64,000 bases of DNA, from the NCBI GenBank assembly GCA_910592345.1, contig CAJVPI010000041.1, positions 1 to 64,000 on the forward strand. Direction: 5' to 3'. The DNA comes from Paraglomus brasilianum. Lineage: Eukaryota. Each line of letters starts with the position of its first letter. Position 1 is the first letter of the stretch. The translations under genes and the position numbers were made by a program. Below are positions 1 through 64,000 of the stretch, piece by piece. Under the pieces are notes generated by a model, which did not search any database, was not told where the DNA came from, and was given only the letters and a program-made list of their open reading frames with translations.

Positions 1-75
<75 letters not shown>

Positions 76-83
76 AAAAAAAA
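1..83. repeat. Poly(A) run at window start
   Basis: About 74 consecutive A, then caaaaaaaa. It may be a contig-end or assembly artefact, or a retroposon tail. Confidence 0.9.
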
Positions 84-215
84 CCAACATTTCAGCGAGC
101 CTTTTTTTAATATTTGAACAGTTTTTAATTCGCAATTTAAATTGCCTTTATTTTAATATCCAATTTTTCGTAACATTGCCATGAATTGCCATATTGAATA
201 GAAGGCAATATAATA

Positions 216-1037
216 CAGTCCTACCTCATTTATATCCCCACCCTGGGACGGAGCTTTTTCGGGGATATGGTAGGATACAACTAAGGTATATATGTGTGTG
301 CAACGTTATTTAAAGCATACAATTTTATTGGTTAATAAATTCTGTTAATAAAGTTTGGCGTTTGTCTAAGCGTCGAATTATACTACGTATATATCTTGTA
401 TCACTTTCTGTTGTAAACTCTCTTTGTTCCAAAAATTTTTTTAGCTAATTCGAGAGCTTCTCTTCCCATTTGTACAGAAATAGTAGCTTCCTCTTCGTCG
501 CTTGAGTCTTCTTCAGCATGTACTTGCATTTACTACAAGACACCCTCGGCCATAAGAAATTCTTCGAAAATTTCTTCTTCCGTAGGCAACTGTGTACTAA
601 CCAAACCATTATCTACGTCGACATACTTGTTCGCTGTTATATTTACCAAGGAATCTGCAAGCTTCAAATTATCGAGGGCCAAAATTAAGTTAGCCTGATT
701 TATGTGGCTTGATTTATGGCCTGATTTATGTGGCCTGAATTTATTAAAAGTGGCATGATATTCAATTGGTAGTATGAAATGCGGCAAATGATTGACAGAG
801 TATATCAATATAAATGGCATGATATTTTGTACCTAAGGGATAGGGAGGCATGATCATAATCCCGATTGATTTCCCATGCTCTATAGATTATTATAGAGCA
901 TGGGAAATCGGGACCACATGATTTTGGGGATAGGGATATATCTGAGTGGGATACAAATGAGGTAGATTTATACTGATATACAATAAGGGAAATCCGTCCA
1001 GCTTAAAAGCTGGGATATAGCCGAGGTTGGGATACAA
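216..1037 (-). mobile_element. Internally deleted pogo/Tigger-like DNA transposon remnant
   Basis: Left end TA|CAGTCCTACCTCATTTATATCCC, with an inverted near-copy (gggatacaaatgaggtag) at about 948-965. The minus strand reads as an acidic pogo-transposase-like C-terminal tail (TANKYVDVD...PTEEEIFEE...EEDSSDEEE...KRQTLLT) with a stop. The right end is truncated. Confidence 0.65.
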
Positions 1038-1080
1038 TAGGGCTTAATGGTCGAATACGGGTCCAAATAGCCAAGACGGT

Positions 1081-1265
1081 CTTTTTATAGTCACCCCCTC
1101 TATAAGCACATCATATAAAAACCTATTTATAAGCACACCATGTTTGAGAACCAATTACTATTGAACTTATAGGAAACCCCTCTATATAGTCACAACCTCT
1201 TTATAAGCACATTTTCAACAAAAGCTGCATTGTTCCCGACAGCATGACTGTAGAGAGGTTGACTG
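1081..1265 (-). mobile_element. MITE (pogo/Tc1-type), truncated inverted copy of the 57595-57790 element
   Basis: Near-identical reverse complement of 57595-57790. It ends GGTTGACTG|TA, and one TIR is truncated. Confidence 0.85.
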
Positions 1266-4200
1266 TATTGCTATTCATTCACATCGCTAATAAATAACAT
1301 TTAAACGATAGGTCAACTTTAAGACGCGACTTCACTACTTCACTTTTTTGTTACCATACATCGGCTAGATCGATCAGATTGTATTTTGTTATTCTTTTCT
1401 CCTCTTTCTTTCATATCCATTATTTTTTCTTCTCATTGAACATATTTACATACTTACTGTAATTGAGGGGACGAAACTAGTTCTGAAGTTCAATAATGCA
1501 ATTCCGGGAGAGCATTTCCCAATATTATGTTGTTTGTATTACGTGGTATATTGTACATTACTCGAACACATGCTTATACCCGATATACAGTATAATTAAA
1601 TCCCTGCACACTAATATTAAGTCAGCAAACGTTATACTAATCAACACTTGATATGTTTGTCACATCTACAATTATACTGTATTCAAAACAGCATTACAGT
1701 AATTCACTTACTGTTGATTCTTGTATTTTGTGAGTTGACAATTGACAATCAGTATTATGGCTAAATTTACTACAACAGCGAAATTAGAATGTTTGCTATC
1801 GGTTAGGTATAAATTTCAGTATGGTGGACTTCCGGTGTAGTAAAGGTAAGACGCCTCGAACGATTGGATTTGACTCACATGAATTCACTGATCGAGAGAG
1901 ACCAAGTCGCATGTATACAGTATAACGAGAATCATTTTATGTCTCACTCTCAGACACGGCGTATTCCTCCGTGATTTTACAAACATCTCCGGTCTGCACA
2001 ACGAACATTTGGCGTATATTCAGCATCGGGACGAAATCTCTGATTTATCGAAATCTGTCGCCACTTTGTTTATCCAGTTAATATTTCCCATACCATATAT
2101 CGAATTTGTCGTCAGTTTTTGTGAAACGGTATTCAGATATATAAACAGTCATAATTTCCCTAGTGAATAATATTTTCAGATCATTCGAATTCTTAATATT
2201 CTTGTAATATTCCTGCATCTTTATATTCCATAAAACTCGGTATTTAAATATAAGTTTATTCATCCCCTGGTAAATTTACCTCTATTGTCGATAAAAGAGC
2301 AAAACGCTTTCTCGTATCGACAGTAAACAGAGTCAAATTGCCATCGATTTCGTAGAAACTTTGACATTAAGATCATTATTTGATTGTTCACAAACGCGTT
2401 TAGTGTAGAAACTTCCCCGACCTATAGGCTTTCGAACGAAAGAAATAGGCGTAATATTCGAATTTAAATAATATTATTGAGATAGTACATACAAGACCGA
2501 TCTAGCATAGTGAGTATTTTGAAAACCAGTTAAAGGTCACTAATTGTCGTTTAAAGATTTACCGATAGTCAAAGGTTCGGATTGAAGACGCTAAATCTCA
2601 ATGCGTTACATGAATGGCTCTCCCACGTGTAACAGAGGAATGAGACAAGTATGATTCGGTCAGTCAAAAACATGTTGTGAGCCTGTTTAGTAAATAATTG
2701 AGATTCCATATACTAAAAAAATAATATTAATGTGTAATAACTTACAAATATTTTTGTATCTGTTATCGGATCTAGCCAATCTGATCTATTGTTTGTCAAT
2801 AGAGAGAGAATATTCAATCCATTGTACATAAGCGTCGTGTTATTACTCCGTGATTCCATAATAAAGACTTGTTGCCAGTCGGGAACTTTACAACTATAAC
2901 AAAATACATTTACAGTATATCAGGCATCCGTAATTGTGCACATGCCAGAGATATCTTGGATAATATTTCTGTTCGTCCAAACGTTTTGGTAAGAATACTT
3001 GGATACTCACTTGCGTTATATTATATTATATGCGAAATTCCAAACAATTCAATAAACATTATGTATAACTGGATAGTTTACCGGTCATAATATGAATCAT
3101 CTGTTATTATTATACAGCTAGAAGTAGGCAGACCATATGACTACGCGTATTCCCAATCCATTCCAATAGGCGTTATTTGCTTGAATACTCGTCGACTTGC
3201 TTGTTGTTGCTGGTCCCCATCGGATAGTTATTTATGCCCACAAATACACTACATCGAAATATTTCACATGCAGAGCAGAATGCATAGAGAGAATAACAAT
3301 GGTAAAACATTCTGTCAGCAACTATGTAAATTCTTTACGAAGTCATTGCATTTTTTAAGTCACTATTGACTGACATCGAAATTGTGGACTTGTGTCGGAT
3401 AGCAAACTCACTCATAGTGTACATATTTCATCACTTCCAAGTAATAAAAGCATTACTATCGTTCCGTGTAAGGAATCTATTTATTAATAAGTTTATGACC
3501 ATATTCATTTTGGTAAGGAAATTGTGATCAAGCTGTCAATTATTGTATAAGCAACGACATCGTTCTTCTAAAGTAAAGATTTCCCATAATTCAATCTCGG
3601 TTAGCATTCTCTTCGCCAGCGTATAAAACACGTATATGTTGACTCTTACGAGAATTTGTAACAAAAGATTTATTATCCGTAGTAAACTTTAAATAGCATA
3701 GTAATAGTACATGTTCACGGTCACACGAATGAGAAATTACAAAGTACAACGCATTTATATGCTACCAGGTAAAGGACGCATCACGTCAAGTCAATACTGC
3801 TATTTCGGCCTATAAAGCTAGGAAGGTTGGGCCTGCGACCGACTGAATAGATCATCCCACGTTACAACAGCCTGAGAAAGCGATAATGGAAAATGCGCGT
3901 CAAGCCATACCTCTAGTTATAAACTATTTATTACTTAATTGGGCAGTTTGATGAAAATCTACCCACTAAGTATATGATTTTAATATATTATTTCGATACT
4001 ATCCAGGAAAACTCATCAGCTCTGTACAGGCGTCTACTCAAAGAAATAGAGTGCGAATATTTCTGAATTGTCCTCTTGCAGTAAAGCAATTCCGTGCAAA
4101 TACTAGTCTGCTTGTACAGTTTTATGAAACACACTCGTAAGATAATAGTTTGTGATGATAGCTCTGGTCAGAACAAATATTTTTGCTCGGTAATGAACTT

Positions 4201-4386
4201 AGCTGTCAACACAATATTAAATTATGGACCGTTGACGGAACGAAGCTATTTCTCTTCCTTTACAATTAAGTTAAATCCTTTATTATTAATTATCGTTCCG
4301 ACCAATTTTTACTTTCCTCGTGCATATGTGACGAATCATTGACAAAGAAACAATAAATAAAAATACTTTACAGCACTCACAATTAA

Positions 4387-6948
4387 TTAAATCTTTTCAA
4401 TTTCACTTTTTGCTTCTTGCCAGCTGGCCAGGTTCTAATATAAAAAATAAAACAGCAACACCATAAGAATCAAAACATGTTACATAAATAACAAACTACC
4501 GACAATAACATTATACATACCGTATCGCACCATTTCACATGATGCCTGGCATACGCAAGCAACATCTCTCGCAAATCATGAATTTTCTGTCGTTGAAATC
4601 TATCCAGGTCGGCTTGAATTGCAGAAGATATGATTTTAAGGTCTTTTGACGTTGTTACAAGCGCCTCTTCAAGCTATCCATATGGAACAGGTCGGTGAGT
4701 AAAAAAAAATACTTGATAATGATTTAGTAACAAACAAGACAACGCCCACCTGAATAATAGATTCTCGAGTTTTTCCCAGACTGCTTCTCCGTGAAGCTTC
4801 GGGGTCAACATCCATGATTCCATGCAAAGTATGACTTAATACAGAAAATAGGGTACTTCTCCGTTTCTTAAGCTGTTTGCCACCCCCATTATTAATTCCA
4901 TTATACTCCCGTTCTAATTCACCTCTGTTTTCACTATCGCCCGAGTCTCTACTCTGTCCAACATCGCCTGCACTTAGTCTCCGAGGTCTATTTAAATCTT
5001 CGGTTCCACTATGATTCTTCAAAGCAGCTTCAAGACGCTTGGCTTCTTGTTCGGAGCGTTCAAGATTTTCCAAAGCTGTTTTTTGTTTTTCCAGACTTTC
5101 GGTAGTCAGTTCCATCTGAAGATGTTTCATGTGACGATATTTGAGTACTTGCTTGATTATTTGAGCAAACTGAGAATATTCCTGAAGTGGTTCTGAGAAA
5201 TCTGTTTCAAGAGAGGTGATCTGTGAGATGGCAGAATAAAAAAAATTATGTTGAGCAAAGTCACCTTTGGAGCAAAAAATGAATGCTTGCAAATATTTTT
5301 CATACAAACACTGAAGGGAAGAAAAGTCTAAATGTAGGGAGGGACTGTATAAACAGCCATCCTACGATAATCAATAAGTAGATCCTATTCTCAATACCCA
5401 CCAAATTTCCAGTAGCCACAAAACAAGAGTCGATAGCTTGCCCAATTTTCTCTATCGCCTTTGCAAGATCTCCCGATTCATCCAAGCTGAACGTGTTATA
5501 AGTAGCACCGAGTTCAGCATAGTCATTCGATAGATCTATTGAGTAGATAGGCGTGGTTATTCTATCAAGGCTCATAACGCAACTGACAAGATCCAAATCT
5601 TTCCTCTCCTCTCTCCTCAACCCTCCCTCTCCTTCTCTTCGCCCAAATCCCTATCGCTCATGTCCACGACTCACCTCCCAATCTCTTCAGAATTCTCCTG
5701 TTTGTCTTTTCCATGTTCTGGCTTAGATGATTAGCAAACCTATTCGTAAACGCTTCGGATTCAATGAATCTCGAATCAGGATTCTTCAACTGCTGCGATG
5801 CACTAGGATTTGGCAGAGGTGGCTGTGATATTGGTTGCTGAGACGACAACGCATTTGGGTTTGTGGACGGAAGATTAGCGGGAGATATTTGGAGGATGTT
5901 TTTTGGAAGATTGGAAAGAGGCGGGGCGTGTAATACTTCATTCTAGTACAATGCAAGGAATAGAGGTTAGTATTACGATGTCGTATAAAAAGAATTCGTC
6001 ATCGGACGATAGTTACCCATGATATGCCCGTTTCCAAAAATTTATGAAACACATGTTCGTTCTTTAGTAGCTGATGAGTAGCAACGCGATTGAGAAAGGT
6101 CTGCAACATACGCTTGCGCTTCTCTATAATTAATTCTTCTTTTGCTTTACTTGGCAAGGTCGCGTAGTCAGCTACAAAACATTAAAAATAACAATGTAGT
6201 TCGGTAGACGTTTCTAAATCGTATGCAAACCCCCAACCCTACTATGTATATATTGCGTCAAAAACACTTGGTAAGATAGATCACCGATGGAATGTTTTTC
6301 TGGTATTGGCGGAATTATGACTGTTGGATATAATTTAGATAAACCTCTGCGTAATGATTCGAATTCAGAGTATCTACGACGAACTTCGTACTCCTACAAG
6401 TTGATATAAAAACGGACGGAGGTGTTAATACAACGGGAAAAGCGAGAAAGAGTGAGAGATTGAGAATAGGTACATAATCAATGGTATATGAATAAGAGTC
6501 TTAGAGATGAACCTGGTGATAGATTGCTGTATATTGTAATTGCATCTCTAATGGGAAAGCGTATTGTGCTTGAACCACCAATCTTATATTATACGCTCAA
6601 CACACTCCTCTCTCTCCTTCATTTCTATCCCTATTTCACGAACAAATATCAATAAATCGTCCTTACATCGAGTTTTATTGAATACGTAATGTAGGAGCTT
6701 CCACCCCCGTCGCTGGTCTTTTGTGCGTTATTAACTGCGATGTGAAAATCCCCTGCATGGAATATCCTATCTATCTGGCAACAGAAATGTGTCTTCTCGC
6801 GTTGTTGGGTGTCGAATGCAGTAGCGGACGGTTGCACTTCGTCAATTTGTAATATGCCTTCGCTTTCATCAGAAGATACGTCGTCGGAGGGATATGGCGG
6901 GTTTATGGGAGTGGCGTCTGCAAAGGGATTTTCTTCGAGGTCTGCCAT
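4387..6948 (-). CDS. SNX41: PX-BAR sorting nexin (Snx41/Atg20 family), multi-exon
   Basis: PX motifs SYITYSI / [13 protein letters not shown] / IIPPIPEKH / [13 protein letters not shown] are spread over GT-AG exons. BAR region [28 protein letters not shown]. The last exon is [15 protein letters not shown]. Confidence 0.85.
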
Positions 6949-7853
6949 TATGGAATATGAAGTTTGGAGAAAGTTGGTAAAAGGGCGAAACACAAAGTGT
7001 GGGAGTGTATGTTTACGGTGTAACGTAATTTAGCATCATCAATATGATATGATGTGTTGACGTATGGCTCGGGATCTTTTTCCCACAATGCGTGACCCTT
7101 CCGAAAAATGTTTTCTGAGAATATTACTATCCTTTATGTAGTATACAGTGCTAATTGACACAATTTCGCTTCGTACATTGTGAAGACTGTAAATATGGCT
7201 GATCGAATTGTGGGAAAGACTTATTGTTACTTACCAAGGCTCATTGTCAGTAATACAACCTATTGTTATTCTTTATGTTCAGTCTGATATTTCATTGATA
7301 CCCGCATGAACTTATTTCTTGACACTCAATCAAGAAAGTCTGTAATGGAGACAGCAAGCTTTCACCAATTACCATTCTTTCAATAATGTATTAGTTGAAT
7401 TTCTTGGGTACGGTATGTGTAAAGAATGAGAATGCTGCAATGTTAAAGATATTCACATTTTGATGGAAGCCTATTAATAGTAAGCCCTTATTTGTTTGAA
7501 CAATACTCGTTTGAAACGCCGCATTTTTATGCTATCCCAAAAACTGTATATAAACGATATGATATTCGCCACAATTATGCCGAAAAAAATATTTCATAAT
7601 GTAATATTAAGAACAAGTTTAATAGTAAGTTAATTAAATTAACTAGCGTAATTATGTATAATTTAATATTAATATAAACTATTATTATTATTATTAAGCG
7701 TGAGTACAAACGTCACAACATACACAACATATCTAGTCTCCGTAAACATTGTATTGATTGGTTGATTGTACAGCCGTGTGACATTTAGCAACCATCAGCA
7801 CCATCGCAAGTTTAACATTGAGAAGCTAGACTTTTTATATCCATTTTGCAGAG

Positions 7854-10800
7854 ATGGCAGAGGCTATAGTAAGTTAATTCACACTTTATGAACAGTTGCA
7901 ACATTTATTAGAACAGTACGAAACAATGTTTCATTATTATTCTGAAGTGAGAAACAGAATTCAAGGGTAATAGTCTACTGATTGTTACTAACTAATATGT
8001 TATTCCTACGTTTATTTACGTCAGAACAATGGCGAATTGTCATCCTCGAAAACGAGAAACAAAGGTAAAGGCAAACAAATCGAAGACAACGAGATTGATG
8101 ATATAACTCAATCGGACGAAAACCTGAGTGCAATCCAATTGAGGGAGGAGGTGATCAAATGCTTAGAATCAATTGCCAACAACAGAAAGCATCACTTTAT
8201 CAGATTGCATACCTTGTTGTTGACAACCAAGGATAAATTGGATGAAGATCAATTGGAGAATGTATTGAAAACAATAGGAACAGCAAATATTTCATATACA
8301 GCACATAAGGTAACAACTGGTATGGAGTTGGAGCTACATCTCAGAACATATGTGTTGGCATTGGAAGCATGGGGCAGGAGACCACTCATAATGGCAAAGG
8401 AACTCCGTGAGTCTTTGTATGGACATCTTGCTACTTTGAATGATTTTCATCAACGGCATACTGAAGCATTAAAGAATGGCCTGAAGAAAAACTTTAAATC
8501 TGGGTATACTCCATACAATGACCAAAGAACTGCATATGACTTATATTCTGGTTTAGAGAAAGGTGTCAATTGCCAGAATTACAATATTGATTTTTTGCTG
8601 ATACATCTTCGGGATACTCTTCATGCAATGCCTGATGATGAACCAGTCTTATTTAAGATTATAAGACCACTAAAAGCTGTGTTCACTAGCATGGTTGGAA
8701 TTTTACCTGGCATGGCTAATATTATGGCAAATATTCAAACGCCATTTGATAACAATAATTTCCTTGAGACATATAATAATATTCATCAGACACTAAACCT
8801 CAAGTTTCCTATCACCTATTGGTACAAGGATTGGAGATATTTATACAGCACATATCAAGCATTTGTTGAATGGTCAGATATACCAATCAATGAGGATTTA
8901 GTTTTCAAAGGTGAATTGATGATTATTAAAGATTTGTGGAGATTTGGAGATCAGGAATGGGCCAAAGCTACTGTAAAATCAGAGTCAGAGATGGATACTT
9001 TCAAGTCTGACTTAAAGCATACACTGGTCCATATTGGTGGTTATGCCCCTGTATCATACCCATATTCTTTATTGTATGGTATACTAGAAATTACTCAAAA
9101 ACTCATATTATCTACAAAAAATACTAGTACTTTGGCTCACTGCTATTATCTTGCAGTATTGACACTTGACCTTGTATTAACAGAAAATATTCAATTTAAA
9201 GCAATGGAAGTCTTGACAGCACTCTATAAAAAGGATCCAGATACCTTTTCAGTTGTCCAAGTAGATTTATGTCAGCATACCAAACATGTTACAGAATTGG
9301 ATGGAGCTAATAAAAGCAGGCTTCAAGATATGATTGAATACATTAATGTAAAATATAAATTTATTAAGCCTGCATTAGAAACATCAATAATGCCAATACA
9401 AAACACAGTGTTAGAACAGAATCCTGAGGAATTGCTTGATTCCAATCCAGATGATTTGTTGATTTTGGATATGGTGGCAGACCATCTCACATGTCCCTTT
9501 ACACAGAAAGTTACAGATGATTTTAGAATATTGCCATGTGGGCACAAGATCAGCTACTCAGCTTTAGGGAAATTTATGATATTCAATTATTCTTCATTAA
9601 AATGTTTTTACTGCAACAAAAAAATCAGGATCCAAGATACCAAATCATTAGAGAGTTCACCCATCTATAAAGCATTGTATGAAAAGTTTGTTGAAACTGG
9701 ACACATTACACCAAAAGACAACACATCAGACTTTACAACAGCTGTAGAAAACCAGGATGCCAGTGATTCTGAGGAATATTCTATCATGAAAACAAAGTTT
9801 TTATATTTACTGAAAATGAAACCTAAGAAAACTCTTCTGCAAAGAATTAGAAGACCAAAAGGACAACACCCCACATACAGACAAGGCAAGAAAGCTCTCA
9901 ATAATGGAAGATACAAAGATGCAATAATATGGTTGGAAAGAGCATGTGAACATTATCCTAATAGTTCCACCATTCAGTGTGATCTTGCTTATGCATATAT
10001 GCTAAATTCAGACTACAAAAAGTGTCATAATTATATAAATGAAACAATCAAGAATAATCCTAAAAATGCCAAAGCTTGGGCAATACTTGGAAACAATTAT
10101 ATGTTGCAATCTGAATATAGACAGTCCCTTAAAAATCTTAAACAATCATTGGAGATTGAACCAAATAATGCATTTGCATTGGGAGTAAGGGGTACTGTCT
10201 ATTGCCTGCTTAAACAATATGATAATGCATTGGTTGATCTCAATAAATCATTGGAGATTGAACCAAATAATGCATTTGCATTGAGAGGAAGAGGAGAAGT
10301 CTATTTTATGCTTGATCAATACAACAAAGCATTGGTTGATCTCAATAAATCATTGGATATTGAACCAAGCGACACATATGCATTGAGAGTAAGGGGAAAA
10401 GTCTATTGTAGGCTTGATCAATATGACAAAGCATTGGTTGATCTCAATAAATCGTTGGAGATTGAACCAAACGACGCATTTGCATTAAGCGGAAGGGGAA
10501 ATGTCTATCGCATGCTTAAACAATATGACAATGCATTGGTTGATTTCAATAAATCGTTGGAGATTGAACCAAATGACGCATTTGCATTGAGAGGAAGGGG
10601 AGAAGTCTATCGCATGCTTGATCAATATGACAATGCATTGGTTGATTTCAATAAATTGTTGGAGATTGAACCAAACAACGCATTTGCGTTGAATAGAAAG
10701 GTAGAAGTCTATCGCATGCTTGAATATGGAATTAAATTGGTTGATTTCAGTAAATCATTGGAGATTGAACCAAACGACGCATCTGCATTGAGAGGAAGGG

Positions 10801-11546
10801 GAAATGTCTATTGCATGCTTGACCAATATGACAATGCACTTGTTGATCTCAATAAATCGTTGGAGATTGAACCAAACGACGCATTTGCATTAAGTAGAAG
10901 GGGAGAAGTCTATCACATGCTTAAACAAGATGACAATGCATTGGTTGATCTCAATAAATCGTTGGAGATTGAACCAAATGACGCATTTGCATTGAACGGA
11001 AGGGGAGGAGTCTATCGCATGCTTGACCAATATGACAATGCATTGGTTGATCTCAATAAATCGCTGGAGATTGAACCAAATGACGCATTTGCATTAAGTA
11101 GAAGGGGAGAAGTCTATCGCATGCTTAATCAATATGACAATGCATTGGTTGATCTCAATAAATCGTTGGAGATTGAACCAAATGACGCATTTGCATTGGA
11201 AGTAAGGGGAGACGTCTATCGCCTGCTTAAACAATATGACAATGCATTGGTTGATCTCAATAAATCGTTGGAGATTGAACCAAACGACGCACTTGCATTG
11301 AAAGTAAGGGGAAATGTCTATCGCATGCTTGATCAGTATGACAATGCATTGGTTGATCTCAATAAATCGTTGGAGATTGAACCAAACGACGCACTTGCAC
11401 TGAAAGTAAGGGGAAATGTCTATCGCAAGCTTAAACAATATGACGATGCATTGGCTGATCTCAATAAATCGTTGGAGATTGAACCAAACGACGCATTTGC
11501 GTTGAGAAGAAGGGGGAAAGTCTATCGAATGCTTCATAAAAAATAA
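7854..11546 (+). CDS. U-box/RING plus tandem TPR repeat protein (~1180 aa)
   Basis: Short exon 7854-7868 (MAEAI) and a GT-AG intron 7869-8024 join in frame to the 1169-aa ORF. It contains LTCPFT...ILPCGH...CFYCN (U-box/RING-like), then TPRs. Confidence 0.85.
10141..11543 (+). repeat. Coding tandem array of 102-bp (34-aa) TPR units, 13 complete plus 1 partial
   Basis: Unit KSLEIEPNDAFALxxRGxVYxMLxQYDNALVDLN is near-identical at DNA level. Unit 6 is 33 aa. Confidence 0.95.
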
Positions 11547-11674
11547 CAAATACGGCAATACTGAAAGCAAGTCAATGTTTATCAATGAGTTGTATCTAAT
11601 AAATTTTATGTTGATGTTATCTCCAAATTCATGGCCCGTCTATGGGCTATAAGACGTTAATTCCAGATATAATA

Positions 11675-12638
11675 CAGTCAAACCTCTTTATACCGATATT
11701 TTTTATACAGCCTTTGGAACCGTTTACTAATTATGATACAGTCGCACCTCGATATAGTCACAGCGTCGGGATATGAAAATTTGGTGACTGTAACAAGGTA
11801 TGACTATATCGATTTTCCTTTATATAGTCACTCAATAGGCCTGTTACTAAATTATGTGACTGTACAAAGGTAATATTATATGTATTATTACATCAATAAT
11901 CAAGTCTCAGTTAATTCACCCACAGTAGATATGGACCATAATTGCATATTTATTGTTTCTTAATTTTCATTATTAAAAAACTCCCTAATTTGATGTTTGT
12001 TTTTCATATTCTCGTTGAAATTTCCTTAAGAAATGTAATTATTCAGATCTAATATTCGATTCTGAGTTAGCCTGCTCTTCAAAACGAAGAACCGTTTGCA
12101 TTGCGCTATGTACTTCCTTAACTGTTACAAGTGGAGGAGGCGCTTCGTCCTCGTCGCTTTCGTCTTCAGCTGTTTTACTCACAACAAATATTGTCTCGTA
12201 AACTCTTTGGAAATTTCTTGGTGTTTGGCTAAGGGATATTTTTGAGAATATTCACAAATTTCTTTTCGCTGAGCATTATTGACATGACAGCGTGGTTTTT
12301 TAGTTGAACGTGGCATTGCAAAGAACACAAGATAAATGAGTTTTATTACTGGTAGATCATCAGATAGTCATGTGATTTTGTGACTAATTCAAGGGCAGAT
12401 CATATAATGGTGATATATATTGGTAATTGAAATGGTGTGATAGTGACTATTACCTAAATGTGACTAAATTTCATATAAAATGAGTCGGTAAATTTCAAAA
12501 TGTGACTATATCGCAAATGTGACTATATCGAGAGTGACTATATCGAGGTGCGACTGTATAAGATTTCTTCGGCTATACCGATAAACTGGTTATACTGATA
12601 GAAACGACGCGTGCCACTCGTATCGGTAGGTTTGACTG
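11675..12638. mobile_element. Small MITE interrupted by a nested element
   Basis: TA|CAGTCAAACCT...TACCGATA at the left end and TATCGGTAGGTTTGACTG at the right end. Confidence 0.65.
11739..12556 (-). mobile_element. Non-autonomous pogo-like element with perfect 23-bp TIRs
   Basis: CAGTCGCACCTCGATATAGTCAC ... GTGACTATATCGAGGTGCGACTG, with TA on both sides and subterminal GTGACTA repeats. Minus-strand acidic tail remnant EDESDEDEAPPPLVTVKE. Confidence 0.9.
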
Positions 12639-12731
12639 TCTGCCAATGATGAAAGATCAAGAACATGTGATCTCAAATTTTAAACGCGTACTTCACCATT
12701 ACGAGTTCCTTAATATCACATAATTCCACAG

Positions 12732-15700
12732 ATGTCTTTCTCTCCTTCAAGCTTTCATACACCACCCCAAAGACGTTCTTTCGGTTCACCACGACGTCAC
12801 TCAGCTGGCTCACCATTACGCTCACGAGAGCTAAACATACTTCCAAATGACGCCGAACTCGAGAATATAGCACGTCGGCGGTCTTTTATCGACAGTCATC
12901 GAAAGTCATTAACCGAGACCCCTGTTTTTCCCAGTAGAGGTCCAAGTAAAGAAAACAGTAATGCAAGACTGTCTATTGCATCGCCTCTTTCAACGCCCAG
13001 GAAGACTGTCACGAGAAATATTGAAGTTGTTACACCTCAACCCAGACTTCCGCTTGAACAGATGCACAACAATTTCGAGGAATGGATAAAGATGGCTACT
13101 GATAATGTAAGTTTGTTTTAACGATCAGCGACTGTATCAAGAACACGCATTACTACACACATTGATAGTATTATTTAAATAATGGTTGAACAATTGTACA
13201 TTTGGAACCTTCCAACGTAATACTATCAAGCACAGGCTATCACTAATTGCAACTTTCCCCCTTGGATTCTAACATTGATAACAGAAAATCAACCGTTCAA
13301 ACAGCTGGAAACTTGCTTTAATAGATTACTTTCACGAGATGGCTTTTCTAAAAGACGGAGATTCGATCAACTTTCAAAAGGCTTCATGTACACTAGATGG
13401 ATGTGTAAAGATATATACTTCGCGTGTAGATTCGGTCGCAACCGAGACCGAAAGACTGCTTAGTGGACTTGCTGACAGTACAAGTGAGTTCTGGGAAGAG
13501 GAAAGTGGAAAGTAATAAGGAGAGGGCATGTCGTAGGTGTAAGATATAAATGGGAATAAATTAGAGACGATAAAATATTCAAATAATGTCATGTGACATT
13601 ATGTAATGTATTTATGACCAGACGTTTATACCATCAATCAAAGAAAATAGATTTCGAGATGATGAAGACTCTAACCAGGCAGAGGAAGCCGAGGAAGATC
13701 AAGATTCCCAAACGAAACAAAGACGCAAAAAGGTATGATCTCCATTCCTTTGACACTGCTATATATCTAATCTCTAATCACATTATTCATTCCGATTGAA
13801 AGCCTCGTACAGAACAGACACTAGCAAAAGATCCATCTGCCATCTGCGTCAAAGACTGGGATCTCGAATATCAAGTTGATCCCCTATGGAAAAAGATGGC
13901 AGCAGATTTCGATGAAGGAGGCGCTCGCGGACTGTTATTAAATCAGTTGGCAGTTGATGCCGAGGGAAAGATTGTGTTTGATACTAGTGAAGCAGTTGTT
14001 GATGATGGCAGTGAGAGTGCGGGTATCGAGATGGATATGACGAAACTTGTGTGTGAGTTTTATATATACATATATGGAAACAAAATGGTAGTTTCTTAAA
14101 GATTATTGATACAAATCTTAATGCTCTTTTTATGCTGTTCCCTACTTTAGTACAGTTTCGTGACAACCTGCGGACCATCTCAGCCAAGGATATATGTCCA
14201 TCACTGAAATCCTTCAACTTCCACCCCTCCTCCACGTTTGACGCTTCCAATCTTCCGACCCATTTCCTTGCTTCGCCCTCGGCCCCACAATTCAACATGT
14301 TCAACACCACCGATGATATCGACGCAATGATGACTACAGACGCCGACATACTCGACGATGCATTTAACGATGGTCTCGAAAATCCCTTTCTTGTCACAGA
14401 CTCGGACGCATTTCCTCCTTCCTCGCCAACACCTAATAACCGAAATCGACCAGTATTTACTGAAAGAGATATCATAATGGGAATGGCCGTCGACGACAAC
14501 ATGTTTTCGTATTTTGATTCGGCATTTTTGCGAAACTGGGCTGGGCCCGAGCATTGGAGAATCCGATCAGGTGCAAGAGGGCGTGTTGGTAGTGGTAATG
14601 GGGAAGGTGTTAATGGCAATTCTAATGACGCGGACGGCGAAAATGAGCAAGAAGAACAGCCAAGAAGACGCCCAACGAAGGAACCCTTTTTCGTGGATTT
14701 CCATAGTGATACTACAGATGGGAATAGACTATTCGTTCCGGCTACCACATCGATTAGTCTACCCAAAGCCGTGGAGAAGAATGGGCATAAGTATTTATTA
14801 CCGGATGACATACATTTTAACTCGAAGCAGTTGTTGCAATTGTTTATCAAGCCACGTTGTAAGGTAATAGGATATATATGATCGATCGAAATGTTGCTAT
14901 TTTTGTGAAGCACGGATTATAAATTGACACTTGATATTGATAGTTGGGCATAAGACGTGACGTTGAAGAAGATAGACCGAGCGGTAAGCTATAACGTTAA
15001 TTCATATAGTCCCATATCGGCCATTCTAACTTAACATTTATTCTAAATATCATACTCGTTAAAAGATCAAATTCCAGAGTTCGGAGACGATTCAGCTCCA
15101 GACGTCTCGGCCGAGTTCTGGGCCACACACGCAGACGATCAGTTTAGCGATGCTGGATTCTTTAGGGGAACAAATGCCACGAATGCCCTTGATGCCGACA
15201 ATGATGACGGTGATTGGTTTGACTTTGATGATTATATCGGAGAACAGGCATCAAGAGTGCGGCCCGAGTTTGTAAATTATGCAAAAACGGCGAAGAGAGT
15301 TGACGTTAAAAAGTTAAAGGAAAATATTTGGAAGACGTTGGTTAATGAAGACAACAACGAACACAAGGTCAGTGATGAGATGGTTGTTGTAGTGAGATGG
15401 TTGTTGTAGGGAAATGGCAGTCTTATCAAGTGACTTGGATGGATGGCCTCGAGCGTTACTACGGATCTCGCGCGCCCTCCCCTGTCCGTGCTCTCAGGGT
15501 TCCTTCGGCTCTATTAAAGCCATCTTGTTTATCCGAAACATGAGTAATATCAACTCTTCTATGTTAATACTACTTCTGACGTATTGTACTTTGCCTTTTT
15601 TAGACGAATGATTCAGTGCAGGGTGAGACGAATTTTACGTCAGTAATTCAGGATGTGAAGACAAAATATTCCGAACGCAAAGTGCAAGATATTTCTGTGT

Positions 15701-15810
15701 CTTTCTGTTTCATTTGCCTTCTCCATTTGGCAAACGAAAAGAATCTTACGATCGTGGGAAATGAATCGCTATCGGAATTATATATCACGCAAGATGCGGT
15801 TGTCCAATAA
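12732..15810 (+). CDS. BRN1: Condensin complex subunit 2 (Barren/CAP-H kleisin), multi-exon
   Basis: Motifs FEEWIKMATDNKIN..NSWKLALIDYF, NFQKASCTLDGCVKIYTSRVDSVATET, MAADFDEGGARGLLLN, NWAGPEHWRI, YAKTAKRVDVKKLKENIW and DISVSFCFICLLHLANEKNL. Confidence 0.95.
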
Positions 15811-16026
15811 TAAATCGTTTAATGCATGTACGGTGACATCATTTCCGTATGGCGTGATGTACAATTTTACTGTGGTATGATTTTAAGGTTGAGTATGCTA
15901 CACAAACACTGTCAAACATATGATATGACATCGCTTGGGAAACTGTATAAATAAAACGCAGAAAGTCAAAGTCAAACTGTCAAGCAACTAGACAACTTTC
16001 AATTTTTGCTATATAAAATCAAAATA

Positions 16027-17037
16027 ATGTCGGAAACAACAGCAACTGAAACAACAGCAACTCAAACTCAAACCGTGTACCAAGATACAGAACTCATAAA
16101 CACCGTTCGTGAAAATACGAACGACCCTAATAGTCGTACAATTGTCATTGCTCTCGATCATTCAGAACATTCACACCATGCATTCAATTGGGCAGTAAAG
16201 AACTTTCTTAGGAAAGAATGTGATAAGGTAGAGACAAAGTTGTACATGTTGATAAGTTGTGCATGTTGATACGTTGTATGCTTGCACTCATGTTTAGTCC
16301 GTATTGAAAGGCGTTATCTTAATCATCTCCCTCGTTTCTCAAGGTCGTTCTCGTAAACGTACGTCCAGTCCCGACTGTTCCGGGACCATATGGTGAGCCA
16401 GCCGGTAAAAATTTACTGCATTCTATATGGTTTCTAGACATAAATTATTTATCAACTTGCATTTTTACGTTGTATATATAGCTATTGGCGCAGCTTACAT
16501 GGACTTTAGCGAAGTAGTTAGTAGTCTCGAAGATCAGGTAAATATTTAAATGGGTCGTTGGATGTGGCGAGAGCTATTGGCTGACAGTCAAATTATTTTG
16601 TTTAATAAATAGTATCGATCAAACAGTCATTCACTGTTGAAAGACTTTGCTGGCAAGTTAAAGACTCAGGGTGTGAGTATTTTTTTTTTCATCTAATGTT
16701 ACGGTGACATTTTTTTGGTCTGTAGATATTACAACTAATTCATTGTTTGCTATCAGTTTGAATGTAAAGCAATAGCTATGCGGGGTGATGCACGAGATGA
16801 ACTTGTTCGTAAAGTAGACGAACTCAATGCAGAAGCACTTGTTATTGGCTCTCGGGGTCTTGGTGTATTCAAACGGTAAGGCATCCGAATTCATGTAATT
16901 CACATTAGTTTGCTACTTGTTCATTAATTCTCTTTTATATGCGCTCGTGTAGAACTATTCTTGGCTCGGTTAGTGACTATTGTAGTCATCACTGTGACTG
17001 CACAGTCGTTATTGTAAAGGACAAAGAAGCGCATTAA
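16027..17037 (+). CDS. Universal stress protein (USP-A-like), multi-exon
   Basis: RTIVIALDHSEHSHHAFNWAV, GDARDELVRKVDELNAEALVIGSRGLG and ILGSVSDYCSHHCDCTVVIVK. Confidence 0.92.
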
Positions 17038-17588
17038 TTAACGAATTCACTGGTTACGAACCACCAACACGACATATTATGTTATTTGCTAATTTGTATC
17101 AAAATTATAATAATGTGAATAAAATTTACATTGTATGTTATTAGCAGTTAATGTACTTGCTACCGGGGGTTATTTAATATAAGCGGAGACTGTTTTCCAG
17201 GAGACTCGTTTTTACATCGCTCAATGTAGTTACTTTTGCTCAATTGATCGATTCACATATTGCATTCAATTAATGTTGCTAGAGGTAACAGTAGGTTCAA
17301 CGGCCTTATTTATATATGTTGTGCTGCCATATCAAAATATTAATAGGATAGTGTAGTTGTTTTGTCTAATGACGTACTGTTATTTCCGCATGATGTCATC
17401 TTTGCAACTTGCTGCTCTACCGATACTTCATACTTCTTATCGTCATAACTCTCATCGATTTATTAAACACAACATTAACACTGCTCAATCTAAATAAATC
17501 TCACAAATCCTGACCGTCGTCTACACCCACTACCTTTGGCTTTGTATACTCCATACCCGCTCTATTTCGTTCGATTTCTCCGCCTTGA

Positions 17589-18911
17589 TCATCCAGTCAG
17601 CACATATCGCGTATATCCACCGCCTCTTATCTCCTTTATTCTTCCAATGTGTCTTAACAGTGCCAAGACGGTTTTGCCGGTAATATCTGGTTTGAATTTT
17701 ATTCGAACGTTTGACGACTTCAGATCTTTTTCTGTTATATACGGTCGTTCTGTATAAAAAGTGGGGGAGCGCGGCGCGCCAGGGTTATTGGAAAAGTTAA
17801 TGGACGAGTACGTGTGATGCAGATGTAAGAATCAGAAAACGGCGATAAATATAGATGATGTGAATACCCTTGATTTCGTCAATGTATGATTCTTTGTATT
17901 CCTGGATAAGTCAAACACATAATCGCAGATGAGTATGATGGCAAATACTCGGTTATTCAAAAATACTGCAAATAGTTACCCAATATCGAGCTTTCATATT
18001 CTGAGACATGGAACTCGGATTCATTCTGAGTATTCGGTACTTTTCACCAAAGACTTTATTGATATCGTCTATGGCTTCATTTATTTTTTCACGTGTTAAC
18101 CTTTTCACAATGTATCTTGCGATGCGAAATATTACGAGTTAGAATACAAAATATGGATAGTGATACTCAACCCAGAAATAATATTACTTTGGGACGTTAT
18201 CGAATTCCGAGATTGTCACATACGATACTTTGGGTAATCGGTCCGAGTCATCATTGTCTCGTGTTTTTTTCATAGTCTTGGTAGCAGATTTCTGTAGTCT
18301 CTTGGTCTTGACACTAGAAACATCTGTTAGTGAATCTGTATCGGTTGTGTGAATTCATCAAGGCAAGGCAAAGGACTCGATAATTACCCTGGTTTCTGCT
18401 TCTGTGATTGTGATTGTGATTGTGATTGCGATTGTGTTTCCGAGAACTGTTTATTCGGTAGAGCTTGTCTGATAGCCGCATCCGCAGTCCCGGGCAGATG
18501 TTTAGGTAGATTGCTTTGTAAATGCTCAAGGTATCTGTGTTGTGCTTTCAATCTATATTTAATGTCCTACATAATAATATACACGACGTCAATCTGGCGC
18601 TTGACACGATTGTATATCTAATAACAATGCAGGTTCAACACATACCTGAGCAAGGTCAATGGATACCTTTTCCTCTGACAGAAACGATGACATGTATGAT
18701 ACATGTTTTTCAAGCTCGTCGAGTGTATTGTGCATATCCAGAAGTATTGTGTCCATTTCTTCGTTGGATTCTTTCATGGGAGGTTGAACAGTGAGTGTGG
18801 CTTACAGATAGAGGGGATATGAACAGTAGGATAATTACCGTCTACACGTAGGAGCATCGATGTCTTGAGGTCATGTAACTTTCCATTGAACTCTGCCATC
18901 ATTGCCTCCAT
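17589..18911 (-). CDS. SKA1: Spindle and kinetochore-associated protein 1, multi-exon
   Basis: N-terminal coiled coil, a low-complexity linker, and C-terminal YITEKDLK...TGKTVLALLRHIGRIKEIRGGGYTRYVL, which matches the Ska1 microtubule-binding domain end. Confidence 0.8.
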
Positions 18912-21900
18912 AGTTAAGCTATTAAAGTAATTATATGGTAGATTATACGTTTCGGAAGGATAGAATGATGAATAACATGTATCGATCGAAACTTAAAAGA
19001 TAAATATGATTTCGAGAAATACGCGTTCCAGTTGATCTCACAAAGTTTTCCCAGGGCGAGTTCTAGTTTGCCATTGGCTGGAATAATGAGTGACTCATGA
19101 TCATGTCACATGCAGACCAAGTTCGAACAACACAATCTCTTTGTTAATGTTTACCGAAAAGATAAACCAGCTAACAACCGAATTAACCGAACCACATCCA
19201 TCATGTCGTAAACCAAAACACACAGTATGCATACAAAAGAATGGAATGTTAGTATGTAATCACATCTTCGCATCTTGTAATCTAAACAAATACATGTGCC
19301 TCAATAATTTCCATGTAATTTGCAACCCTTCTATTCGAGAACACTTCAACAGAATACAAACTTTTATCTGCAATCGAGTTTCAACTTCTTGGAGCCAAGT
19401 TTACAAACAGGTTTTCAATATACAGCTAATCTTGACGTGGGAAAAACGGCCTCTTTTTTTCATCCGAAATCGGATAAGCCCGACACTCCAAAAAAGTCTT
19501 AAAATAAATATTACCAAGGTACATAAGCCCTCACAGAGTTACTAAATAATCATGCTTATAACATATTTAAATTAACAACATTAATGCAAAGTGTAACAAG
19601 AAATTTCTCGCGCTTATTGGATCTGATCGAACAATCTGTGAATCTTATTCCTACTGACATATGCATTTTTACCATAATCCAGACTGTATATAATACTGCA
19701 CGTGTTATTATCGGACAATTATAACTTCATTAACACGTCACAGCATTCTGCCTATGAGTCTCATCTCTGACAACATTAATATTCCTGTCGGTAGAGGTGT
19801 TAGCGTTTTTTGTCACTCGCTTAGTCATATTAATGTCATGTAATGTCAAACGCGCAAAGAACATGATAACCATTTATCAATCGAGAGATTATTGTCATAT
19901 GGCATTACATGATTGTAATTGTACAATATAATAACATAAATACAATATCCAATATAATAACAATAATTAACTATCGGCATTGATGTCTCGACACAGCCCC
20001 TACTACTTATTAAACAACTCACAATTCATACAATCAAATCGATTGATACACTCTGTATGACGAGACCGACCTGGTCTTCTGTCTTCTGTTTACATGCATG
20101 ATCTTTTGTTCTCGTTCCTGTTCCATGTAAGCCTTCCACCGCCGCACAATCTTCATATGGTTATATTGTTATAATTATTATAAAGTACTGTATATATTCG
20201 AAATATACATAACACACAAAGTGGTCCTTATCTATGCGACGTGAGTAGTGGGCGTGTGAAGTAATATTCGGCAACAATTGAAAGAGTAGATGGGGGAAAG
20301 ATTAATGTATGTTTGAATGGTTCTTGAGAGTTAAAGTTTGTTTGATATGTCAACTAAAACGTTGCGGACATACAGCGTAATCGATAAAAATAGATTGCAC
20401 TTGCCAAGAGCATTTACAAATTAACTTGACCAATATTCCGTGAAATATTCTTACATGCATGTTTTTTTTGTCCTCTTACACTGTATATTATTCATTGTTA
20501 CCTCGTGCCATCAATTTAACATTTACCGTAATGCTCCCACCAGAGGGCATATTAAATATTGTTCCCGCGAATAATAACAGGTATGACAAGTGGGGATGGA
20601 TAAGATATCTATGACATCGTCTGAAGTAAAGACAAAAACATATTATAGTCGCTTATGCGATAAAGAGTTGATTACTGCGTGTTTGACGACTCCTTCTCGC
20701 TCTTTTTACTGCGCAGTCAATGTATATCAATCAATTACAAATTAGTATTAAATACCAAACAAAAAAACTATTATAGGACTGTAATTATGAAAGCTCGCTT
20801 CCTCAGCACCGACAAGTACCAACCACAATAGCCAAATAGGATTATTTATGAATAAAACGAGTTAGATCATCATTTGATATCTGCCATACACTCCTGAACT
20901 TATGATCTATGACATTGGAGAATGCTGAAATAACGTATGCATTTTCTATTCACTGCATGTCTGCACGCTCTACATTCGTATTCTCACATATCTGCACGTC
21001 CAAAATGTGTATTAGGAAAAAATGGTCTGTCTTCTATGTAAGAGATCATGGATGCGGACAACAATAATCGTAGCAGATACAAGTGTAATATTTATATTCT
21101 ATTATTCTCGGGGATATTCTAGTCCCTTGTTCTGAAAGACTAATTCGTCAATTTATGTGGAATATTTTTTTTTCCCGGGTAACACGCATTACTAAAATTT
21201 ATTATCTGCAAATTTATGTTGTACATGTGTGTGGGAACTGCTGAATGTGTAAATACCGTTTTGAGTTATTTATGTTAGTGTGCAACACAGCGGGAAAGTT
21301 CGTGACCCGATAAATTAAGTTTTTTGTGATATTCGGGCATTCAATGGATGTTTGTACATTCAACATCTAGACAACGTCTTTCCATCTACATCATTGCTAT
21401 TAATTTTGTTATTTATCATGCCTTACTTGAGCATATAGAACATGAATGATCGATACACTTGCGGTTTGCGGTTGCGGTTGCAGTCATGGTTATTATGATT
21501 AACAATCGAGCGAGTTGGCAAATATAAGAGTATCGGTCAGATTTGCAGGGGTGCATGTTTCTGCATCTCTTATAAACAATAACATGTGGTTGATCAAAAA
21601 CTGCGTAACGTCTCAAATAAACCATGACTACTATAAATAACAACAAAGATATTCGGCAACAAGTCTTTTCCCTTAATTCTAGATATTAATTGCTACATTT
21701 GGATGTAACTAGCACTTGAGCCCAAGAGGGTAGGTAGCAGCAGCACACAGTCGATCACCTTATACAAGTTATTCCATAAACCCAACCTGTTTTCCCACCC
21801 GTCATAGAACCGAACGCTTGTCAGCATCATTTCTGTCCGCGCCTCGTGAGAAAATCTTGGTATTACTAATAAAGCAGCCGGTAGATCAAAAATAAAGTTA

Positions 21901-22385
21901 ATGCAGAAATAAGTGAATTTGCTTATACCGTACATGTATTTGTTGTACGCATAAATCTTCTTCCCAACGTTCATTGTTTTCATTTTTGCCTTTATTTAAG
22001 CTGTTAGTTGCGATTATTCTTTGTTTGTCGCTCAACCGTTCATTGGTACCCGAATTATTGTAATTTAGTACTTGTTAAAGAAAGCCTCCTGAATTGTGTC
22101 TAAAATATACGTTGAAAGGAAGTTAAGTAATGTATCGAGTAAAGTATAATTTGTCATAGAATAGATGTTTATCAAAATTATGCGTATACATGTATAATAA
22201 GTCGACGCTTTAAAGTTGAATCAATAAATATAATACGCGCAATGCTTTATTGTAATATACAAGTGCTTATGTATTGTTAATTAAATCGATTGTTCACATT
22301 GATGTATTAAGTACTTATTTAATACATCAATCTTCCAACATATAAACCCCGCTTTGCTCCCCAGATCCATCTTATCCACTTCAAC

Positions 22386-23621
22386 ATGGACCAAAAACAT
22401 TATTGCAGCCTAATCATGTTCGATACTCCGCAAACAACAACCCACAATTCTCTCTCCGATACCGACCAAACCGCAGCCGTTCACAAGAGAAGATGTCGCA
22501 AGCGCCACCGATATACCAAACTAATGCGTATTCCACGTCCACCCAACGCATTTATCCTCTACAGGAAGTTTAAGCAAAAAGACGTTATGGCTAATTACAA
22601 AGATCTAACAAACGCTCAAGTCTCGAAAATAGTATCTATTCTGTGGTGGAAGGAATCCGAAGACGTCAGATTCAAGTGGGAGAAAATAGCCGACCGCGAA
22701 AAGCTTCGACACATGAAAGAATACCCCAACTACGTGTATCAACCAAAGAAATCCAAGCCTCGTAAGATAAAGAGCAAAAAAAAGCAAGCTTATCATGAAA
22801 CGGCGGCAGAAACTAGGATTGTGAACGACGGCGATACCAATGTACCAAATAACGGCAAAGATTCCTCGTCAATAAAACGTAAATCACGTAACAACAACAA
22901 ACAAGTCGATCCCAGACTGGCTGCTATAGCAGATACCATGTTTGCTGCGTCACATAATCCAAAGCCCGACCCACATCCTAGCAAACCTAAATGCTCTGTA
23001 AACGCGCGGAACAATCGGCATGTCAACAACACTGACCCACACTCGGCATCATTACATCCGCATACAAACCCTTCTCCTACTATACCGACACACTCGTCAC
23101 ATCTTTCATTTACCCCGGCTACGTCCTTTTCTCCAAGAATCGATAACCCTATAACCACCACAACAACAACAACGACGACGACAACAACACCAATTGTACC
23201 ATCGTGTTCACCCACGTTATTTTCGCCTCAAACTCCAATGTTGTCGCCTTTTACTCCTTCTCCAAACATGTATACGGCCATGTCTCCGTCTCCCTCGACG
23301 ACTGTCTATCAACCATCACTACCACAAGAACAACCACAATACATTTTCTATACGTTTCCGAAACCATATCCAGCCGTATCACCTGCTGGAGCCTTGTACG
23401 TCGACACTAACTCTTTTCACGGATACATGCCTGCAACCGTAGCAAATAACGTAAATGGAATGAATTGCGCCAAGTTTGAAGAGTTGTACAACTGTAGCGC
23501 ACCATCTGCACCACCGATCTCTGTTGACGGAAGAACAAATGTCTCGACAAGTTGCATCGAAACTAGTGCAGAAGATCTTTCATCAGATGGCATATACTAC
23601 GATCCGATGCCAAACAATTAA
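22386..23621 (+). CDS. MATA_HMG-box transcription factor (intronless, 411 aa)
   Basis: RIPRPPNAFILYRK...NAQVSKIVSILWWKESEDVRFKWEKIADREKLRHMKEYPNYVYQPKK, followed by a Pro/Ser/Thr-rich tail. Confidence 0.92.
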   Translation: MDQKHYCSLIMFDTPQTTTHNSLSDTDQTAAVHKRRCRKRHRYTKLMRIPRPPNAFILYRKFKQKDVMANYKDLTNAQVSKIVSILWWKESEDVRFKWEKIADREKLRHMKEYPNYVYQPKKSKPRKIKSKKKQAYHETAAETRIVNDGDTNVPNNGKDSSSIKRKSRNNNKQVDPRLAAIADTMFAASHNPKPDPHPSKPKCSVNARNNRHVNNTDPHSASLHPHTNPSPTIPTHSSHLSFTPATSFSPRIDNPITTTTTTTTTTTTPIVPSCSPTLFSPQTPMLSPFTPSPNMYTAMSPSPSTTVYQPSLPQEQPQYIFYTFPKPYPAVSPAGALYVDTNSFHGYMPATVANNVNGMNCAKFEELYNCSAPSAPPISVDGRTNVSTSCIETSAEDLSSDGIYYDPMPNN

Positions 23622-24265
23622 ACGGGTGAACGATATATTGCCAAGACCAAAGCCGACGAAAGTATATTGATTGCATATTTTAGTGTAAAGTCGACAGATT
23701 GGTCCTTGAAAACTTTGTACAAACGTTTACGTAAAATTTTTTTTTATTTTCTTTCCTTTTTTCTCTATTTCTCAACTTTTCGAATAGCCAAGCCTCGGAA
23801 TAACAGTTGAATTAATTTTCGATTTGAAATACAAACGCTTACATTCTTTTTTCTCTATTTCGAATACCCAAACCTCGGAATAACAGTTGAATTAATTTTC
23901 GATATCGATCCTAAGATTACTTATAGTTTTCGTTTATAATAATGATAATGCCCTTTATGTTATGATAGCTGACCTTCTTTTTTGGTTTTAAGTGAATAAA
24001 GTACACATATTTCGGGAATAAGAAAAAGCTGCTTGTGACAACTGCGCGAAGGTACATTCTAATGTTTAATAGTTAAAGAGCGGGAATAGATACATAGCGC
24101 ATATCTACATAATGACGATAGCTGCTCGAACTGCTTTATTGTCCATAATAATACTCATCAACAATATTGACATGCTCACGGATTAGCCACACGTGATACA
24201 TAACACGTGCAAAAATTATAAAAAGGGGAAATTTGCCATGCCGTTAACGTTCGAAATATTTAAAA

Positions 24266-25941
24266 ATGAAGATTTGCGTTCTTTGCAATAAAAATAAAGC
24301 CATCTTGAAGCGGCCTAAAACTTCTCAACAAATATGCAAAGAATGTTTCTATTATGTGTTTGAGACCGAAATTCATCATACCATTGTAGACAATAAATTG
24401 TTCAAACCTGGGGATAGAATCGCTATTGCTGCGTCGGGCGGAAAAGGTGTGAATTGCGTGTATGGGAGGGGAAATCATACTTTTCGTTTGAGTGGCTTGA
24501 CCTAGCATTAATTGAGCTTTGCTATTCAGATTCGACTGTGTTAGCATACGTAATAAAGCTATTGAATAATAGATACAACTATGGATTGAATCTGTTCTTG
24601 TTATCTGTTGATGAGGGAATAACTGGTTATCGAGATGATTCGTTAGAGGTGAACTATTGTTTACTTTACTTTGCTAGAACCCCATATCTTTCCATCATTC
24701 TCACTCTGACTTGCTCACTAGACAGTCAAGAGGAACCAGCAACAATACGACCTTCCGCTTGAAATAGTGTCATACCGTCAATTGTATGGATGGTCCATGG
24801 ATGAGATAGTTAAAGAAGTTGGGCTAAAGAATAATTGTAAATACCAGCGTGTACTTGTATTGATGTAATACGTGATTTTTGGTGATTCGCATTATACAAC
24901 TCGATTTTTTATATCGAATCAGGCACATTCTGCGGAGTCTTCCGCCGTCAAGCACTTGACCGTGGGGCAATGTTGCTTAACGTAGATCATATAATTACTG
25001 GACATAATGCAGATGATATCGCCGAGACGGTGCTCATGAACAGTACGTATCGTTATGCGCATGGATACGGGTAAATCGAGTTTTTTGGTAACTATTCGAA
25101 CCAAACAAGTTTCTTTTTGCTACTCTTAATAGTTCTCCGTGGAGATATTGCGCGTCTCCAGAGGTGTACCGAGATAGTGACAACCGGCGATGAACGTATA
25201 AAAAGATCGAAACCGTTCAAGTATACGTACGAGAAGGAAATTGTCATGTATGCCAAAAACGTGTCGATCAATATGGTTCGTGAATGACATACAAGTTGTC
25301 TGATTTAACGATACTTTTCGTATAGGTATGCATATTTCAAAAAGTTGGACTACTTCTCTACGGAATGTGTATACTCTCCAAATGCCTATAGAGGATATGC
25401 AAGAACGTTTCTGAAGGATTTAGAATCGATAAGGCCGAGTACTATTATAGGTAAATTATATCTGTCGTATAGCACTCACTCGTATTAGTATTGGTGCAAT
25501 CATGAACAGCAGTAAACCAACAACACATCTTTGTCTAGATATCATACATTCTGGTGAAGCTTTTCAAATCAAACAAGATGTCAAACTCCCAACTCAAGGC
25601 ACGTGTAAACGCTGTGGATACATGTCATCGAACGAACTATGCAAGGCGTGTATCTTGTTAGAGGGACTCAATCGGGGACTTCCAAAGTAAGTGTAATCTA
25701 CCTTTATTGCACATCTGTTACTTTTCATTATTAACGATATGTTTACACGAATTGATTAGGCTTGGCATCGGTAAGACGAACCGAATGGTGAGTTCTTTTA
25801 TACATCGATTATACGTATTACGTAGCCATTTATTAACCAAGTTTTATTCTATAGCGTAAAATTCACGGGGATATGCCCGATAACACAAGTACAATACAAC
25901 ATTTGGACACTCTAAAGAATGAAGCCAACAATAATAAGTAA
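24266..25941 (+). CDS. NCS6: Cytoplasmic tRNA 2-thiolation protein 1, multi-exon
   Basis: CVLC...CKECF...FETEIH, the spliced PP-loop [57 protein letters not shown] and [16 protein letters not shown]. Confidence 0.96.
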
Positions 25942-28656
25942 AGCCTACAACAATCTTTCCATGGAGCTAGCTAATTTGGAGATGCAAAGACTTGTTGAAG
26001 TGGTCAACAAAAACCACGCCAACGGCAGTAACGCAAGAGATGCATGGAGGACGTTATGCTAGTCGTAGTGCGATTAATGTCTTGTTGCAGACCGACTCTG
26101 AGATATGCAGCATGTGGTATCAGCCATACTAGCCGTAAAGAGATCAAAAAATTTTACTAATAGCTTTCAAAGCCAAAATGCTTATATGCTATATGTGATT
26201 TCTTCTTCAAAGCTGTCGTTCAACTTCTTCTTTATTTAATCTAATATAATCTTTACTAATATATTAAACATAGCGGTCAAAATTTCTAATGGACTTAGAG
26301 AATACTATTTGGATGCCGCGTCTCGTATCTTTGAAATAAAAAAGTAATGAGTAACAATATAATTCGTACGCCACAAGTCATCAAATTGTCTTTGGTAACA
26401 AAGTTGAAGTGATGGTTTCGTTATTAGCTGGACTTTATAGTCTTTATTAATATTCCTATATGATAGAGTCGGCAGTTATCATTTATGCCATTGCAATAGA
26501 CCGAGGAAATAGCCAATAAGTACTCTAAAAATAATTTCACTCAGGACATTAACCATTATTCTAAATATCTGCGCAAATTGTAATGCGGTATGTAAACGTC
26601 ATTGATTAATGAATGATGTGACGGAACAAGTCGCGAAAAATGCCTAAAGTCAACTGTAGTTGTGAGTTTGATCCGGACAATCAAAACAAGTTGACTTGTA
26701 TGTACGGCCACTGTGCCGCCAGACATGAAAAGTCTCAAGGTATAAAGCTCATACTGTTGGTGAATTTGAGCTTTGGAACATAGAGTAGTGTGTAACAGAC
26801 ATATTCTTATGTTGGGAGAACGTTGTTGACTAGAGTTGCCTTTGGTATACTGTACATTAGAGTGAATAAAACGGACTTTGTGACTCAGCATTGCTTCTGT
26901 TCACCCAAGTCTGGCTAGGAGCACAACCAATGCATCATTCAACAAACGCGTCACTTTCCTCACCAATTGTCCAAAGCCAATGGGTACGTGACGAACGTTC
27001 AACAACTGGTTTATTCTTGAGCAGCCAATAATCAAAGATTGTGCAATCTGCTGAGACCAGAACTTGGGATTAAATTGGAGAAGAAACGTTGATTTAATAA
27101 ATTATGTCCGATTTACTTTAACATTCTAAAAATATATACATACGTTTTTCTGATAATATGGTCAATATTTCATTAGATAATAACTCAAACCGTATAGCAT
27201 TTTAGAGTTTATTTACATACTGACAAATCACAATTATATTTGTAATTTGACGTGTATTGTTATTTCTGATAAAGCTTTGCTTAACAGCTCTTCGTCTATG
27301 AATTATTACTCTATTTAGCTATCTGATACTGCTACCGATACTTGTACTCCTCATTGGTAGACTGAATTTACCTCGTTCACATAAGTATGGCTTATTAAAC
27401 CATTGCCTCTATTACCAAGTCGCGCGCGTTGATAGTTGAGTTGCCGCCGTTATAGAAAGTAAAGAGCGTTTCTCTATTCAATGAAACTTATTAGGAAATG
27501 CGTTCTGTCTCCATATTTATTCACGTGACCAAGACTAAAACACCGTATTACCAGATTAAAGTTTATTTAACTCACGTGGTTAATATAAATGTCTTCTTTT
27601 TTAACACACAATTACGTGGCTCTAAACGAATTATAATGAACGGCTCCCAGACGCGGTTGGCGAGTGGACAGAACACGAATTTGCAATATTTAAAGAGATA
27701 ATGGTAGGTTTTATTTATTACGGAAAATATACTATGCTCTGGGGGTCAGGTAGTCGAAATACTATAGTGTTCCAGTTTAATATTATTTTTTTTCTTGTCG
27801 CATTGGGCATTTTGTTTCCGTTTCACAATTTGCTATAGTAGGTTGAATTTATCCCGATTACATTTAGTGCGTTATTATTATTAACATTCCACTGTCCTAT
27901 TGGGTAATAACAACGACGGATCAAACGGCCCGACCAAAATCTCAAAATCGTGATTATTATTCTTTATCCAATTTCGGAAAACTGTAGTAGGATCGATTTC
28001 TCACAAAAAAGATCAGTTTTAATTAACAAACGATTTCTTATTTATATTAGACAAATGCAAGCATTCTGCATAGTGTTTGTTTTGATTATGGCATTATTTG
28101 TATTAATATGACGAAATTGATATTAAGGTGCTTCTTGTTATTGGTATTGTCACTATGACTATAGTTATTACTATGGCTTAGTCCGTTCATGTTGGGCTGA
28201 CAATTAGAGAAGAATTTCCTAATCGAACACTTGTGGCTGTCTTATATTCGAGTGATGATATAATTCGGGTTTGGGCTAATTTGGTAAGCACGTTCAATAC
28301 TCGCATTTCCTACAGGGGAGTGCATAACACTGTAATAATAATAATAACTACTTTCGAATAAAACAAGATGTCATGCATTGCGTCACAGTTAACGAGTGAA
28401 GCATTTAACTTATTGAATAGAGAATGTTCATATATTAATATATGCTATTATCAGGAATCTCCCAATTTATTGCAATTATACATTGATCTATTGCCATATC
28501 AGATATTTACCGGATCCTCTCCTCTTGTTACTTATTATTATCTTGCAATCTCCTCAAAATGCCCCAATTGAAGATCACATGTGACCAGAATTATACCAAA
28601 CTTGTTAAAATGACTACATATACCCCCAACGAACCTTCAGCCCCGCACACTTCACA

Positions 28657-30596
28657 ATGGCGACCTACAAACAGAAAACCCACATAATACCCGCACGACC
28701 TCCTCCCTCGAGCGACTCTGAAGAGTCCAGTTCAGAAGAATGGGTAGTGTTTAATGACAATAAATCGAGAAACTCGGCTTACAGAGCTTCAACTCCAGCT
28801 ACTCGCGCTACCACAATCCCATTATACAACCCAACAAGCAGTGACGACGAATGGCACGTGTTGAGTGATAGTGCGAGCCCGATCGACGAGAGCAATCCTA
28901 CATTCGACACATTCTCTGATAGCAACGGTGGACTTAGTGGCTTCGAGTCGGAGATTGACGCTGCTGTACACGACGAGTCAGAGTTCTACACAGAGTCTTC
29001 AGGTGCAGAAGATACGGTTTGGAGTTTTCACGGGCAACTGCCTTTACATGATGGAGCCGGGAATTTTTGCGATACTATTGAAGAGGGGAGAGAGTATGGC
29101 GATGGAATGGACAGTAATGTAGAGTTTGATAATGGAAGAAACTCTTCAATAGTCAGGGAAACGGAATCAGACATATCAAATCTGGAGCACGGGACGCTTT
29201 ATTCATCTGCAACTTCCACACCGCATACCGCATCTGCCAACGCGGATAATCGCGACGGCAACAATTCTACCAACATTATTCAGCCAAGGAAGCGAGATTC
29301 ATGGAAACACTTGTTTAAGAATGTATTCAAGTTGGAAGATGCGGTCAAATCGAATGACAATTCACAAGGAGAAAATGATCGCGATGATTTAGAGAAGGTG
29401 AAGTTTGGTGGAGGATGGGTGATGAGATTCAACCGAGACTGGATAGAGTATTTAGTATATACTGGGCAATATGTAAATTCGAACAACACAATTAATACTA
29501 ACTTTATCTTTACTAACTATATGAAAATAGACAAATTCGGCTTACACACAAACCTCCCTACCTGATTCTATCAACTCCTCATCCGCATTATCTCATCCAG
29601 CGACACGTCATCACGAGACATCATCCAGCATACGGGATACAACACCAGAAAGTGTAAATAGTCGGATATTCTCTTCTGAGCGACCTAATGATCAGTCGAA
29701 TTCATCTGGCAGTCGTGGGACTCCGGAAAGACGAAACCCAATATTTAACAGATTTAGTGATTTGAGAACGTTATCGAGGGATTCCAATATACAAAACGAG
29801 AATGCTGTCGATGCTGGGGTTGGAAGTGAGAACAAGTAAGTTTAGGAAATGAGGTTTTTATGCGAATATATTTTGTATAGATGTGATTATGAAAGATGAA
29901 GGTCTTGGATGAGTTATCTCTCAATGTGATCTGTCAACTTAAAGTCTCCAGTTAATTCGATACGCTTTTATACTTACAATTCTTATCTTTTGCCTACTGC
30001 TTCACAACAGCTTTCAAAAAAACCAAGACGACGCATCATCTATCCTCTCAACCGTATGGTCCACAGTTCGCCGCCTCACCTCTAGCATAATCACCCCCGA
30101 GTCAGACATTGACTTTCCTAATACGGGCTCATTCGCCACGCATTCATCTTCTTCTGCTGCATCCACTTATCCTTTGTATCCTCACTATACGGCGAGTGGC
30201 CTAGCGTCGATAGTGAGCGGAACAGGAGAAAACCAATACACTTACGATGGGTGTTATTTGCCTTTTGGTAATCACTTGACTTTGTCAGAATTAGGCGGTC
30301 TTTCAAGGAACGATAGAGATGAAATGATAAGGAGGACTGAGGGCGTTAGATATGGAGGAGGATATGGAGGATATAGAGGAGGGGCGCGTGCTCCGGCCAA
30401 CACTGTAGTAAGGAGTAAAAAACGAAGTTTAGTTGACAGAAGCGAGACTTCTACCAAAAGACTGCTCACTCCCGTTTCCAGTTCGGCTAGTTTGGCAAGT
30501 TTTGTCAGCCGTTCTGGAAGCGAATGCGGAATGGAGAGTGTAGGAATAAGGAGTACGGGAATAGAATGTGGTTCATGGGAGCAAGAGTGCATGTAA
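28657..30596 (+). CDS. Hypothetical low-complexity protein, multi-exon
   Basis: A 302-aa acidic/Ser-rich first ORF plus downstream GT-AG-bounded coding blocks ending at TAA 30596. No recognised domain. Confidence 0.6.
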
Positions 30597-31588
30597 TTGT
30601 TTATAGAGAGTTTAGGTAGCGCAAAAGGATAGAAATCATTTAATGATAGAGAATTTTGGTTAATTGTTTTTTCCTAATACAGTACTTGTATTTGGAACGC
30701 AAATCAGATAAATTTCGTTTTATATATAAGATGGGATGCCGCAGCCATGGTCATTGTTATGTTTGTAATTACAGATTTTCCTAGCGATTATCGTCATGTT
30801 TAAAAGGTGAGCCACATTCCTAAATTAATCAACAATAAAGACGCGTCAATGTATTCACACAATTAATACGTGTGCGGTTTGGTAAGTTGTAATTCACACA
30901 ATTTGGTTGGCATCTACTTCCATCGTCTGCACAATACATTACCCAGTACCAACATATGTTATCTTTTTCTATCTATACGAATATTGTCCACTCGATTTGT
31001 CCATCTGTGGATTTTTATATGCCTGAAGTTTCCCATTCAATATAATCTGTGGTGACGTAATTTAATAAATCCCTCATGAATTAATGGATAACGTATAAAC
31101 GGCTTTGGGACTTCAATCGTGCATTTCTCAAGAGAGGATGGTTTAAATATACCATTCGGCTAGCCGAAATAGTATTGTTATTGTTGTAAATAATTTGATT
31201 TTCATAAGACATTCTTAACAAGCGAAGCGATGAAGTTAAACGAATTAATCTTTAATCGAACGAAAGGCTTCAGGAAACACGCGAACGCAATAATTCGTAT
31301 TACGCGTCACGACAAAATCAAATTCTACGAAAATTTATACACGAAATTATGTAAGATATTGTGTTGTTAATAGGTAACAAATCCTTATCTATACAAATAA
31401 ATAACCTTGGGCAACGAAAGTGAACGACCGCTGCACGCCTGCATCCGAACCGAAGGGAGATTCCATATAATGCGCCTAATAACTTGATAAATAGCCTATG
31501 CTGATGGTCTCAATAGCTTTGATGCCCCGATCAAATTTAGTCGTACAAAGTGGGGGCATCAGCTCTCAACAGCTTTCTAAACAGAGTA

Positions 31589-32060
31589 CAGTGAACCCTC
31601 TCTAATATCCACCCCGTTAATATCCACCTCTCTCTATTAGCAACAGTGGTTACAGAACGGATTTCCCCATATATAAATTCCCCCGCATATATCAATTTGG
31701 ATATCATACCCCGTTGATATCCCTATCAACACATATCAGATTTTATTCCTAATTAAATGTACCTCGCTGATATCAACATCAATATAAATTAGTATTTTAA
31801 AATTTAAAGTACTAAAGTATAAACATACTCCACACGTCTAATTCTGATAGTTGTAATGAAGGCAGCGACATTGAAATCGAAAAAATTTCTCATTCTACGG
31901 CATTGGAACAATGCGGATTACTTCTGCAGTATGTAGAACAACAAGACCCCGCCAAATTTGTAGAAGAGCAAGACATGCCAAGATTGCAAAGTCTGTTGCG
32001 ACGCATTCAGTCGAATATATACGAGGCGAGTCAACAAAAAAAGTTAACAGATTTTTTCGT
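31589..32060 (+). mobile_element. pogo/Tigger-like remnant (left TIR plus transposase C-terminal tail, right TIR not found)
   Basis: TA|CAGTGAACCCTCTCTAATATCCAC with ATATCC/ATATCA subrepeats. The reading KISHSTALEQCGLLLQYVEQQD...KKLTDFF is a typical pogo tail. Confidence 0.65.
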
Positions 32061-32400
32061 CCCCAATTCATAAGAGTGAACAAATTGGTTTAGTTTAATG
32101 GAGAAAGAAATAAAGAGATTTTTATTATAAATAAAGTTTAAGATTTAATTGGAGACATAAGTATCGTATATAATATCATTAATATGACGTCATTATTTAA
32201 AACCCTACTTTACATAAAATCCGCAAAATTGTGGTAACGAAAAACGAACCAATTTTATATTATTTAGATGGCGAATTCGCACCTACACGTGGGTTTGTAC
32301 TTGAGGAACTCATGCACGTGAATATTGATATGCTTCCCAGAGTATATTGGAAGAAAATACTCGTTCCAGGTCTGTTAATTTCGTTCGTATTATTAATAAA

Positions 32401-32871
32401 ATGGCTAAAGCCATTGCGTATGCTGAGAAGCGTGGTGGGAAATGTCTTGGTAAAACTAATCAAATAAATGGTTTCGATGTATATCTCTGGTCTTGCGAAA
32501 AAGGACTCCATCAATGGGAAGCACCTTATAAGATCCAGAAGCGGAAATTCGAGTGGTGTCCAATTTGTTTCCACCATACCGATGAGAGACGCTGTAGATA
32601 TATTTTCGAAGATTTGATGGGCAAAAAATTCCCGCCATGTGCACCAAAGTTCTTAGGTGGGTTACGTTTAGATGGTTATAACGAAGAGCTACAATTAGCG
32701 TTCGAATTTAACGGCTCACACCATTATTACCGCAGTGATTTGTATCACCGGAAAAACGGTGAGATCGACCTAGAGTCTCAAAAAAATCGTGATCAAAAAA
32801 AGCGAAAATTGTGCAAACAAAAAGGCATAAATCTTATTGAAATTCCGTATACCTGCGATCTTCTACCCTAA
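32401..32871 (+). CDS. Zn-ribbon plus PD-(D/E)XK/Vsr-like endonuclease of NCLDV type
   Basis: [21 protein letters not shown], then [43 protein letters not shown]. The stop may be premature, since the frame continues IHNALLEKGYL. Confidence 0.75.
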
Positions 32872-33048
32872 ATCCACAATGCATTATTAGAAAAGGGTTA
32901 TTTACCAAATATAAATACCGAATAACTTTCTGTCAAAGATAATAACGTTTATTATTTGGCCGTACATCAGTGGTACCACAAAAAAATGTTACGTAATAAG
33001 CTTCATCCATCTCATGCAGGCCATACGGCAAAACTTGATCGATGCGAA

Positions 33049-33783
33049 ATGTTTGTTTATCACATTGACGAGTGCAAAAATGCAGAAAGATTTAACTCAT
33101 TAAATTCGACGCCCCAATAGCCATTTAATGTTTTGGTCAGCGGACGAACTAAATCAGGAAAAACAAATATGATTGTCAATCTTTTACTTGGGGATAAGAT
33201 GTATCGAATGTTTAACGGGAAAAAAGGTGGAACACGCTATATAAAAAATGACGATCTACTGTTAATTGGACATCATCTTAAGGAACCCAAATATCGCCAT
33301 TTAAGGGATTGTTACCAAATCATTGCAAATAGTCCAAAGCCATATCGCGAAAATGTTACGTTCCGATCGATGAAGCCCGACAAAATACCAAAGATTGACG
33401 AATTTACTCCTGAAAGAGGGACGTTGGTTATATTCGAAGATTTATGTAGTGAGCCTAAAAAGGTGCAAGAAAAAATTATCCCTTACTTTACTGAAGGACG
33501 TCACTCAAACATCAGTTCAATCTACGTAACGCAAAGCTTTTTCGATTGTCCGAAATTAATAAGAAAAAATTTAGATTATATTGTGCTCTTTAACGGAGCT
33601 GGTACGTATGATGAATTGGTTGATATAGTTAGGCGGTATACAAAAAAATGGCGTAACGCTGTTGATATAATCGATAAGAATTTGCAAGGTCGGCAGTTCA
33701 TTGTAATTGACTTGACTAGAGCGAAAGAGGATCCTCTCTATATTCGTTTGGGTTGGGACACGCCTTTGAGATTAGATAAATAA
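33049..33783 (+). pseudogene. A32-like (FtsK/HerA) viral DNA packaging ATPase with one in-frame stop
   Basis: ATG 33049 is in frame, with TAG at 33118-33120 (PQ*PF). Walker A GRTKSGKT, Walker B LVIFED, and signature [35 protein letters not shown]. Confidence 0.88.
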
Positions 33784-33862
33784 ATTTAAAATTACAGATG
33801 CGAGTATTCTTCCCGCTCTTGACATAGTCGAGCTCCGTGTGTAAAATTTTGTAAATGTGACG

Positions 33863-34520
33863 TTACTCAGCCATACGGCCAAGCAAGAGCATTTGAGATC
33901 GTTGGTGACGTATGTCTTCACGAATAGTCCATAAAAGTTTGTAATGTTCAGCTAATTGCTTGACCATTAAACCATTGGGACGATACATGAATTCTATCCA
34001 TTTATGTTGGATAAGGGCGCATGCTCGCATCTTTTTCCCGACTTCCCTTGCCCGTTTAAGTTTGCTAATAGCATTTGACATCCATAATTCGTAATAACGC
34101 AATCCATAAGTATCGTCGAATGTACGATCAAATTTGGGTTTTTGTGTAATTTTCAAAAAATCTTAGTTCGCAATATTTATTACCAATACATGAAGTTTTC
34201 CAATGTTTCTCCATATATGCTTTGACATACGTGTATTTTCCAGTATATACTAGCTTGTCACAAGAGAAACAGATGACTATACCTATTGTTGGAGAGTATG
34301 AATTACTGTCTGGAAATCGTATCAACGTTCTGGCTTCAAGAAACTTTTTGTTATTAATATTCATAAAATTATTATTTCTGAAATATGTTAAGCTTTCCCA
34401 GATCCGTTCTTTCCACTCACCGGGAGTTTCTCCAATATGTACTTGTGGCATCCTGCAATATTCGGTCCATTCATCATCAGTGCATTTAGAATCGCGCAAA
34501 TCCTGAATAGTAACAATTTT
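33863..34520 (-). pseudogene. Frameshifted hypothetical gene of the element (Cys-containing)
   Basis: Two overlapping minus-strand ORFs (34128-34499 and 33863-34156) with ICFSC...HWKTSC. Intronless. Confidence 0.5.
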
Positions 34521-35260
34521 ATTATTTATATGACCAGTTATGTGCTACAAAGATATGCAATTTAATGGAATAAAGCGTAGTAGTGTTTCAGATGTACTAA
34601 TCATACACATTATAAATATTGGATTCAATTTTAATCGAATTGGCTCATCCAGGGTTTCATATTTTTTGGGGGTGTCTTAGCGAAACCAAATTTAACATTC
34701 AGCATGTATTGTGACCTCAATAATAAAAAGTTTTCTTATTAGTACGCGTTTTCTTTTTAAGACGTCAGCTGGGGGTTATTTCTCCACCATTCATCGCTTT
34801 CAGCTGGGCCATTAAAAATATATCTTGTTCAGATCTAGAAGAGCCTCACATAACTCGACAAACTTCTCGGAATTATTTTTGAGCAACCACAATTGCAACC
34901 TATTTCCAAGAAACGCATTGCTTTTTCGTATTCGGTTGAACCGTTATAATTATAATCTTTCATATACGGGTACTCCTATATATAATTTTTATTATTAACA
35001 ACTTATTACACTGTTCCTACTTTCTTGGAATCGAACTAATATAATAACGATAAGGCGCAAATAATATGGCACTTCATTTGCCACAATGTTCGAGTAGATT
35101 TATCGTTATATTTCCTAAAATACTAAAGTCAAGAAATTCAATCACTGATTAAGACTCTTGAAGATGTTAAAAATTTAATTTTCTGTTCATGAGCATAACT
35201 AGTCATTTGCTAAACCCAATACCTGCTGAAGAAAGTCAAAAGCGAACACTCCACTTGCCA

Positions 35261-37794
35261 TCACGTTAGTGATGAAATACTAGACTCGTAAACAAGGGGA
35301 TCTTGGGCCACAATTTGTTCCTCAGACCAATAATCGCCTGTCTCCTCATTTTCGAACCTCCACGCTTCATCAAATGGTGAAATAAAGGCGCCCAAAAGGT
35401 CTGCTAACTCTTCTTTGACAGTGGGATCAAGAAATTTGAAGAAATTCAATCCAAAGTGTGCAAAAGGGTGTTGTTGTTCTTCTTCAAGTTTTTGGCGTTT
35501 GGACTTGCGGATTGGTGGAACCTCTCTGAGTTGTCCCTGGAATCCGAGTTGCCAATATAAAGTGATGTATTGCTCTCCATGATCTTTGAGATCTGATTTT
35601 CGAAAAACGAACCGTGAAGTTAATTTGGATGAACCAGACTCTGGATAGCTCTTGTCTGCATTCCGGTCACTTGATGCATAGTTCTTCACTTGAATGAGGA
35701 TATAGGAGTATCGGTCTTCAGATAGTTTTACAGGGATCATAATGTCTGCACCGGGGTTGTTGCGCTTAAGAATTACAGCACATCGTCGTTGATAATATTC
35801 TTTCAAAGAACATGTTTTAGGGGCATATGTTATGGGAATGAAGTGTGTAAAAGCCACAGTTGCATCTACAAAATGTTGTAGGTCATCAACTGCAGCAGGA
35901 TCCAATAATTCCATTAGCCGTTTGACTGTGATGACGGTTGATTTCCATTCTTTCTTTTCCTGTATAGACCTCATTGCAAGAATTAGGATAATTCGTGCCA
36001 CCACTTCTCCACGAGGGCCTGCATCCACGAACCCTTTTTTCAGCATCTCATTAAACTTCTGCAGAACACAAACCAACGTATCATTATTAGTAATAGCAGA
36101 TAATGCTGCTTCTGCTAATAAAGGTTCCGAGGGATAACGAACTAACAAGCGCTCCCTGTCACGTGATACTGCAACACACGTTGCCATATGCAATGCCACA
36201 AGATCAGAAGCAATTTTTGACTGCGGTGAAATATCCAAACAAACAAGTACTGACAAAATGGCAATACTGGACATCTTTTTTTTGCTGTCTTTGAAAGCAT
36301 TTACTCCACCAAAGAGTTTAATCTGCAATAGTGATACCAGTCCTCTAAGGGCTACTTCAGTTGAAGAACTTGTCCGTTTGACATCAAAATAGCTGTAAAT
36401 TAACGGTCTCCCCAGCCTTGCCAATTGGACAATTTGACCTTCTTCAGACGTTCCTGCTGGATCTTCTGTTTTGCCTTCAAATATATCCATCGTCGTAAGT
36501 CTAATAAAAGGATGAAATAATTCAAATCCTAGGTCGTCCTTTCTTGCAGATGGGTCTGCTGATGAGGGTGGTGTAAAGTTAGAAATTTTGCTAAAAGTGT
36601 CCAAAAAGAGGACGAAGAATCCATTCCACCCGATATGTCTCATAGCTCTTCTAAGCAATCGAAATTGAGTACAACCATCATCTTGCACAGAATCAATGAG
36701 GGATCGTGCTTCATCAATACATAAGAGAATTTTGATTTGATTGTCAGAATTATCTGTGAACAGGAATTTATCCACATCGAGGTTCGCATCCTTCCGGTCA
36801 ACTTTCTTCCAGTCTTTACTGGCTTCCGATACCTCTTTCCAGAATTTATTGCACCATTCGTAATCCAGTTGCCATTTCCAGAGGTTCTCAGCTGATTCGT
36901 TGAGGGAATATCCATGCAGTTTTTTGATAGCGTGCCAAAGAATGAACATAAACCGCCATTCCTCTCCACCTGAGATCTGTCCTAGACTATCAAAGATCTC
37001 TGGTGCATAAGGCGTAGCAGGCGGATATCCTGTACTTCGCCTGGGGCGTAAACACACATATAAAGTGGGAATTTTCATTGCAATCTGCTCAATAAGGCGA
37101 GTTTTTCCATAGCCAGAACTCTGAAAGAGCGTTCCATAAGGTAAGTGATTTTTCTTATTAGCAAACCAATACGCGTGTTTCTTATTGATGTAGTCCCGAA
37201 ATCGTTCGACTATTTTCAATGGATCCTGGTATGGTATTTTGAAAGCTTCCACAAAAGCCTGTTTTTGCTGGTGCAGCACAGCCGCAGTGGTTTTGTCGTT
37301 TTGAGTATCCTTTGCTAAAGAATGCATAGGAGGAGGAAAAACACCAATTAGTCAATGTTGCAATGGTAGTTTGATCTCAATGCTTGTAATGCATTTGAAC
37401 TACTCTCCCTCTGTTGACCCCATGGCTACTCCACAAACCCCCGTTGCTCCTCTATTAACCCATAATGTCTCTTGTCCCCTCGAGTTCTCTTTGAATGAGT
37501 TTATTATTATGTATAACCTAGCTCTGCTACGATTCTGCTCTGTCCCAACTAATAACGCCCAACTGCCTCTCTCTCTTCTTGCAATATAGCACAAAACCAG
37601 TAACAGTATTCAAACTCTTCTCCCCATTGCTCCTCTATCCTCTCAATAAACGTGCGTGGTTTTGCTTGCTTACCGTGTTTTTTAAGATATTCCTCATATT
37701 CTTCTTCTGCTTTTGCTAAGGTGGCGTTGGGATGTTTACGACTGTATTGCCATAAGAACTCCTCTTTCCTCATTACTCTTGCCGTTGGGTCCAT
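35261..37794 (-). CDS. Crinkler-type P-loop NTPase plus PD-(D/E)XK nuclease protein (688-aa exon intact, 5' exon(s) degenerate)
   Basis: Walker A QSSGYGKTRL, Walker B LLCIDEAR, FLDTFSKISNF, YPSEPLLAEAA, GPRGEVVARIIL and nuclease-like NPGADIMIPV...ILIQVKN. Probable intron at about 37316-37403, with upstream ORF 37549-37794. Confidence 0.8.
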
Positions 37795-38418
37795 GTCTAA
37801 ATGTTTTTATGACTTAGTGGATGTAATAAAAGAAGAGTCGTGATCTAGCTCTGCGCCGCCCACTCAGCCCCTGTTTATACGTCTTACTTACACAAACATG
37901 TGATACTCCTTCGTATTGAAGCGCCGAATCAACTACAGGTGCCAGGTCCAGCACACTTAGCAAAATAGATCGGGAACCCGCCATGCTTTTGTTAGAGATA
38001 AAGGATAATGGAGACAAAGGGAAAATCTCTTTTATACACATATCACGTTGCCACAATGTTGTTCCCTGATGTATTATGTAGAATCCGTGTTACGCTATTG
38101 CTGATACATACTCAGGAATGTAAATCTATTTCGGGCCCAATATGCGCAGAAGGTCAAATTGCATAATAATAACCTGACCCAAGAGTTCAGATCACGTGAA
38201 ATACAGATATTTTCAAAAAGCTCGTATATTAATATGAATGAAGAGGGGTCAGAATATCATTTTTTACAGAACGTAGTGAATCGATATACAAGTTCGAATA
38301 TTAATCTACGTATACGACAGCCACCTATTGCGAGGTTGCATGGGAGAGAATAGTCGGATCCAAGGCCTGCCTCGAGAGGCTATGACTATTCCCTATTCTT
38401 TGGCCTCACATACATAAG

Positions 38419-38640
38419 CTATCCAACATTATACTCATTTATTTCTTTGTTCCTCAATTCCATCCAACACTTGATCGCGCCTATCGTTCTTTTATCAGAT
38501 TTTCTTTCTCCATTATAAAAACTTTCTATCGCTTTAGCTCCGATAACTTGCATCCCCTTTTCCTTATTGACATCATCTGCAACCGTCTTAAACATATCAG
38601 ATCCAACAATACTCATTCGTACCATATACTTTTCAAACAC
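38419..38640 (-). CDS. Small hypothetical protein, possibly HTH
   Basis: 73-aa ORF FKTVADDVNK...IGAKAIESFYNGERKSDKRTIGAIKCW. The start is uncertain. Confidence 0.4.
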   Translation of the reverse strand: MFEKYMVRMSIVGSDMFKTVADDVNKEKGMQVIGAKAIESFYNGERKSDKRTIGAIKCWMELRNKEINEYNVG

Positions 38641-38734
38641 TCTCTTGAAATCCCGTAGCAGGGATTGAGAGACTGAGCTCGAAAACGATCTATGCGACGA
38701 TGCTGTATATATAAATGTCTTTTAGTACCGTACA

Positions 38735-39067
38735 TCAGTGGTATGTGGCTCCTTCGGCGATTGAAATAACGCGAAAGGATAGACACTCACCATGAGAAAA
38801 ACTCGACGTATTACTGAATCTGTCACCTTCACGAATTGTTTGAACTTCGTCATGAATCAAGATAATTTTTTCATTGAGTTCATTGATTTTATTAGCAAAA
38901 TCTTCGCTTAGCGAGCGGATCGCGTTATTATTTTGCTCTTGCTTACTATTTTGTGTAACATTATACCATACGAGTCCAAAAAATAAACTCGATGCTAAAT
39001 TTTCAGCGAAAATTGATCCAGCGATCAAAATAAGGAGAAAAGCTTCGGCGAAGTTGAATTGAGACAT
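38735..39067 (-). CDS. Small membrane-anchored coiled-coil protein
   Basis: MSQFNFAEAFLLILIAGSIFAENLASSLFFGLVWY is hydrophobic and is followed by a heptad-rich segment. Confidence 0.45.
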   Translation of the reverse strand: MSQFNFAEAFLLILIAGSIFAENLASSLFFGLVWYNVTQNSKQEQNNNAIRSLSEDFANKINELNEKIILIHDEVQTIREGDRFSNTSSFSHGECLSFRVISIAEGATYH

Positions 39068-39834
39068 CTGCAATTTTAATATAGTTGTATGAGTATTCGC
39101 TAAGTTATACCCAGACGTTGCGCAGCGCATAGCGATGTATCGAGTGTTTACTTTGAGAACGCACGGAAGTGATAGTTACCTTATTTTTTGCGGTGCCGCT
39201 AAATAATAATCGGGTTGCGATCTTTTAGTGTGATGCGTGAAGTAAAAAAATACAGTCTGATAGATTGTTAATCGTTGGTCAGGATGTTTGATTTATTGAG
39301 CCAACGCTTTGATAATGTTTTTTCTTACCCAAATCTCCGCCGTACGGCAGCGTTTTATACATCAAAGCTTGTTATTAACAAACCATAGCATTGGTTCTTC
39401 AGATTTCGTTCTAAATCGAAGTAATAAATTACCAGTATAACAAGTTCATACAGCTATAACAAATAATAACAGCGATTTTATATTTATGAATCTACGTTAT
39501 ATCAACTATCCGTGGCATTGGTCTTCTACGTCTCGAAGTAATAAATTATTGACGATCAATATGTTATTAATAGCCTGTGGCACCACTCTGAAATACATCT
39601 GCTCCTCAGAGATTATTTGCGTGCGTAATGATAAGATTGTCCACACTAACAATCACAAAAAACCATCGAGGTGATAATATCTCACCGAGAGAAATCTGAA
39701 ATTTTTTACCCGATTCCTGTTTAGTGATATGGAATACGGTTTTATCAGTTTCGGTCATTGTAAATGTTAAATTATTTTATTAATACGAATTTAAAAATGC
39801 AGAATTAAATATATTGTTATAATAAAACATCACA

Positions 39835-40218
39835 ATGATAACTTTATTCTGCGAAATCAATAAAGTACCAGTAACAGCTATATTAGATTCCGGTGCTAAT
39901 TGTAATATCATAGGCGAGAGTATAGCAAAAATAGTAGGCTTGAAAATTGATAATACCTCTGATACGGAAATATACAGTTCCATTAGCGAGCTCAATATAT
40001 TGGGAATAATTCGTGCAATGGAAATTTTGGTCCTGTCTCAAGATCAGAAATGGGAGCAAGTAGAAGTTAGTGATGTTTTCGTTACCAATAAACCCGAACT
40101 TGAATCTGTACTGATATTGGGTCAGCCATGGTTCCAGGAAAATGCAATGAAACTGGACTTCCCAAATAAAACTCTTACGTTGCTCAATGGAACTAGTTGC
40201 GAGGTTAAGTGTAATTGA
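39835..40218 (+). CDS. Stand-alone retropepsin-like aspartic protease
   Basis: AILDSGANCNII catalytic motif and C-terminal LILGQPWF. No gag, RT or integrase nearby. Confidence 0.85.
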   Translation: MITLFCEINKVPVTAILDSGANCNIIGESIAKIVGLKIDNTSDTEIYSSISELNILGIIRAMEILVLSQDQKWEQVEVSDVFVTNKPELESVLILGQPWFQENAMKLDFPNKTLTLLNGTSCEVKCN

Positions 40219-40314
40219 GAATATCTGGAAAATCTGTAGTATATATGCCTAAAATTTCGTACCATGTTGCATTGTAAGTTATTGCATATTTCTAATACAA
40301 TAAATATTAATTAT

Positions 40315-40480
40315 TTATCTCGCAATAGCAAATTCCCATATTTCACGAATTCGTGCATATGATACATTATATTTTTTAGCTAGATTCCGTAATGCATTTG
40401 CTGAACCCTTAGCAGTAATTATATCACTAATTGCTTCGGGGGATAAGCGTGTAGCACCTGATCTTAATCTTCTAAGCAAG
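40315..40480 (-). pseudogene. Small HTH DNA-binding protein fragment
   Basis: LSPEAISDII...LRNLAKKYNVSYARIREIW has a helix-turn-helix pattern. Confidence 0.5.
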
Positions 40481-40647
40481 GCTAAGAGAAAAAAAGAAAA
40501 TTTTAACTTATACCGTATCTGAGTCCTCATCCTCGTTCCTCATCTGGGTCCGACTCTGAATCGTCTAACTACGAAGTGACTACCTCCGGCGACGATGATA
40601 AAGATTTAACTGTGAATGTGGGTCGTACGATAAGCAAAGAAGCGTAG

Positions 40648-41716
40648 TTAGTCTTTATCATAGATTCGAAATAGTCTTGCTTGCTCTGGGGATTGATTTT
40701 TTCTCCGATAATTCACCACAACATAATTTTGTACTGGTGAGGTGTGATTGTCAGGATTGTGGTGTAAAGCTTCTCCAGCGATTGTCATAGCATGAGCTAA
40801 ATTCTTTGCCCCATGTACCACCACAGCATATACAGCCCCTATTTTACGTAAATGGCGAGGAATTAAATTATAACCTTTTAAGAATCTATTAAACCATTTG
40901 GCCCCTGGCTTACCTGGGTTACCCATTTGGCCAGAAGATATAGCGTTCTGTATCCAGGTTAGCAATTCTTTGGCTCGTTCTTGATTCTTTTCCATAGATT
41001 TAAATTTTCTATGAATATCTGGCTGACCCCTGTTCTTCGCATAACCCGTTACACCGGCATTTGTAATACGTAAAGTAGTAACTTCAGCGGGACGCATACA
41101 GAGCATCAGCAAGGGCTTGTGAGTCAGGCAGTGTCTTAATGTTATATTTATTTAACCGATTCTAATGTAAAATGATCTGGATAGTCGATTTTCTCAAAAT
41201 CCTCAGCAATTTTTCGTCGACTTGTCTGAATTTTGTTAGACTTATCTGTAATCTCAAAGATTTTTGTCGCTTCAACTATATTATATGGAGCATTAAGATT
41301 TCGTAATTCTTTCCGAAGCCGGGAAAGCCTAGAGGACCCAGCAACTTCATTCAAAGCCGACTTAGCTAACTTTATTGCTTCGGCTTTTACATCCTTTTCA
41401 CTAAGTTTATCTTGTAAAATCCGTTGTGCTATCTCTTTGATGGTTTCCTCCGATTTTACCAAGGCCTTGCCTAGGCCGTACGGCAGAGTTACGATATTTA
41501 TATCTTTTCGCTGGCTTTTTCTCTGAGTAGGAATTAATATGCTTACCTGTTCCTCACTGAATTTGAAACCATCTCGAAGACGTCTTCGTGCTTGATTTCG
41601 CTTTCTATCATCTGTAAGCTCTTTGAGCAATTCAGAAGTATACTTACTGACTCAGATACACTCATTCCTGGGTTAAGATTGTATTTTCCAACGATCGTTG
41701 TTGCAATAGCTGACAT
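40648..41716 (-). pseudogene. Tyrosine recombinase, protelomerase (telomere resolvase)-like, frameshifted
   Basis: Joined from ORFs 41543-41731, 41148-41630 and 40648-41112. The catalytic order is R (CMRPAE), K (TGYAKNR), R (RHLRKIG), H (EALHH), Y (PVQNY), after a helical N-terminal region. Confidence 0.7.
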
Positions 41717-42017
41717 TTCGATTATATTCACTTTCTTAGGTTATGTCCTCTTTGCTAGGTTATATACTATGCAAAATATTCTTTCAATTCGAAAATAATT
41801 ATCGGTGTTTCTTCTACAGCAAAAATGCCAAATGTCGCGACCATTTATCGTTTGAATATCTTTAATCAGAAGAAAAACAACTAAAGTTCGGATAATTAAT
41901 TTGGGCGTACATATACTATGTATTTTCCGGATGTCACCCAAGCTTTGTCTAAATTATTACGGATTTTAAGCATAATTGAAATTAAGAAAGAAAAATATAA
42001 ACATAAAATAATAATAT

Positions 42018-42263
42018 ATGGATCGCGTCACCTGTCCGCATATAAAGAGGGATGGTTCTATTTGTGGGAAAAGTTGCTGACGAGTCACAGGGTGTTCGTT
42101 GCACTGGGCTTTACATGATAGGAATATAGCGAAATTTCCTTGTGGAATCTGTGGGAAACTAACAATTTCTGGAACGGGGTATTGCCCTAAACATGCGAAG
42201 AGGGTTTATTTTCGAAATTGGTATGAGAGACAAAAGGCACAGAGAATAGAAGCTGATACGTAA
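42018..42263 (+). pseudogene. Small double Zn-finger protein (not in ORF track)
   Basis: MDRVTCPHI/EDGSICGKSC*RVTGCSLHW...FPCGICGKLTISGTGYCPKH...IEADT*, with one frameshift and one stop. Confidence 0.6.
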
Positions 42264-42423
42264 TTATATTCACTTTTGCCAAAGATAGTCACTATATGAC
42301 TATAGATATCAGTTTTAAGCATCACAAAAATGGTCTTCGTAGTGGGATATTTTTTTACAACTATCATTTTTAAGCGTCACAAAACCCCTTTGTAAAATAT
42401 ACCACAGACTCTAAATGTTTGTT

Positions 42424-45400
42424 TTAAACGATATCGAATAAGACCTGGGTATTCTGTGAGATACACGTAGAATTAGGAGGCGGTTCTAATTCATCAGGTG
42501 AGAGTTTACTATAAGAATACCGCCAATCTTCTCCATTCTCCCAATCTTCGCCCGTTTGATATGGTGGTAATTTGGGAGCACCCTCATTGTCAAATGCTCC
42601 AACTAAATGGTAATGCGTATTTTTATTATTAGTAGTTTTAAACTTTATCCCATAGAATGCAGAAAGTGCTGAATTTAATAAACCAAGTTTTGCTTTATCC
42701 GATTTTAAGCCAGATTTTTTAGCACTACGAGATGGGTCTGTATTATCAAAAACCCGAGCCATTTTTGGTACTAAATTTTGGAGGTATTGTATCGATTCTG
42801 GTGAGTTTAAGCACATTTTAACGTCATTAACTCTTTATATCTATTTCGATCGTCAATATCTTTAACCGGTGTACAAGTCTTTATTAATTCCAGACAGATT
42901 CGATGTTTTTCAGTTCTAGTAACGGTTGTGAGTCTATCATTTCTATAATCTTCACGGGTAATTGCCTCAACTGCCGTCTCATTGTTAGTGCCGGCATCTC
43001 GTAATTTCCGGAGAGCTCTAAACCAGCACATATGATTATAATTTCCAAACTCCGAGATGAATTCTTCAGTCAAAGACTCAGGTGTTATATCATAGCAATT
43101 TACAATATGGTGTCGGTCTAATGCTCGCATTTCTTCTAAAGTTTTCTTTGGTTTATTTTCTAGATGCTCAGCTGTTTCGCGGTTAATAATATTTGCATTT
43201 GCAATATCCGAAATTTCCTCTGCTTTAATAACCGAAGAATAACCCTTTACTGTTGCAGTTAATGTCATGGTATTATCTTCAGGTTTGGGAGTTGGCTCTA
43301 TTACTGAAACTATCATACCCGCCTTTCGGAGAAAATCAACCATTCTCCAACCAAATAGACGTTGAGAGCGGAATTTTTCCAACATATATGCCACCCATAA
43401 TCGGATAGTTGGGACATCTTTATTTCGAATAATAGTATCTATATTTGGAAATATTCCTCTATTCTGTAGCTCTTGAGGGAGACATCCGCGCTTTGCTTCC
43501 GTTAACCATTGAAACAACTCCTCTTCTGTAGTTGGGGCTTTAGATGTTCTTTGTTGAATATAGCATAAATAATCTTTAATGCAACGCATGCGGAATAACA
43601 TCTGATTAGTCCCAGCATTTGTTTCTATATAACTATTAAAGAGACAGAATGCACGCTCAAACTTAGGATTGGTGCAAGAAACTCCTATTTTTAATGTGCT
43701 AGTATATGCAACCAGATCAATATTTTTCCATGCCTTTTCTACATCTCTGAAATCTCGAGTCTTTTCTATGGGATCGGACTTACCATGATATTCTTTTATA
43801 CGTAAATTAGGGAACTCCTCTTTCAGACTACGCACAATACCTTGAATATTTCTCCTCTCATGGCAGATAAGTGATGCGCTTTTTCGCTCCTCAAAAGGTA
43901 GTGATGATATTTCCTTAGCCCAATCCCAGAGCTCTATTAATACAGTTTCTTTATCGGAAGCAAGACGGAATGTTTTACCTTTTTGGGGCTGGTATGTGTT
44001 GTGGATAACTGAATATTTCTTATTCGGTCGAAGTCCTTTAATCCATTCAATATTAAGGTCAGTGAGATCATTATCTAGTACAATAACCCTCTCTGCCTGT
44101 GTTATTAATTCTGAGAAATTAGCAAGAGATATAGATAAACCACTTAACCGAGTTTGTGTTTGCGCAATAACCGATACAATCTCATCCAATGCTAGAATAT
44201 AAGGATTTGGAATACATTTACATTTTTTAGTCCCGCTAACCCCATTATCACATTTACATTTATTAGTAATGCGATGTAAACTTTCTACCTGGCACACTAC
44301 CCTTTGATGATCTCTGAGATTTATAGGTCCATCAATATCGCAATACGATTTGAGATTGAGCCTAGTGGTGACGGCATCTGAATAAGTATGTCGAGTTGAT
44401 ACTACGAGTAAGCTTGTATTTTCAGGAATATTTAAATTTTCCATGGCATATGTTTTCCCAGTTTCCCAAGGCGATCCTATATAAATATCGTTTTCTTTAG
44501 ATAGAGGTTTCACATATCTTTCTTCATATTTTTCTGATGCGGTAAGGGATTCATCGTATTTAACCCAAGATAGCATTTTTAGAAAGGCCTTTGGGAATCC
44601 CGAGTCTTTTGTTTTATGAGAGGTAGGTGGTAAAATATTATTTTTTATTTTTTTGTTGGATTTTTTCTGCAATAGATGGGTCATTGAAAATTTCCCCTGA
44701 TTCGTCACGATTTTGCTGGAAACATTTCACAATGAATGAACCATTACCATATGCACGGCCAAACCACCGCTGATCCTTGTCGTGTGTGCGATTACATAGT
44801 GGGCATTCTAGATATGTTTTTCGATTAAAATATACGAAATGTTGGGAATCCTTTTCTTCGATATCCCAACCACCAAGATAATCAGGATACTTCTGCAAAA
44901 CTAGATTCGCGTATTTTTTTAACGCATCTTGACCCACGATTATTTTTTTCTGATTATTTATTTTTTCTGTACTAAGTATACGGGGTCTTACTTCATATCT
45001 CGAACTAAAAGGTGGTTGAACTCTGGCGTCATTGAGATCATTCCACCCATTATCTAGTGAGAATTGAAGTATGCGCTTTACGCGGTCTTTTTTCGCAGAA
45101 CCGATGATGCGAAGATTAAAATTTCGACCAGGTAATCCCTTATCAATAAACTTACCATATTTTTCTCCCGTTAATTTATATACCAATTCTGTAAATTCTT
45201 TAAGCTCCTGATAGTCAATAAGGAGAGCTGGAGCGTATAGAAGGTGGTAACTACATTTGTTAGAATCGGAGGATGAAGCAATTACCAGTCCTTTGAGAAT
45301 TTCCTCCCAACTACAGTCAAGGATTCGATATAATGCTCTTATAAATGAACAACAAATACGAATGAAAACGTCATCAGCAGTTACAGTATCAGCTCGCATT

Positions 45401-46008
45401 TTCTCACTAGAGGCATCAATATCAATCACAGGTCTCAAAGGTCGTTGTCCGTTAATACATTCATGTACTCCAGGAACCCCATATACTTCAGAAATATTAT
45501 CTACAACTGAATATTTATAATAACCCCTCTGTTCTACTTGGATGACTAATCTATCAACCAATTCTTCTCGTGTGTACGCATCTAGCAGACTAATTCCTTC
45601 TTTTGCTCCGTAATTAGGTAAGAGATAATCCCATAAATGTATATCTTCTAATGATCCTTTATTGTTCGACATATCTCTGACAGGTGAAGAGACAATTTTG
45701 CGGATTCTATTTAGTAGATCCATTTGAGTGAATTTATTATCGAACTTTTCTTGCCTTTGAGTATATATAACTCCCACTCGATCTGTGGAATTTGTCGAAT
45801 TAGACATTTTCTCTTCTACTTTAGGAGGTTGGGAAATTGGAGACTTAATAGTACTAGTCTCGGTATATGACTCATATTCAGAGCCATAATCACTGCAATT
45901 TTCCGATTCACATTCGGATATATTATCACTATATTTATCTGAGTCGCTTGAATAGTCATCGGTTTCCCCGCCGTCGTACCGCTCGAGTTGTGCGTTGCGT
46001 GCTGTCAT
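42424..46008 (-). pseudogene. Fused AEP primase, Zn ribbon and UL9-like origin-binding SF2 helicase (~1190 aa, two frameshifts)
   Basis: AEP motifs RPVIDID, KCSYHL and FIDKGL..NFNLRIIGSAK. Zn ribbon CPLCNRTH..KCF. Helicase motifs SPWETGKT, VSTRHTY, CQVESLHRI, LDEIVS, YTSTLKIGVS and QMLFRMR. Breaks at about 44645 and 42820. Confidence 0.88.
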
Positions 46009-46150
46009 TTTTTTATTGGTATGTATCAATCTTTGTTCGATTATATTATTACAATATAGTTTGGAAAAGTTTAAATATCGATATCAAAAAAATGCATCGA
46101 GTTTTAATGAGATAAATGAAGAGAATCGCGATCTTGATTAGTGAATACTT

Positions 46151-47335
46151 TGGGTATATAAGTTCGGTAATATATATGGAAGTTATATACCCATTTTGAT
46201 AATATGTTTTTGGGTAGATAAGTTCATACTTTGATTATATGTGTTCGGGGTATATAAGTTCAGTAATATTATATAAGAAAAATGGGAGTTATATACCCGT
46301 TTCGATATATGCTTTCAGGGTATGTGATCGGGTGTAGACCCAAAGGGTCATTGCTTTGCAATAGTAATATGCAGAATATGTATAAGAAAAATGGCAACAC
46401 GCTACAATTTTTTCGGGTCGGGGTAGATATCTACCCACCTTAATAATATGTCTTCGAGTTATAAGTTCAGTAATATTATATAAGAAAAAACGGAATTATA
46501 TACCCAGTTGATAGTATGTCGTCGGGTATATGCTCAGAGTGTATAAGTTCAGTAGTATTATACCATTTGACAACATGTTTCTGGGTATATTTTGGATATA
46601 TTTTCGGGGTGTATAACTTCAGTAATATTATATAATAATTATGGGAGTTATATACCCGCCTTCCTATATAATTAGTCAAAGTTAACCCACTTTTTTACTA
46701 CGTATGTTCTCAGGACATATTTCTGGTATCAAAAATTCTGGCAATCGAAATCGACATACTTTAATATAACGTACGCGATAACATTTTTTTAATAGCATAG
46801 CCCGATAGCATATATATGATAGCATTATCGATAGCATTTATGTGATATACTCTACGGAGTAGGATGCTTGCATCTAGCATACATATTTGGTGGCATACCC
46901 GATAGTAGGAATATAGCATACCCGATAGCAATAGGTAGGTAACATTGGGCCAGCAAATGATGATGCATAACTGAATGCATCGTTGGTATTTTTTTTGCTG
47001 ATGTGGCCCAGTGATGGGAATTGGCCACGAACACCAAGCCAGCATACAAATATCGCGGATCGGAATATTATATAACAATATCCTTCGCCGATATGTTTTC
47101 GGGTATTTAACTTCAGAAATATTATATAATAATTATGGAAGAAGAATACCCTTTGCTGATATGCTTGGGGTATTAGTCTGTATTCGGAGCATTACGATCG
47201 GGTATTCAGCGCCGTACGACTCGGAAATATTATATAATAAAACCCTTCGCTGATATGTTTTCCGGATATGTCGTTATAAGATAGGGTATATAACTTCAGA
47301 AATATTATATATAAATTATGGAAGTTATATACCCT
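46151..47335. repeat. Array of palindromic units GGGTATATAA(C/G)TTC-[AT-rich spacer]-G(A/G)AGTTATATACCC
   Basis: Copies at about 46151-46193, 46248-46298, 46458-46505, 46607-46657, 47101-47151 and 47283-47335 (perfect 15-bp arms, 23-nt spacer), plus half sites. Confidence 0.9.
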
Positions 47336-47589
47336 CCTATTTAAACCGATTCAAGTATTAATCTTTCCTCTGGAAAGCGCTTATAGTCGAGTATAATTTA
47401 TTTTTATTTTTTTAGCTCTAGCTAGCTCAGCGGTACCGCCAAATAACGGCGGTGTAAACACAATTCTATCGTTACTTGTTTTAATATTTGCTTCGCAAAT
47501 CGACCCAACCACGCTCTAGAGATCAAATAATATGACAAAAATATCGTTATTATCCTCGGCTGACTAGCTTCGGTTTTCTTCTCGGCCGG

Positions 47590-47845
47590 TAATGCCTCGG
47601 CTGAATGACGACGCAACCACAGACGCATCGTCACTCGAACAATGACGCAAACGCGGCTGACTTTTCCAACTAACACCTCAGCTGACATCCTCGATGGGTA
47701 CAAAGGCAAATGACGATGCAAACACGATCTTGTCGTCACTCGAATAACGACGCAAATGCAAACACATCGTCACTCCATAACTGTTTACTTCTTCAGCTAA
47801 CACCTCAGTTGACATCCTCGGCAAATGACGATGCAAATGCAAACT
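47590..47845. repeat. Interleaved short direct repeats
   Basis: TAACACCTCAGYTGACATCCTCG x2, GGCAAATGACGATGCAAA x2 and TCGTCACTC x3. Confidence 0.8.
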
Positions 47846-47866
47846 CATGGGTGGGAGCGGGTATAT

Positions 47867-47958
47867 CCTAACTGAGAGGTCATAACCTAGTGTCATAACC
47901 TAACTGAGATGTCATAACCTAGACTAAGTGGTCATAATATAATTATATTATGACCACT
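47867..47958. repeat. Subterminal GTCATAA repeats ending in a perfect 32-bp palindrome (candidate hairpin telomere)
   Basis: GTCATAACCT at 47879, 47892 and 47911. AGTGGTCATAATATAA|TTATATTATGACCACT at 47927-47958. Confidence 0.95.
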
Positions 47959-48511
47959 GTTGTTAACTGCTCATTTAATTCAGCACTGCTCAGATTTGGG
48001 GGAAATAATTGTTCACAATCTTCAGAATTGTCATTCTCACTATCACTTTCAAAAATGATAAGGTCTATTTCAGCAACATTCTTAGTCTCTGCATCTCCAT
48101 GCTGCTTCTCCTTCCCTTTGTTTTTGATACCTGAAGATGATTGTTGTCCAATCTCCTAGTAATATTGAGTTGTACGAGCATTGAAAAAGTTGTAAGAGAA
48201 TTTTTCCACATTGAATAATTAAACAACTTAAAAAGGAGCTTATTGAATATATAATTAAAGCTTACCCAGCTATCTGCTGGCAATGAATACTTATGGTCCA
48301 TGTCAAATACAAAAGTTTTTATTGATCTGACTTCTCAATACTACTAACTGTATTAGTTTTCTGAAGAAATTCAATGCATGATAATAAGCAATGAAATTCG
48401 CTTGTTTATTGATTTTATAGGATCTTTATTGACAATTCGCTTGTGTGATGTGATACAATTGGAGTTGAAATTAACCAATCACTAGTCACTGATAACACAT
48501 TCTGTATACGT

Positions 48512-48790
48512 ATGACGAATACAACAGTTTCAACTTATCTAAAAGACAGGGGGGAGAAGAGCGTAAATACCTTGGAATCCCAATGTGAATCTTTTGTTTA
48601 TGCCAGAGTCTCAAGCTCAAAACAGAAAGAAGATCTTGAAAGACAGAAACAATACCTCCTCTCGCAGTTTACAAACCACTGCCTTATTTCAGACATCGCA
48701 CCAGTATCAATTTCAACTAGTTTCTACCAATCGACACTTGGTTGTGAGTAGTAAAACCTGTTTGAAGGTCACTAATGGTCGTTTGTATTT
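48512..48790 (+). pseudogene. IS607-type serine recombinase (TnpA) fragment
   Basis: VYARVSSSKQKEDLERQKQYL...ISDIA, then a frameshifted LVVSSK. No TnpB/Fanzor is visible downstream. Confidence 0.8.
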
Positions 48791-51395
48791 AACTAAGAGT
48801 AGAGAAATCACAGCTTCGTTCGAAAATAGCTAAATCCGAAGGTAAACAATTAATTGTTCTGCCTGTATTAATGAGAGTAGAAAGTAGAGATGATAGTGAT
48901 TTATTTGTTGTTGAAAGAAATTTATGTATGAAGTGTAATCTTTCCAGATAGTCCAAAGAGAGGCAGACATAAGAAGTCGAGCTGTGAAGTGAGTGAATGA
49001 GACGATGATGAATATTAATATACGTTTATATAAACTTTGATAAACGAAAGCGTAAAAGCAATTTACATGAATTTTGAACGTGGACGGATTATTGGTCTGG
49101 AAAGTCCCATGAAGTTATGGCTCGTATTCTAAAAGTTTCAAAAAGGTTACATATTAAGAGCTCTTTATGTAGTAAGTACTCTTATTAGTTTACCATCCCT
49201 ATGAATGGACAAGCTGATGAGGTAGTACTTATGGAAGATTTATTTATTGTTTGATAAGTTATACGGCGAGGTATAAATAGGATAAATAGCACAATTACTG
49301 AAAAGTCCGTTAATCACTGCGATTAACATTTAGTCAAATTACCTTCCCACAAGCTTCCACTAACAATACAATTACTGATATAGTAGCTCCTACATTGCAT
49401 ACAGTGACTGCAACAATTAGTTGTCGTTATTCGCTCTTGATTTATTATTCTCGTGACATCCGAATAAGTATTCGGGTAAGATTTACACAGTGAACCTGGA
49501 TATAACTAAGTGGTCTGTCCGCCCTTTTAGCAAGTTTCCTCTTTATTAGAAAGTTCTACACAGTCAAATTCACTTTAACGAAGACATTCATTCCACGGTT
49601 TGCTTTGTTAATCTGAAAAGTCAAACTCGTATGTCAACCAATAAAATTACAGAGTTCGAGTTGCGATTTACCAAAATGAGAGATCGAAGTTATTATTATC
49701 TTTGTAACAAGTAACCAGGTTACGTCTCTCCATTGACTGAAACTACAAAATAGCATTGTCAGTTGAAGAGGGAGGACAATTAATCAGCTGACCTTGAGAT
49801 ACACAACCTTCTGATAGTTAGCCTGCGAGTGAAGTCGTAAATCTCTTTACCTAAATATTGTTTTTGGGAGTTCTTGCTGACGATTCCTGGATTACAATAA
49901 ATCGAGTTCTAATTTTTGTTTTTCTATTAGATGGGTTTCTATTCTAATGCAAGGAACCGGCCGAAAGTAATTGACAGTGGCGATAGAAAGAATAGTCTAA
50001 ACTGTTTTCGGTAATAAGTAGTAATTTGTTAGTGTAGCTGAGCACGCACGCGCATTCAGACTTCTATTGCAACTCTACGTTGAGGCTATGGCTATTCACA
50101 GTTAGGCAAGTTCTGTAAATAGCAGCGAAGGTTATCGATTCTCATTAATAATCATAAAGTCGCCATCCGTCGAATTCGGTACCCAATCGATAGGTAAGTT
50201 ATTCATTATGTTCATTCGATAATTCGTGTATTATAAGACTTTATTTCGAATTCTTCCATTAATCGGAATAATCAGTATCAGAACATTGAAATATTCGAAT
50301 GTATCGAACATGTAGAAAAGGAAAATAATTATTGTTGCACCAAGAATTATTCTTCTATTAAAAACACCGTACATTCGTAAGGCAATATGTGGAATTCGAT
50401 GAGACGATGAGACGCGTCTGATTTTGTAATCACACGCTACGGAGTAATATCAGGATAAAGATAGCGTTCCTTTTGGCTTTAATATGACGGTAAACTATTT
50501 AAATGGATCATAAAATAAATAAGCTCTAGTGTGGATAGATAACAATGCTTCGAGTGCCCGAATATAATTGACATCAAATGAATAATATAAATAAAACAGA
50601 TAACTCACCCTATGGCTGGCCTTTACCCTAGCACTGTCATTCTCACCAAGTTCTTTCTAACACTCACTATCGTTTCTTCGTTTGTTAAAGTGTTATTTGT
50701 ATAATTTTGGTATACTTATTCATACCACTACTTCATTTAGCAAGAATTCGGTTATTGATTGGCTGGCTTAGTAAAATATTACCATAATTTCCCTTGTTAA
50801 TATATTACGTACGACAGTTCATACGTCAGCAAATAAAAAATAAATAACACTCATTTAGTGGTAGAACAGAAAGTAGCTTTTCGCCATATTAATATACACT
50901 AAGTACATATTTTAAATCTTTCAGCCAATCGCCGATGCCGAGAATGTCCATTAGAGTTTATCCACCTGTACTAGGTTTATTTATATTCAAAAGACTGCGG
51001 ACATGTCACTTAAATATTCGTACAACTTGGCAAAACAATGGATCAAAGATCCTCAATATACAGAGACTGCAAGTCATTGCCTACTTTATTGATACTTACA
51101 TGACTCTCGACATCTGCCTGATATGTGACACTTCCTACATTACGTTGAAAGGATGTAATGCATTTTATTGAGATTGAAAACAGAACCAATAAGTTACGTG
51201 TCAAGGAAATTAACCGACTAATATGCTACAAAGACTAATGAAATGGATTTCATGACTTCCATCTTCAGTCTAACCCTTCTTTCTCTGAAACACTCACTTT
51301 CGATTCAAGCTTATGAATAGGAGTATCCAAGTTATATTGAATCATATAGACTCTCCCTTTGTTATTCGATCATCTTGAACTCTTAATAATGTCTT

Positions 51396-54319
51396 TTATT
51401 GTTCCTTTTCAGACAATTTTGTAAATGCGCCAGTTGCAAGACACAAGTTTCGTCGCGTGAATTTTACTTTGTATACTGGCGTACGTTTTGTTGGGAAGGT
51501 CGCCAACAATTCATCACTGAAGAAAAAAGTATACAATATAGTGTGAAATATTGGATAAACAAACACGGAATATATTGGCCATAGATATAACTGACCTCTT
51601 GACGCGGGCAGATTCTGAATTTCGTGCTTGTCCAACACTCGTATTACCATTCTCCATGTTCGTTGCCGATGTATTATAATCTGATTGATCCGATAGGCAC
51701 GCATTGACGTCCCATACGCGAACAGTCTGATCCGCACCTCCCGATACGAGAAGGTTTCCGCCTCTGCTAAACTCCAAAGTGTAGACGATGTCTGTGTGTC
51801 CAGTCAATTTCCGGAGCGTTTTTCCAGTTCTAAGGTCTCTCAAAATAACCTTTTTATCTTCCCCTAGAAATAACGGACAAGTTTAGAGTAGAGTTATTAA
51901 CGAGAGATAAAAGCTGTTTACGTATTATACCTGCAGATGCCATAATATGTCCATTATCAGAAACGGCTAAACTATGTACAGCTCCAGAGTGACCGGACAT
52001 AATGCGTACACATCGACCGGTTTGAATGTCCCACATGCGTACCATTCTGTCACTCGATCCAGTAAGAATGTACCGGGAGTTTGGATGAAATTTAACGCAC
52101 TGCGCGAGAAGTATTATGATTTTTAGTTCTACAACCAGATTCGCTCAAGCATTTTCTTATAACAACTTACATCAACGTCTGACAAATGACCAGCGAATAT
52201 GCGCAATGGATAGATATGGTCACAACTCCACAATCTCGCCGTTCTATCATAAGATGCAGTGGCAAAGTAAAAACCATAAGGTCCAAAATCAACATCCCAA
52301 ATGGGATAATTGTGGCCCTTATAACATACTAAATTTGTAAAAGTATCTACACTCCATAGCCGCGCTTGGGGAGAGAAAGTGACAAGTACAAAGGGATTAA
52401 GGAAATATCATTAGCCTACTTTCAGTTATTGTATGCTACAAGCTCAATTACCGCTCATTAGAATACCTGTTTTATCTTCTGAACAAGTAACTAGATATCT
52501 ATTATCCGGACTGAAGCTTAACCCAAACACAGGACCAGAATGTCCTACTAGTCTTTTACATTCACTTCCATGTTGTTCGCGCAACCTCTCAAGATCGCTC
52601 ACTGGCAGTTGTAAAAGAGCACAAATATTAAATATAAACACGACGAAAATTCTTGTGAATATTTCCATAAACCTACCTTCAGACACAAATGTGGGCCTCA
52701 CGTTGTTCATAAAAGCCTTTAGTTTCTCGCCCTTTAAACTCCATATCTTTACGTACGATTCGGAAAATCCACCGGCTATTAATGTGGCATCATCTGATAT
52801 TGATATACAATTAAGACTGTGATTGAGGAGGTCAGAGAACAGAATCATTTTAGGTTGTTAAACAACATCTATATAATCATTATAATAAAAAAACTTACCT
52901 ATCATATGTATTATGAAATGTATAGAAACATATCGAAGGCAGTGTGGATGCTCCGAGTTTTATTCGATGTCTAAGCTCAAATAGTTCTTCTATTTTTGTT
53001 TGTATATCGCTACCTTTACTGAACAACTGACTGTCAGACACGGGTGTTTGATATATATCTCTGTTCGACAAAAGATTAAGGATTTAACGTACGATGGTGG
53101 TAGTGGTACATCATTTCTATCCGGTGCTTCTATCGAGTCTTTGAAGTCCTTGGTTATATCCTCGAGTAATGTTGATAAGTCATCATCTCCCAATGACTAC
53201 AGTACGACGAACAGAGTGTCATAAAATGCTTATATATTGGTTGACGAGATCGGATCAATAGTAACTTATCAAATAGTGAACACTTTACCTGGGGATCCAT
53301 ATTATTTAATTGCGTGTCCTTCACTTTCAATACCTGTTCCGCCTCCTCCACAAATGTAGGTTCCGGTGGCAAAGGACCTAGAAAGACCTTCTGCTTATTA
53401 AAGTCATCAAGCCCATGAGTAGAATATCCAGTAACACCAGTCACATCCGCGATGTCAGACATCATTAATGTCTGTTGATGATTAACAGTTTCTTGAATTA
53501 CAGAGATGACATATTAGCCAAATAGTAAAACATAAGCTACATATTTTATAACATACCTTCAATCTCCAAATACTGATTAACAATACGCAATATTATATAA
53601 AGTTTATTCTCTTGGAGAAAGTTCAACAGTAATTTGGTAGACACATTAGACAGCCGCACATTATATTTTTGACTCCTTAACGTAATCGCAAACTCATTTT
53701 CTTGGAGATGCTGAGAATGTGTTATGATACTCAGTTTTCGGATGTTATCCCCGTAGTATTCGTAATGATCAGTTTTGAATTCTTCCATGAAATGCATTGC
53801 TAGATTATCAAAGAGTTCTCTTGTCAGGGACACTAGGGACCATAGGGGGCGCGACAAACGACAATAGCAATCTTTTTCCTAAAACTTACCTTTATCGAGA
53901 AATCCCTTAAAGACGAGATCAAGATATATGTGCGCAAATACAGGAAACATAACCAGCCTTAATTCCAGCTGTGAGTGAGAGCCAAATCAATGTCAAAACT
54001 TTGCGAATTGAACTTCAGAATACTAAATCTTTCACGAATCTTTTACCTTGTATATATCCATAGATCTCTCTATCAGTGTTCTAAGATCAGCGTAGGAAGA
54101 TATGTAGCTATCGGGATTATTTGAATCTGGGTCAGTTGGGAAGAACTGATACCCTGACACTGCATTCATTTCATCCATTGTATAATCTTCTCCGGCAATT
54201 GCGCGTATTTCATTACGAAACATGAGCTCTGTATGTTTGTAACCCTTCTGGGTAAGATAGTTAAGAACTATCTTATCCAGCTCCTTGTCGGGAAGGTGTC
54301 GTGGTTGTTCGGCAGACAT
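51396..54319 (-). CDS. TAF5: TFIID/SAGA subunit TAF5, multi-exon
   Basis: LisH-like [18 protein letters not shown]2 ([13 protein letters not shown]), [11 protein letters not shown], and WD40 repeats [33 protein letters not shown] and [12 protein letters not shown]. It ends [18 protein letters not shown]. Confidence 0.95.
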
Positions 54320-54544
54320 GATGTGAGGGTGGTGAGGTGAGTTGTGTTGTTTGGAGGTGTCAAGTAATTTGAAATTAAGGTATTTCGGTGTCGTGTGATC
54401 TGCATGATCAGAGATCATGTGAGGAATGAATAGTGCGTTCAGAGCGACTTGAAATCTCGTCTTCCACGACGTGTTCTTCCTTAGCCTTCGTACAGTCCAG
54501 ATCTCAATCCAATCGAGAATGTCTGGGCTGTTCTGAAGCATAAT

Positions 54545-54850
54545 ATTGAAAAACGCATTAAGAAAATGGTAGCGGAAAAAGTAAAAATCTCTCAGTCCGT
54601 TTTTTTAAATTTAATTTGGGAGAAATGGGATGGTCTCGAGAAAAATGTCATAGTTAACAACATCAGTAGTATGAAAAATAGAATTCAAGCTTGTATTGAT
54701 GCTGAAGAAGGCCATACTAAATATTAAGTAATTAATAAAATTTGTAGCCCTAATGTTTGACTTTCATTAGAATTTTTGGAGTTGTTTTTATCTTTCAAGT
54801 TGAGCTCATTACGTCCCAAAAACTGACCGCCATTACTTTGCCGGGGACTG
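54545..54850 (+). mobile_element. Tc1/mariner transposon 3' remnant
   Basis: IWEKWDGL...ISSMKNRIQACIDAEEGHTKY* is a Tc1 C-terminus. It is followed by ...GGGGACTG|TA. Confidence 0.8.
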
Positions 54851-56099
54851 TACTACATTTTTCCTAGCAGACAAAAAACTTTTTCGATTTTAATCTGACT
54901 GGTATATCTTTAGCACTATTACTCTTTTTTGATGCCGTAACTTATATATTGCTCTGTCTTCTAATCCTTTTTTATACACATTAATACTATTTCCCGAGTT
55001 GAGTGCCATCAACGCGCACTTGTATATTTATATTGCCAGCTATTTCATTAACGCCAACATAACGGTTTACTATGTTGATTTTCAACATATTAACCAAACG
55101 CCACCGATTAATAATAAGAATAGGAATCGTAATATATTTTAAAAAGGTAGGATTTCGATGATCCAATTGTTAACACAATAACTATGCTATGTCGTCACTG
55201 AAGCCGAAGCGAATGGGTTGAACTTTGTCCATGCGTCATTGTATGGTATTTTCTTTATCTCAGTTTAGCAGAGTTCTTTCTGTCGCCCTATTAGATGAAT
55301 GTGTGCCTTGTAATAAATAGTAGATCCTCGTGTTATATTTTCTAAATTGTGCTCAAAACGTCGAAGTATTATCGTAATTTATTTCAATTATTTCTTTTAA
55401 GTAAATATGTTTACGATTAATTGCAGAATTGTTTTATGTAAGATCTCTATTGACGGGTTATATTGCTTTTCCCCCAGAAAATTTAACAATTTCAACAGTA
55501 ATCGACATATTGTACCTCAGTTGGAGACTTGTCTCAGATGAGGACCATTAGACGAACTCTATATCTACGGCATTACCCAATTGATTGATAGTTGAAACAG
55601 ACGATAATAAGTGATGACATTGTATTCGCTAACAAGACTATTATCCATTCGCAAAACATTTCAGAATAACTGCATGCTAATATTGTACAGCAATACAAAC
55701 AAATGCATGCATGTTTAAACGAGCATATCTATAACTTTTATTTAACGTACTGTGTATAGTATCGGGTGATGCATTAAAGTAATGCTTATTAGACTTGTTA
55801 TGGTAAAGTGACTGATAGGCCGACACTGCAATAACAAAATTTGCTTGTACATTTCGAACAAACAAAATACAATTTTTGATTGGCGTATTTCCCCATTTAG
55901 GATAAAGTCATTTCTTCGCGATAGACTAAAATTGCAATGAGATTCTTTCATACCGGGATAGAAATAAAGAGTTGTGGTCAAACAGCAAACGAGGTAAATC
56001 ATCAGACAGAAGCGCGACAGATTATTCGTCTAAAAATATAAGGGACTAGGCTGGTACATACTTAATACGATAAACTGGTTGGTATTATTAAGAGATATA

Positions 56100-56260
56100 C
56101 AAAATTTTTTTGCTATATAGTCTTGATGAGATCCTGCAAGGTAGTGAAGTACCATATACCGCTGAATTTACTGAAGATGCTTTGATTGAGGAATCCAAGG
56201 AATATCAAACATTGCGTAAAAGTGTAACCAAGATACTGGGATTTGTTGGCGGATAAGGCG
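56100..56260 (+). pseudogene. Crinkler-family C-terminal fragment
   Basis: LLYSLDEILQGSEVPYTAEFTEDALIEESKEYQTLRKSVTKILG resembles the C-terminus of glomeromycete CRN-like proteins (recognised from memory). Confidence 0.5.
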
Positions 56261-57075
56261 TGTGTGAATAGGTTTGGTGCAAAAAAAATTATCGCTCTAG
56301 AGAATAACGTGTGCTATTTTAATAAGCAGTTAAATTGTATTCTTGAAAACCATAGCTTAATTTTAACCTCGTGGTATTTGTACGTGCGTGTGATCTATAC
56401 TATTGTTGCATATTAAAAAATAGTTCGGATTCCACAATAGTTTTACAGGATTTGCCATAATTATTCTGCAATACGTTCTCTCCACAATGACAATGTTTGA
56501 GGATATAACGATAATATATCAACAGAAAAAAATTATTGGCTCTAGATAAGTTAAATAGATATGTTAATTTGGCTCAAACATGCATAAATGTAATGCGAGT
56601 TTCTGAGCATTTAATTGGACAGTAAATTCACTCCACATTTTTTCTTTGTATCTTAATACATGCTTAAAGCTTTTTACTAATTTCCCTTGCCTTCCGATTG
56701 CATTGCATTTCTGTAACTTGTAACGATGTAATGCAAATTTATTATCGAATTTATAGCCAAGAAATGGAACTTTTGATTCACCGCAGTATTTATTACCGGT
56801 ACATGAAAATTTTCATGGTCATAATTCCTATATATTTTAATTTATTTCTTTGTCCAGTATAAACTAATTGATCACGAGAGAAACAGAGATTTCAGGGTAT
56901 ATGAGTCGCCATCCGGAAATCGTGTTAATTTCCCTTTAAGATATCTTTTACACCGATTAGTAAAGATAGTTTTTTTCGAAGTACGTTAAATTAACGAGCC
57001 CAGATTTGTGACATCTAACAATATTCAGGTGTACAGGCCTCATTATCATATGTTTTTTCAGCGTGTCACATACTA

Positions 57076-57993
57076 CGGTCAAGACTGGATATAACGATAC
57101 ACCCGTTAGGCATTTTCATCGTTATAGCGATAACATGATAGTTACGAAAAAAAAATCGTTATACAAGATATTATCTATCTTGTTTGATATTCGGTTTTAT
57201 TGAAAAAAAGATTCAGTGATACTACAACCTACATTCTGATAACAAAACCGTCTAGCATTGACTGTTTCTTATTATTGACGTGGTGCGTTAGCACTTGTTT
57301 TCGTAAGGAGCGTACTGTTGGTACAGTACTTGCATCGCAATTAAAACCTGCGGGTGGATGAACGAGAAAATCGAACACAGTTCTTTAAAACAGTCTCCTT
57401 TCCCTGAGAAGGTTTGGGCTTACTAGAGAGTTTAACACAACATCCTTTTTTTTTGTGCAAAGGTCAAACGTGTTCTCAAACGTTTTGTTGGATATTGGGT
57501 GTTTTCGCTGGTAGCTCGTTTATTGAGTAACATTTGTTTAGTATTAGACATTGAAAATCGGGGAAATGAATATTTATTATATGTAATACTAATACAGTCA
57601 ACCCGCTCTATAGTCACGCTGTCGGGAACAATGCAACTTTTGTTGAAAATGTGCTTATAAAGAGGTTGTGATTATATAGAGGGTTTTTCCTATAAGTTCA
57701 ATAGTAATTGGTTCTCAAACATGGGGTGCTTATAAAGAGGTTTTTATATGATGTGCTTATAGAGGGGGTGACTATAAAGAGGGTTGACTGTACTCGAAAT
57801 TCGTACAGTTTTGATTGGTCATGGGTGGATGTCACACAAAAATATCGGTATAAAAATATATTGCTACAATAGTTGGTACATCGTATACGTATCGTTATAC
57901 GTAATAATAATAACGAGGTTTTAACAATGACAAATTTCATCGTTAGATCCAGTTATCGTTATATACAGATATCGTTATATCCAGTCTTGACTG
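57076..57993 (-). mobile_element. Non-autonomous pogo/Tigger element with 24-bp TIRs
   Basis: TA|CGGTCAAGACTGGATATAACGATA ... TATCGTTATATCCAGTCTTGACTG|TA. Remnant KRLRTRLTFAQK is CENP-B-like N-terminal HTH. Confidence 0.85.
57595..57790 (+). mobile_element. Complete 196-bp MITE nested in the previous element
   Basis: TA|CAGTCAACCC...GGGTTGACTG|TA, with a second copy at 1081-1265. Confidence 0.92.
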
Positions 57994-58989
57994 TATTAAA
58001 TAAACTATTTTTTAATATGAGTTACAAATGCACTGATAAACTTTAAAAATTCATAACTCAAAAAGTTTCAAGTCTTTTCAATAAAATAAAAATGCATTGA
58101 AAGCCAGAAAGCAAGACTATATTCAGTTTAAATTTCATTTATTTTGGTTGGATATTTGTGGAGTTATAAGCCTATACATTCAATTCTTCTAAACATTGAG
58201 CCGGTTTTGTGAGTCACTGTATATGGAGAGTGTGCATATATGGAGAGTCGGCATTTTATTGGGTGCACGTGATATATATTTTATTTATTCATAATAACGA
58301 TAATAATAATGAAAGACAAAATTAAAATACCTGTTACTATTTTTGACTAAAAAAATTGTCTATGGTTGTTTGTTTCTTTGCATTCATCAACTTTAAACCA
58401 ATGTAGTAATCAAGAGCATTAACTTGTTTAAGTAACTCCTTAGAATCTTCTTGCTGTTGCAAAAGGAACGAACTAATTCTAATTCTAAACTCTTTATTTA
58501 TTTCTTTCGCGAACGATTACGAGATTCTTTATGCAATTCATAACGCCGAATGCCGACCTTTAACAAAAGATGTTAAAATTTCTTTCATGAACGATTACAA
58601 ATTCTTTATCCATCATTAATTCTCTATTTACCGAACCTATTAATATTAAACGAAGGAATGTTAAACAAGCAATTTTGACAATGATTCACGAATCTCTTTC
58701 AAAGTGTAACCAATAAGGCTAGCAAGTATTACAAATCACACTCTTTGTATGATCTTTACTTTTTTTAGACATCTTGTGTACCGGTAATTATCATTTGTTG
58801 TACAAAATAACATGGAAATCACGGGCGTGCATATAGAGAGGGTGGATTTCATATAGCGGGAAGTGAAAAAAACCGTGCAATGCAGAATATAGAGGGTGTA
58901 CATATATTTACTAACTCCCGAGCTTGGGAATAAGACTTGGCGTGCATATATGGATGGTGTGCATATATACAAGGAAATTCTAATGTACA

Positions 58990-59295
58990 GGATAATCTTG
59001 GTTGATGTAGATAAAAATGTTCAAAAAGCAGTGGAACTGTATCAAGAAACAGTCAAGCAAAAAAATGTTACTGCATACACTAGCCTTGGTTTATGTTACA
59101 AAAATGGAATTGGGGTAGAAAGAAATATTCAAAAAGCTATTATATTGTTTCAAAAAGCAGCTGAAAAAACATGCACATGGACAATATAATCTTGGTTTAT
59201 GCTATGAGGCAGAAATTAGAGTAAAACAAGATGAACAGAAAGCTATTGAATTATATGAAAAAGCTGAGCAAGGGTACATTAAGGAACAAAATAAG
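58990..59295 (+). pseudogene. Sel1-like repeat fragment
   Basis: VDKNVQKAVELYQE...AYTSLGLCYKNGIGVERNIQKAIILFQKAAE, then a frameshifted YNLGLCYE...DEQKAIELYEKA. Confidence 0.8.
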
Positions 59296-59519
59296 GTTTA
59301 TTTTTTTAGATACAATGATAAGTCCAAGTTAAAAAGAAAGATTCAAGAGCTAGCTGGAACTTATCCAGCCAAAAAGAAACAAAAGTTTGTATTAGGCAAT
59401 AGGTTGTGTTTAGAGTTGGCAAATTATAGCTATGGTCATCAAAGCCTCAAGTTATTTGCAAACTTGCTAATTATTAATAGAGTTACATACTATAACACAG
59501 TAATCAACATACACCCCAT

Positions 59520-59947
59520 GCAAAAAGTATAAATACGATACAAGATTTTACTTGTAAAACATACGAAAAATCGAAATTTTCAAGTCGTTAATTTTCCATG
59601 TTATCTTAAAAGAGTACCAAATTATTGTAAAGCTAAATGATTGTAGTTTTAATTGAAATATCAGTAATTTTAAAATATTAACGATTGTCGTATATACCTC
59701 CCCCAAAAATATAATACGATTTATGTCGATTAATTAAGCAAGTAAAGTCTGCATCTCCTCCTCACTGCAATAAATAGTAATATTATAAAATTGCTGAAAT
59801 CCCTCAATTAAAACTACAGTCATTTAGCTTTACAATGGCATAAATTTTATTGGTATTTGTTTAAGATAATATTGAGAATTAGCGACTTGAAAAATTCTGT
59901 GTTTACTAGTAAAATCTTGTATCGTATATCGTGTTTATATTTTTTGC
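59520..59947. mobile_element. Foldback-type MITE (long imperfect inverted repeat)
   Basis: Arms of about 160 bp, e.g. TACGATACAAGATTTTACT / AGTAAAATCTTGTATCGTA and TTGTAAAGCTAAATGA / TCATTTAGCTTTACAA. Confidence 0.8.
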
Positions 59948-61682
59948 TTAGGCAGAAATGTTTATTATTCATGAGTATGTTCTAATACTGTACATTGTTG
60001 GTAGAATGAGAATGATGTAAAGTATAAATAACGTAAACATAACCAGAAAAAAAAATCACATTAATATTAAATAAAAAGTTGCATTACATGTTGTTATGTT
60101 TGGTCACTTGAGAGAATGTTTGTGTTCAAACTGGGTAATATGCTCAAAATTTAGCCCTAACCTAGTCTTACTTACATGTCCGCAGCGGCTCTTTATATCT
60201 TCTATTGCCAAGATATAAATTCTCACTCAGGCTTCATTCTGGTACGATATAACATTCTTCTATATTCCTCTTATGGAAAGAATTGTTGTAGAAATATACG
60301 TGTATTTTATGAAAACTAACATCCGCAGTTAGTTACGAACAATTCATGTGAGATCGGCCGCAAATATTCCATGAAGCTTAAACTATGATGAAAATAATGA
60401 ATGGCATTCTGTTTGCAAAGGTATCACTGCATTCAATTGACCCATTATTCAATAAAACGGAATTTATGCTATGCTTATCTAGTCACATGGAAACAAGTAA
60501 CGCACATGTGATTGAAGAATCTTTCTGTGTGAATGTATTGCGCAACCAGAAAAATATGCCGATTTTTGTATGCGTGCCATTGTTTACTAGGCCACAGATC
60601 GAATTTTTTCTAACCAAAAAATTACAATAATGTAGATGATGGTAATCTGAAACGAAACGCTACAAACAATAGTCAATTAAATCATTTATATTTATAATAA
60701 TAACAGGTCATATAATAAAATGGTTACAATTCAGGATATACATGACACTAAATGCAGTGAATATTGATGGTCTACACTAGTGAAACCCACCGGTGAACGA
60801 ATTTGGGTTCGTTTAATGTTACCAGTAAATTGATACGATTTCCAAATGGTATCTACAGAATTACATTGGTCATACAATACCAAATTTGGTTTATAAATGT
60901 AGTTAGTAGATTAAACGTGCGCTATGTAGTTCGATCATACAAATAAATCTATTGATATTATTATTATCATCGTCCCATCCGGAAAGGATGAGCTAAGCAT
61001 TACAGACTTTATGTCAAGAACTTAATTTTTTATATTGTGCTTCTTTCTCCCGAACATACTGTAAATCTAATTCTCAGATCCGGGCTTTACCCATTCACCG
61101 GAAATTGCGTTTTCTTGCCGTTATATGGTTTGTAATGCTAAGACGTGGTTGAAGAGCGGAAGAAAAAAATTAAGGACCGGAATATATACGTCGGTCAAAT
61201 AACAGAATTAATCGCGTGTATTATATAATTATTGTGTAAAGAAAAGACTTATTTATTATGCCCCACCCACTTGCTCTACTCGAAGACATCTTCCCAAGAC
61301 GAAGCAGGTTATCCTTTCCTAACCCTTAATCGCTTTTGGTATGCGTGTTTGGCACCCCCAACTTAACAAAAATTATGCCAAGCCCCAGAATTTAGATTTG
61401 CATTCATGAATATACTAATACAGTTTCTGATTCTCGATCAATGTAAGGAATTCTCTACTACGATCCTTAACCAATAGAAGGAAATGACATTCTTGTGTCC
61501 CAACAACGCCAAGTTTGTCAACCATGCTTTTAGACGTGCATATGGCCATTGTCAATTTGTGTACCTCACTCATACCATGCATTCGTTATTTTATTAATTT
61601 CAAAATTGTAAATTTATATTATATAATTACACGTTTTATGTCATACAATCTTATCATTCATTAGTCTTCTTTACACATTCCT

Positions 61683-63270
61683 TTACCAGTCAATCCTCCA
61701 CCTTTCTAATAAGCCTTTCGGACGCTTTACCGTTTTGCGTACGTCTCCACTCCTCCCATTGACACCATCAACCCACTTCCACAATTCTTTTTTATCGTCC
61801 GTTAGCTCTTCTCGATCTTTATCCTCGAGTGTGATCACCACCTTTCTTAACTTTTCCAAACGTCCCTCTATCAACGGACGCACCATGTCTGTTGTTATGC
61901 CAGAGCAGTCGATTAATTCTATGCTCTCTAGATTCTCGCATGCACTTATAGCCTGCCACGAGCAACATTGATCGAAATTGACACTGTGGAAATGAAGGTG
62001 GCGTAAAGATGTTTTTCGGGTGCCGACGGCCGAAATTACGGCAGTGAGGGCATGGCGAATGGATTGACCTGTCCATTTAATGTCTCTAAGTTCGAAAGAT
62101 TGGAGATTCGTTTGGGATAGTATGAGGTTTGATATTACGTTTTCTTCAGGATATGTGGTAGACGTGGTTATCGAATATGAAAATTGAGTAAGCGTTTTGG
62201 GTCTCAGCAGTGGGCCTCCTCCCACGCGTATAGATTCCTGTAATATATAAAAAAATTTGATTTTTGAGTGTGCCCGTTCGGTATACAATGAAATTCACGC
62301 CTTCTCTTTTAAAAAATTCATAACATGACATTACCAGCATTCTACAATGTTCAGCCAAGTATTCCAACAGATGCTTTTGTCGTTCGTATCCTATATCTCC
62401 TCCTATGTCGATTGTTCTGAGTCTTTTCATCATTTGGGTTATGCCATCGGCCTTGAGCATCTCATTATCTTGTGGTTTCCAAAAATTGTTTCTACAGACA
62501 ATGAACCTAAACCCATTCACTTTTGGTGTGTTGTTTGAAATGAGCTGTAATATTGCATTGAGCATATTATGAAAGCATTTCCTTGACATTGTTTTACATA
62601 ACGCTTCCATGGTTCGAAATAATTTGTCGTAATCCAAAAATCTTAAGAAGGAGGGGTAGTTAAATAATGGAAGGGGAGCGTCTACAAAGGGTATCTCAGG
62701 TTCCTGGAATTGTAACTGTTGTTTCTGGTGGTTGTCTAGACACGAGTAGTATACTTGCAACACTTTTGCGCGCGAGTATGGATTATTTATTAGCGGTTGA
62801 CGCCAGAGCAGAGGAACAGTACTCCGGCACCACAGTCGATTGACTAGCAGACATGAATATAGATATTTGTATACGCGTGGGGAGTAGTGGTAGTCGTGAC
62901 AGTTCGGATCTAGTATGATTAGGTAGGAGAGGATTTCTTGGATTATTTCGGGTGCCAAATCGCCCTCATTTACAAATGGATGGTCACTGTCGACAAGTGA
63001 CTCTTGAGTGGTTTCGGCAGTCTCTTGGATTACTGGTTGATCATGTCTATCATACAGGTCGTATAATGAAGATACAGAGATTGAAGTTATCGAAGTAGCT
63101 ATTGTAGAAACTGAGGTGGTCGAGTCTTGACGCCGCAATACTATTTCAGAGTCGATATCAGATGCAGAGCCATCCTGTATTTTCTGCGTCACTTTCTCAA
63201 AGTTTTGCTTCACTTGTTTTTCCATTTCCTCCTGGGAGAGCGTAAACTGAATTCCATGGTCAACATGCAA
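61683..63270 (-). CDS. F-box/LRR-like protein (start uncertain, one intron at about 62240-62330)
   Basis: LAPEIIQEILSYL...YLYSCLLVNRLWCRSTVPLLWRQP...PLFNYPSFLRFLD, with an LRR-like C-terminal exon. Confidence 0.8.
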
Positions 63271-64000
63271 GCAATTGATGTGTCAATGAGAATGCTAAAA
63301 GTCGCACAAATTGATTGATGATCGGTATACAGCCAAGTTAACAAGCCCAGGACCGCTCTCCATATGTTGGATTCTTTCCTTGCTAATTGTCTAGTCTCCT
63401 CTCCGGGTGACGGTTGCCCATACGAGTCAACTTTCTAATTTTTGAAAATCTTTTTGCATGCCCTGAATTACGATATTTTGTTTTCTATTATCTTCCATAA
63501 CTGATCATTCTGTGACCGTAGGAACTTACGTTCAGTGACGGCTTGATGCTTCACCGCTAGTAACATCGATAGGCTCGTCGCGAACTATCCGTATGCGACG
63601 TTATAGACGGTTTGTTGAGTGTAAGGCATTTACATATACACAGATACACAGTGAACCTGGATATAATGTGATAGCTGGCAGCAAAGAATTTGAATGTTGA
63701 TAATTCTGTTATAATCACTCTTTCTAATTTAAGAAAAAAAAACTCTCAAACAAGTGTAGAATTAGCACGACAAACTACTCTTGAGGATTCAATGTGTAGT
63801 ACTAGTCAGTTTACAATTATATCGAGTAATACAGATGGCACGTGATTGACCTGTTTATAATGCAGTAATGAAGCTACATAAGACTTCCTTATAAAAACGG
63901 TAGTATTTACATTCTGGTCAGTCGTAGATATGAGGGCAATGATGGCGAATACAAACATTAAATTGTGGAGGAAGCACCTACTAGATTAGATAATTTGTAG

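Follow-up and report, generated by a model that had tools for sequence, protein, structure and literature searches.

A Polinton-related element of Paraglomus brasilianum with a perfect terminal palindrome and a recombinase of predicted protelomerase fold

Gene content of the element and its relatives

The window analyzed here, a 64-kb stretch of DNA from Paraglomus brasilianum, harbors a copy of a virus-like mobile element of approximately 16 kb, whose right edge lies at position 47958. This copy is dead: its left end is gone and six conserved genes are broken. With the left end missing, neither a second end nor a target-site duplication was found in the window, and no Rfam matches were obtained in the 30000-50000 interval. 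An initial annotation had listed an A32 ATPase, a retropepsin, a primase-UL9 helicase, a palindrome array and a palindrome at 47927-47958, and the presence of all of them was borne out by Pfam, AEP clusters and a repeat search.

The leftmost remnant is the C-terminal stub of a Maverick-type integrase-like domain (32201..32335, plus strand), upstream of which everything is missing, the left end of the element with it. The stub is 59% identical to P0226 and aligns with the C-terminus of the integrase in P0224, P0225 and L014. The full integrase-like domain is found in P0224 and P0225, which are named 'Integrase catalytic domain' in UniRef; the Pfam rve match is weak (E 0.04, in one of three proteins), and the domain has neither a PDB match nor a solved relative by sequence profile. 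Its third acidic residue varies, being present in P0226 and replaced by Lys in the Rhizophagus-type and L014 copies. Frameshifted from this domain in the window lies a Zn-ribbon endonuclease (32329..32871, plus strand), 61% identical to P0224, whose match to PHROG 559 (32329-32868, E 6e-17) bears out the endonuclease of the initial annotation. In L014, the endonuclease and the C-terminal half of the integrase form a single ORF. The claim that the element has no retroviral integrase and is in this respect unlike Polintons is not supported, as in relatives the gene directly upstream of the A32 ATPase joins the endonuclease to an integrase-like domain. The element family is Polinton-related, because it carries this Maverick-type integrase-like gene, of which the window retains the stub. 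The ATPase itself, of the A32 packaging type found in Polintons and NCLDVs (32986..33783, plus strand), matches Pox_A32 (PF04665) in Pfam at 33121-33780 (E 1.5e-7), is interrupted by an in-frame stop at 33118-33120 and has 279 homologs at E<=1e-10.

The central part of the element is more heterogeneous. A conserved ORF split in two (33863..34517, minus strand) corresponds to 222 aa in L014, to which it is 45-50% identical, and matches Atlas clusters that bear no family name. An intact 696-aa ORF with a P-loop motif (35261..37351, minus strand) is cargo or a later insertion; it has no Pfam, NCBIfam or PHROG match and no counterpart in 60 loci, and it may resemble Crinkler-type NTPase-nuclease proteins. 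The small ORFs of a variable region (37549..39175, minus strand) match none of the fetched loci or proteins. A retropepsin-like aspartyl protease (39826..40218, plus strand; PF13975/PF09668 at 39826-40215, E 5e-6) is convergent with the recombinase gene and occupies the same position in L001, L033, L039 and L042, while a small Cys/His-rich ORF between the helicase and the recombinase (42024..42263, plus strand), 76% identical to L005, has similar ORFs in L012 and L049.

The replication gene (42424..46008, minus strand) encodes an AEP primase and a UL9/CyRepA1-like helicase. Its 44641-45720 segment matches AEP primase clusters, mostly of Nucleocytoviricota (score 0.98), and the helicase matches both Herpes_ori_bp (UL9, PF02399) in Pfam (42810-44726, E 5.7e-16) and CyRepA1 (NF042913) in NCBIfam (E 1.4e-51). 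With frameshifts near 44640 and 42830, the gene is split into three pieces, and the annotated primase-UL9 fusion is therefore not intact in the window; a single ORF nevertheless runs across the junction in the relative L005, to which the gene shows 78% DNA identity across 3.3 kb. Next to it, an array of ~51-bp imperfect palindromes (46151..47335), with arms of 11-15 bp and an AT-rich spacer, represents a candidate origin or protein-binding array and contains four of the eight hairpin-type inverted repeats of the whole window. The same array is found upstream of the primase in L005, where the arm sequence differs and the pairing is kept. A subterminal region with short direct repeats, detected by the repeat search (47360..47926), separates the array from the terminal palindrome.

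That these genes belong together is corroborated by L005 and L014, whose overlap is 99.7% identical and which together constitute one metagenome element. They share the order of the window, namely array, primase-helicase, recombinase, retropepsin, cargo, conserved ORF, ATPase and endonuclease-integrase. The ATPase and the recombinase also co-occur at three annotated fungal loci, with tag distances of 13 at Glove_158, 10 at Glove_74 and 4 at C2G38_22298xx. Counted by species, a recombinase tag lies within 15 genes of the ATPase tag on two of the seven D. epigaea scaffolds that carry the latter (p roughly 0.005-0.014, assuming 20,000-35,000 genes), and one locus pairing the two genes is from G. 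rosea. In keeping with the initial annotation, no protein-primed DNA polymerase B occurs among the ORFs of at least 200 aa of the left-truncated window element, L005 and the part of L014 covered here. The earlier reading as a virus gained no support: judged by ORF size, no unassigned ORF of capsid size is present in the left-truncated window element or in the ~16.6 kb of L005/L014. As for contig depth, run X7 spans the element and hardly its flanks, depth is not raised in run X1, and a contig of run X4 ends at 47939; such coverage was rated as no evidence.

The recombinase and the terminal palindrome

The gene for the protelomerase-like tyrosine recombinase (40648..41716, minus strand) is broken into four reading-frame pieces, in which the catalytic R, K, R, H and Y motifs are still visible. 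The recombinase family is found throughout the Glomeromycota, to which all 63 of the 63 named matches belong, and is richest in matches from Diversisporales and Entrophospora. Viral contigs, scanned with two end patterns, two distant recombinases and the recombinase, helicase and ATPase of the element, revealed no relative, and neither did prokaryote genomes; in annotated phages the recombinase had no match and the helicase a single weak one. A quick, unrooted tree of the recombinases has long branches, and nothing on their origin was drawn from it.

A full-length model of the recombinase, of poor quality at pLDDT 61, gave no separation between Cre and TelA. A core model was used instead (L005:5784-6611, 46-row alignment, pLDDT 92.7) and searched against 48,161 chains. 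The top four chains are all protelomerases (TelA, TelA, TelK and ResT), with Z 14.0, rmsd 4.2 and 254 of 276 residues aligned for TelA, Z 12.9, rmsd 4.3 and 251 residues for TelK, and Z 8.6, rmsd 4.4 and 140 residues for ResT. The best recombinase-fold chains outside the protelomerases have Z 7.2 and 7.0, with Cre and lambda Int also among the matches, at Z 6-7. Using Foldseek against the PDB, the top seven rows are protelomerases (TMq 0.45-0.51) and rows for Cre, lambda Int, Xer and Tn1549 are listed at TMq 0.26-0.40, the E-values for the model all being >0.001. In a viral structure library, a phage integrase was placed just above a telomere resolvase. The recombinase core is predicted to have the TelA/TelK fold, with a helical bundle and a catalytic domain.

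Over the 46 rows of the alignment, the catalytic residues are R128 (43 rows), K147 (43), R210 (41), H239 (33, with 9 gaps) and Y251 (32, with 12 gaps). Position 207, three residues before the second Arg, is His in none of the 46 rows; its place is occupied in TelA by Tyr363 (PMC3558466). The spacing between Arg366, His394 and Tyr405 of TelA is 28 and 11 residues (PMC3558466), compared with 29 and 12 in the family, these correspondences being established by motif and spacing rather than by residue-level superposition. No sequence match to a known protelomerase profile was obtained in Pfam, NCBIfam, PHROG or PDB, and no Pfam recombinase model matches the family. The earlier designation of this protein as a protelomerase gains support from the predicted fold.

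The element ends with a perfect palindrome of 32 bp (47927..47958, centered on 47942/47943), a candidate protelomerase target and opened hairpin end. No loop-free palindrome in the window is longer: its arms measure 16 bp and those of the runner-up 8 bp, and 30 first-order Markov simulations gave arms of 11 at most. As the initial annotation led one to expect, the palindrome is conserved at the end of another, divergent copy. L036, an independent soil contig whose recombinase gene is 72% identical to that of the window, opens with the same terminus, a perfect 32-bp palindrome at L036:1-32. The two palindromes differ at six positions that form three compensated pairs, thereby preserving the symmetry (chance ~2e-5, assuming independent changes). 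The contig end coincides with the outer edge of the window palindrome, the orientation relative to the recombinase is the same, and the last 61 bp to 47958 match L036 at 80%. Because just one of 60 loci has the terminus, two versions are available including that of the window (n = 2), and in both the palindrome, the candidate target, is linked to the recombinase and symmetric through its center. L036 is a copy with an internal deletion or rearrangement, and its end palindrome could result from assembly read-through. In soil run X5, two contigs diverge from the window at 47914 and carry the 12 letters of L036 there. Contigs of four runs revealed no hairpin-ended molecule, and no strand change at the palindrome was seen in the 15 joints listed of 121. 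To the right of 47958, the DNA matches no fetched locus or protein and contains an IS607-like fragment (NCBIfam). A 66-codon open frame enters the palindrome from the right, which fits an insertion and is too short to count.

Hairpin-ended replication and alternative readings

Given the terminal perfect palindrome and the enzyme of predicted protelomerase fold, the intact element is likely copied as hairpin-ended linear DNA. In the reading that we favor, with a probability of about 0.6, it is a Maverick relative without a capsid, replicating in the form of a linear molecule with hairpin ends and integrating via hairpin opening. The palindromes targeted by known protelomerases are cut with a 6-bp stagger (PMC3558466), and a dimer of the recombinase would make such a cut around 47942/47943 and reseal the halves as hairpins. 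The primase-UL9 helicase would load at the palindrome array, and a host polymerase may help copy round the hairpins, generating end-to-end junctions that the recombinase would resolve into unit-length hairpin-ended molecules. For integration, the integrase or the fused endonuclease would open the hairpin by a nick 16 nt from its tip, and joining of the opened end to chromosomal DNA would rebuild a perfect palindrome at each insertion.

Despite its protelomerase-like fold, the enzyme might be an ordinary site-specific recombinase that joins terminal palindromes to excise a circle or mediates integration into another replicon, as proposed for virophages with RVE and tyrosine recombinase, which are read as having two integration routes (bioRxiv 10.64898/2026.07.28.741278). 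This is unlikely in our view: while Cre and lambda Int do match the model and no sequence link to protelomerases was obtained, the protelomerases reach, over all 276 residues, about twice the Z-score of every other recombinase. Moreover, the present site is symmetric through its center, unlike lox- and dif-type sites with their asymmetric core. The terminus might instead be a self-priming hairpin of the parvovirus or poxvirus type, opened by the integrase or the endonuclease, with the recombinase acting elsewhere or having another role. Hairpin copying alone would account for the compensated pairs, but a conserved protelomerase-fold enzyme would be left without a target, as the window contains no other loop-free palindrome with arms >8 bp, and the element has its own primase. 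We regard self-priming as rather improbable, and it is not mutually exclusive with the action of a protelomerase.

That the locus represents part of a larger endogenous virus, with capsid and polymerase genes elsewhere and the palindrome as an internal tel site, is quite improbable. Phaeoviruses provide a precedent with an internal telRL-like site (PMC13236599), the primase is NCLDV-like, and the 3.9 kb of the L014 contig past the integrase lay outside the examined part. Against this, the DNA right of 47958 matches no fetched locus or protein and contains the IS607-like fragment, L036 ends at the same edge, and five R. irregularis genomes yielded no major capsid gene (PMC10640383). The heavily broken state of the copy and its variable middle might also evoke a pile of nested, unrelated transposon remnants with a repair scar as palindrome. 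The conserved order in L005/L014, the linkage of ATPase and recombinase in D. epigaea and G. rosea and the second version of the palindrome in L036 have largely refuted this idea already, and it seems very improbable.

Beyond the favored reading, it is conceivable, if tentative, that arbuscular mycorrhizal fungi harbor an unrecognized class of N15-like nuclear linear replicons, capsid-less and hairpin-ended, whose Maverick ancestor exchanged its protein-primed polymerase for a eukaryote-borne protelomerase. Such replicons might shuttle between chromosome and episome, their F-box/LRR, RING and NTPase cargo might help drive gene-family expansions, and the terminal palindromes found in PLVs and virophages at large may be due to this same protelomerase family.

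Significance and comparison with known systems

How ends are completed in Polinton-related elements without a protein-primed polymerase is an open question, for which this work names a candidate enzyme. A 2026 preprint proposed hairpins and no resolvase, and the word 'resolvase' is absent from its text (bioRxiv 10.64898/2026.07.28.741278). The abundant 'Maverick' repeats of mycorrhizal fungi may be re-read as a different kind of replicon, a proposal directly testable with one enzyme and one 32-bp substrate, and a protelomerase evolved in fungal nuclei would be of use for the production of closed linear DNA. We found no report linking Polinton-like elements to a protelomerase, nor one combining arbuscular mycorrhizal fungi, Polintons and a tyrosine recombinase; by title or abstract, the papers found on Glomeromycotan Polintons do not deal with such an element. 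No fungal protelomerase element appears among the literature matches listed.

Among fungal mobile elements, Cryptons and Starships likewise combine a tyrosine recombinase with cargo; to our knowledge, an A32 ATPase, a primase-helicase and a palindromic hairpin end are absent from both. The initial annotation rightly set the element apart from them: its recombinase matches no Pfam recombinase model and is nearest to protelomerases in predicted fold, and further mobility genes are present. With N15-type systems the element shares a primase-helicase replicator, which is RepA in N15, and its helicase matches CyRepA1 plasmid replication proteins. We know of no DDE-type integrase or A32 ATPase in N15-type linear plasmids, which differ also in being bacterial and in having no detectable sequence similarity to the window recombinase. 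The protelomerase fold, predicted here, and the palindromic target, here a candidate, are common to N15 and phiKO2, Agrobacterium TelA and Borrelia ResT (PMC3558466).

Among eukaryotic systems, endogenous phaeoviruses of Ectocarpus are integrated DNA elements that use a telomere resolvase and a palindromic, telRL-like tel site; they differ as giant viruses that form virions, pass through a circular intermediate, encode their tyrosine integrase separately and have the tel site in an internal position (PMC13236599). In Halocafeteria seosinensis, endogenous virophages and PLV subtype 4 share with the window family perfect terminal palindromes and non-pPolB replication genes, their RVE integrase has a possible counterpart in the integrase-like gene of the family, and the end palindromes of such virophages and PLVs adjoin target-site duplications (bioRxiv 10.64898/2026.07.28.741278). 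Some Halocafeteria elements carry both RVE and a tyrosine recombinase, and hairpin ends have been proposed for them; they have capsids and their recombinase is read as an integrase (bioRxiv 10.64898/2026.07.28.741278), whereas in the window element no capsid was seen and the recombinase is predicted to have the protelomerase fold.

The window element and the Mavericks of Glomus and Rhizophagus probably belong to the same or to sister families. Polintons have a 5'-AG end, and 'Maverick/Polinton' elements of Glomus/Rhizophagus were reportedly noted by Kapitonov and Jurka in 2006 and by Pritham in 2007. Glomus/Rhizophagus 'Mavericks' without a capsid are already in print, and they share with the window family the glomeromycotan host, an integrase-like gene beside a Polinton-type A32 ATPase and the lack of a detected capsid gene (PMC7805220, PMC11952901, bioRxiv 10.64898/2026.06.19.733378). 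Compared with the descriptions in these citing papers, the window family differs in having neither pPolB nor a cysteine protease. Conversely, it has an AEP-UL9 helicase, a recombinase of predicted protelomerase fold, a retropepsin and a terminal palindrome, none of which is mentioned for Glomus elements in the available passages of the citing papers. One of these sources describes Maverick expansion as exclusive to Glomerales, whereas the window family is richest in Diversisporales and Entrophospora.

Gene content, family range and state of the copy

The A32 ATPase, retropepsin, UL9-type helicase, AEP primase and endonuclease read in the window element by the initial annotation were each confirmed, the helicase additionally scoring against CyRepA1, a family of plasmid replication proteins (E 1.4e-51, below that family's cut-off). 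The claimed palindrome array was recovered as well, four of the window's eight hairpin-type inverted repeats falling within 46151-47335. A metagenome scan for relatives yielded 60 loci, mostly <2.6 kb, among which L005, L006 and L014 are copies of a single element (99.5-99.7%) and were counted as one. Co-occurrence of the genes in the same order in other copies, set as a test in the initial annotation, was found in L005 and L014, which together span ~16.6 kb: palindrome array, primase-helicase, small Cys-rich ORF, recombinase, retropepsin, variable cargo, conserved ORF, ATPase, endonuclease-integrase. Four more loci have a retropepsin after the recombinase (tblastn), and ATPase and recombinase lie close together at three annotated loci (Glove_158g4/g17, Glove_74g153-155/g165, C2G38_2229855/2229859). 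These genes form one element, not a pile of separate remnants. The arms of the L005 array differ in sequence from those of the window yet still pair over 17 positions, which points to selection for symmetry.

Some recombinase subfamilies (P0193, G. margarita names, L012, L030, L047) seemingly follow another helicase, one resembling D5 (PF19263, E 3e-9, from a fused gene model), suggesting that replication modules were swapped. LRR/F-box-like or RING proteins frequently make up the cargo beside the recombinase or ATPase (L012, L027, L041, L044, L005/L014; P0037, P0038, P0226, P0362), and the element family may spread these gene families, which are expanded in the fungi.

The endonuclease of L014 makes up the C-terminal half of a longer ORF. 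Full-length relatives of this ORF, among the gene models of R. irregularis and D. epigaea, carry an integrase-like domain at the N terminus and continue into the ATPase. The sequence evidence for this designation is modest: Pfam rve at E 0.04, a name in UniRef, and two Asp motifs, the third position being Glu in P0226 but Lys in Rhizophagus-type rows and L014. With this domain in relatives and a 45-codon remnant in the window, the earlier view of an element with no retroviral integrase, unlike canonical Polintons, is not supported. Because the domain occurs in the family, the latter is tied to the published Glomus 'Polinton/Maverick', for which no capsid is reported to have been found (PMC7805220; bioRxiv 10.64898/2026.06.19.733378; PMC11952901; PMC8647823).

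The element initially proposed is real, conserved and largely as guessed, but it is Maverick-related and, with no unassigned capsid-size ORF in the window element or the ~16.6 kb of L005/L014, comes without evidence of virions. Eight scans of viral contigs gave no match to it, and no MCP was detected in five R. irregularis genomes, according to PMC10640383. The ATPase could be a leftover, could translocate DNA, or could act together with a putative capsid gene in the missing left part of the element.

The window is chromosomal DNA of the fungus, with host-type ORFs flanking the element on either side. Among the 78 homologues of the recombinase, every one of the 63 with an organism name is from Glomeromycota (Gigaspora, Diversispora, Entrophospora, Dentiscutata, Cetraspora, Scutellospora, Paraglomus, Rhizophagus, Geosiphon); the other 15 are unnamed metagenome proteins. 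The window copy is dead: its ATPase contains a stop codon, and the recombinase, primase-helicase, integrase-endonuclease and conserved ORF at 34 kb are frameshifted. No remaining part of the element lies left of ~32200 in the window, and no match to the family right of 47958.

Several further features were observed. Short-element and transposase-tail-like DNA, presumably akin to pogo/Tc5, adjoins the broken left edge (31590-32200, no Pfam match); a short high-copy repeat within the element (34700-34960) has a summed depth ~10x that of its neighbours (run X1). An IS607-family serine recombinase fragment lies ~500 bp beyond the element end (48449-48748, +; NCBIfam E 6e-8, Pfam Resolvase E 2e-4), and a degenerate second copy of the conserved 222-aa ORF 9 kb away (56588-56909, -; E 1e-9). 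An 1184-aa ORF (7992-11546, +) contains a RING-like motif and ~13 TPR-type repeats of 102 bp in tandem, domains named by eye. A hairpin with 18-bp arms (868-909), two short elements in inverted orientation at a distance of 56 kb (1081-1258/57603-57781, 93-97%) and a fold-back element (59533-59927) are probably MITEs.

A recombinase of predicted protelomerase fold

Sequence libraries (Pfam, NCBIfam, PHROG, PDB sequences) gave the recombinase no family name. A profile search returned 591 representatives (E<=0.001), some of them divergent proteins without a name in Logan, ENA and JGI. A core model built from 46 selected rows (pLDDT 92.7) was compared with 48,161 chains, and the best four were bacterial protelomerases, the enzymes that form hairpin telomeres (TelA, Z 14.0 and 13.8; TelK, 12.9; ResT, 8.6), against at most 7.2 outside that group (phi3T SroF, 7.2; lambda Int, 7.0). 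A second structural comparison agrees with this ranking, and the predicted core fold favours the initial assignment as a protelomerase. The first seven Foldseek matches were also protelomerase chains, but at E >0.001. In a viral structure library, a phage integrase (E 0.006) ranks above the EhV-86 telomere resolvase (E 0.023), with TMq of 0.29 vs 0.42, respectively. The usual tyrosine recombinase motif is H-x-x-R; its His is absent here, and the catalytic positions are conserved. The TelA residues used for comparison are those given in PMC3558466. A common fold alone is no proof that the recombinase performs the protelomerase reaction.

Compact members of the recombinase family (P0123, P0133, P0149, P0158, P0168, P0174, P0182, P0195, P0210, P0219) have 27-36% identity and lie on contigs of up to 22 kb. 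In the P0016 cluster, one identical sequence occurs under three D. epigaea accessions, two tagged on scaffold 73, with a near-identical recombinase on scaffold 74; such duplicates point to recent activity or to copies in tandem.

Terminal palindrome and proposed life cycle

The terminal palindrome at 47927-47958 is perfect, as initially annotated, with 16-bp arms, the longest arm in 30 simulations being 11. Palindromic ends had also been expected in other copies, and this terminus was found in only one of the 60 metagenome loci, L036. Its bases 1-32 form a perfect palindrome identical to that of the window at 26 of 32 positions, the six differences being three compensated pairs. In a shuffle control, weak with only two rows, 48 of 500 reached the score; the combinatorial chance is ~2e-5. 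Beyond the palindrome, L036 and the window have a common subterminal stretch, and two contigs of the soil run X5 carry L036-type subterminal letters. In L036, the DNA from this end to midway through the recombinase gene is missing. Its contig stops at the outer edge corresponding to that of the window palindrome, which fits either many insertions diverging there or assembler read-through of a true hairpin; since both explanations place it there, the element would end at this edge.

Beside the demonstrated gene content, order, family range and terminal palindrome in two copies, a life cycle can be proposed, whose hairpin-resolution mechanism we hold at a probability of about 0.6. The palindrome centre would be cut with a stagger and the halves closed as hairpins; primase-helicase replication would start at the palindrome array, and end-to-end junctions would then be resolved. 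Integration might proceed via a nick 16 nt from the hairpin tip, and each such insertion would restore a perfect palindrome, which would account for the compensated pairs. If the same enzyme also excised the element, the chromosome would be left with hairpin-capped breaks, a cost perhaps bearable for a fungus with many nuclei.

Relation to known systems

In the literature searched, no earlier report combines a protelomerase with a terminal palindrome in this way, a novelty that the 2006-2007 Glomus element descriptions could lower; accessible parts of PMC7017919, PMC5294986 and PMC3014272 hold nothing specific to the element. In PMC11296320, resolution of the ends by a recombinase is suggested for poxvirus-associated PLVs, and Polinton-like elements with primase-helicase are expected in R. 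irregularis; the parts of the element were therefore anticipated there. With no pPolB among the ORFs of at least 200 aa in the window element, L005 and L014, the element falls outside Polintons, and with no capsid seen it is not classifiable as a PLV. It descends from Mavericks/PLVs or sits beside them, and the ends most similar to its own are those of Halocafeteria virophages and PLVs. It would work like N15-type linear plasmids and like phaeovirus elements (PMC13236599).

Follow-up and report, generated by a model that had tools for sequence, protein, structure and literature searches.

Introduction

Protelomerases, or telomere resolvases, are known from a few bacteria, from phages and from algal giant viruses. 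These enzymes cut a palindrome at positions 6 bp apart and seal the halves as hairpins, and the residues of TelA that act in refolding sit in its interdomain linker helix (PMC3558466), while TelK and ResT require a stirrup/C-terminal domain for resolution (PMC11317167); these and all later papers are cited from the available part of their text. Phaeovirus elements carry an integrase together with a protelomerase, with reads that fold back at the palindrome (PMC13236599), and this system is the closest precedent for the locus described here. Mavericks, Polintons and Polinton-like elements (PLVs) have been noted in Glomus/Rhizophagus (bioRxiv 10.64898/2026.06.19.733378; PMC11296320; PMC8502044), and the tyrosine recombinase in the end modules of PLVs was read as an integrase, the rve integrase being thought to decay (PMC11296320). 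Glomhoppers consist of a single DUF3504 ORF whose product has an R-H-R-Y tetrad (PMC13465315). Work on Rhizophagus Maverick-like ATPases and primase-helicases, on an asfarvirus-like region and on DUF3504 Glomhoppers does not mention a resolvase in the available part of its text (PMC8502044, PMC13465315, PMC10640383, PMC11296320, PMC7017919, bioRxiv 10.64898/2026.06.19.733378). Our literature search, whose coverage excluded most subscription journals, Repbase and supplements, found no report of a protelomerase in fungi or in Polinton-like/Maverick elements.

The locus lies in a 64,000-nt stretch of Paraglomus brasilianum DNA (contig CAJVPI010000041.1, positions 1 to 64,000), called here the window. 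It is a copy of a family that, in models of intact homologues, shares with TelA, TelK, TelN and ResT (PF16684) a helical bundle, a long linker helix and a catalytic domain, as well as an R-K-(K/R/Y)xxR-H-Y set that aligns to TelN. Unlike known protelomerases, its members are only 10-14% identical to the solved resolvases, have no Pfam match and reside in a eukaryotic host. They differ from TelN in spacing (R-K 19 versus 25, H-Y 12 versus 9) and in having RH instead of GH, from TelK and ResT in lacking a stirrup or C-terminal domain, and from the bacterial and phage enzymes in having, in fungal members, a further helical domain (about 65 aa) at the N-terminus. As in N15 (56 bp) and PY54 (42 bp), a perfect palindrome lies near the gene; here it is 32 bp long and a presumed substrate, and, unlike in protelomerase systems, it is 6 kb from the gene and apparently terminal.

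Like the phaeovirus elements and EhV86, the carrier is a eukaryotic integrating DNA element with a separate integrase, a protelomerase-type enzyme and a palindromic site; in contrast to these giant viruses, it is small, Maverick-like and fungal, its integrase is of the DDE/rve type and not a tyrosine recombinase, its site looks terminal instead of internal, and its protein forms a separate family (PMC13236599). It resembles Mavericks, Polintons and PLVs in its rve integrase, its A32 ATPase and its end module of primase-helicase and tyrosine recombinase (PMC11296320; PMC8502044), but differs in the protelomerase fold of the recombinase, in an UL9-like helicase and an aspartic protease, and in that no pPolB, capsid protein or cysteine protease was detected among the ORFs scanned, the left part of the element being missing here. 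A tyrosine recombinase with many decayed copies in Glomeromycota is likewise found in Glomhopper/CryptonA, DIRS and Starship elements (PMC13465315); unlike Glomhoppers, however, the present family sits in a multigene virus-like element, has no His at the first position of HxxR and showed no DUF3504 match among the families listed.

A dead copy of a conserved recombinase gene

The gene in question was first noticed in a sequence-only reading, as a protelomerase-like tyrosine recombinase broken by about three small indels:

40648..41716, minus strand: pseudogene of a protelomerase-fold tyrosine recombinase, ~356 codons with three frameshifts (fold from intact homologues; HHalign)

All the motifs quoted in that reading were located on the minus strand, and its spacings (R-K 19, R-H 29 and H-Y 12) were confirmed for residues R20, K39, R102, H131 and Y143 of the C-terminal frame. 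The span measures 1069 nt, that is 356 codons plus 1 nt. By tblastn with intact homologues and by frame mapping, we placed three frame changes near 41651, 41151-41158 and 41099-41112. A short-read contig of run X1, possibly from the same sample as the window, matched 40970-41802 with 0 differences and 0 gaps, so the frame breaks are not merely a consensus error. The window copy is therefore a pseudogene, no longer functional, of a family that is itself under purifying selection.

Of 307 candidates from a search with the C-terminal frame as query, limited to longer proteins, 94 were homologues, with a best E of 5e-87, which is no chance match. All of the 72 matches that had an organism name came from arbuscular mycorrhizal fungi (AMF; Glomeromycotina), including Gigaspora, Diversispora, Entrophospora, Rhizophagus, Paraglomus, Geosiphon and others. 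The enzymes of the family are about 280-430 aa long. For all computable pairs among 11 intact ORFs (from 80 metagenome loci), dN/dS ranged from 0.11 to 0.34, indicating that the family is under purifying selection. The catalytic residues were conserved in an alignment (A2) of 51 of the 94 matches, picked for length and diversity: R210 in 45, K229 in 51, R292 in 50, H321 in 47 and Y333 in 47 of the 51 sequences. The set R, K, (K/H/Y)xxR, H, Y of protelomerases is thus present in the family. The residue directly before the catalytic His is Arg in 47 of the 51 aligned homologues and His in the window copy.

At the first position of HxxR, the His that is a hallmark of the Lambda-Int/Xer/Cre group was found in 0 of the 51 homologues (K 26, R 9, S 11, F 3, Y 1, gap 1). 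The suggestion that a basic residue replaces this His therefore held for 35 of them, but it is not diagnostic: seven protelomerases have K, K, K, R, H, Y and K in this column, which is described as Tyr in TelA and ResT and as Lys in topoisomerase IB (PMC3558466). A basic residue as in topoisomerase IB would also suit a protein of the element that performs no net resolution, either a site-specific relaxase resembling topoisomerase IB or a regulator that binds DNA. This explanation appears very improbable to us, as purifying selection acts on the complete catalytic set and, in the structure comparison below, topoisomerase IB scored only Z 5.7-6.4.

More distant relatives were obtained by a profile search of 1.84 billion representatives, with 645 matches at E <= 0.001. 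Among the best 150 of the 645, we picked 11 divergent relatives, with 29-47% identity to one of the distant homologues, P0140; the 10 that were checked are single-member clusters from ENA, Logan, JGI or NCBI. The residues R, K and R were kept in these 11 relatives, and H and Y in all except one truncated member, and the first helical domain was absent from most of them. The distant environmental relatives P0140, P0175 and P0199 lie on contigs of 14-22 kb, the source of which is perhaps free eukaryotic DNA viruses. No relative of the resolvase was confirmed in GTDB genomes, nor any relative of the resolvase or of the element's primase in IMG/VR. Overall, this is apparently an undescribed family that is widespread in mycorrhizal fungi.

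Fold and profile comparisons

Structures were compared by VIA-align against 48,161 solved chains, with 50 matches listed for two homologue models. The model of P0020, an intact homologue of the same length as the window copy (pLDDT 85.5), matched TelA (Z 13.8, rmsd 6.2, 262 aligned; second chain 13.4), TelK (12.2) and ResT (8.9), and these four chains were the only ones of the 48,161 to reach Z 8. Lower scores were obtained for lambda Int (7.0), Cre (6.4) and variola topoisomerase (5.7), and for SroF (7.0) and MrpR (6.2), two phage regulators of similar fold, whose place further down the list is a point for a regulator. The model of P0140 gave TelA (Z 13.0, rmsd 4.6, 251 aligned; second chain 12.6), TelK (12.4, rmsd 4.4, 241 aligned) and ResT (9.1), with 7.7 as the best match beyond the resolvases. 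Across both models, integrases and Cre reached at most Z 7.7 versus 12-14 for TelA and TelK, so the Lambda-Int/Xer/Cre group is not the best match, and no Crypton-related or Flp structure was present among the 50 matches listed. In both models the fold is thus nearer to telomere resolvases than to integrases and Cre, which supports the closeness to telomere resolvases proposed from the sequence. Of the outcomes named beforehand as counting against that proposal, neither a best match to another fold type in these two models nor a lack of conserved catalytic residues was seen, with one exception: Foldseek placed Cre first by E-value (0.017, no match being significant), while its highest TM-score was that of TelA (0.44 versus at most 0.36).

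This Foldseek ranking would fit another account, in which a protelomerase-derived enzyme acts by ordinary strand exchange, as integrase/excisionase or dimer resolvase, and the palindrome and repeats described below are its att or res site. ResT, moreover, is able to fuse telomeres (PMC4499125). With both models clearly nearer to telomere resolvases, we regard strand exchange as unlikely; the gene content of the element and its terminus, treated below, also bear on it.

Other searches for the fold pointed in the same general direction as VIA-align. By ESM Atlas features, PF16684 clusters accounted for 19 of the 30 matches, at 0.95, and the first Phage_integrase appeared at rank 18; by ESM Atlas structure, the best outside match was ResT/TelK (TM 0.56 versus at most 0.47 for others). 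In BFVD, the EhV86 resolvase was at the top for the first model (E 0.05), and results for the second were mixed, the EhV86 resolvase coming third, behind a Syn5 integrase in second place. Proteins of EhV86 and FirrV-1-B51 were among the top viral or atlas matches.

HHalign of 22 family members against seven protelomerases gave E 6.7e-5 and a probability of 64%, pairing R210/K229/R289/R292 with R275/K300/K380/R383 of TelN. The conserved H and Y fall outside the aligned block, and their equivalence to those of protelomerases is by order and spacing. The long helix 148-168 and the IDYP motif after it aligned with a matching segment of TelN, which we take to be the interdomain linker helix. HHalign against single sequences gave weak results throughout (E 0.61 for Cre, 0.26 for Int and 0.009-0.45 for single protelomerases); Cre and Int are thus not a like-for-like control for the profile result.

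At the PF16684 cut-off, hmmscan found no match in the 51 members or in 10 distant relatives. Among 25 of 36 families listed (E up to 1), no DUF3504, DUF3435 or Phage_integrase profile was found either, although the sensitivity of hmmscan is limited, because it misses PF16684 as well. Sequence searches of PDB sequences, Pfam, PHROGs and GenBank phages gave no meaningful name for the family. Taken as a whole, we consider kinship of the family with telomere resolvases very probable.

The element that carries the gene

The pseudogene is part of a degenerate virus-like tract between host genes, which end at about 30600 on the left and resume with a WD40 gene at about 51400 on the right. About 16 kb of the element survive, with the following features:

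32219..32904, plus strand: remnant of an rve integrase C-terminus, then a fused nuclease-like domain (E 3e-4 to P0314; E 2e-60 to P0238); integrase core absent here
33121..33783, plus strand: A32-like packaging ATPase (PF04665, E 1.5e-7, above cut-off)
33863..34544, minus strand: conserved gene of the element, homologous to L043:7217-7885, here in a broken copy
39826..40218, plus strand: retroviral-type aspartic protease (PF13975, PF09668, E 5e-6), convergent with the resolvase gene
42020..42263, plus strand: small cysteine-rich (zinc-finger-like) gene, syntenic in relatives
42807..44726, minus strand: UL9-like origin-binding SF2 helicase (PF02399, E 6e-16)
44638..46083, minus strand: AEP primase-like ORF (AEP_C962R / UL52-like; ESM Atlas 0.98)
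46142..47346, no strand: AT-rich repeats of 36-74 bp upstream of the primase (repeat scan), similar to DNA 5' of the primase in L002; candidate replication origin

The A32 ATPase and the rve integrase, the latter as a remnant, are hallmarks of Mavericks, Polintons and PLVs, and by its gene content the carrier of the resolvase gene is a Maverick/Polinton-like element. The rve assignment is based on PF00665 in 14 of 101 homologues and on UniRef names; Pfam made no rve call in the 11 fungal integrase-like proteins scanned. The primase call reflects an ESM Atlas family present on 16-37% of cluster members, with no Pfam match. Two overlapping loci, L002 and L043, together show the same gene order as the window, with different cargo. 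Helicase and primase are out of frame with each other here, and in L002 the helicase is fused to the C-terminal part of the primase. The aspartic protease adjoins the resolvase gene in other loci too, and a neighbouring element gene was found on 16 of 80 loci, most of which are short.

The order of repeat end, primase-helicase and tyrosine recombinase is also that of PLV end modules (PMC11296320), and the rve core is absent from the window copy; both points would favour strand exchange by the tyrosine enzyme. Against this, P0238 is a 553-aa integrase-nuclease ORF, 99% identical (over the region searched) to that of the syntenic L043. A DDE integrase on board means that the tyrosine enzyme is not needed for insertion. 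The integrase role that the sequence-only reading had kept as a possibility thus survives as an unlikely alternative, made less likely by the element's own rve integrase and by its candidate target palindrome.

Some further sequences were observed in and around the tract. An intact 696-aa P-loop ORF (35261-37351, minus strand), presumably Crinkler-like, lies inside the element, has no Pfam match and is absent from the syntenic loci; it is cargo or a later insertion. Transposon remnants, which we assume to be Tc1/pogo-like, were seen at 31589-32207 and at 49487; the former lies directly against the element's truncated left side, with a loose end at 32207. A short repeat of very high copy occupies 34700-34880 (summed depth about 27,000 in X1). 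Beyond the WD40 host gene, a decayed homologue of L043:7217 (56550-56950, minus strand) is a second element-gene trace, left by another insertion. Two inverted copies of one MITE-like sequence (1071-1250 and 57596-57790) lie about 56 kb apart, as judged by eye, and a 42-bp hairpin at 868-909 (18-bp perfect arms, 6-nt loop), which overlaps a ATAATCTA-type motif, may represent either a MITE feature or the terminus of a related element.

A palindrome at the apparent right end

The following features lie upstream of the resolvase gene and at the right side of the element:

41718..41764, minus strand: ATAACCT direct repeats with a 19-bp period, directly upstream of the resolvase start codon; putative operator/binding sites
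47604..47848, no strand: multicopy direct repeats in subterminal position, richer in GC, which other copies show joined to the palindrome
47863..47922, plus strand: four copies of the ATAACCT repeat (spacings 19, 13, 19), with a variant 20 bp on, within the left arm of the palindrome
47927..47958, no strand: perfect palindrome of 32 bp with its axis at 47942/47943, longer than any other in the window; candidate telomere-resolution site at the apparent right end

The palindrome is about 6 kb upstream of the resolvase gene, and its arm of 16 compares with at most 12 in 100 shuffles. Among relatives, 30 of 34 distinct upstream regions of the resolvase gene carry the ATAACCT motif, versus 17 of 372 control windows; of the six exact ATAACCTA sites that the window contains, five adjoin the start of the resolvase gene or the palindrome. 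Shared by the gene's upstream region and the palindrome, the repeat ties the palindrome to the resolvase gene. It also occurs reversed, directly before another gene in L043, and may therefore be a promoter motif; operator-like repeats kept before the gene would be expected of a regulator as well. In one subfamily (L006, L008, L011 and similar), the upstream motif is a short inverted repeat with a 7-bp spacer, 30-60 bp upstream.

When contigs of four runs were mapped on 47380-48480, summed contig depth rose several-fold over 47898-47971, with loose ends, in all four runs (contigs only; depth is not copy number, and palindromes disturb mapping). At the peak it was about 1400 in X1, versus 340 and 320 in the flanks, and about 340 versus 46 and 87 in X17, which is from another organism. 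In other copies, the subterminal repeats were joined directly to the palindrome (47722-47900, 47765-47915 and 47772-47926). In at least three X17 contigs the match ended at 47958 and the flanks beyond were dissimilar (agreement 0.66); in at least two X1 contigs it ended at 47946. Copies of the right-flank DNA in X1 and X21 ran on without the palindrome. With flanks that change after 47958, and a right flank whose copies elsewhere lack the palindrome, we read 47958/47959 as apparently the right junction of the element. The terminus so defined starts with 5'-AG, a trait of Polintons.

These joints also count against strand exchange, since both palindrome arms seem to be element-derived and the flanks change outside them, whereas attL and attR are hybrids at the core. 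They bear as well on the proposal that the enzyme is a true hairpin resolvase whose site is internal, as telRL of N15 and that of phaeovirus elements, or lies elsewhere, 47927-47958 then being no end, or belonging to another repeat. The sites known so far do lie inside the circular or integrated form (N15 annotation; PMC13236599), and the left end is missing here. None of the fetched loci reached the right end or held a near-copy of the palindrome, so gene and palindrome are linked on one molecule by the window only. With new flanks starting directly after 47958, a right flank free of the palindrome elsewhere, and the repeat motif tying the palindrome to the gene, we judge a site elsewhere to be rather improbable.

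Searches for a left terminus, a second palindrome and a target duplication found none of them, the left part of the element being missing here, and no strand-change joint was present among the joints listed for the contigs of the four runs. The exact palindrome core was absent from IMG/VR; ten looser matches on viral and prokaryote contigs lacked any element gene and were set aside as chance. An 18-bp perfect palindrome with a CGCGCG centre (L002 9597-9614; L043 4008-4025) was also rejected, being one element seen twice where a rough estimate expects about one; its centre equals the central 6 bp of the TelK site, probably by chance. Likewise, the right flank could not be established as a paralogue of the TPR gene at 7992 (E 0.75; an 18-mer with 2 mismatches was reached by 13 of 100 shuffles). 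To the right of the terminus, a serine-resolvase fragment (48449-48751, plus strand; PF00239, E 2e-4) was observed, presumably IS607-like.

Proposed mechanism

Alongside the fold kinship, catalytic residues, purifying selection, synteny, palindrome and shared repeat reported above, a catalytic activity can be predicted. An intact enzyme would, we think with moderate confidence, cut the 32-bp palindrome near 47942 and reseal its halves as covalently closed hairpins. The free form of the element would be linear DNA with hairpin ends, resolved by this enzyme, and we find such a form reasonably likely. An internal origin served by a primase-helicase, together with no protein-primed polymerase, calls for either a circle or hairpin ends. 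Copying would start from the internal origin with the element's own primase and origin-binding helicase, probably with a host polymerase. At the replicated end junctions, a resolvase dimer would make staggered 3'-phosphotyrosine cuts about the axis, followed by hairpin refolding. The probable binding sites of the enzyme are the 19-bp repeats at the element end, and the enzyme would repress its own gene.

Insertion would be carried out by the rve integrase and not by the resolvase. A hairpin nicked 16 nt beyond its tip would unroll and remain as a terminal palindrome such as the one seen; more speculatively, cutting of terminal palindromes could release the integrated copy. That the terminal palindrome, with its outer arm derived from the element, is a relic of opened-hairpin integration and still a substrate for release is a speculative idea that we put forward tentatively. 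A complete cycle of hairpin-ended, self-replicating elements in mycorrhizal fungi, in which a DDE integrase opens the tips and the element's own protelomerase excises it via terminal palindromes, is similarly possible but doubtful.

Significance

If this cycle is true, transposition would proceed with a telomere resolvase in the role of excisionase and without a protein-primed polymerase, and the elements would possibly be a fungal DNA virus lineage with free-living relatives in other eukaryotes. The enzyme is compact and a candidate site has been named, which makes the prediction testable at once; if active, a eukaryote-adapted maker of closed-ended linear DNA would be a useful tool. An active family would also show how integrating elements without pPolB solve end replication, would explain what hundreds of unannotated AMF genes do, and would help to class the large unclassified repeat fraction.

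Follow-up and report, generated by a model that had tools for sequence, protein, structure and literature searches.

A terminal 32-bp palindrome and an enzyme with a predicted telomere-resolvase fold in a multi-copy DNA element of arbuscular mycorrhizal fungi

The window analyzed here (the whole 64-kb stretch of Paraglomus brasilianum DNA) contains one end of a DNA element, present as a decayed copy, whose features are collected in Table 1. Read inward from the terminal palindrome on the minus strand, the element carries inverted boxes in an array, followed by genes for a primase, a UL9-like helicase, and a recombinase; the primase and helicase, which are fused in relatives, are separated here by a frame change. 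The element's left end was not found within the 64-kb window.

Table 1. Coordinates of the element's features and of its flank in the window
Feature	Position	Strand	Remarks
Endonuclease-like ORF and A32-like packaging ATPase	32329..33783	+	ATPase at 33121-33783
Aspartic protease ORF	39826..40218	+	Similar sequence in 3 of 244 resolvase-family gene models
Telomere-resolvase-fold gene	40648..41716	-	Three frame changes in this copy
Copy of the subterminal repeat pair	41737..41763	-	~20 bp upstream of the resolvase start codon
UL9-like origin-binding SF2 helicase, two frames	42424..44726	-	PF02399 E 5.7e-16; PHROG 4913 E 9e-20
Primase ORF, AEP of NCLDV C962R / herpes UL52 type	44638..46083	-	Class from feature search only
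Array of inverted 14-bp boxes flanking AT-rich spacers	46151..47335		7 plus-strand and 5 minus-strand matches
Subterminal region with three GTCATAACCT repeats	47821..47926		47910-47926 within the multi-copy terminal unit; inner 18-bp block common to L001
Terminal 32-bp perfect palindrome, 13+6+13	47927..47958		Putative rTel-like resolvase site; the element ends at its outer edge, +/- 1 base
Host flank, 5′ part of a pseudogene from a multi-copy fungal gene family	47959..48170	-	Interrupted at the palindrome's outer edge

The primase had no match in Pfam and none in a profile search of PDB sequences; a gene model labelled Paraglomus brasilianum matched it with 100% identity over 35% of the query. 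The helicase showed a weak pairwise match to RepA of phage N15 (E 1e-4), had no relatives in IMG/VR, and, like the resolvase, gave no tblastn match in GenBank phages. Relatives of the element's genes were named from Gigaspora, Entrophospora, Diversispora, Rhizophagus, Cetraspora, Dentiscutata, Paraglomus, and Geosiphon. Judged from locus tags, primase-helicase and recombinase are adjacent in three of seven Diversispora primase models (426g16/426g14, 117g518/117g523, and 40g139/40g143, respectively) among the 120 of 173 matches listed, and some gene models fuse the recombinase to a helicase tail or to a protease. Several Gigaspora resolvases carry the name "d5-like helicase-primase", and the P0241 gene model has a resolvase fragment after another domain, which we take from its motif to be a D5-type helicase; some elements may thus use another helicase. 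The endonuclease-like ORF and the A32-like ATPase possibly belong to the element; such an ATPase was found on the same scaffold as a resolvase in one of four Diversispora models (158g4/158g17). The 14 window ORFs scanned, which represent a decayed copy without its left end, included neither PolB nor an rve integrase. Between the ATPase and the resolvase lies an intact ORF of 696 aa (35261-37351) with a P-loop-like motif and no Pfam match, presumably a Crinkler-type NTPase/nuclease that represents cargo or a host gene. ORFs beside the ATPase have decayed relatives in the window (34169-34613 is ~72% similar to 56782-56887 and 60627-60760).

The palindrome is spacerless, with arms of 16 bp each around the AT-rich centre TAATTA, and is the longest of its kind in the window, where the runners-up have 8-bp arms. 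Order-3 Markov simulations of the window (n = 60) gave maximal arms of 7 to 12 bp, and the analytic expectation for such a palindrome is 4.4e-5 per window; no other long palindrome able to serve as a resolvase site was found in the 64 kb. An exact 32-mer scan of the metagenome collection returned a single locus, a JGI metagenome contig (L001) that starts at the palindrome's outer edge, is identical to the window's element end at 62 of 65 bases and, apart from an 18-bp block deeper inside that the two have in common, differs from it thereafter. The spacerless 32-bp palindrome with AT-rich centre that the earlier note had described from the sequence is therefore confirmed both by the window scan and by an exact copy elsewhere. 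A soil run from another study (X9) covers 47832-47957 with no mismatches and one gap, and a run with a second organism label (X17) contains diverged copies of the palindrome. Runs X1 and X2 represent one sample, probably the source of the window; X9, X5, X17, and L001 are independent of that sample. In IMG/VR, a 24-mer gave no matches, a 17-mer gave 23 matches, every one in unrelated context, and an 18-mer gave one match, inside an unrelated phage gene; a 27-mer gave no matches in GTDB genomes.

The palindrome caps a terminal unit of ~45 bp that is multi-copy in two organism labels and in soil metagenomes, and the sequence beyond this unit varies. In all four runs, including the soil run and the run with the second organism label, contigs from 47840-48040 are concentrated on 47910-47958 (in X1, 2655 on the terminal unit versus 342, figures that do not represent a copy number), and 7 of the 32 listed pieces end at 47958 or 47959. 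Seven loose-end rows (10 contigs) among the 24 of 45 rows listed have their ends in the right arm, +4, +8, +11, +14, +16, +17, and +17 from the axis, where exact end positions vary with aligner tolerance; none of the seven ends within 3 bp of the axis, four (6 contigs) reach 14-17 bp beyond it, and the +4 row continues as a palindrome with a shortened centre. One more loose-end row begins at 47927, the mirror of the outer edge. The element interiors are of at least two types, the window type and the L001 type, the latter also present in X5 and X17; these may represent two ends of one element or sister families. ORFs in the L001 interior had no Pfam match and no similarity to the window genes or to the 244 resolvase-family proteins. 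Minus-strand ORFs at L001:746-1994 are directed at the palindromic end and are possibly second-end cargo or host DNA.

On the other side of the palindrome, the flanking pseudogene is cut at 47958/47959. Paralogs of this right flank start at 47958-47962 (7 pieces) or 47968 (4 pieces), and the sequence that precedes the flank in them keeps the pseudogene's reading frame and resembles an intact TPR gene at 8162-8182. Since the paralogs continue in frame past the edge, the element sits in a host gene, which it breaks off at the outer edge to within ~1 base; the other half of this gene was not found within the 64-kb window. What the earlier note had taken for unrelated decayed sequence after the palindrome is indeed decayed, but can now be identified as the 5′ part of a minus-strand pseudogene from a fungal gene family. 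The TPR protein (7992-11546) contains 13.7 copies of a 102-bp unit, and its N-terminus is of the same family as the interrupted flank gene. Two contigs (X1 record 4 and X2 record 13) join the palindrome to the right flank with 30 letters on the palindrome side, one below the bridging rule applied to contigs; unitigs break at the palindrome and none spans interior, palindrome, and flank, so that interior and flank may have been mis-joined at this repeat. The likely source runs nevertheless have similar depth on both sides (342 vs. 293 and 480 vs. 476).

In these arbuscular mycorrhizal fungi, the palindrome marks the fixed end of a DNA element that exists in multiple copies. That it represents an element end and not a fold-back follows from the multi-copy unit with varied sequence beyond it and from the flank paralogs that start at 47958-47962, and the terminus proposed from the sequence is borne out. 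Two further expectations about this terminus were not supported as worded: homology had been predicted to stop at or near the axis, and contigs mostly stop 14-17 bp beyond it; the junction had been attributed to a hairpin nicked off-centre and then joined to a chromosome, and a fixed outer-edge junction is unlike random nicking. A randomly nicked one-off hairpin would be expected to leave variable arms, whereas a fixed 13+6+13 site was seen, which suggests either an enzyme site that is maintained or nicking at a position set by a protein footprint. Plain telomere fusion and random hairpin opening thus do not explain a junction where homology mostly ends 14-17 bp past the axis, and a join at the axis itself, by telomere fusion or a Cre-like crossover, was rejected because no listed contig stops there. 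A Helitron hairpin was rejected by the usual criteria for Helitrons, as no HUH Rep was seen and the palindrome lies flush with the element end.

The enzyme's fold was modelled on an intact homolog (P0020; pLDDT 90, pTM 0.71) and compared with 48,161 PDB chains. Telomere resolvases occupied ranks 1-4 (TelA, Z 13.8, rmsd 5.8 over 253 aligned residues; TelK, Z 12.3; ResT, Z 8.5), and the best non-resolvase recombinase chains were SroF (7.0), lambda Int (6.5), XerA (6.3), Cre (5.7), and pox topoisomerase (5.7); middling Z values can be reached by chance for helical proteins, but the resolvase rows lie far above the rest and cover both domains. Residues 63-349 of the model align to TelA 121-417, including the helical bundle, the long linker helix, and the fold of the YR catalytic domain. 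A second structural comparison gave the same ranking order of resolvases; an earlier model of lower quality (pTM 0.48), in which Cre came first by E-value and TelA had the higher TM-score, was superseded. Sequence identity is 12-13% to TelA and 10-13% to TelA/ResT. ESM Atlas feature matches carried PF16684 on 19 of 30 rows and Phage_integrase on one, and returned the ResT and FirrV-1-B51 clusters; a profile alignment against 50 TelN-like proteins covered the linker region (P 0.0016). The fold ranking and the ESM Atlas matches support the protelomerase-like enzyme that had been postulated for the element.

Assigned by alignment and motif order instead of superposition, with the TelA residues taken from PMC3558466, the catalytic R, K, R, H, and Y are kept in 44, 44, 39, 36, and 35 of 46 rows, the misses being mostly gaps; the third catalytic position, a Tyr in TelA, varies (K in 18, S in 16, and R in 5 of 46). 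By HMM, PF16684 matched none of 36 family members at E ≤ 1 and none of 14 at E ≤ 5; Foldseek gave no match at E 0.001 (all were 0.06 or weaker), and a BFVD fold search gave nothing at E ≤ 0.001. A PDB sequence search with the resolvase profile gave no matches, PHROGs gave no informative match, and no resolvase relatives were found in IMG/VR. The recombinase has 103 longer relatives, intact ones being widespread in Glomeromycota, and a profile search returned 645 matches, many of them fragments, including GC-rich metagenomic members of unnamed host. Ten divergent members with 28-46% mutual identity (P0143, P0149, P0169, P0178, P0185, P0187, P0202, P0212, P0233, and P0244) were found on contigs of 1-22 kb from Logan/ENA/JGI, and the family may not be confined to Glomeromycota.

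On the element side of the palindrome, GTCATAACCT occurs at 47879, 47892, and 47911 and nowhere else in the window, which confirms the three direct repeats reported to precede the palindrome. A pair of these repeats recurs upstream of the resolvase gene, its sole other window match being at 47895 (rough chance 8e-5, calculated post hoc); the presence of the pair at both places suggests that one protein binds both. The 14-bp boxes are absent from the rest of the window and form at least five inverted pairs around AT-rich spacers upstream of the primase. This array is a candidate replication origin that the helicase would bind; the boxes, which we take to resemble a loxP arm, may represent either an origin or a second recombinase site.

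The recurrence of the repeat pair near the resolvase gene is consistent with the palindrome being cognate to the element's resolvase, and so is its size. According to PMC3558466, TelA binds a stem of 13-14 bp and all known protelomerases cut 6 bp apart; two 13-bp stems and a 6-bp cut spacing add up to 32 bp, the length of the palindrome, and the TelA substrate arm is 16 bp (PMC10686437). Positions -10 to -4 match N15-like telomere sites in register at 6 of 7 bases in 24 of the 36 loci that have a palindrome, out of 64 (rough chance 0.003, for a motif test picked post hoc); the match of the palindrome arm to the TelA arm is weak (9/16, p 0.02-0.03). Centre variants with 3- and 5-base gaps occur among the copies and break the even symmetry. 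Two point changes convert TelA into a Cre-like recombinase (PMC13221069), so the fold alone does not fix the reaction.

The palindrome is likely, given the predicted fold, to be the site at which the element's own enzyme cuts and reseals DNA, and we consider it reasonably probable that it is the resolvase site of an N15-like, hairpin-ended replicon that now resides in fungal chromosomes and replicates as closed linear DNA. A resolvase dimer would bind the two 13-bp arms, cut 6 bp apart around TAATTA, and seal each half into a hairpin; the element would then exist as covalently closed linear DNA, copied by the primase-helicase from 46151-47335, as phage N15 is with TelN and RepA. Resolvase chemistry joins at the axis and the junctions lie at the outer edge, so insertion needs an extra step. 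More speculatively, chromosome entry might occur by a join at the site's outer edge, either after the hairpin is opened where the footprint of the bound enzyme ends or through transfer of an enzyme-linked end; such a join would leave the whole site, which could be cut later for release.

Like the element, phage N15 (TelN, telRL, RepA) combines a resolvase with a primase/UL9-like helicase module and a spacerless palindromic site; its RepA is weakly similar to the element's helicase, and the arm motif matches in register. The N15 RepA primase is of a different class from that of the element. Unlike the element, in which 6 kb separate the site from the gene and host DNA adjoins the site, the N15 prophage stays unintegrated, and its telRL, 56 bp long, lies beside telN. 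Agrobacterium TelA and Borrelia ResT are the best structural matches and have the 13+6+13 site size and AT-rich centre in common with the element, but they are bacterial chromosome-maintenance enzymes, and their third catalytic residue is not kept in the fungal family. Phaeovirus EVEs of Ectocarpus are likewise integrated in a eukaryotic genome and carry a telomere resolvase together with a telRL-like site (PMC13236599), and the FirrV-1-B51 cluster is among the top ESM Atlas matches of the fungal enzyme; these EVEs differ, according to PMC13236599, in being giant viruses of 288-407 kb whose tyrosine integrase is a separate enzyme and which have CC junctions and a telRL located internally. In the fungal element, the site is terminal and a second integrase was not found. 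Polintons/Mavericks, Polinton-like viruses, and Cryptons are also mid-size integrated DNA elements, some with an A32 ATPase, a primase-helicase, or a tyrosine recombinase; Polintons/Mavericks differ in their PolB and rve integrase, neither of which, nor any capsid gene, was detected in the fungal element's scanned ORFs, and Crypton and integrase-type YR elements differ in that the fungal enzyme is resolvase-fold with junctions outside the dyad.

A more far-reaching version of the hairpin-replicon reading, which we regard as tentative and rather doubtful, would have one protelomerase-fold enzyme run the whole cycle, with a full site at both integrated ends, excision as a hairpin-ended replicon, and outer-edge reinsertion, in a new class of eukaryotic element across Glomeromycota and beyond. 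L001 and similar X5 and X17 contigs would then represent the second end. If the A32 ATPase belongs to it, the element may also be a small fungal dsDNA virus.

It is unlikely, though deserving of consideration, that the enzyme has turned into an integrase/excisionase, with the palindrome as a binding site in a terminal repeat, an outer-edge crossover via a circle, and no hairpin telomeres. Tyrosine recombinases cross over within the dyad and not 16 bp outside it, the fold is clearly closer to resolvases than to integrases, and the primase-helicase suggests an autonomous replicon. Such a role would nevertheless fit the clustering of junctions at the outer edge, the enzyme's position as the sole candidate integrase found in the element, and the hundreds of chromosomal fragments among the 645 profile matches, which imply frequent insertion. 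Telomere resolvases are also capable of Cre-like recombination (PMC13221069), and inverted and direct repeats occur at the att ends of phaeovirus EVEs (PMC13236599).

Still less probably, the palindrome serves the UL9-like helicase as a binding site, either as a terminal origin or as the tip of a Polinton-like TIR, with integration by an enzyme in trans and the resolvase acting elsewhere. The AT-rich centre with direct repeats is similar to herpes or plasmid origins, and the end reads AG...CT, as Polinton tips do. However, a separate origin-like array is present at 46151-47335, the terminal repeat motif recurs at the resolvase gene and not at the helicase, PolB and the rve integrase were not seen among the scanned ORFs, and the window offers no alternative long palindrome as a resolvase site. 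The A32-like ATPase lies 14 kb away and shares a scaffold with a resolvase in the one Diversispora model of four mentioned above, and Mavericks are present in these fungi (PMC11952901), both of which would agree with a Polinton-like element. A one-off fold-back, repair scar, or assembly artefact, the last of which the earlier note had itself raised as an assembly fold-back, could account for unitigs that break at the palindrome and never bridge the whole junction, but is highly improbable, since L001, X5, X9, and X17 all have the site beside different flanks and depth is similar on both sides in the likely source runs.

Hairpin telomere resolvases have so far been described from bacteria, phages, and brown-algal giant viruses, and among the matches listed from the full-text literature, none described a fungal protelomerase element; Repbase and most subscription papers lie outside the scope of this statement. 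Repbase may file these repeats as Crypton, Maverick, or unknown, and the supplements of papers on transposons of arbuscular mycorrhizal fungi may list these families. Mycorrhizal genomes have 18-45% unknown TEs (PMC11952901). The site is thus genuine, lies at the element's end in many copies, and is linked to a resolvase-fold enzyme in a lineage from which we found no such enzyme described, and the resolvase activity itself is predicted from the modelled fold. If the hairpin-replicon reading is correct, resolvases would be extended to a new kingdom, with a candidate site and many intact natural homologs, and some of the many unclassified repeats in mycorrhizal genomes would receive a name. It would also provide a directly testable enzyme-site pair, show a hairpin-ended replicon residing in, and perhaps leaving, a eukaryotic chromosome, and supply an enzyme adapted to eukaryotes alongside those that make closed linear DNA vectors.

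Several smaller features were observed elsewhere in the window. A serine resolvase fragment at 48449-48751 (PF00239, E 2e-4, below the cut-off) is possibly an IS607-like relic. An inverted repeat with perfect 18-bp arms and a 6-base spacer is located at 868-909, and MITE-like short elements with terminal inverted repeats were found at 1081-1258, 11729-12566, 57071-57998, 57580-57805, and 59533-59927.
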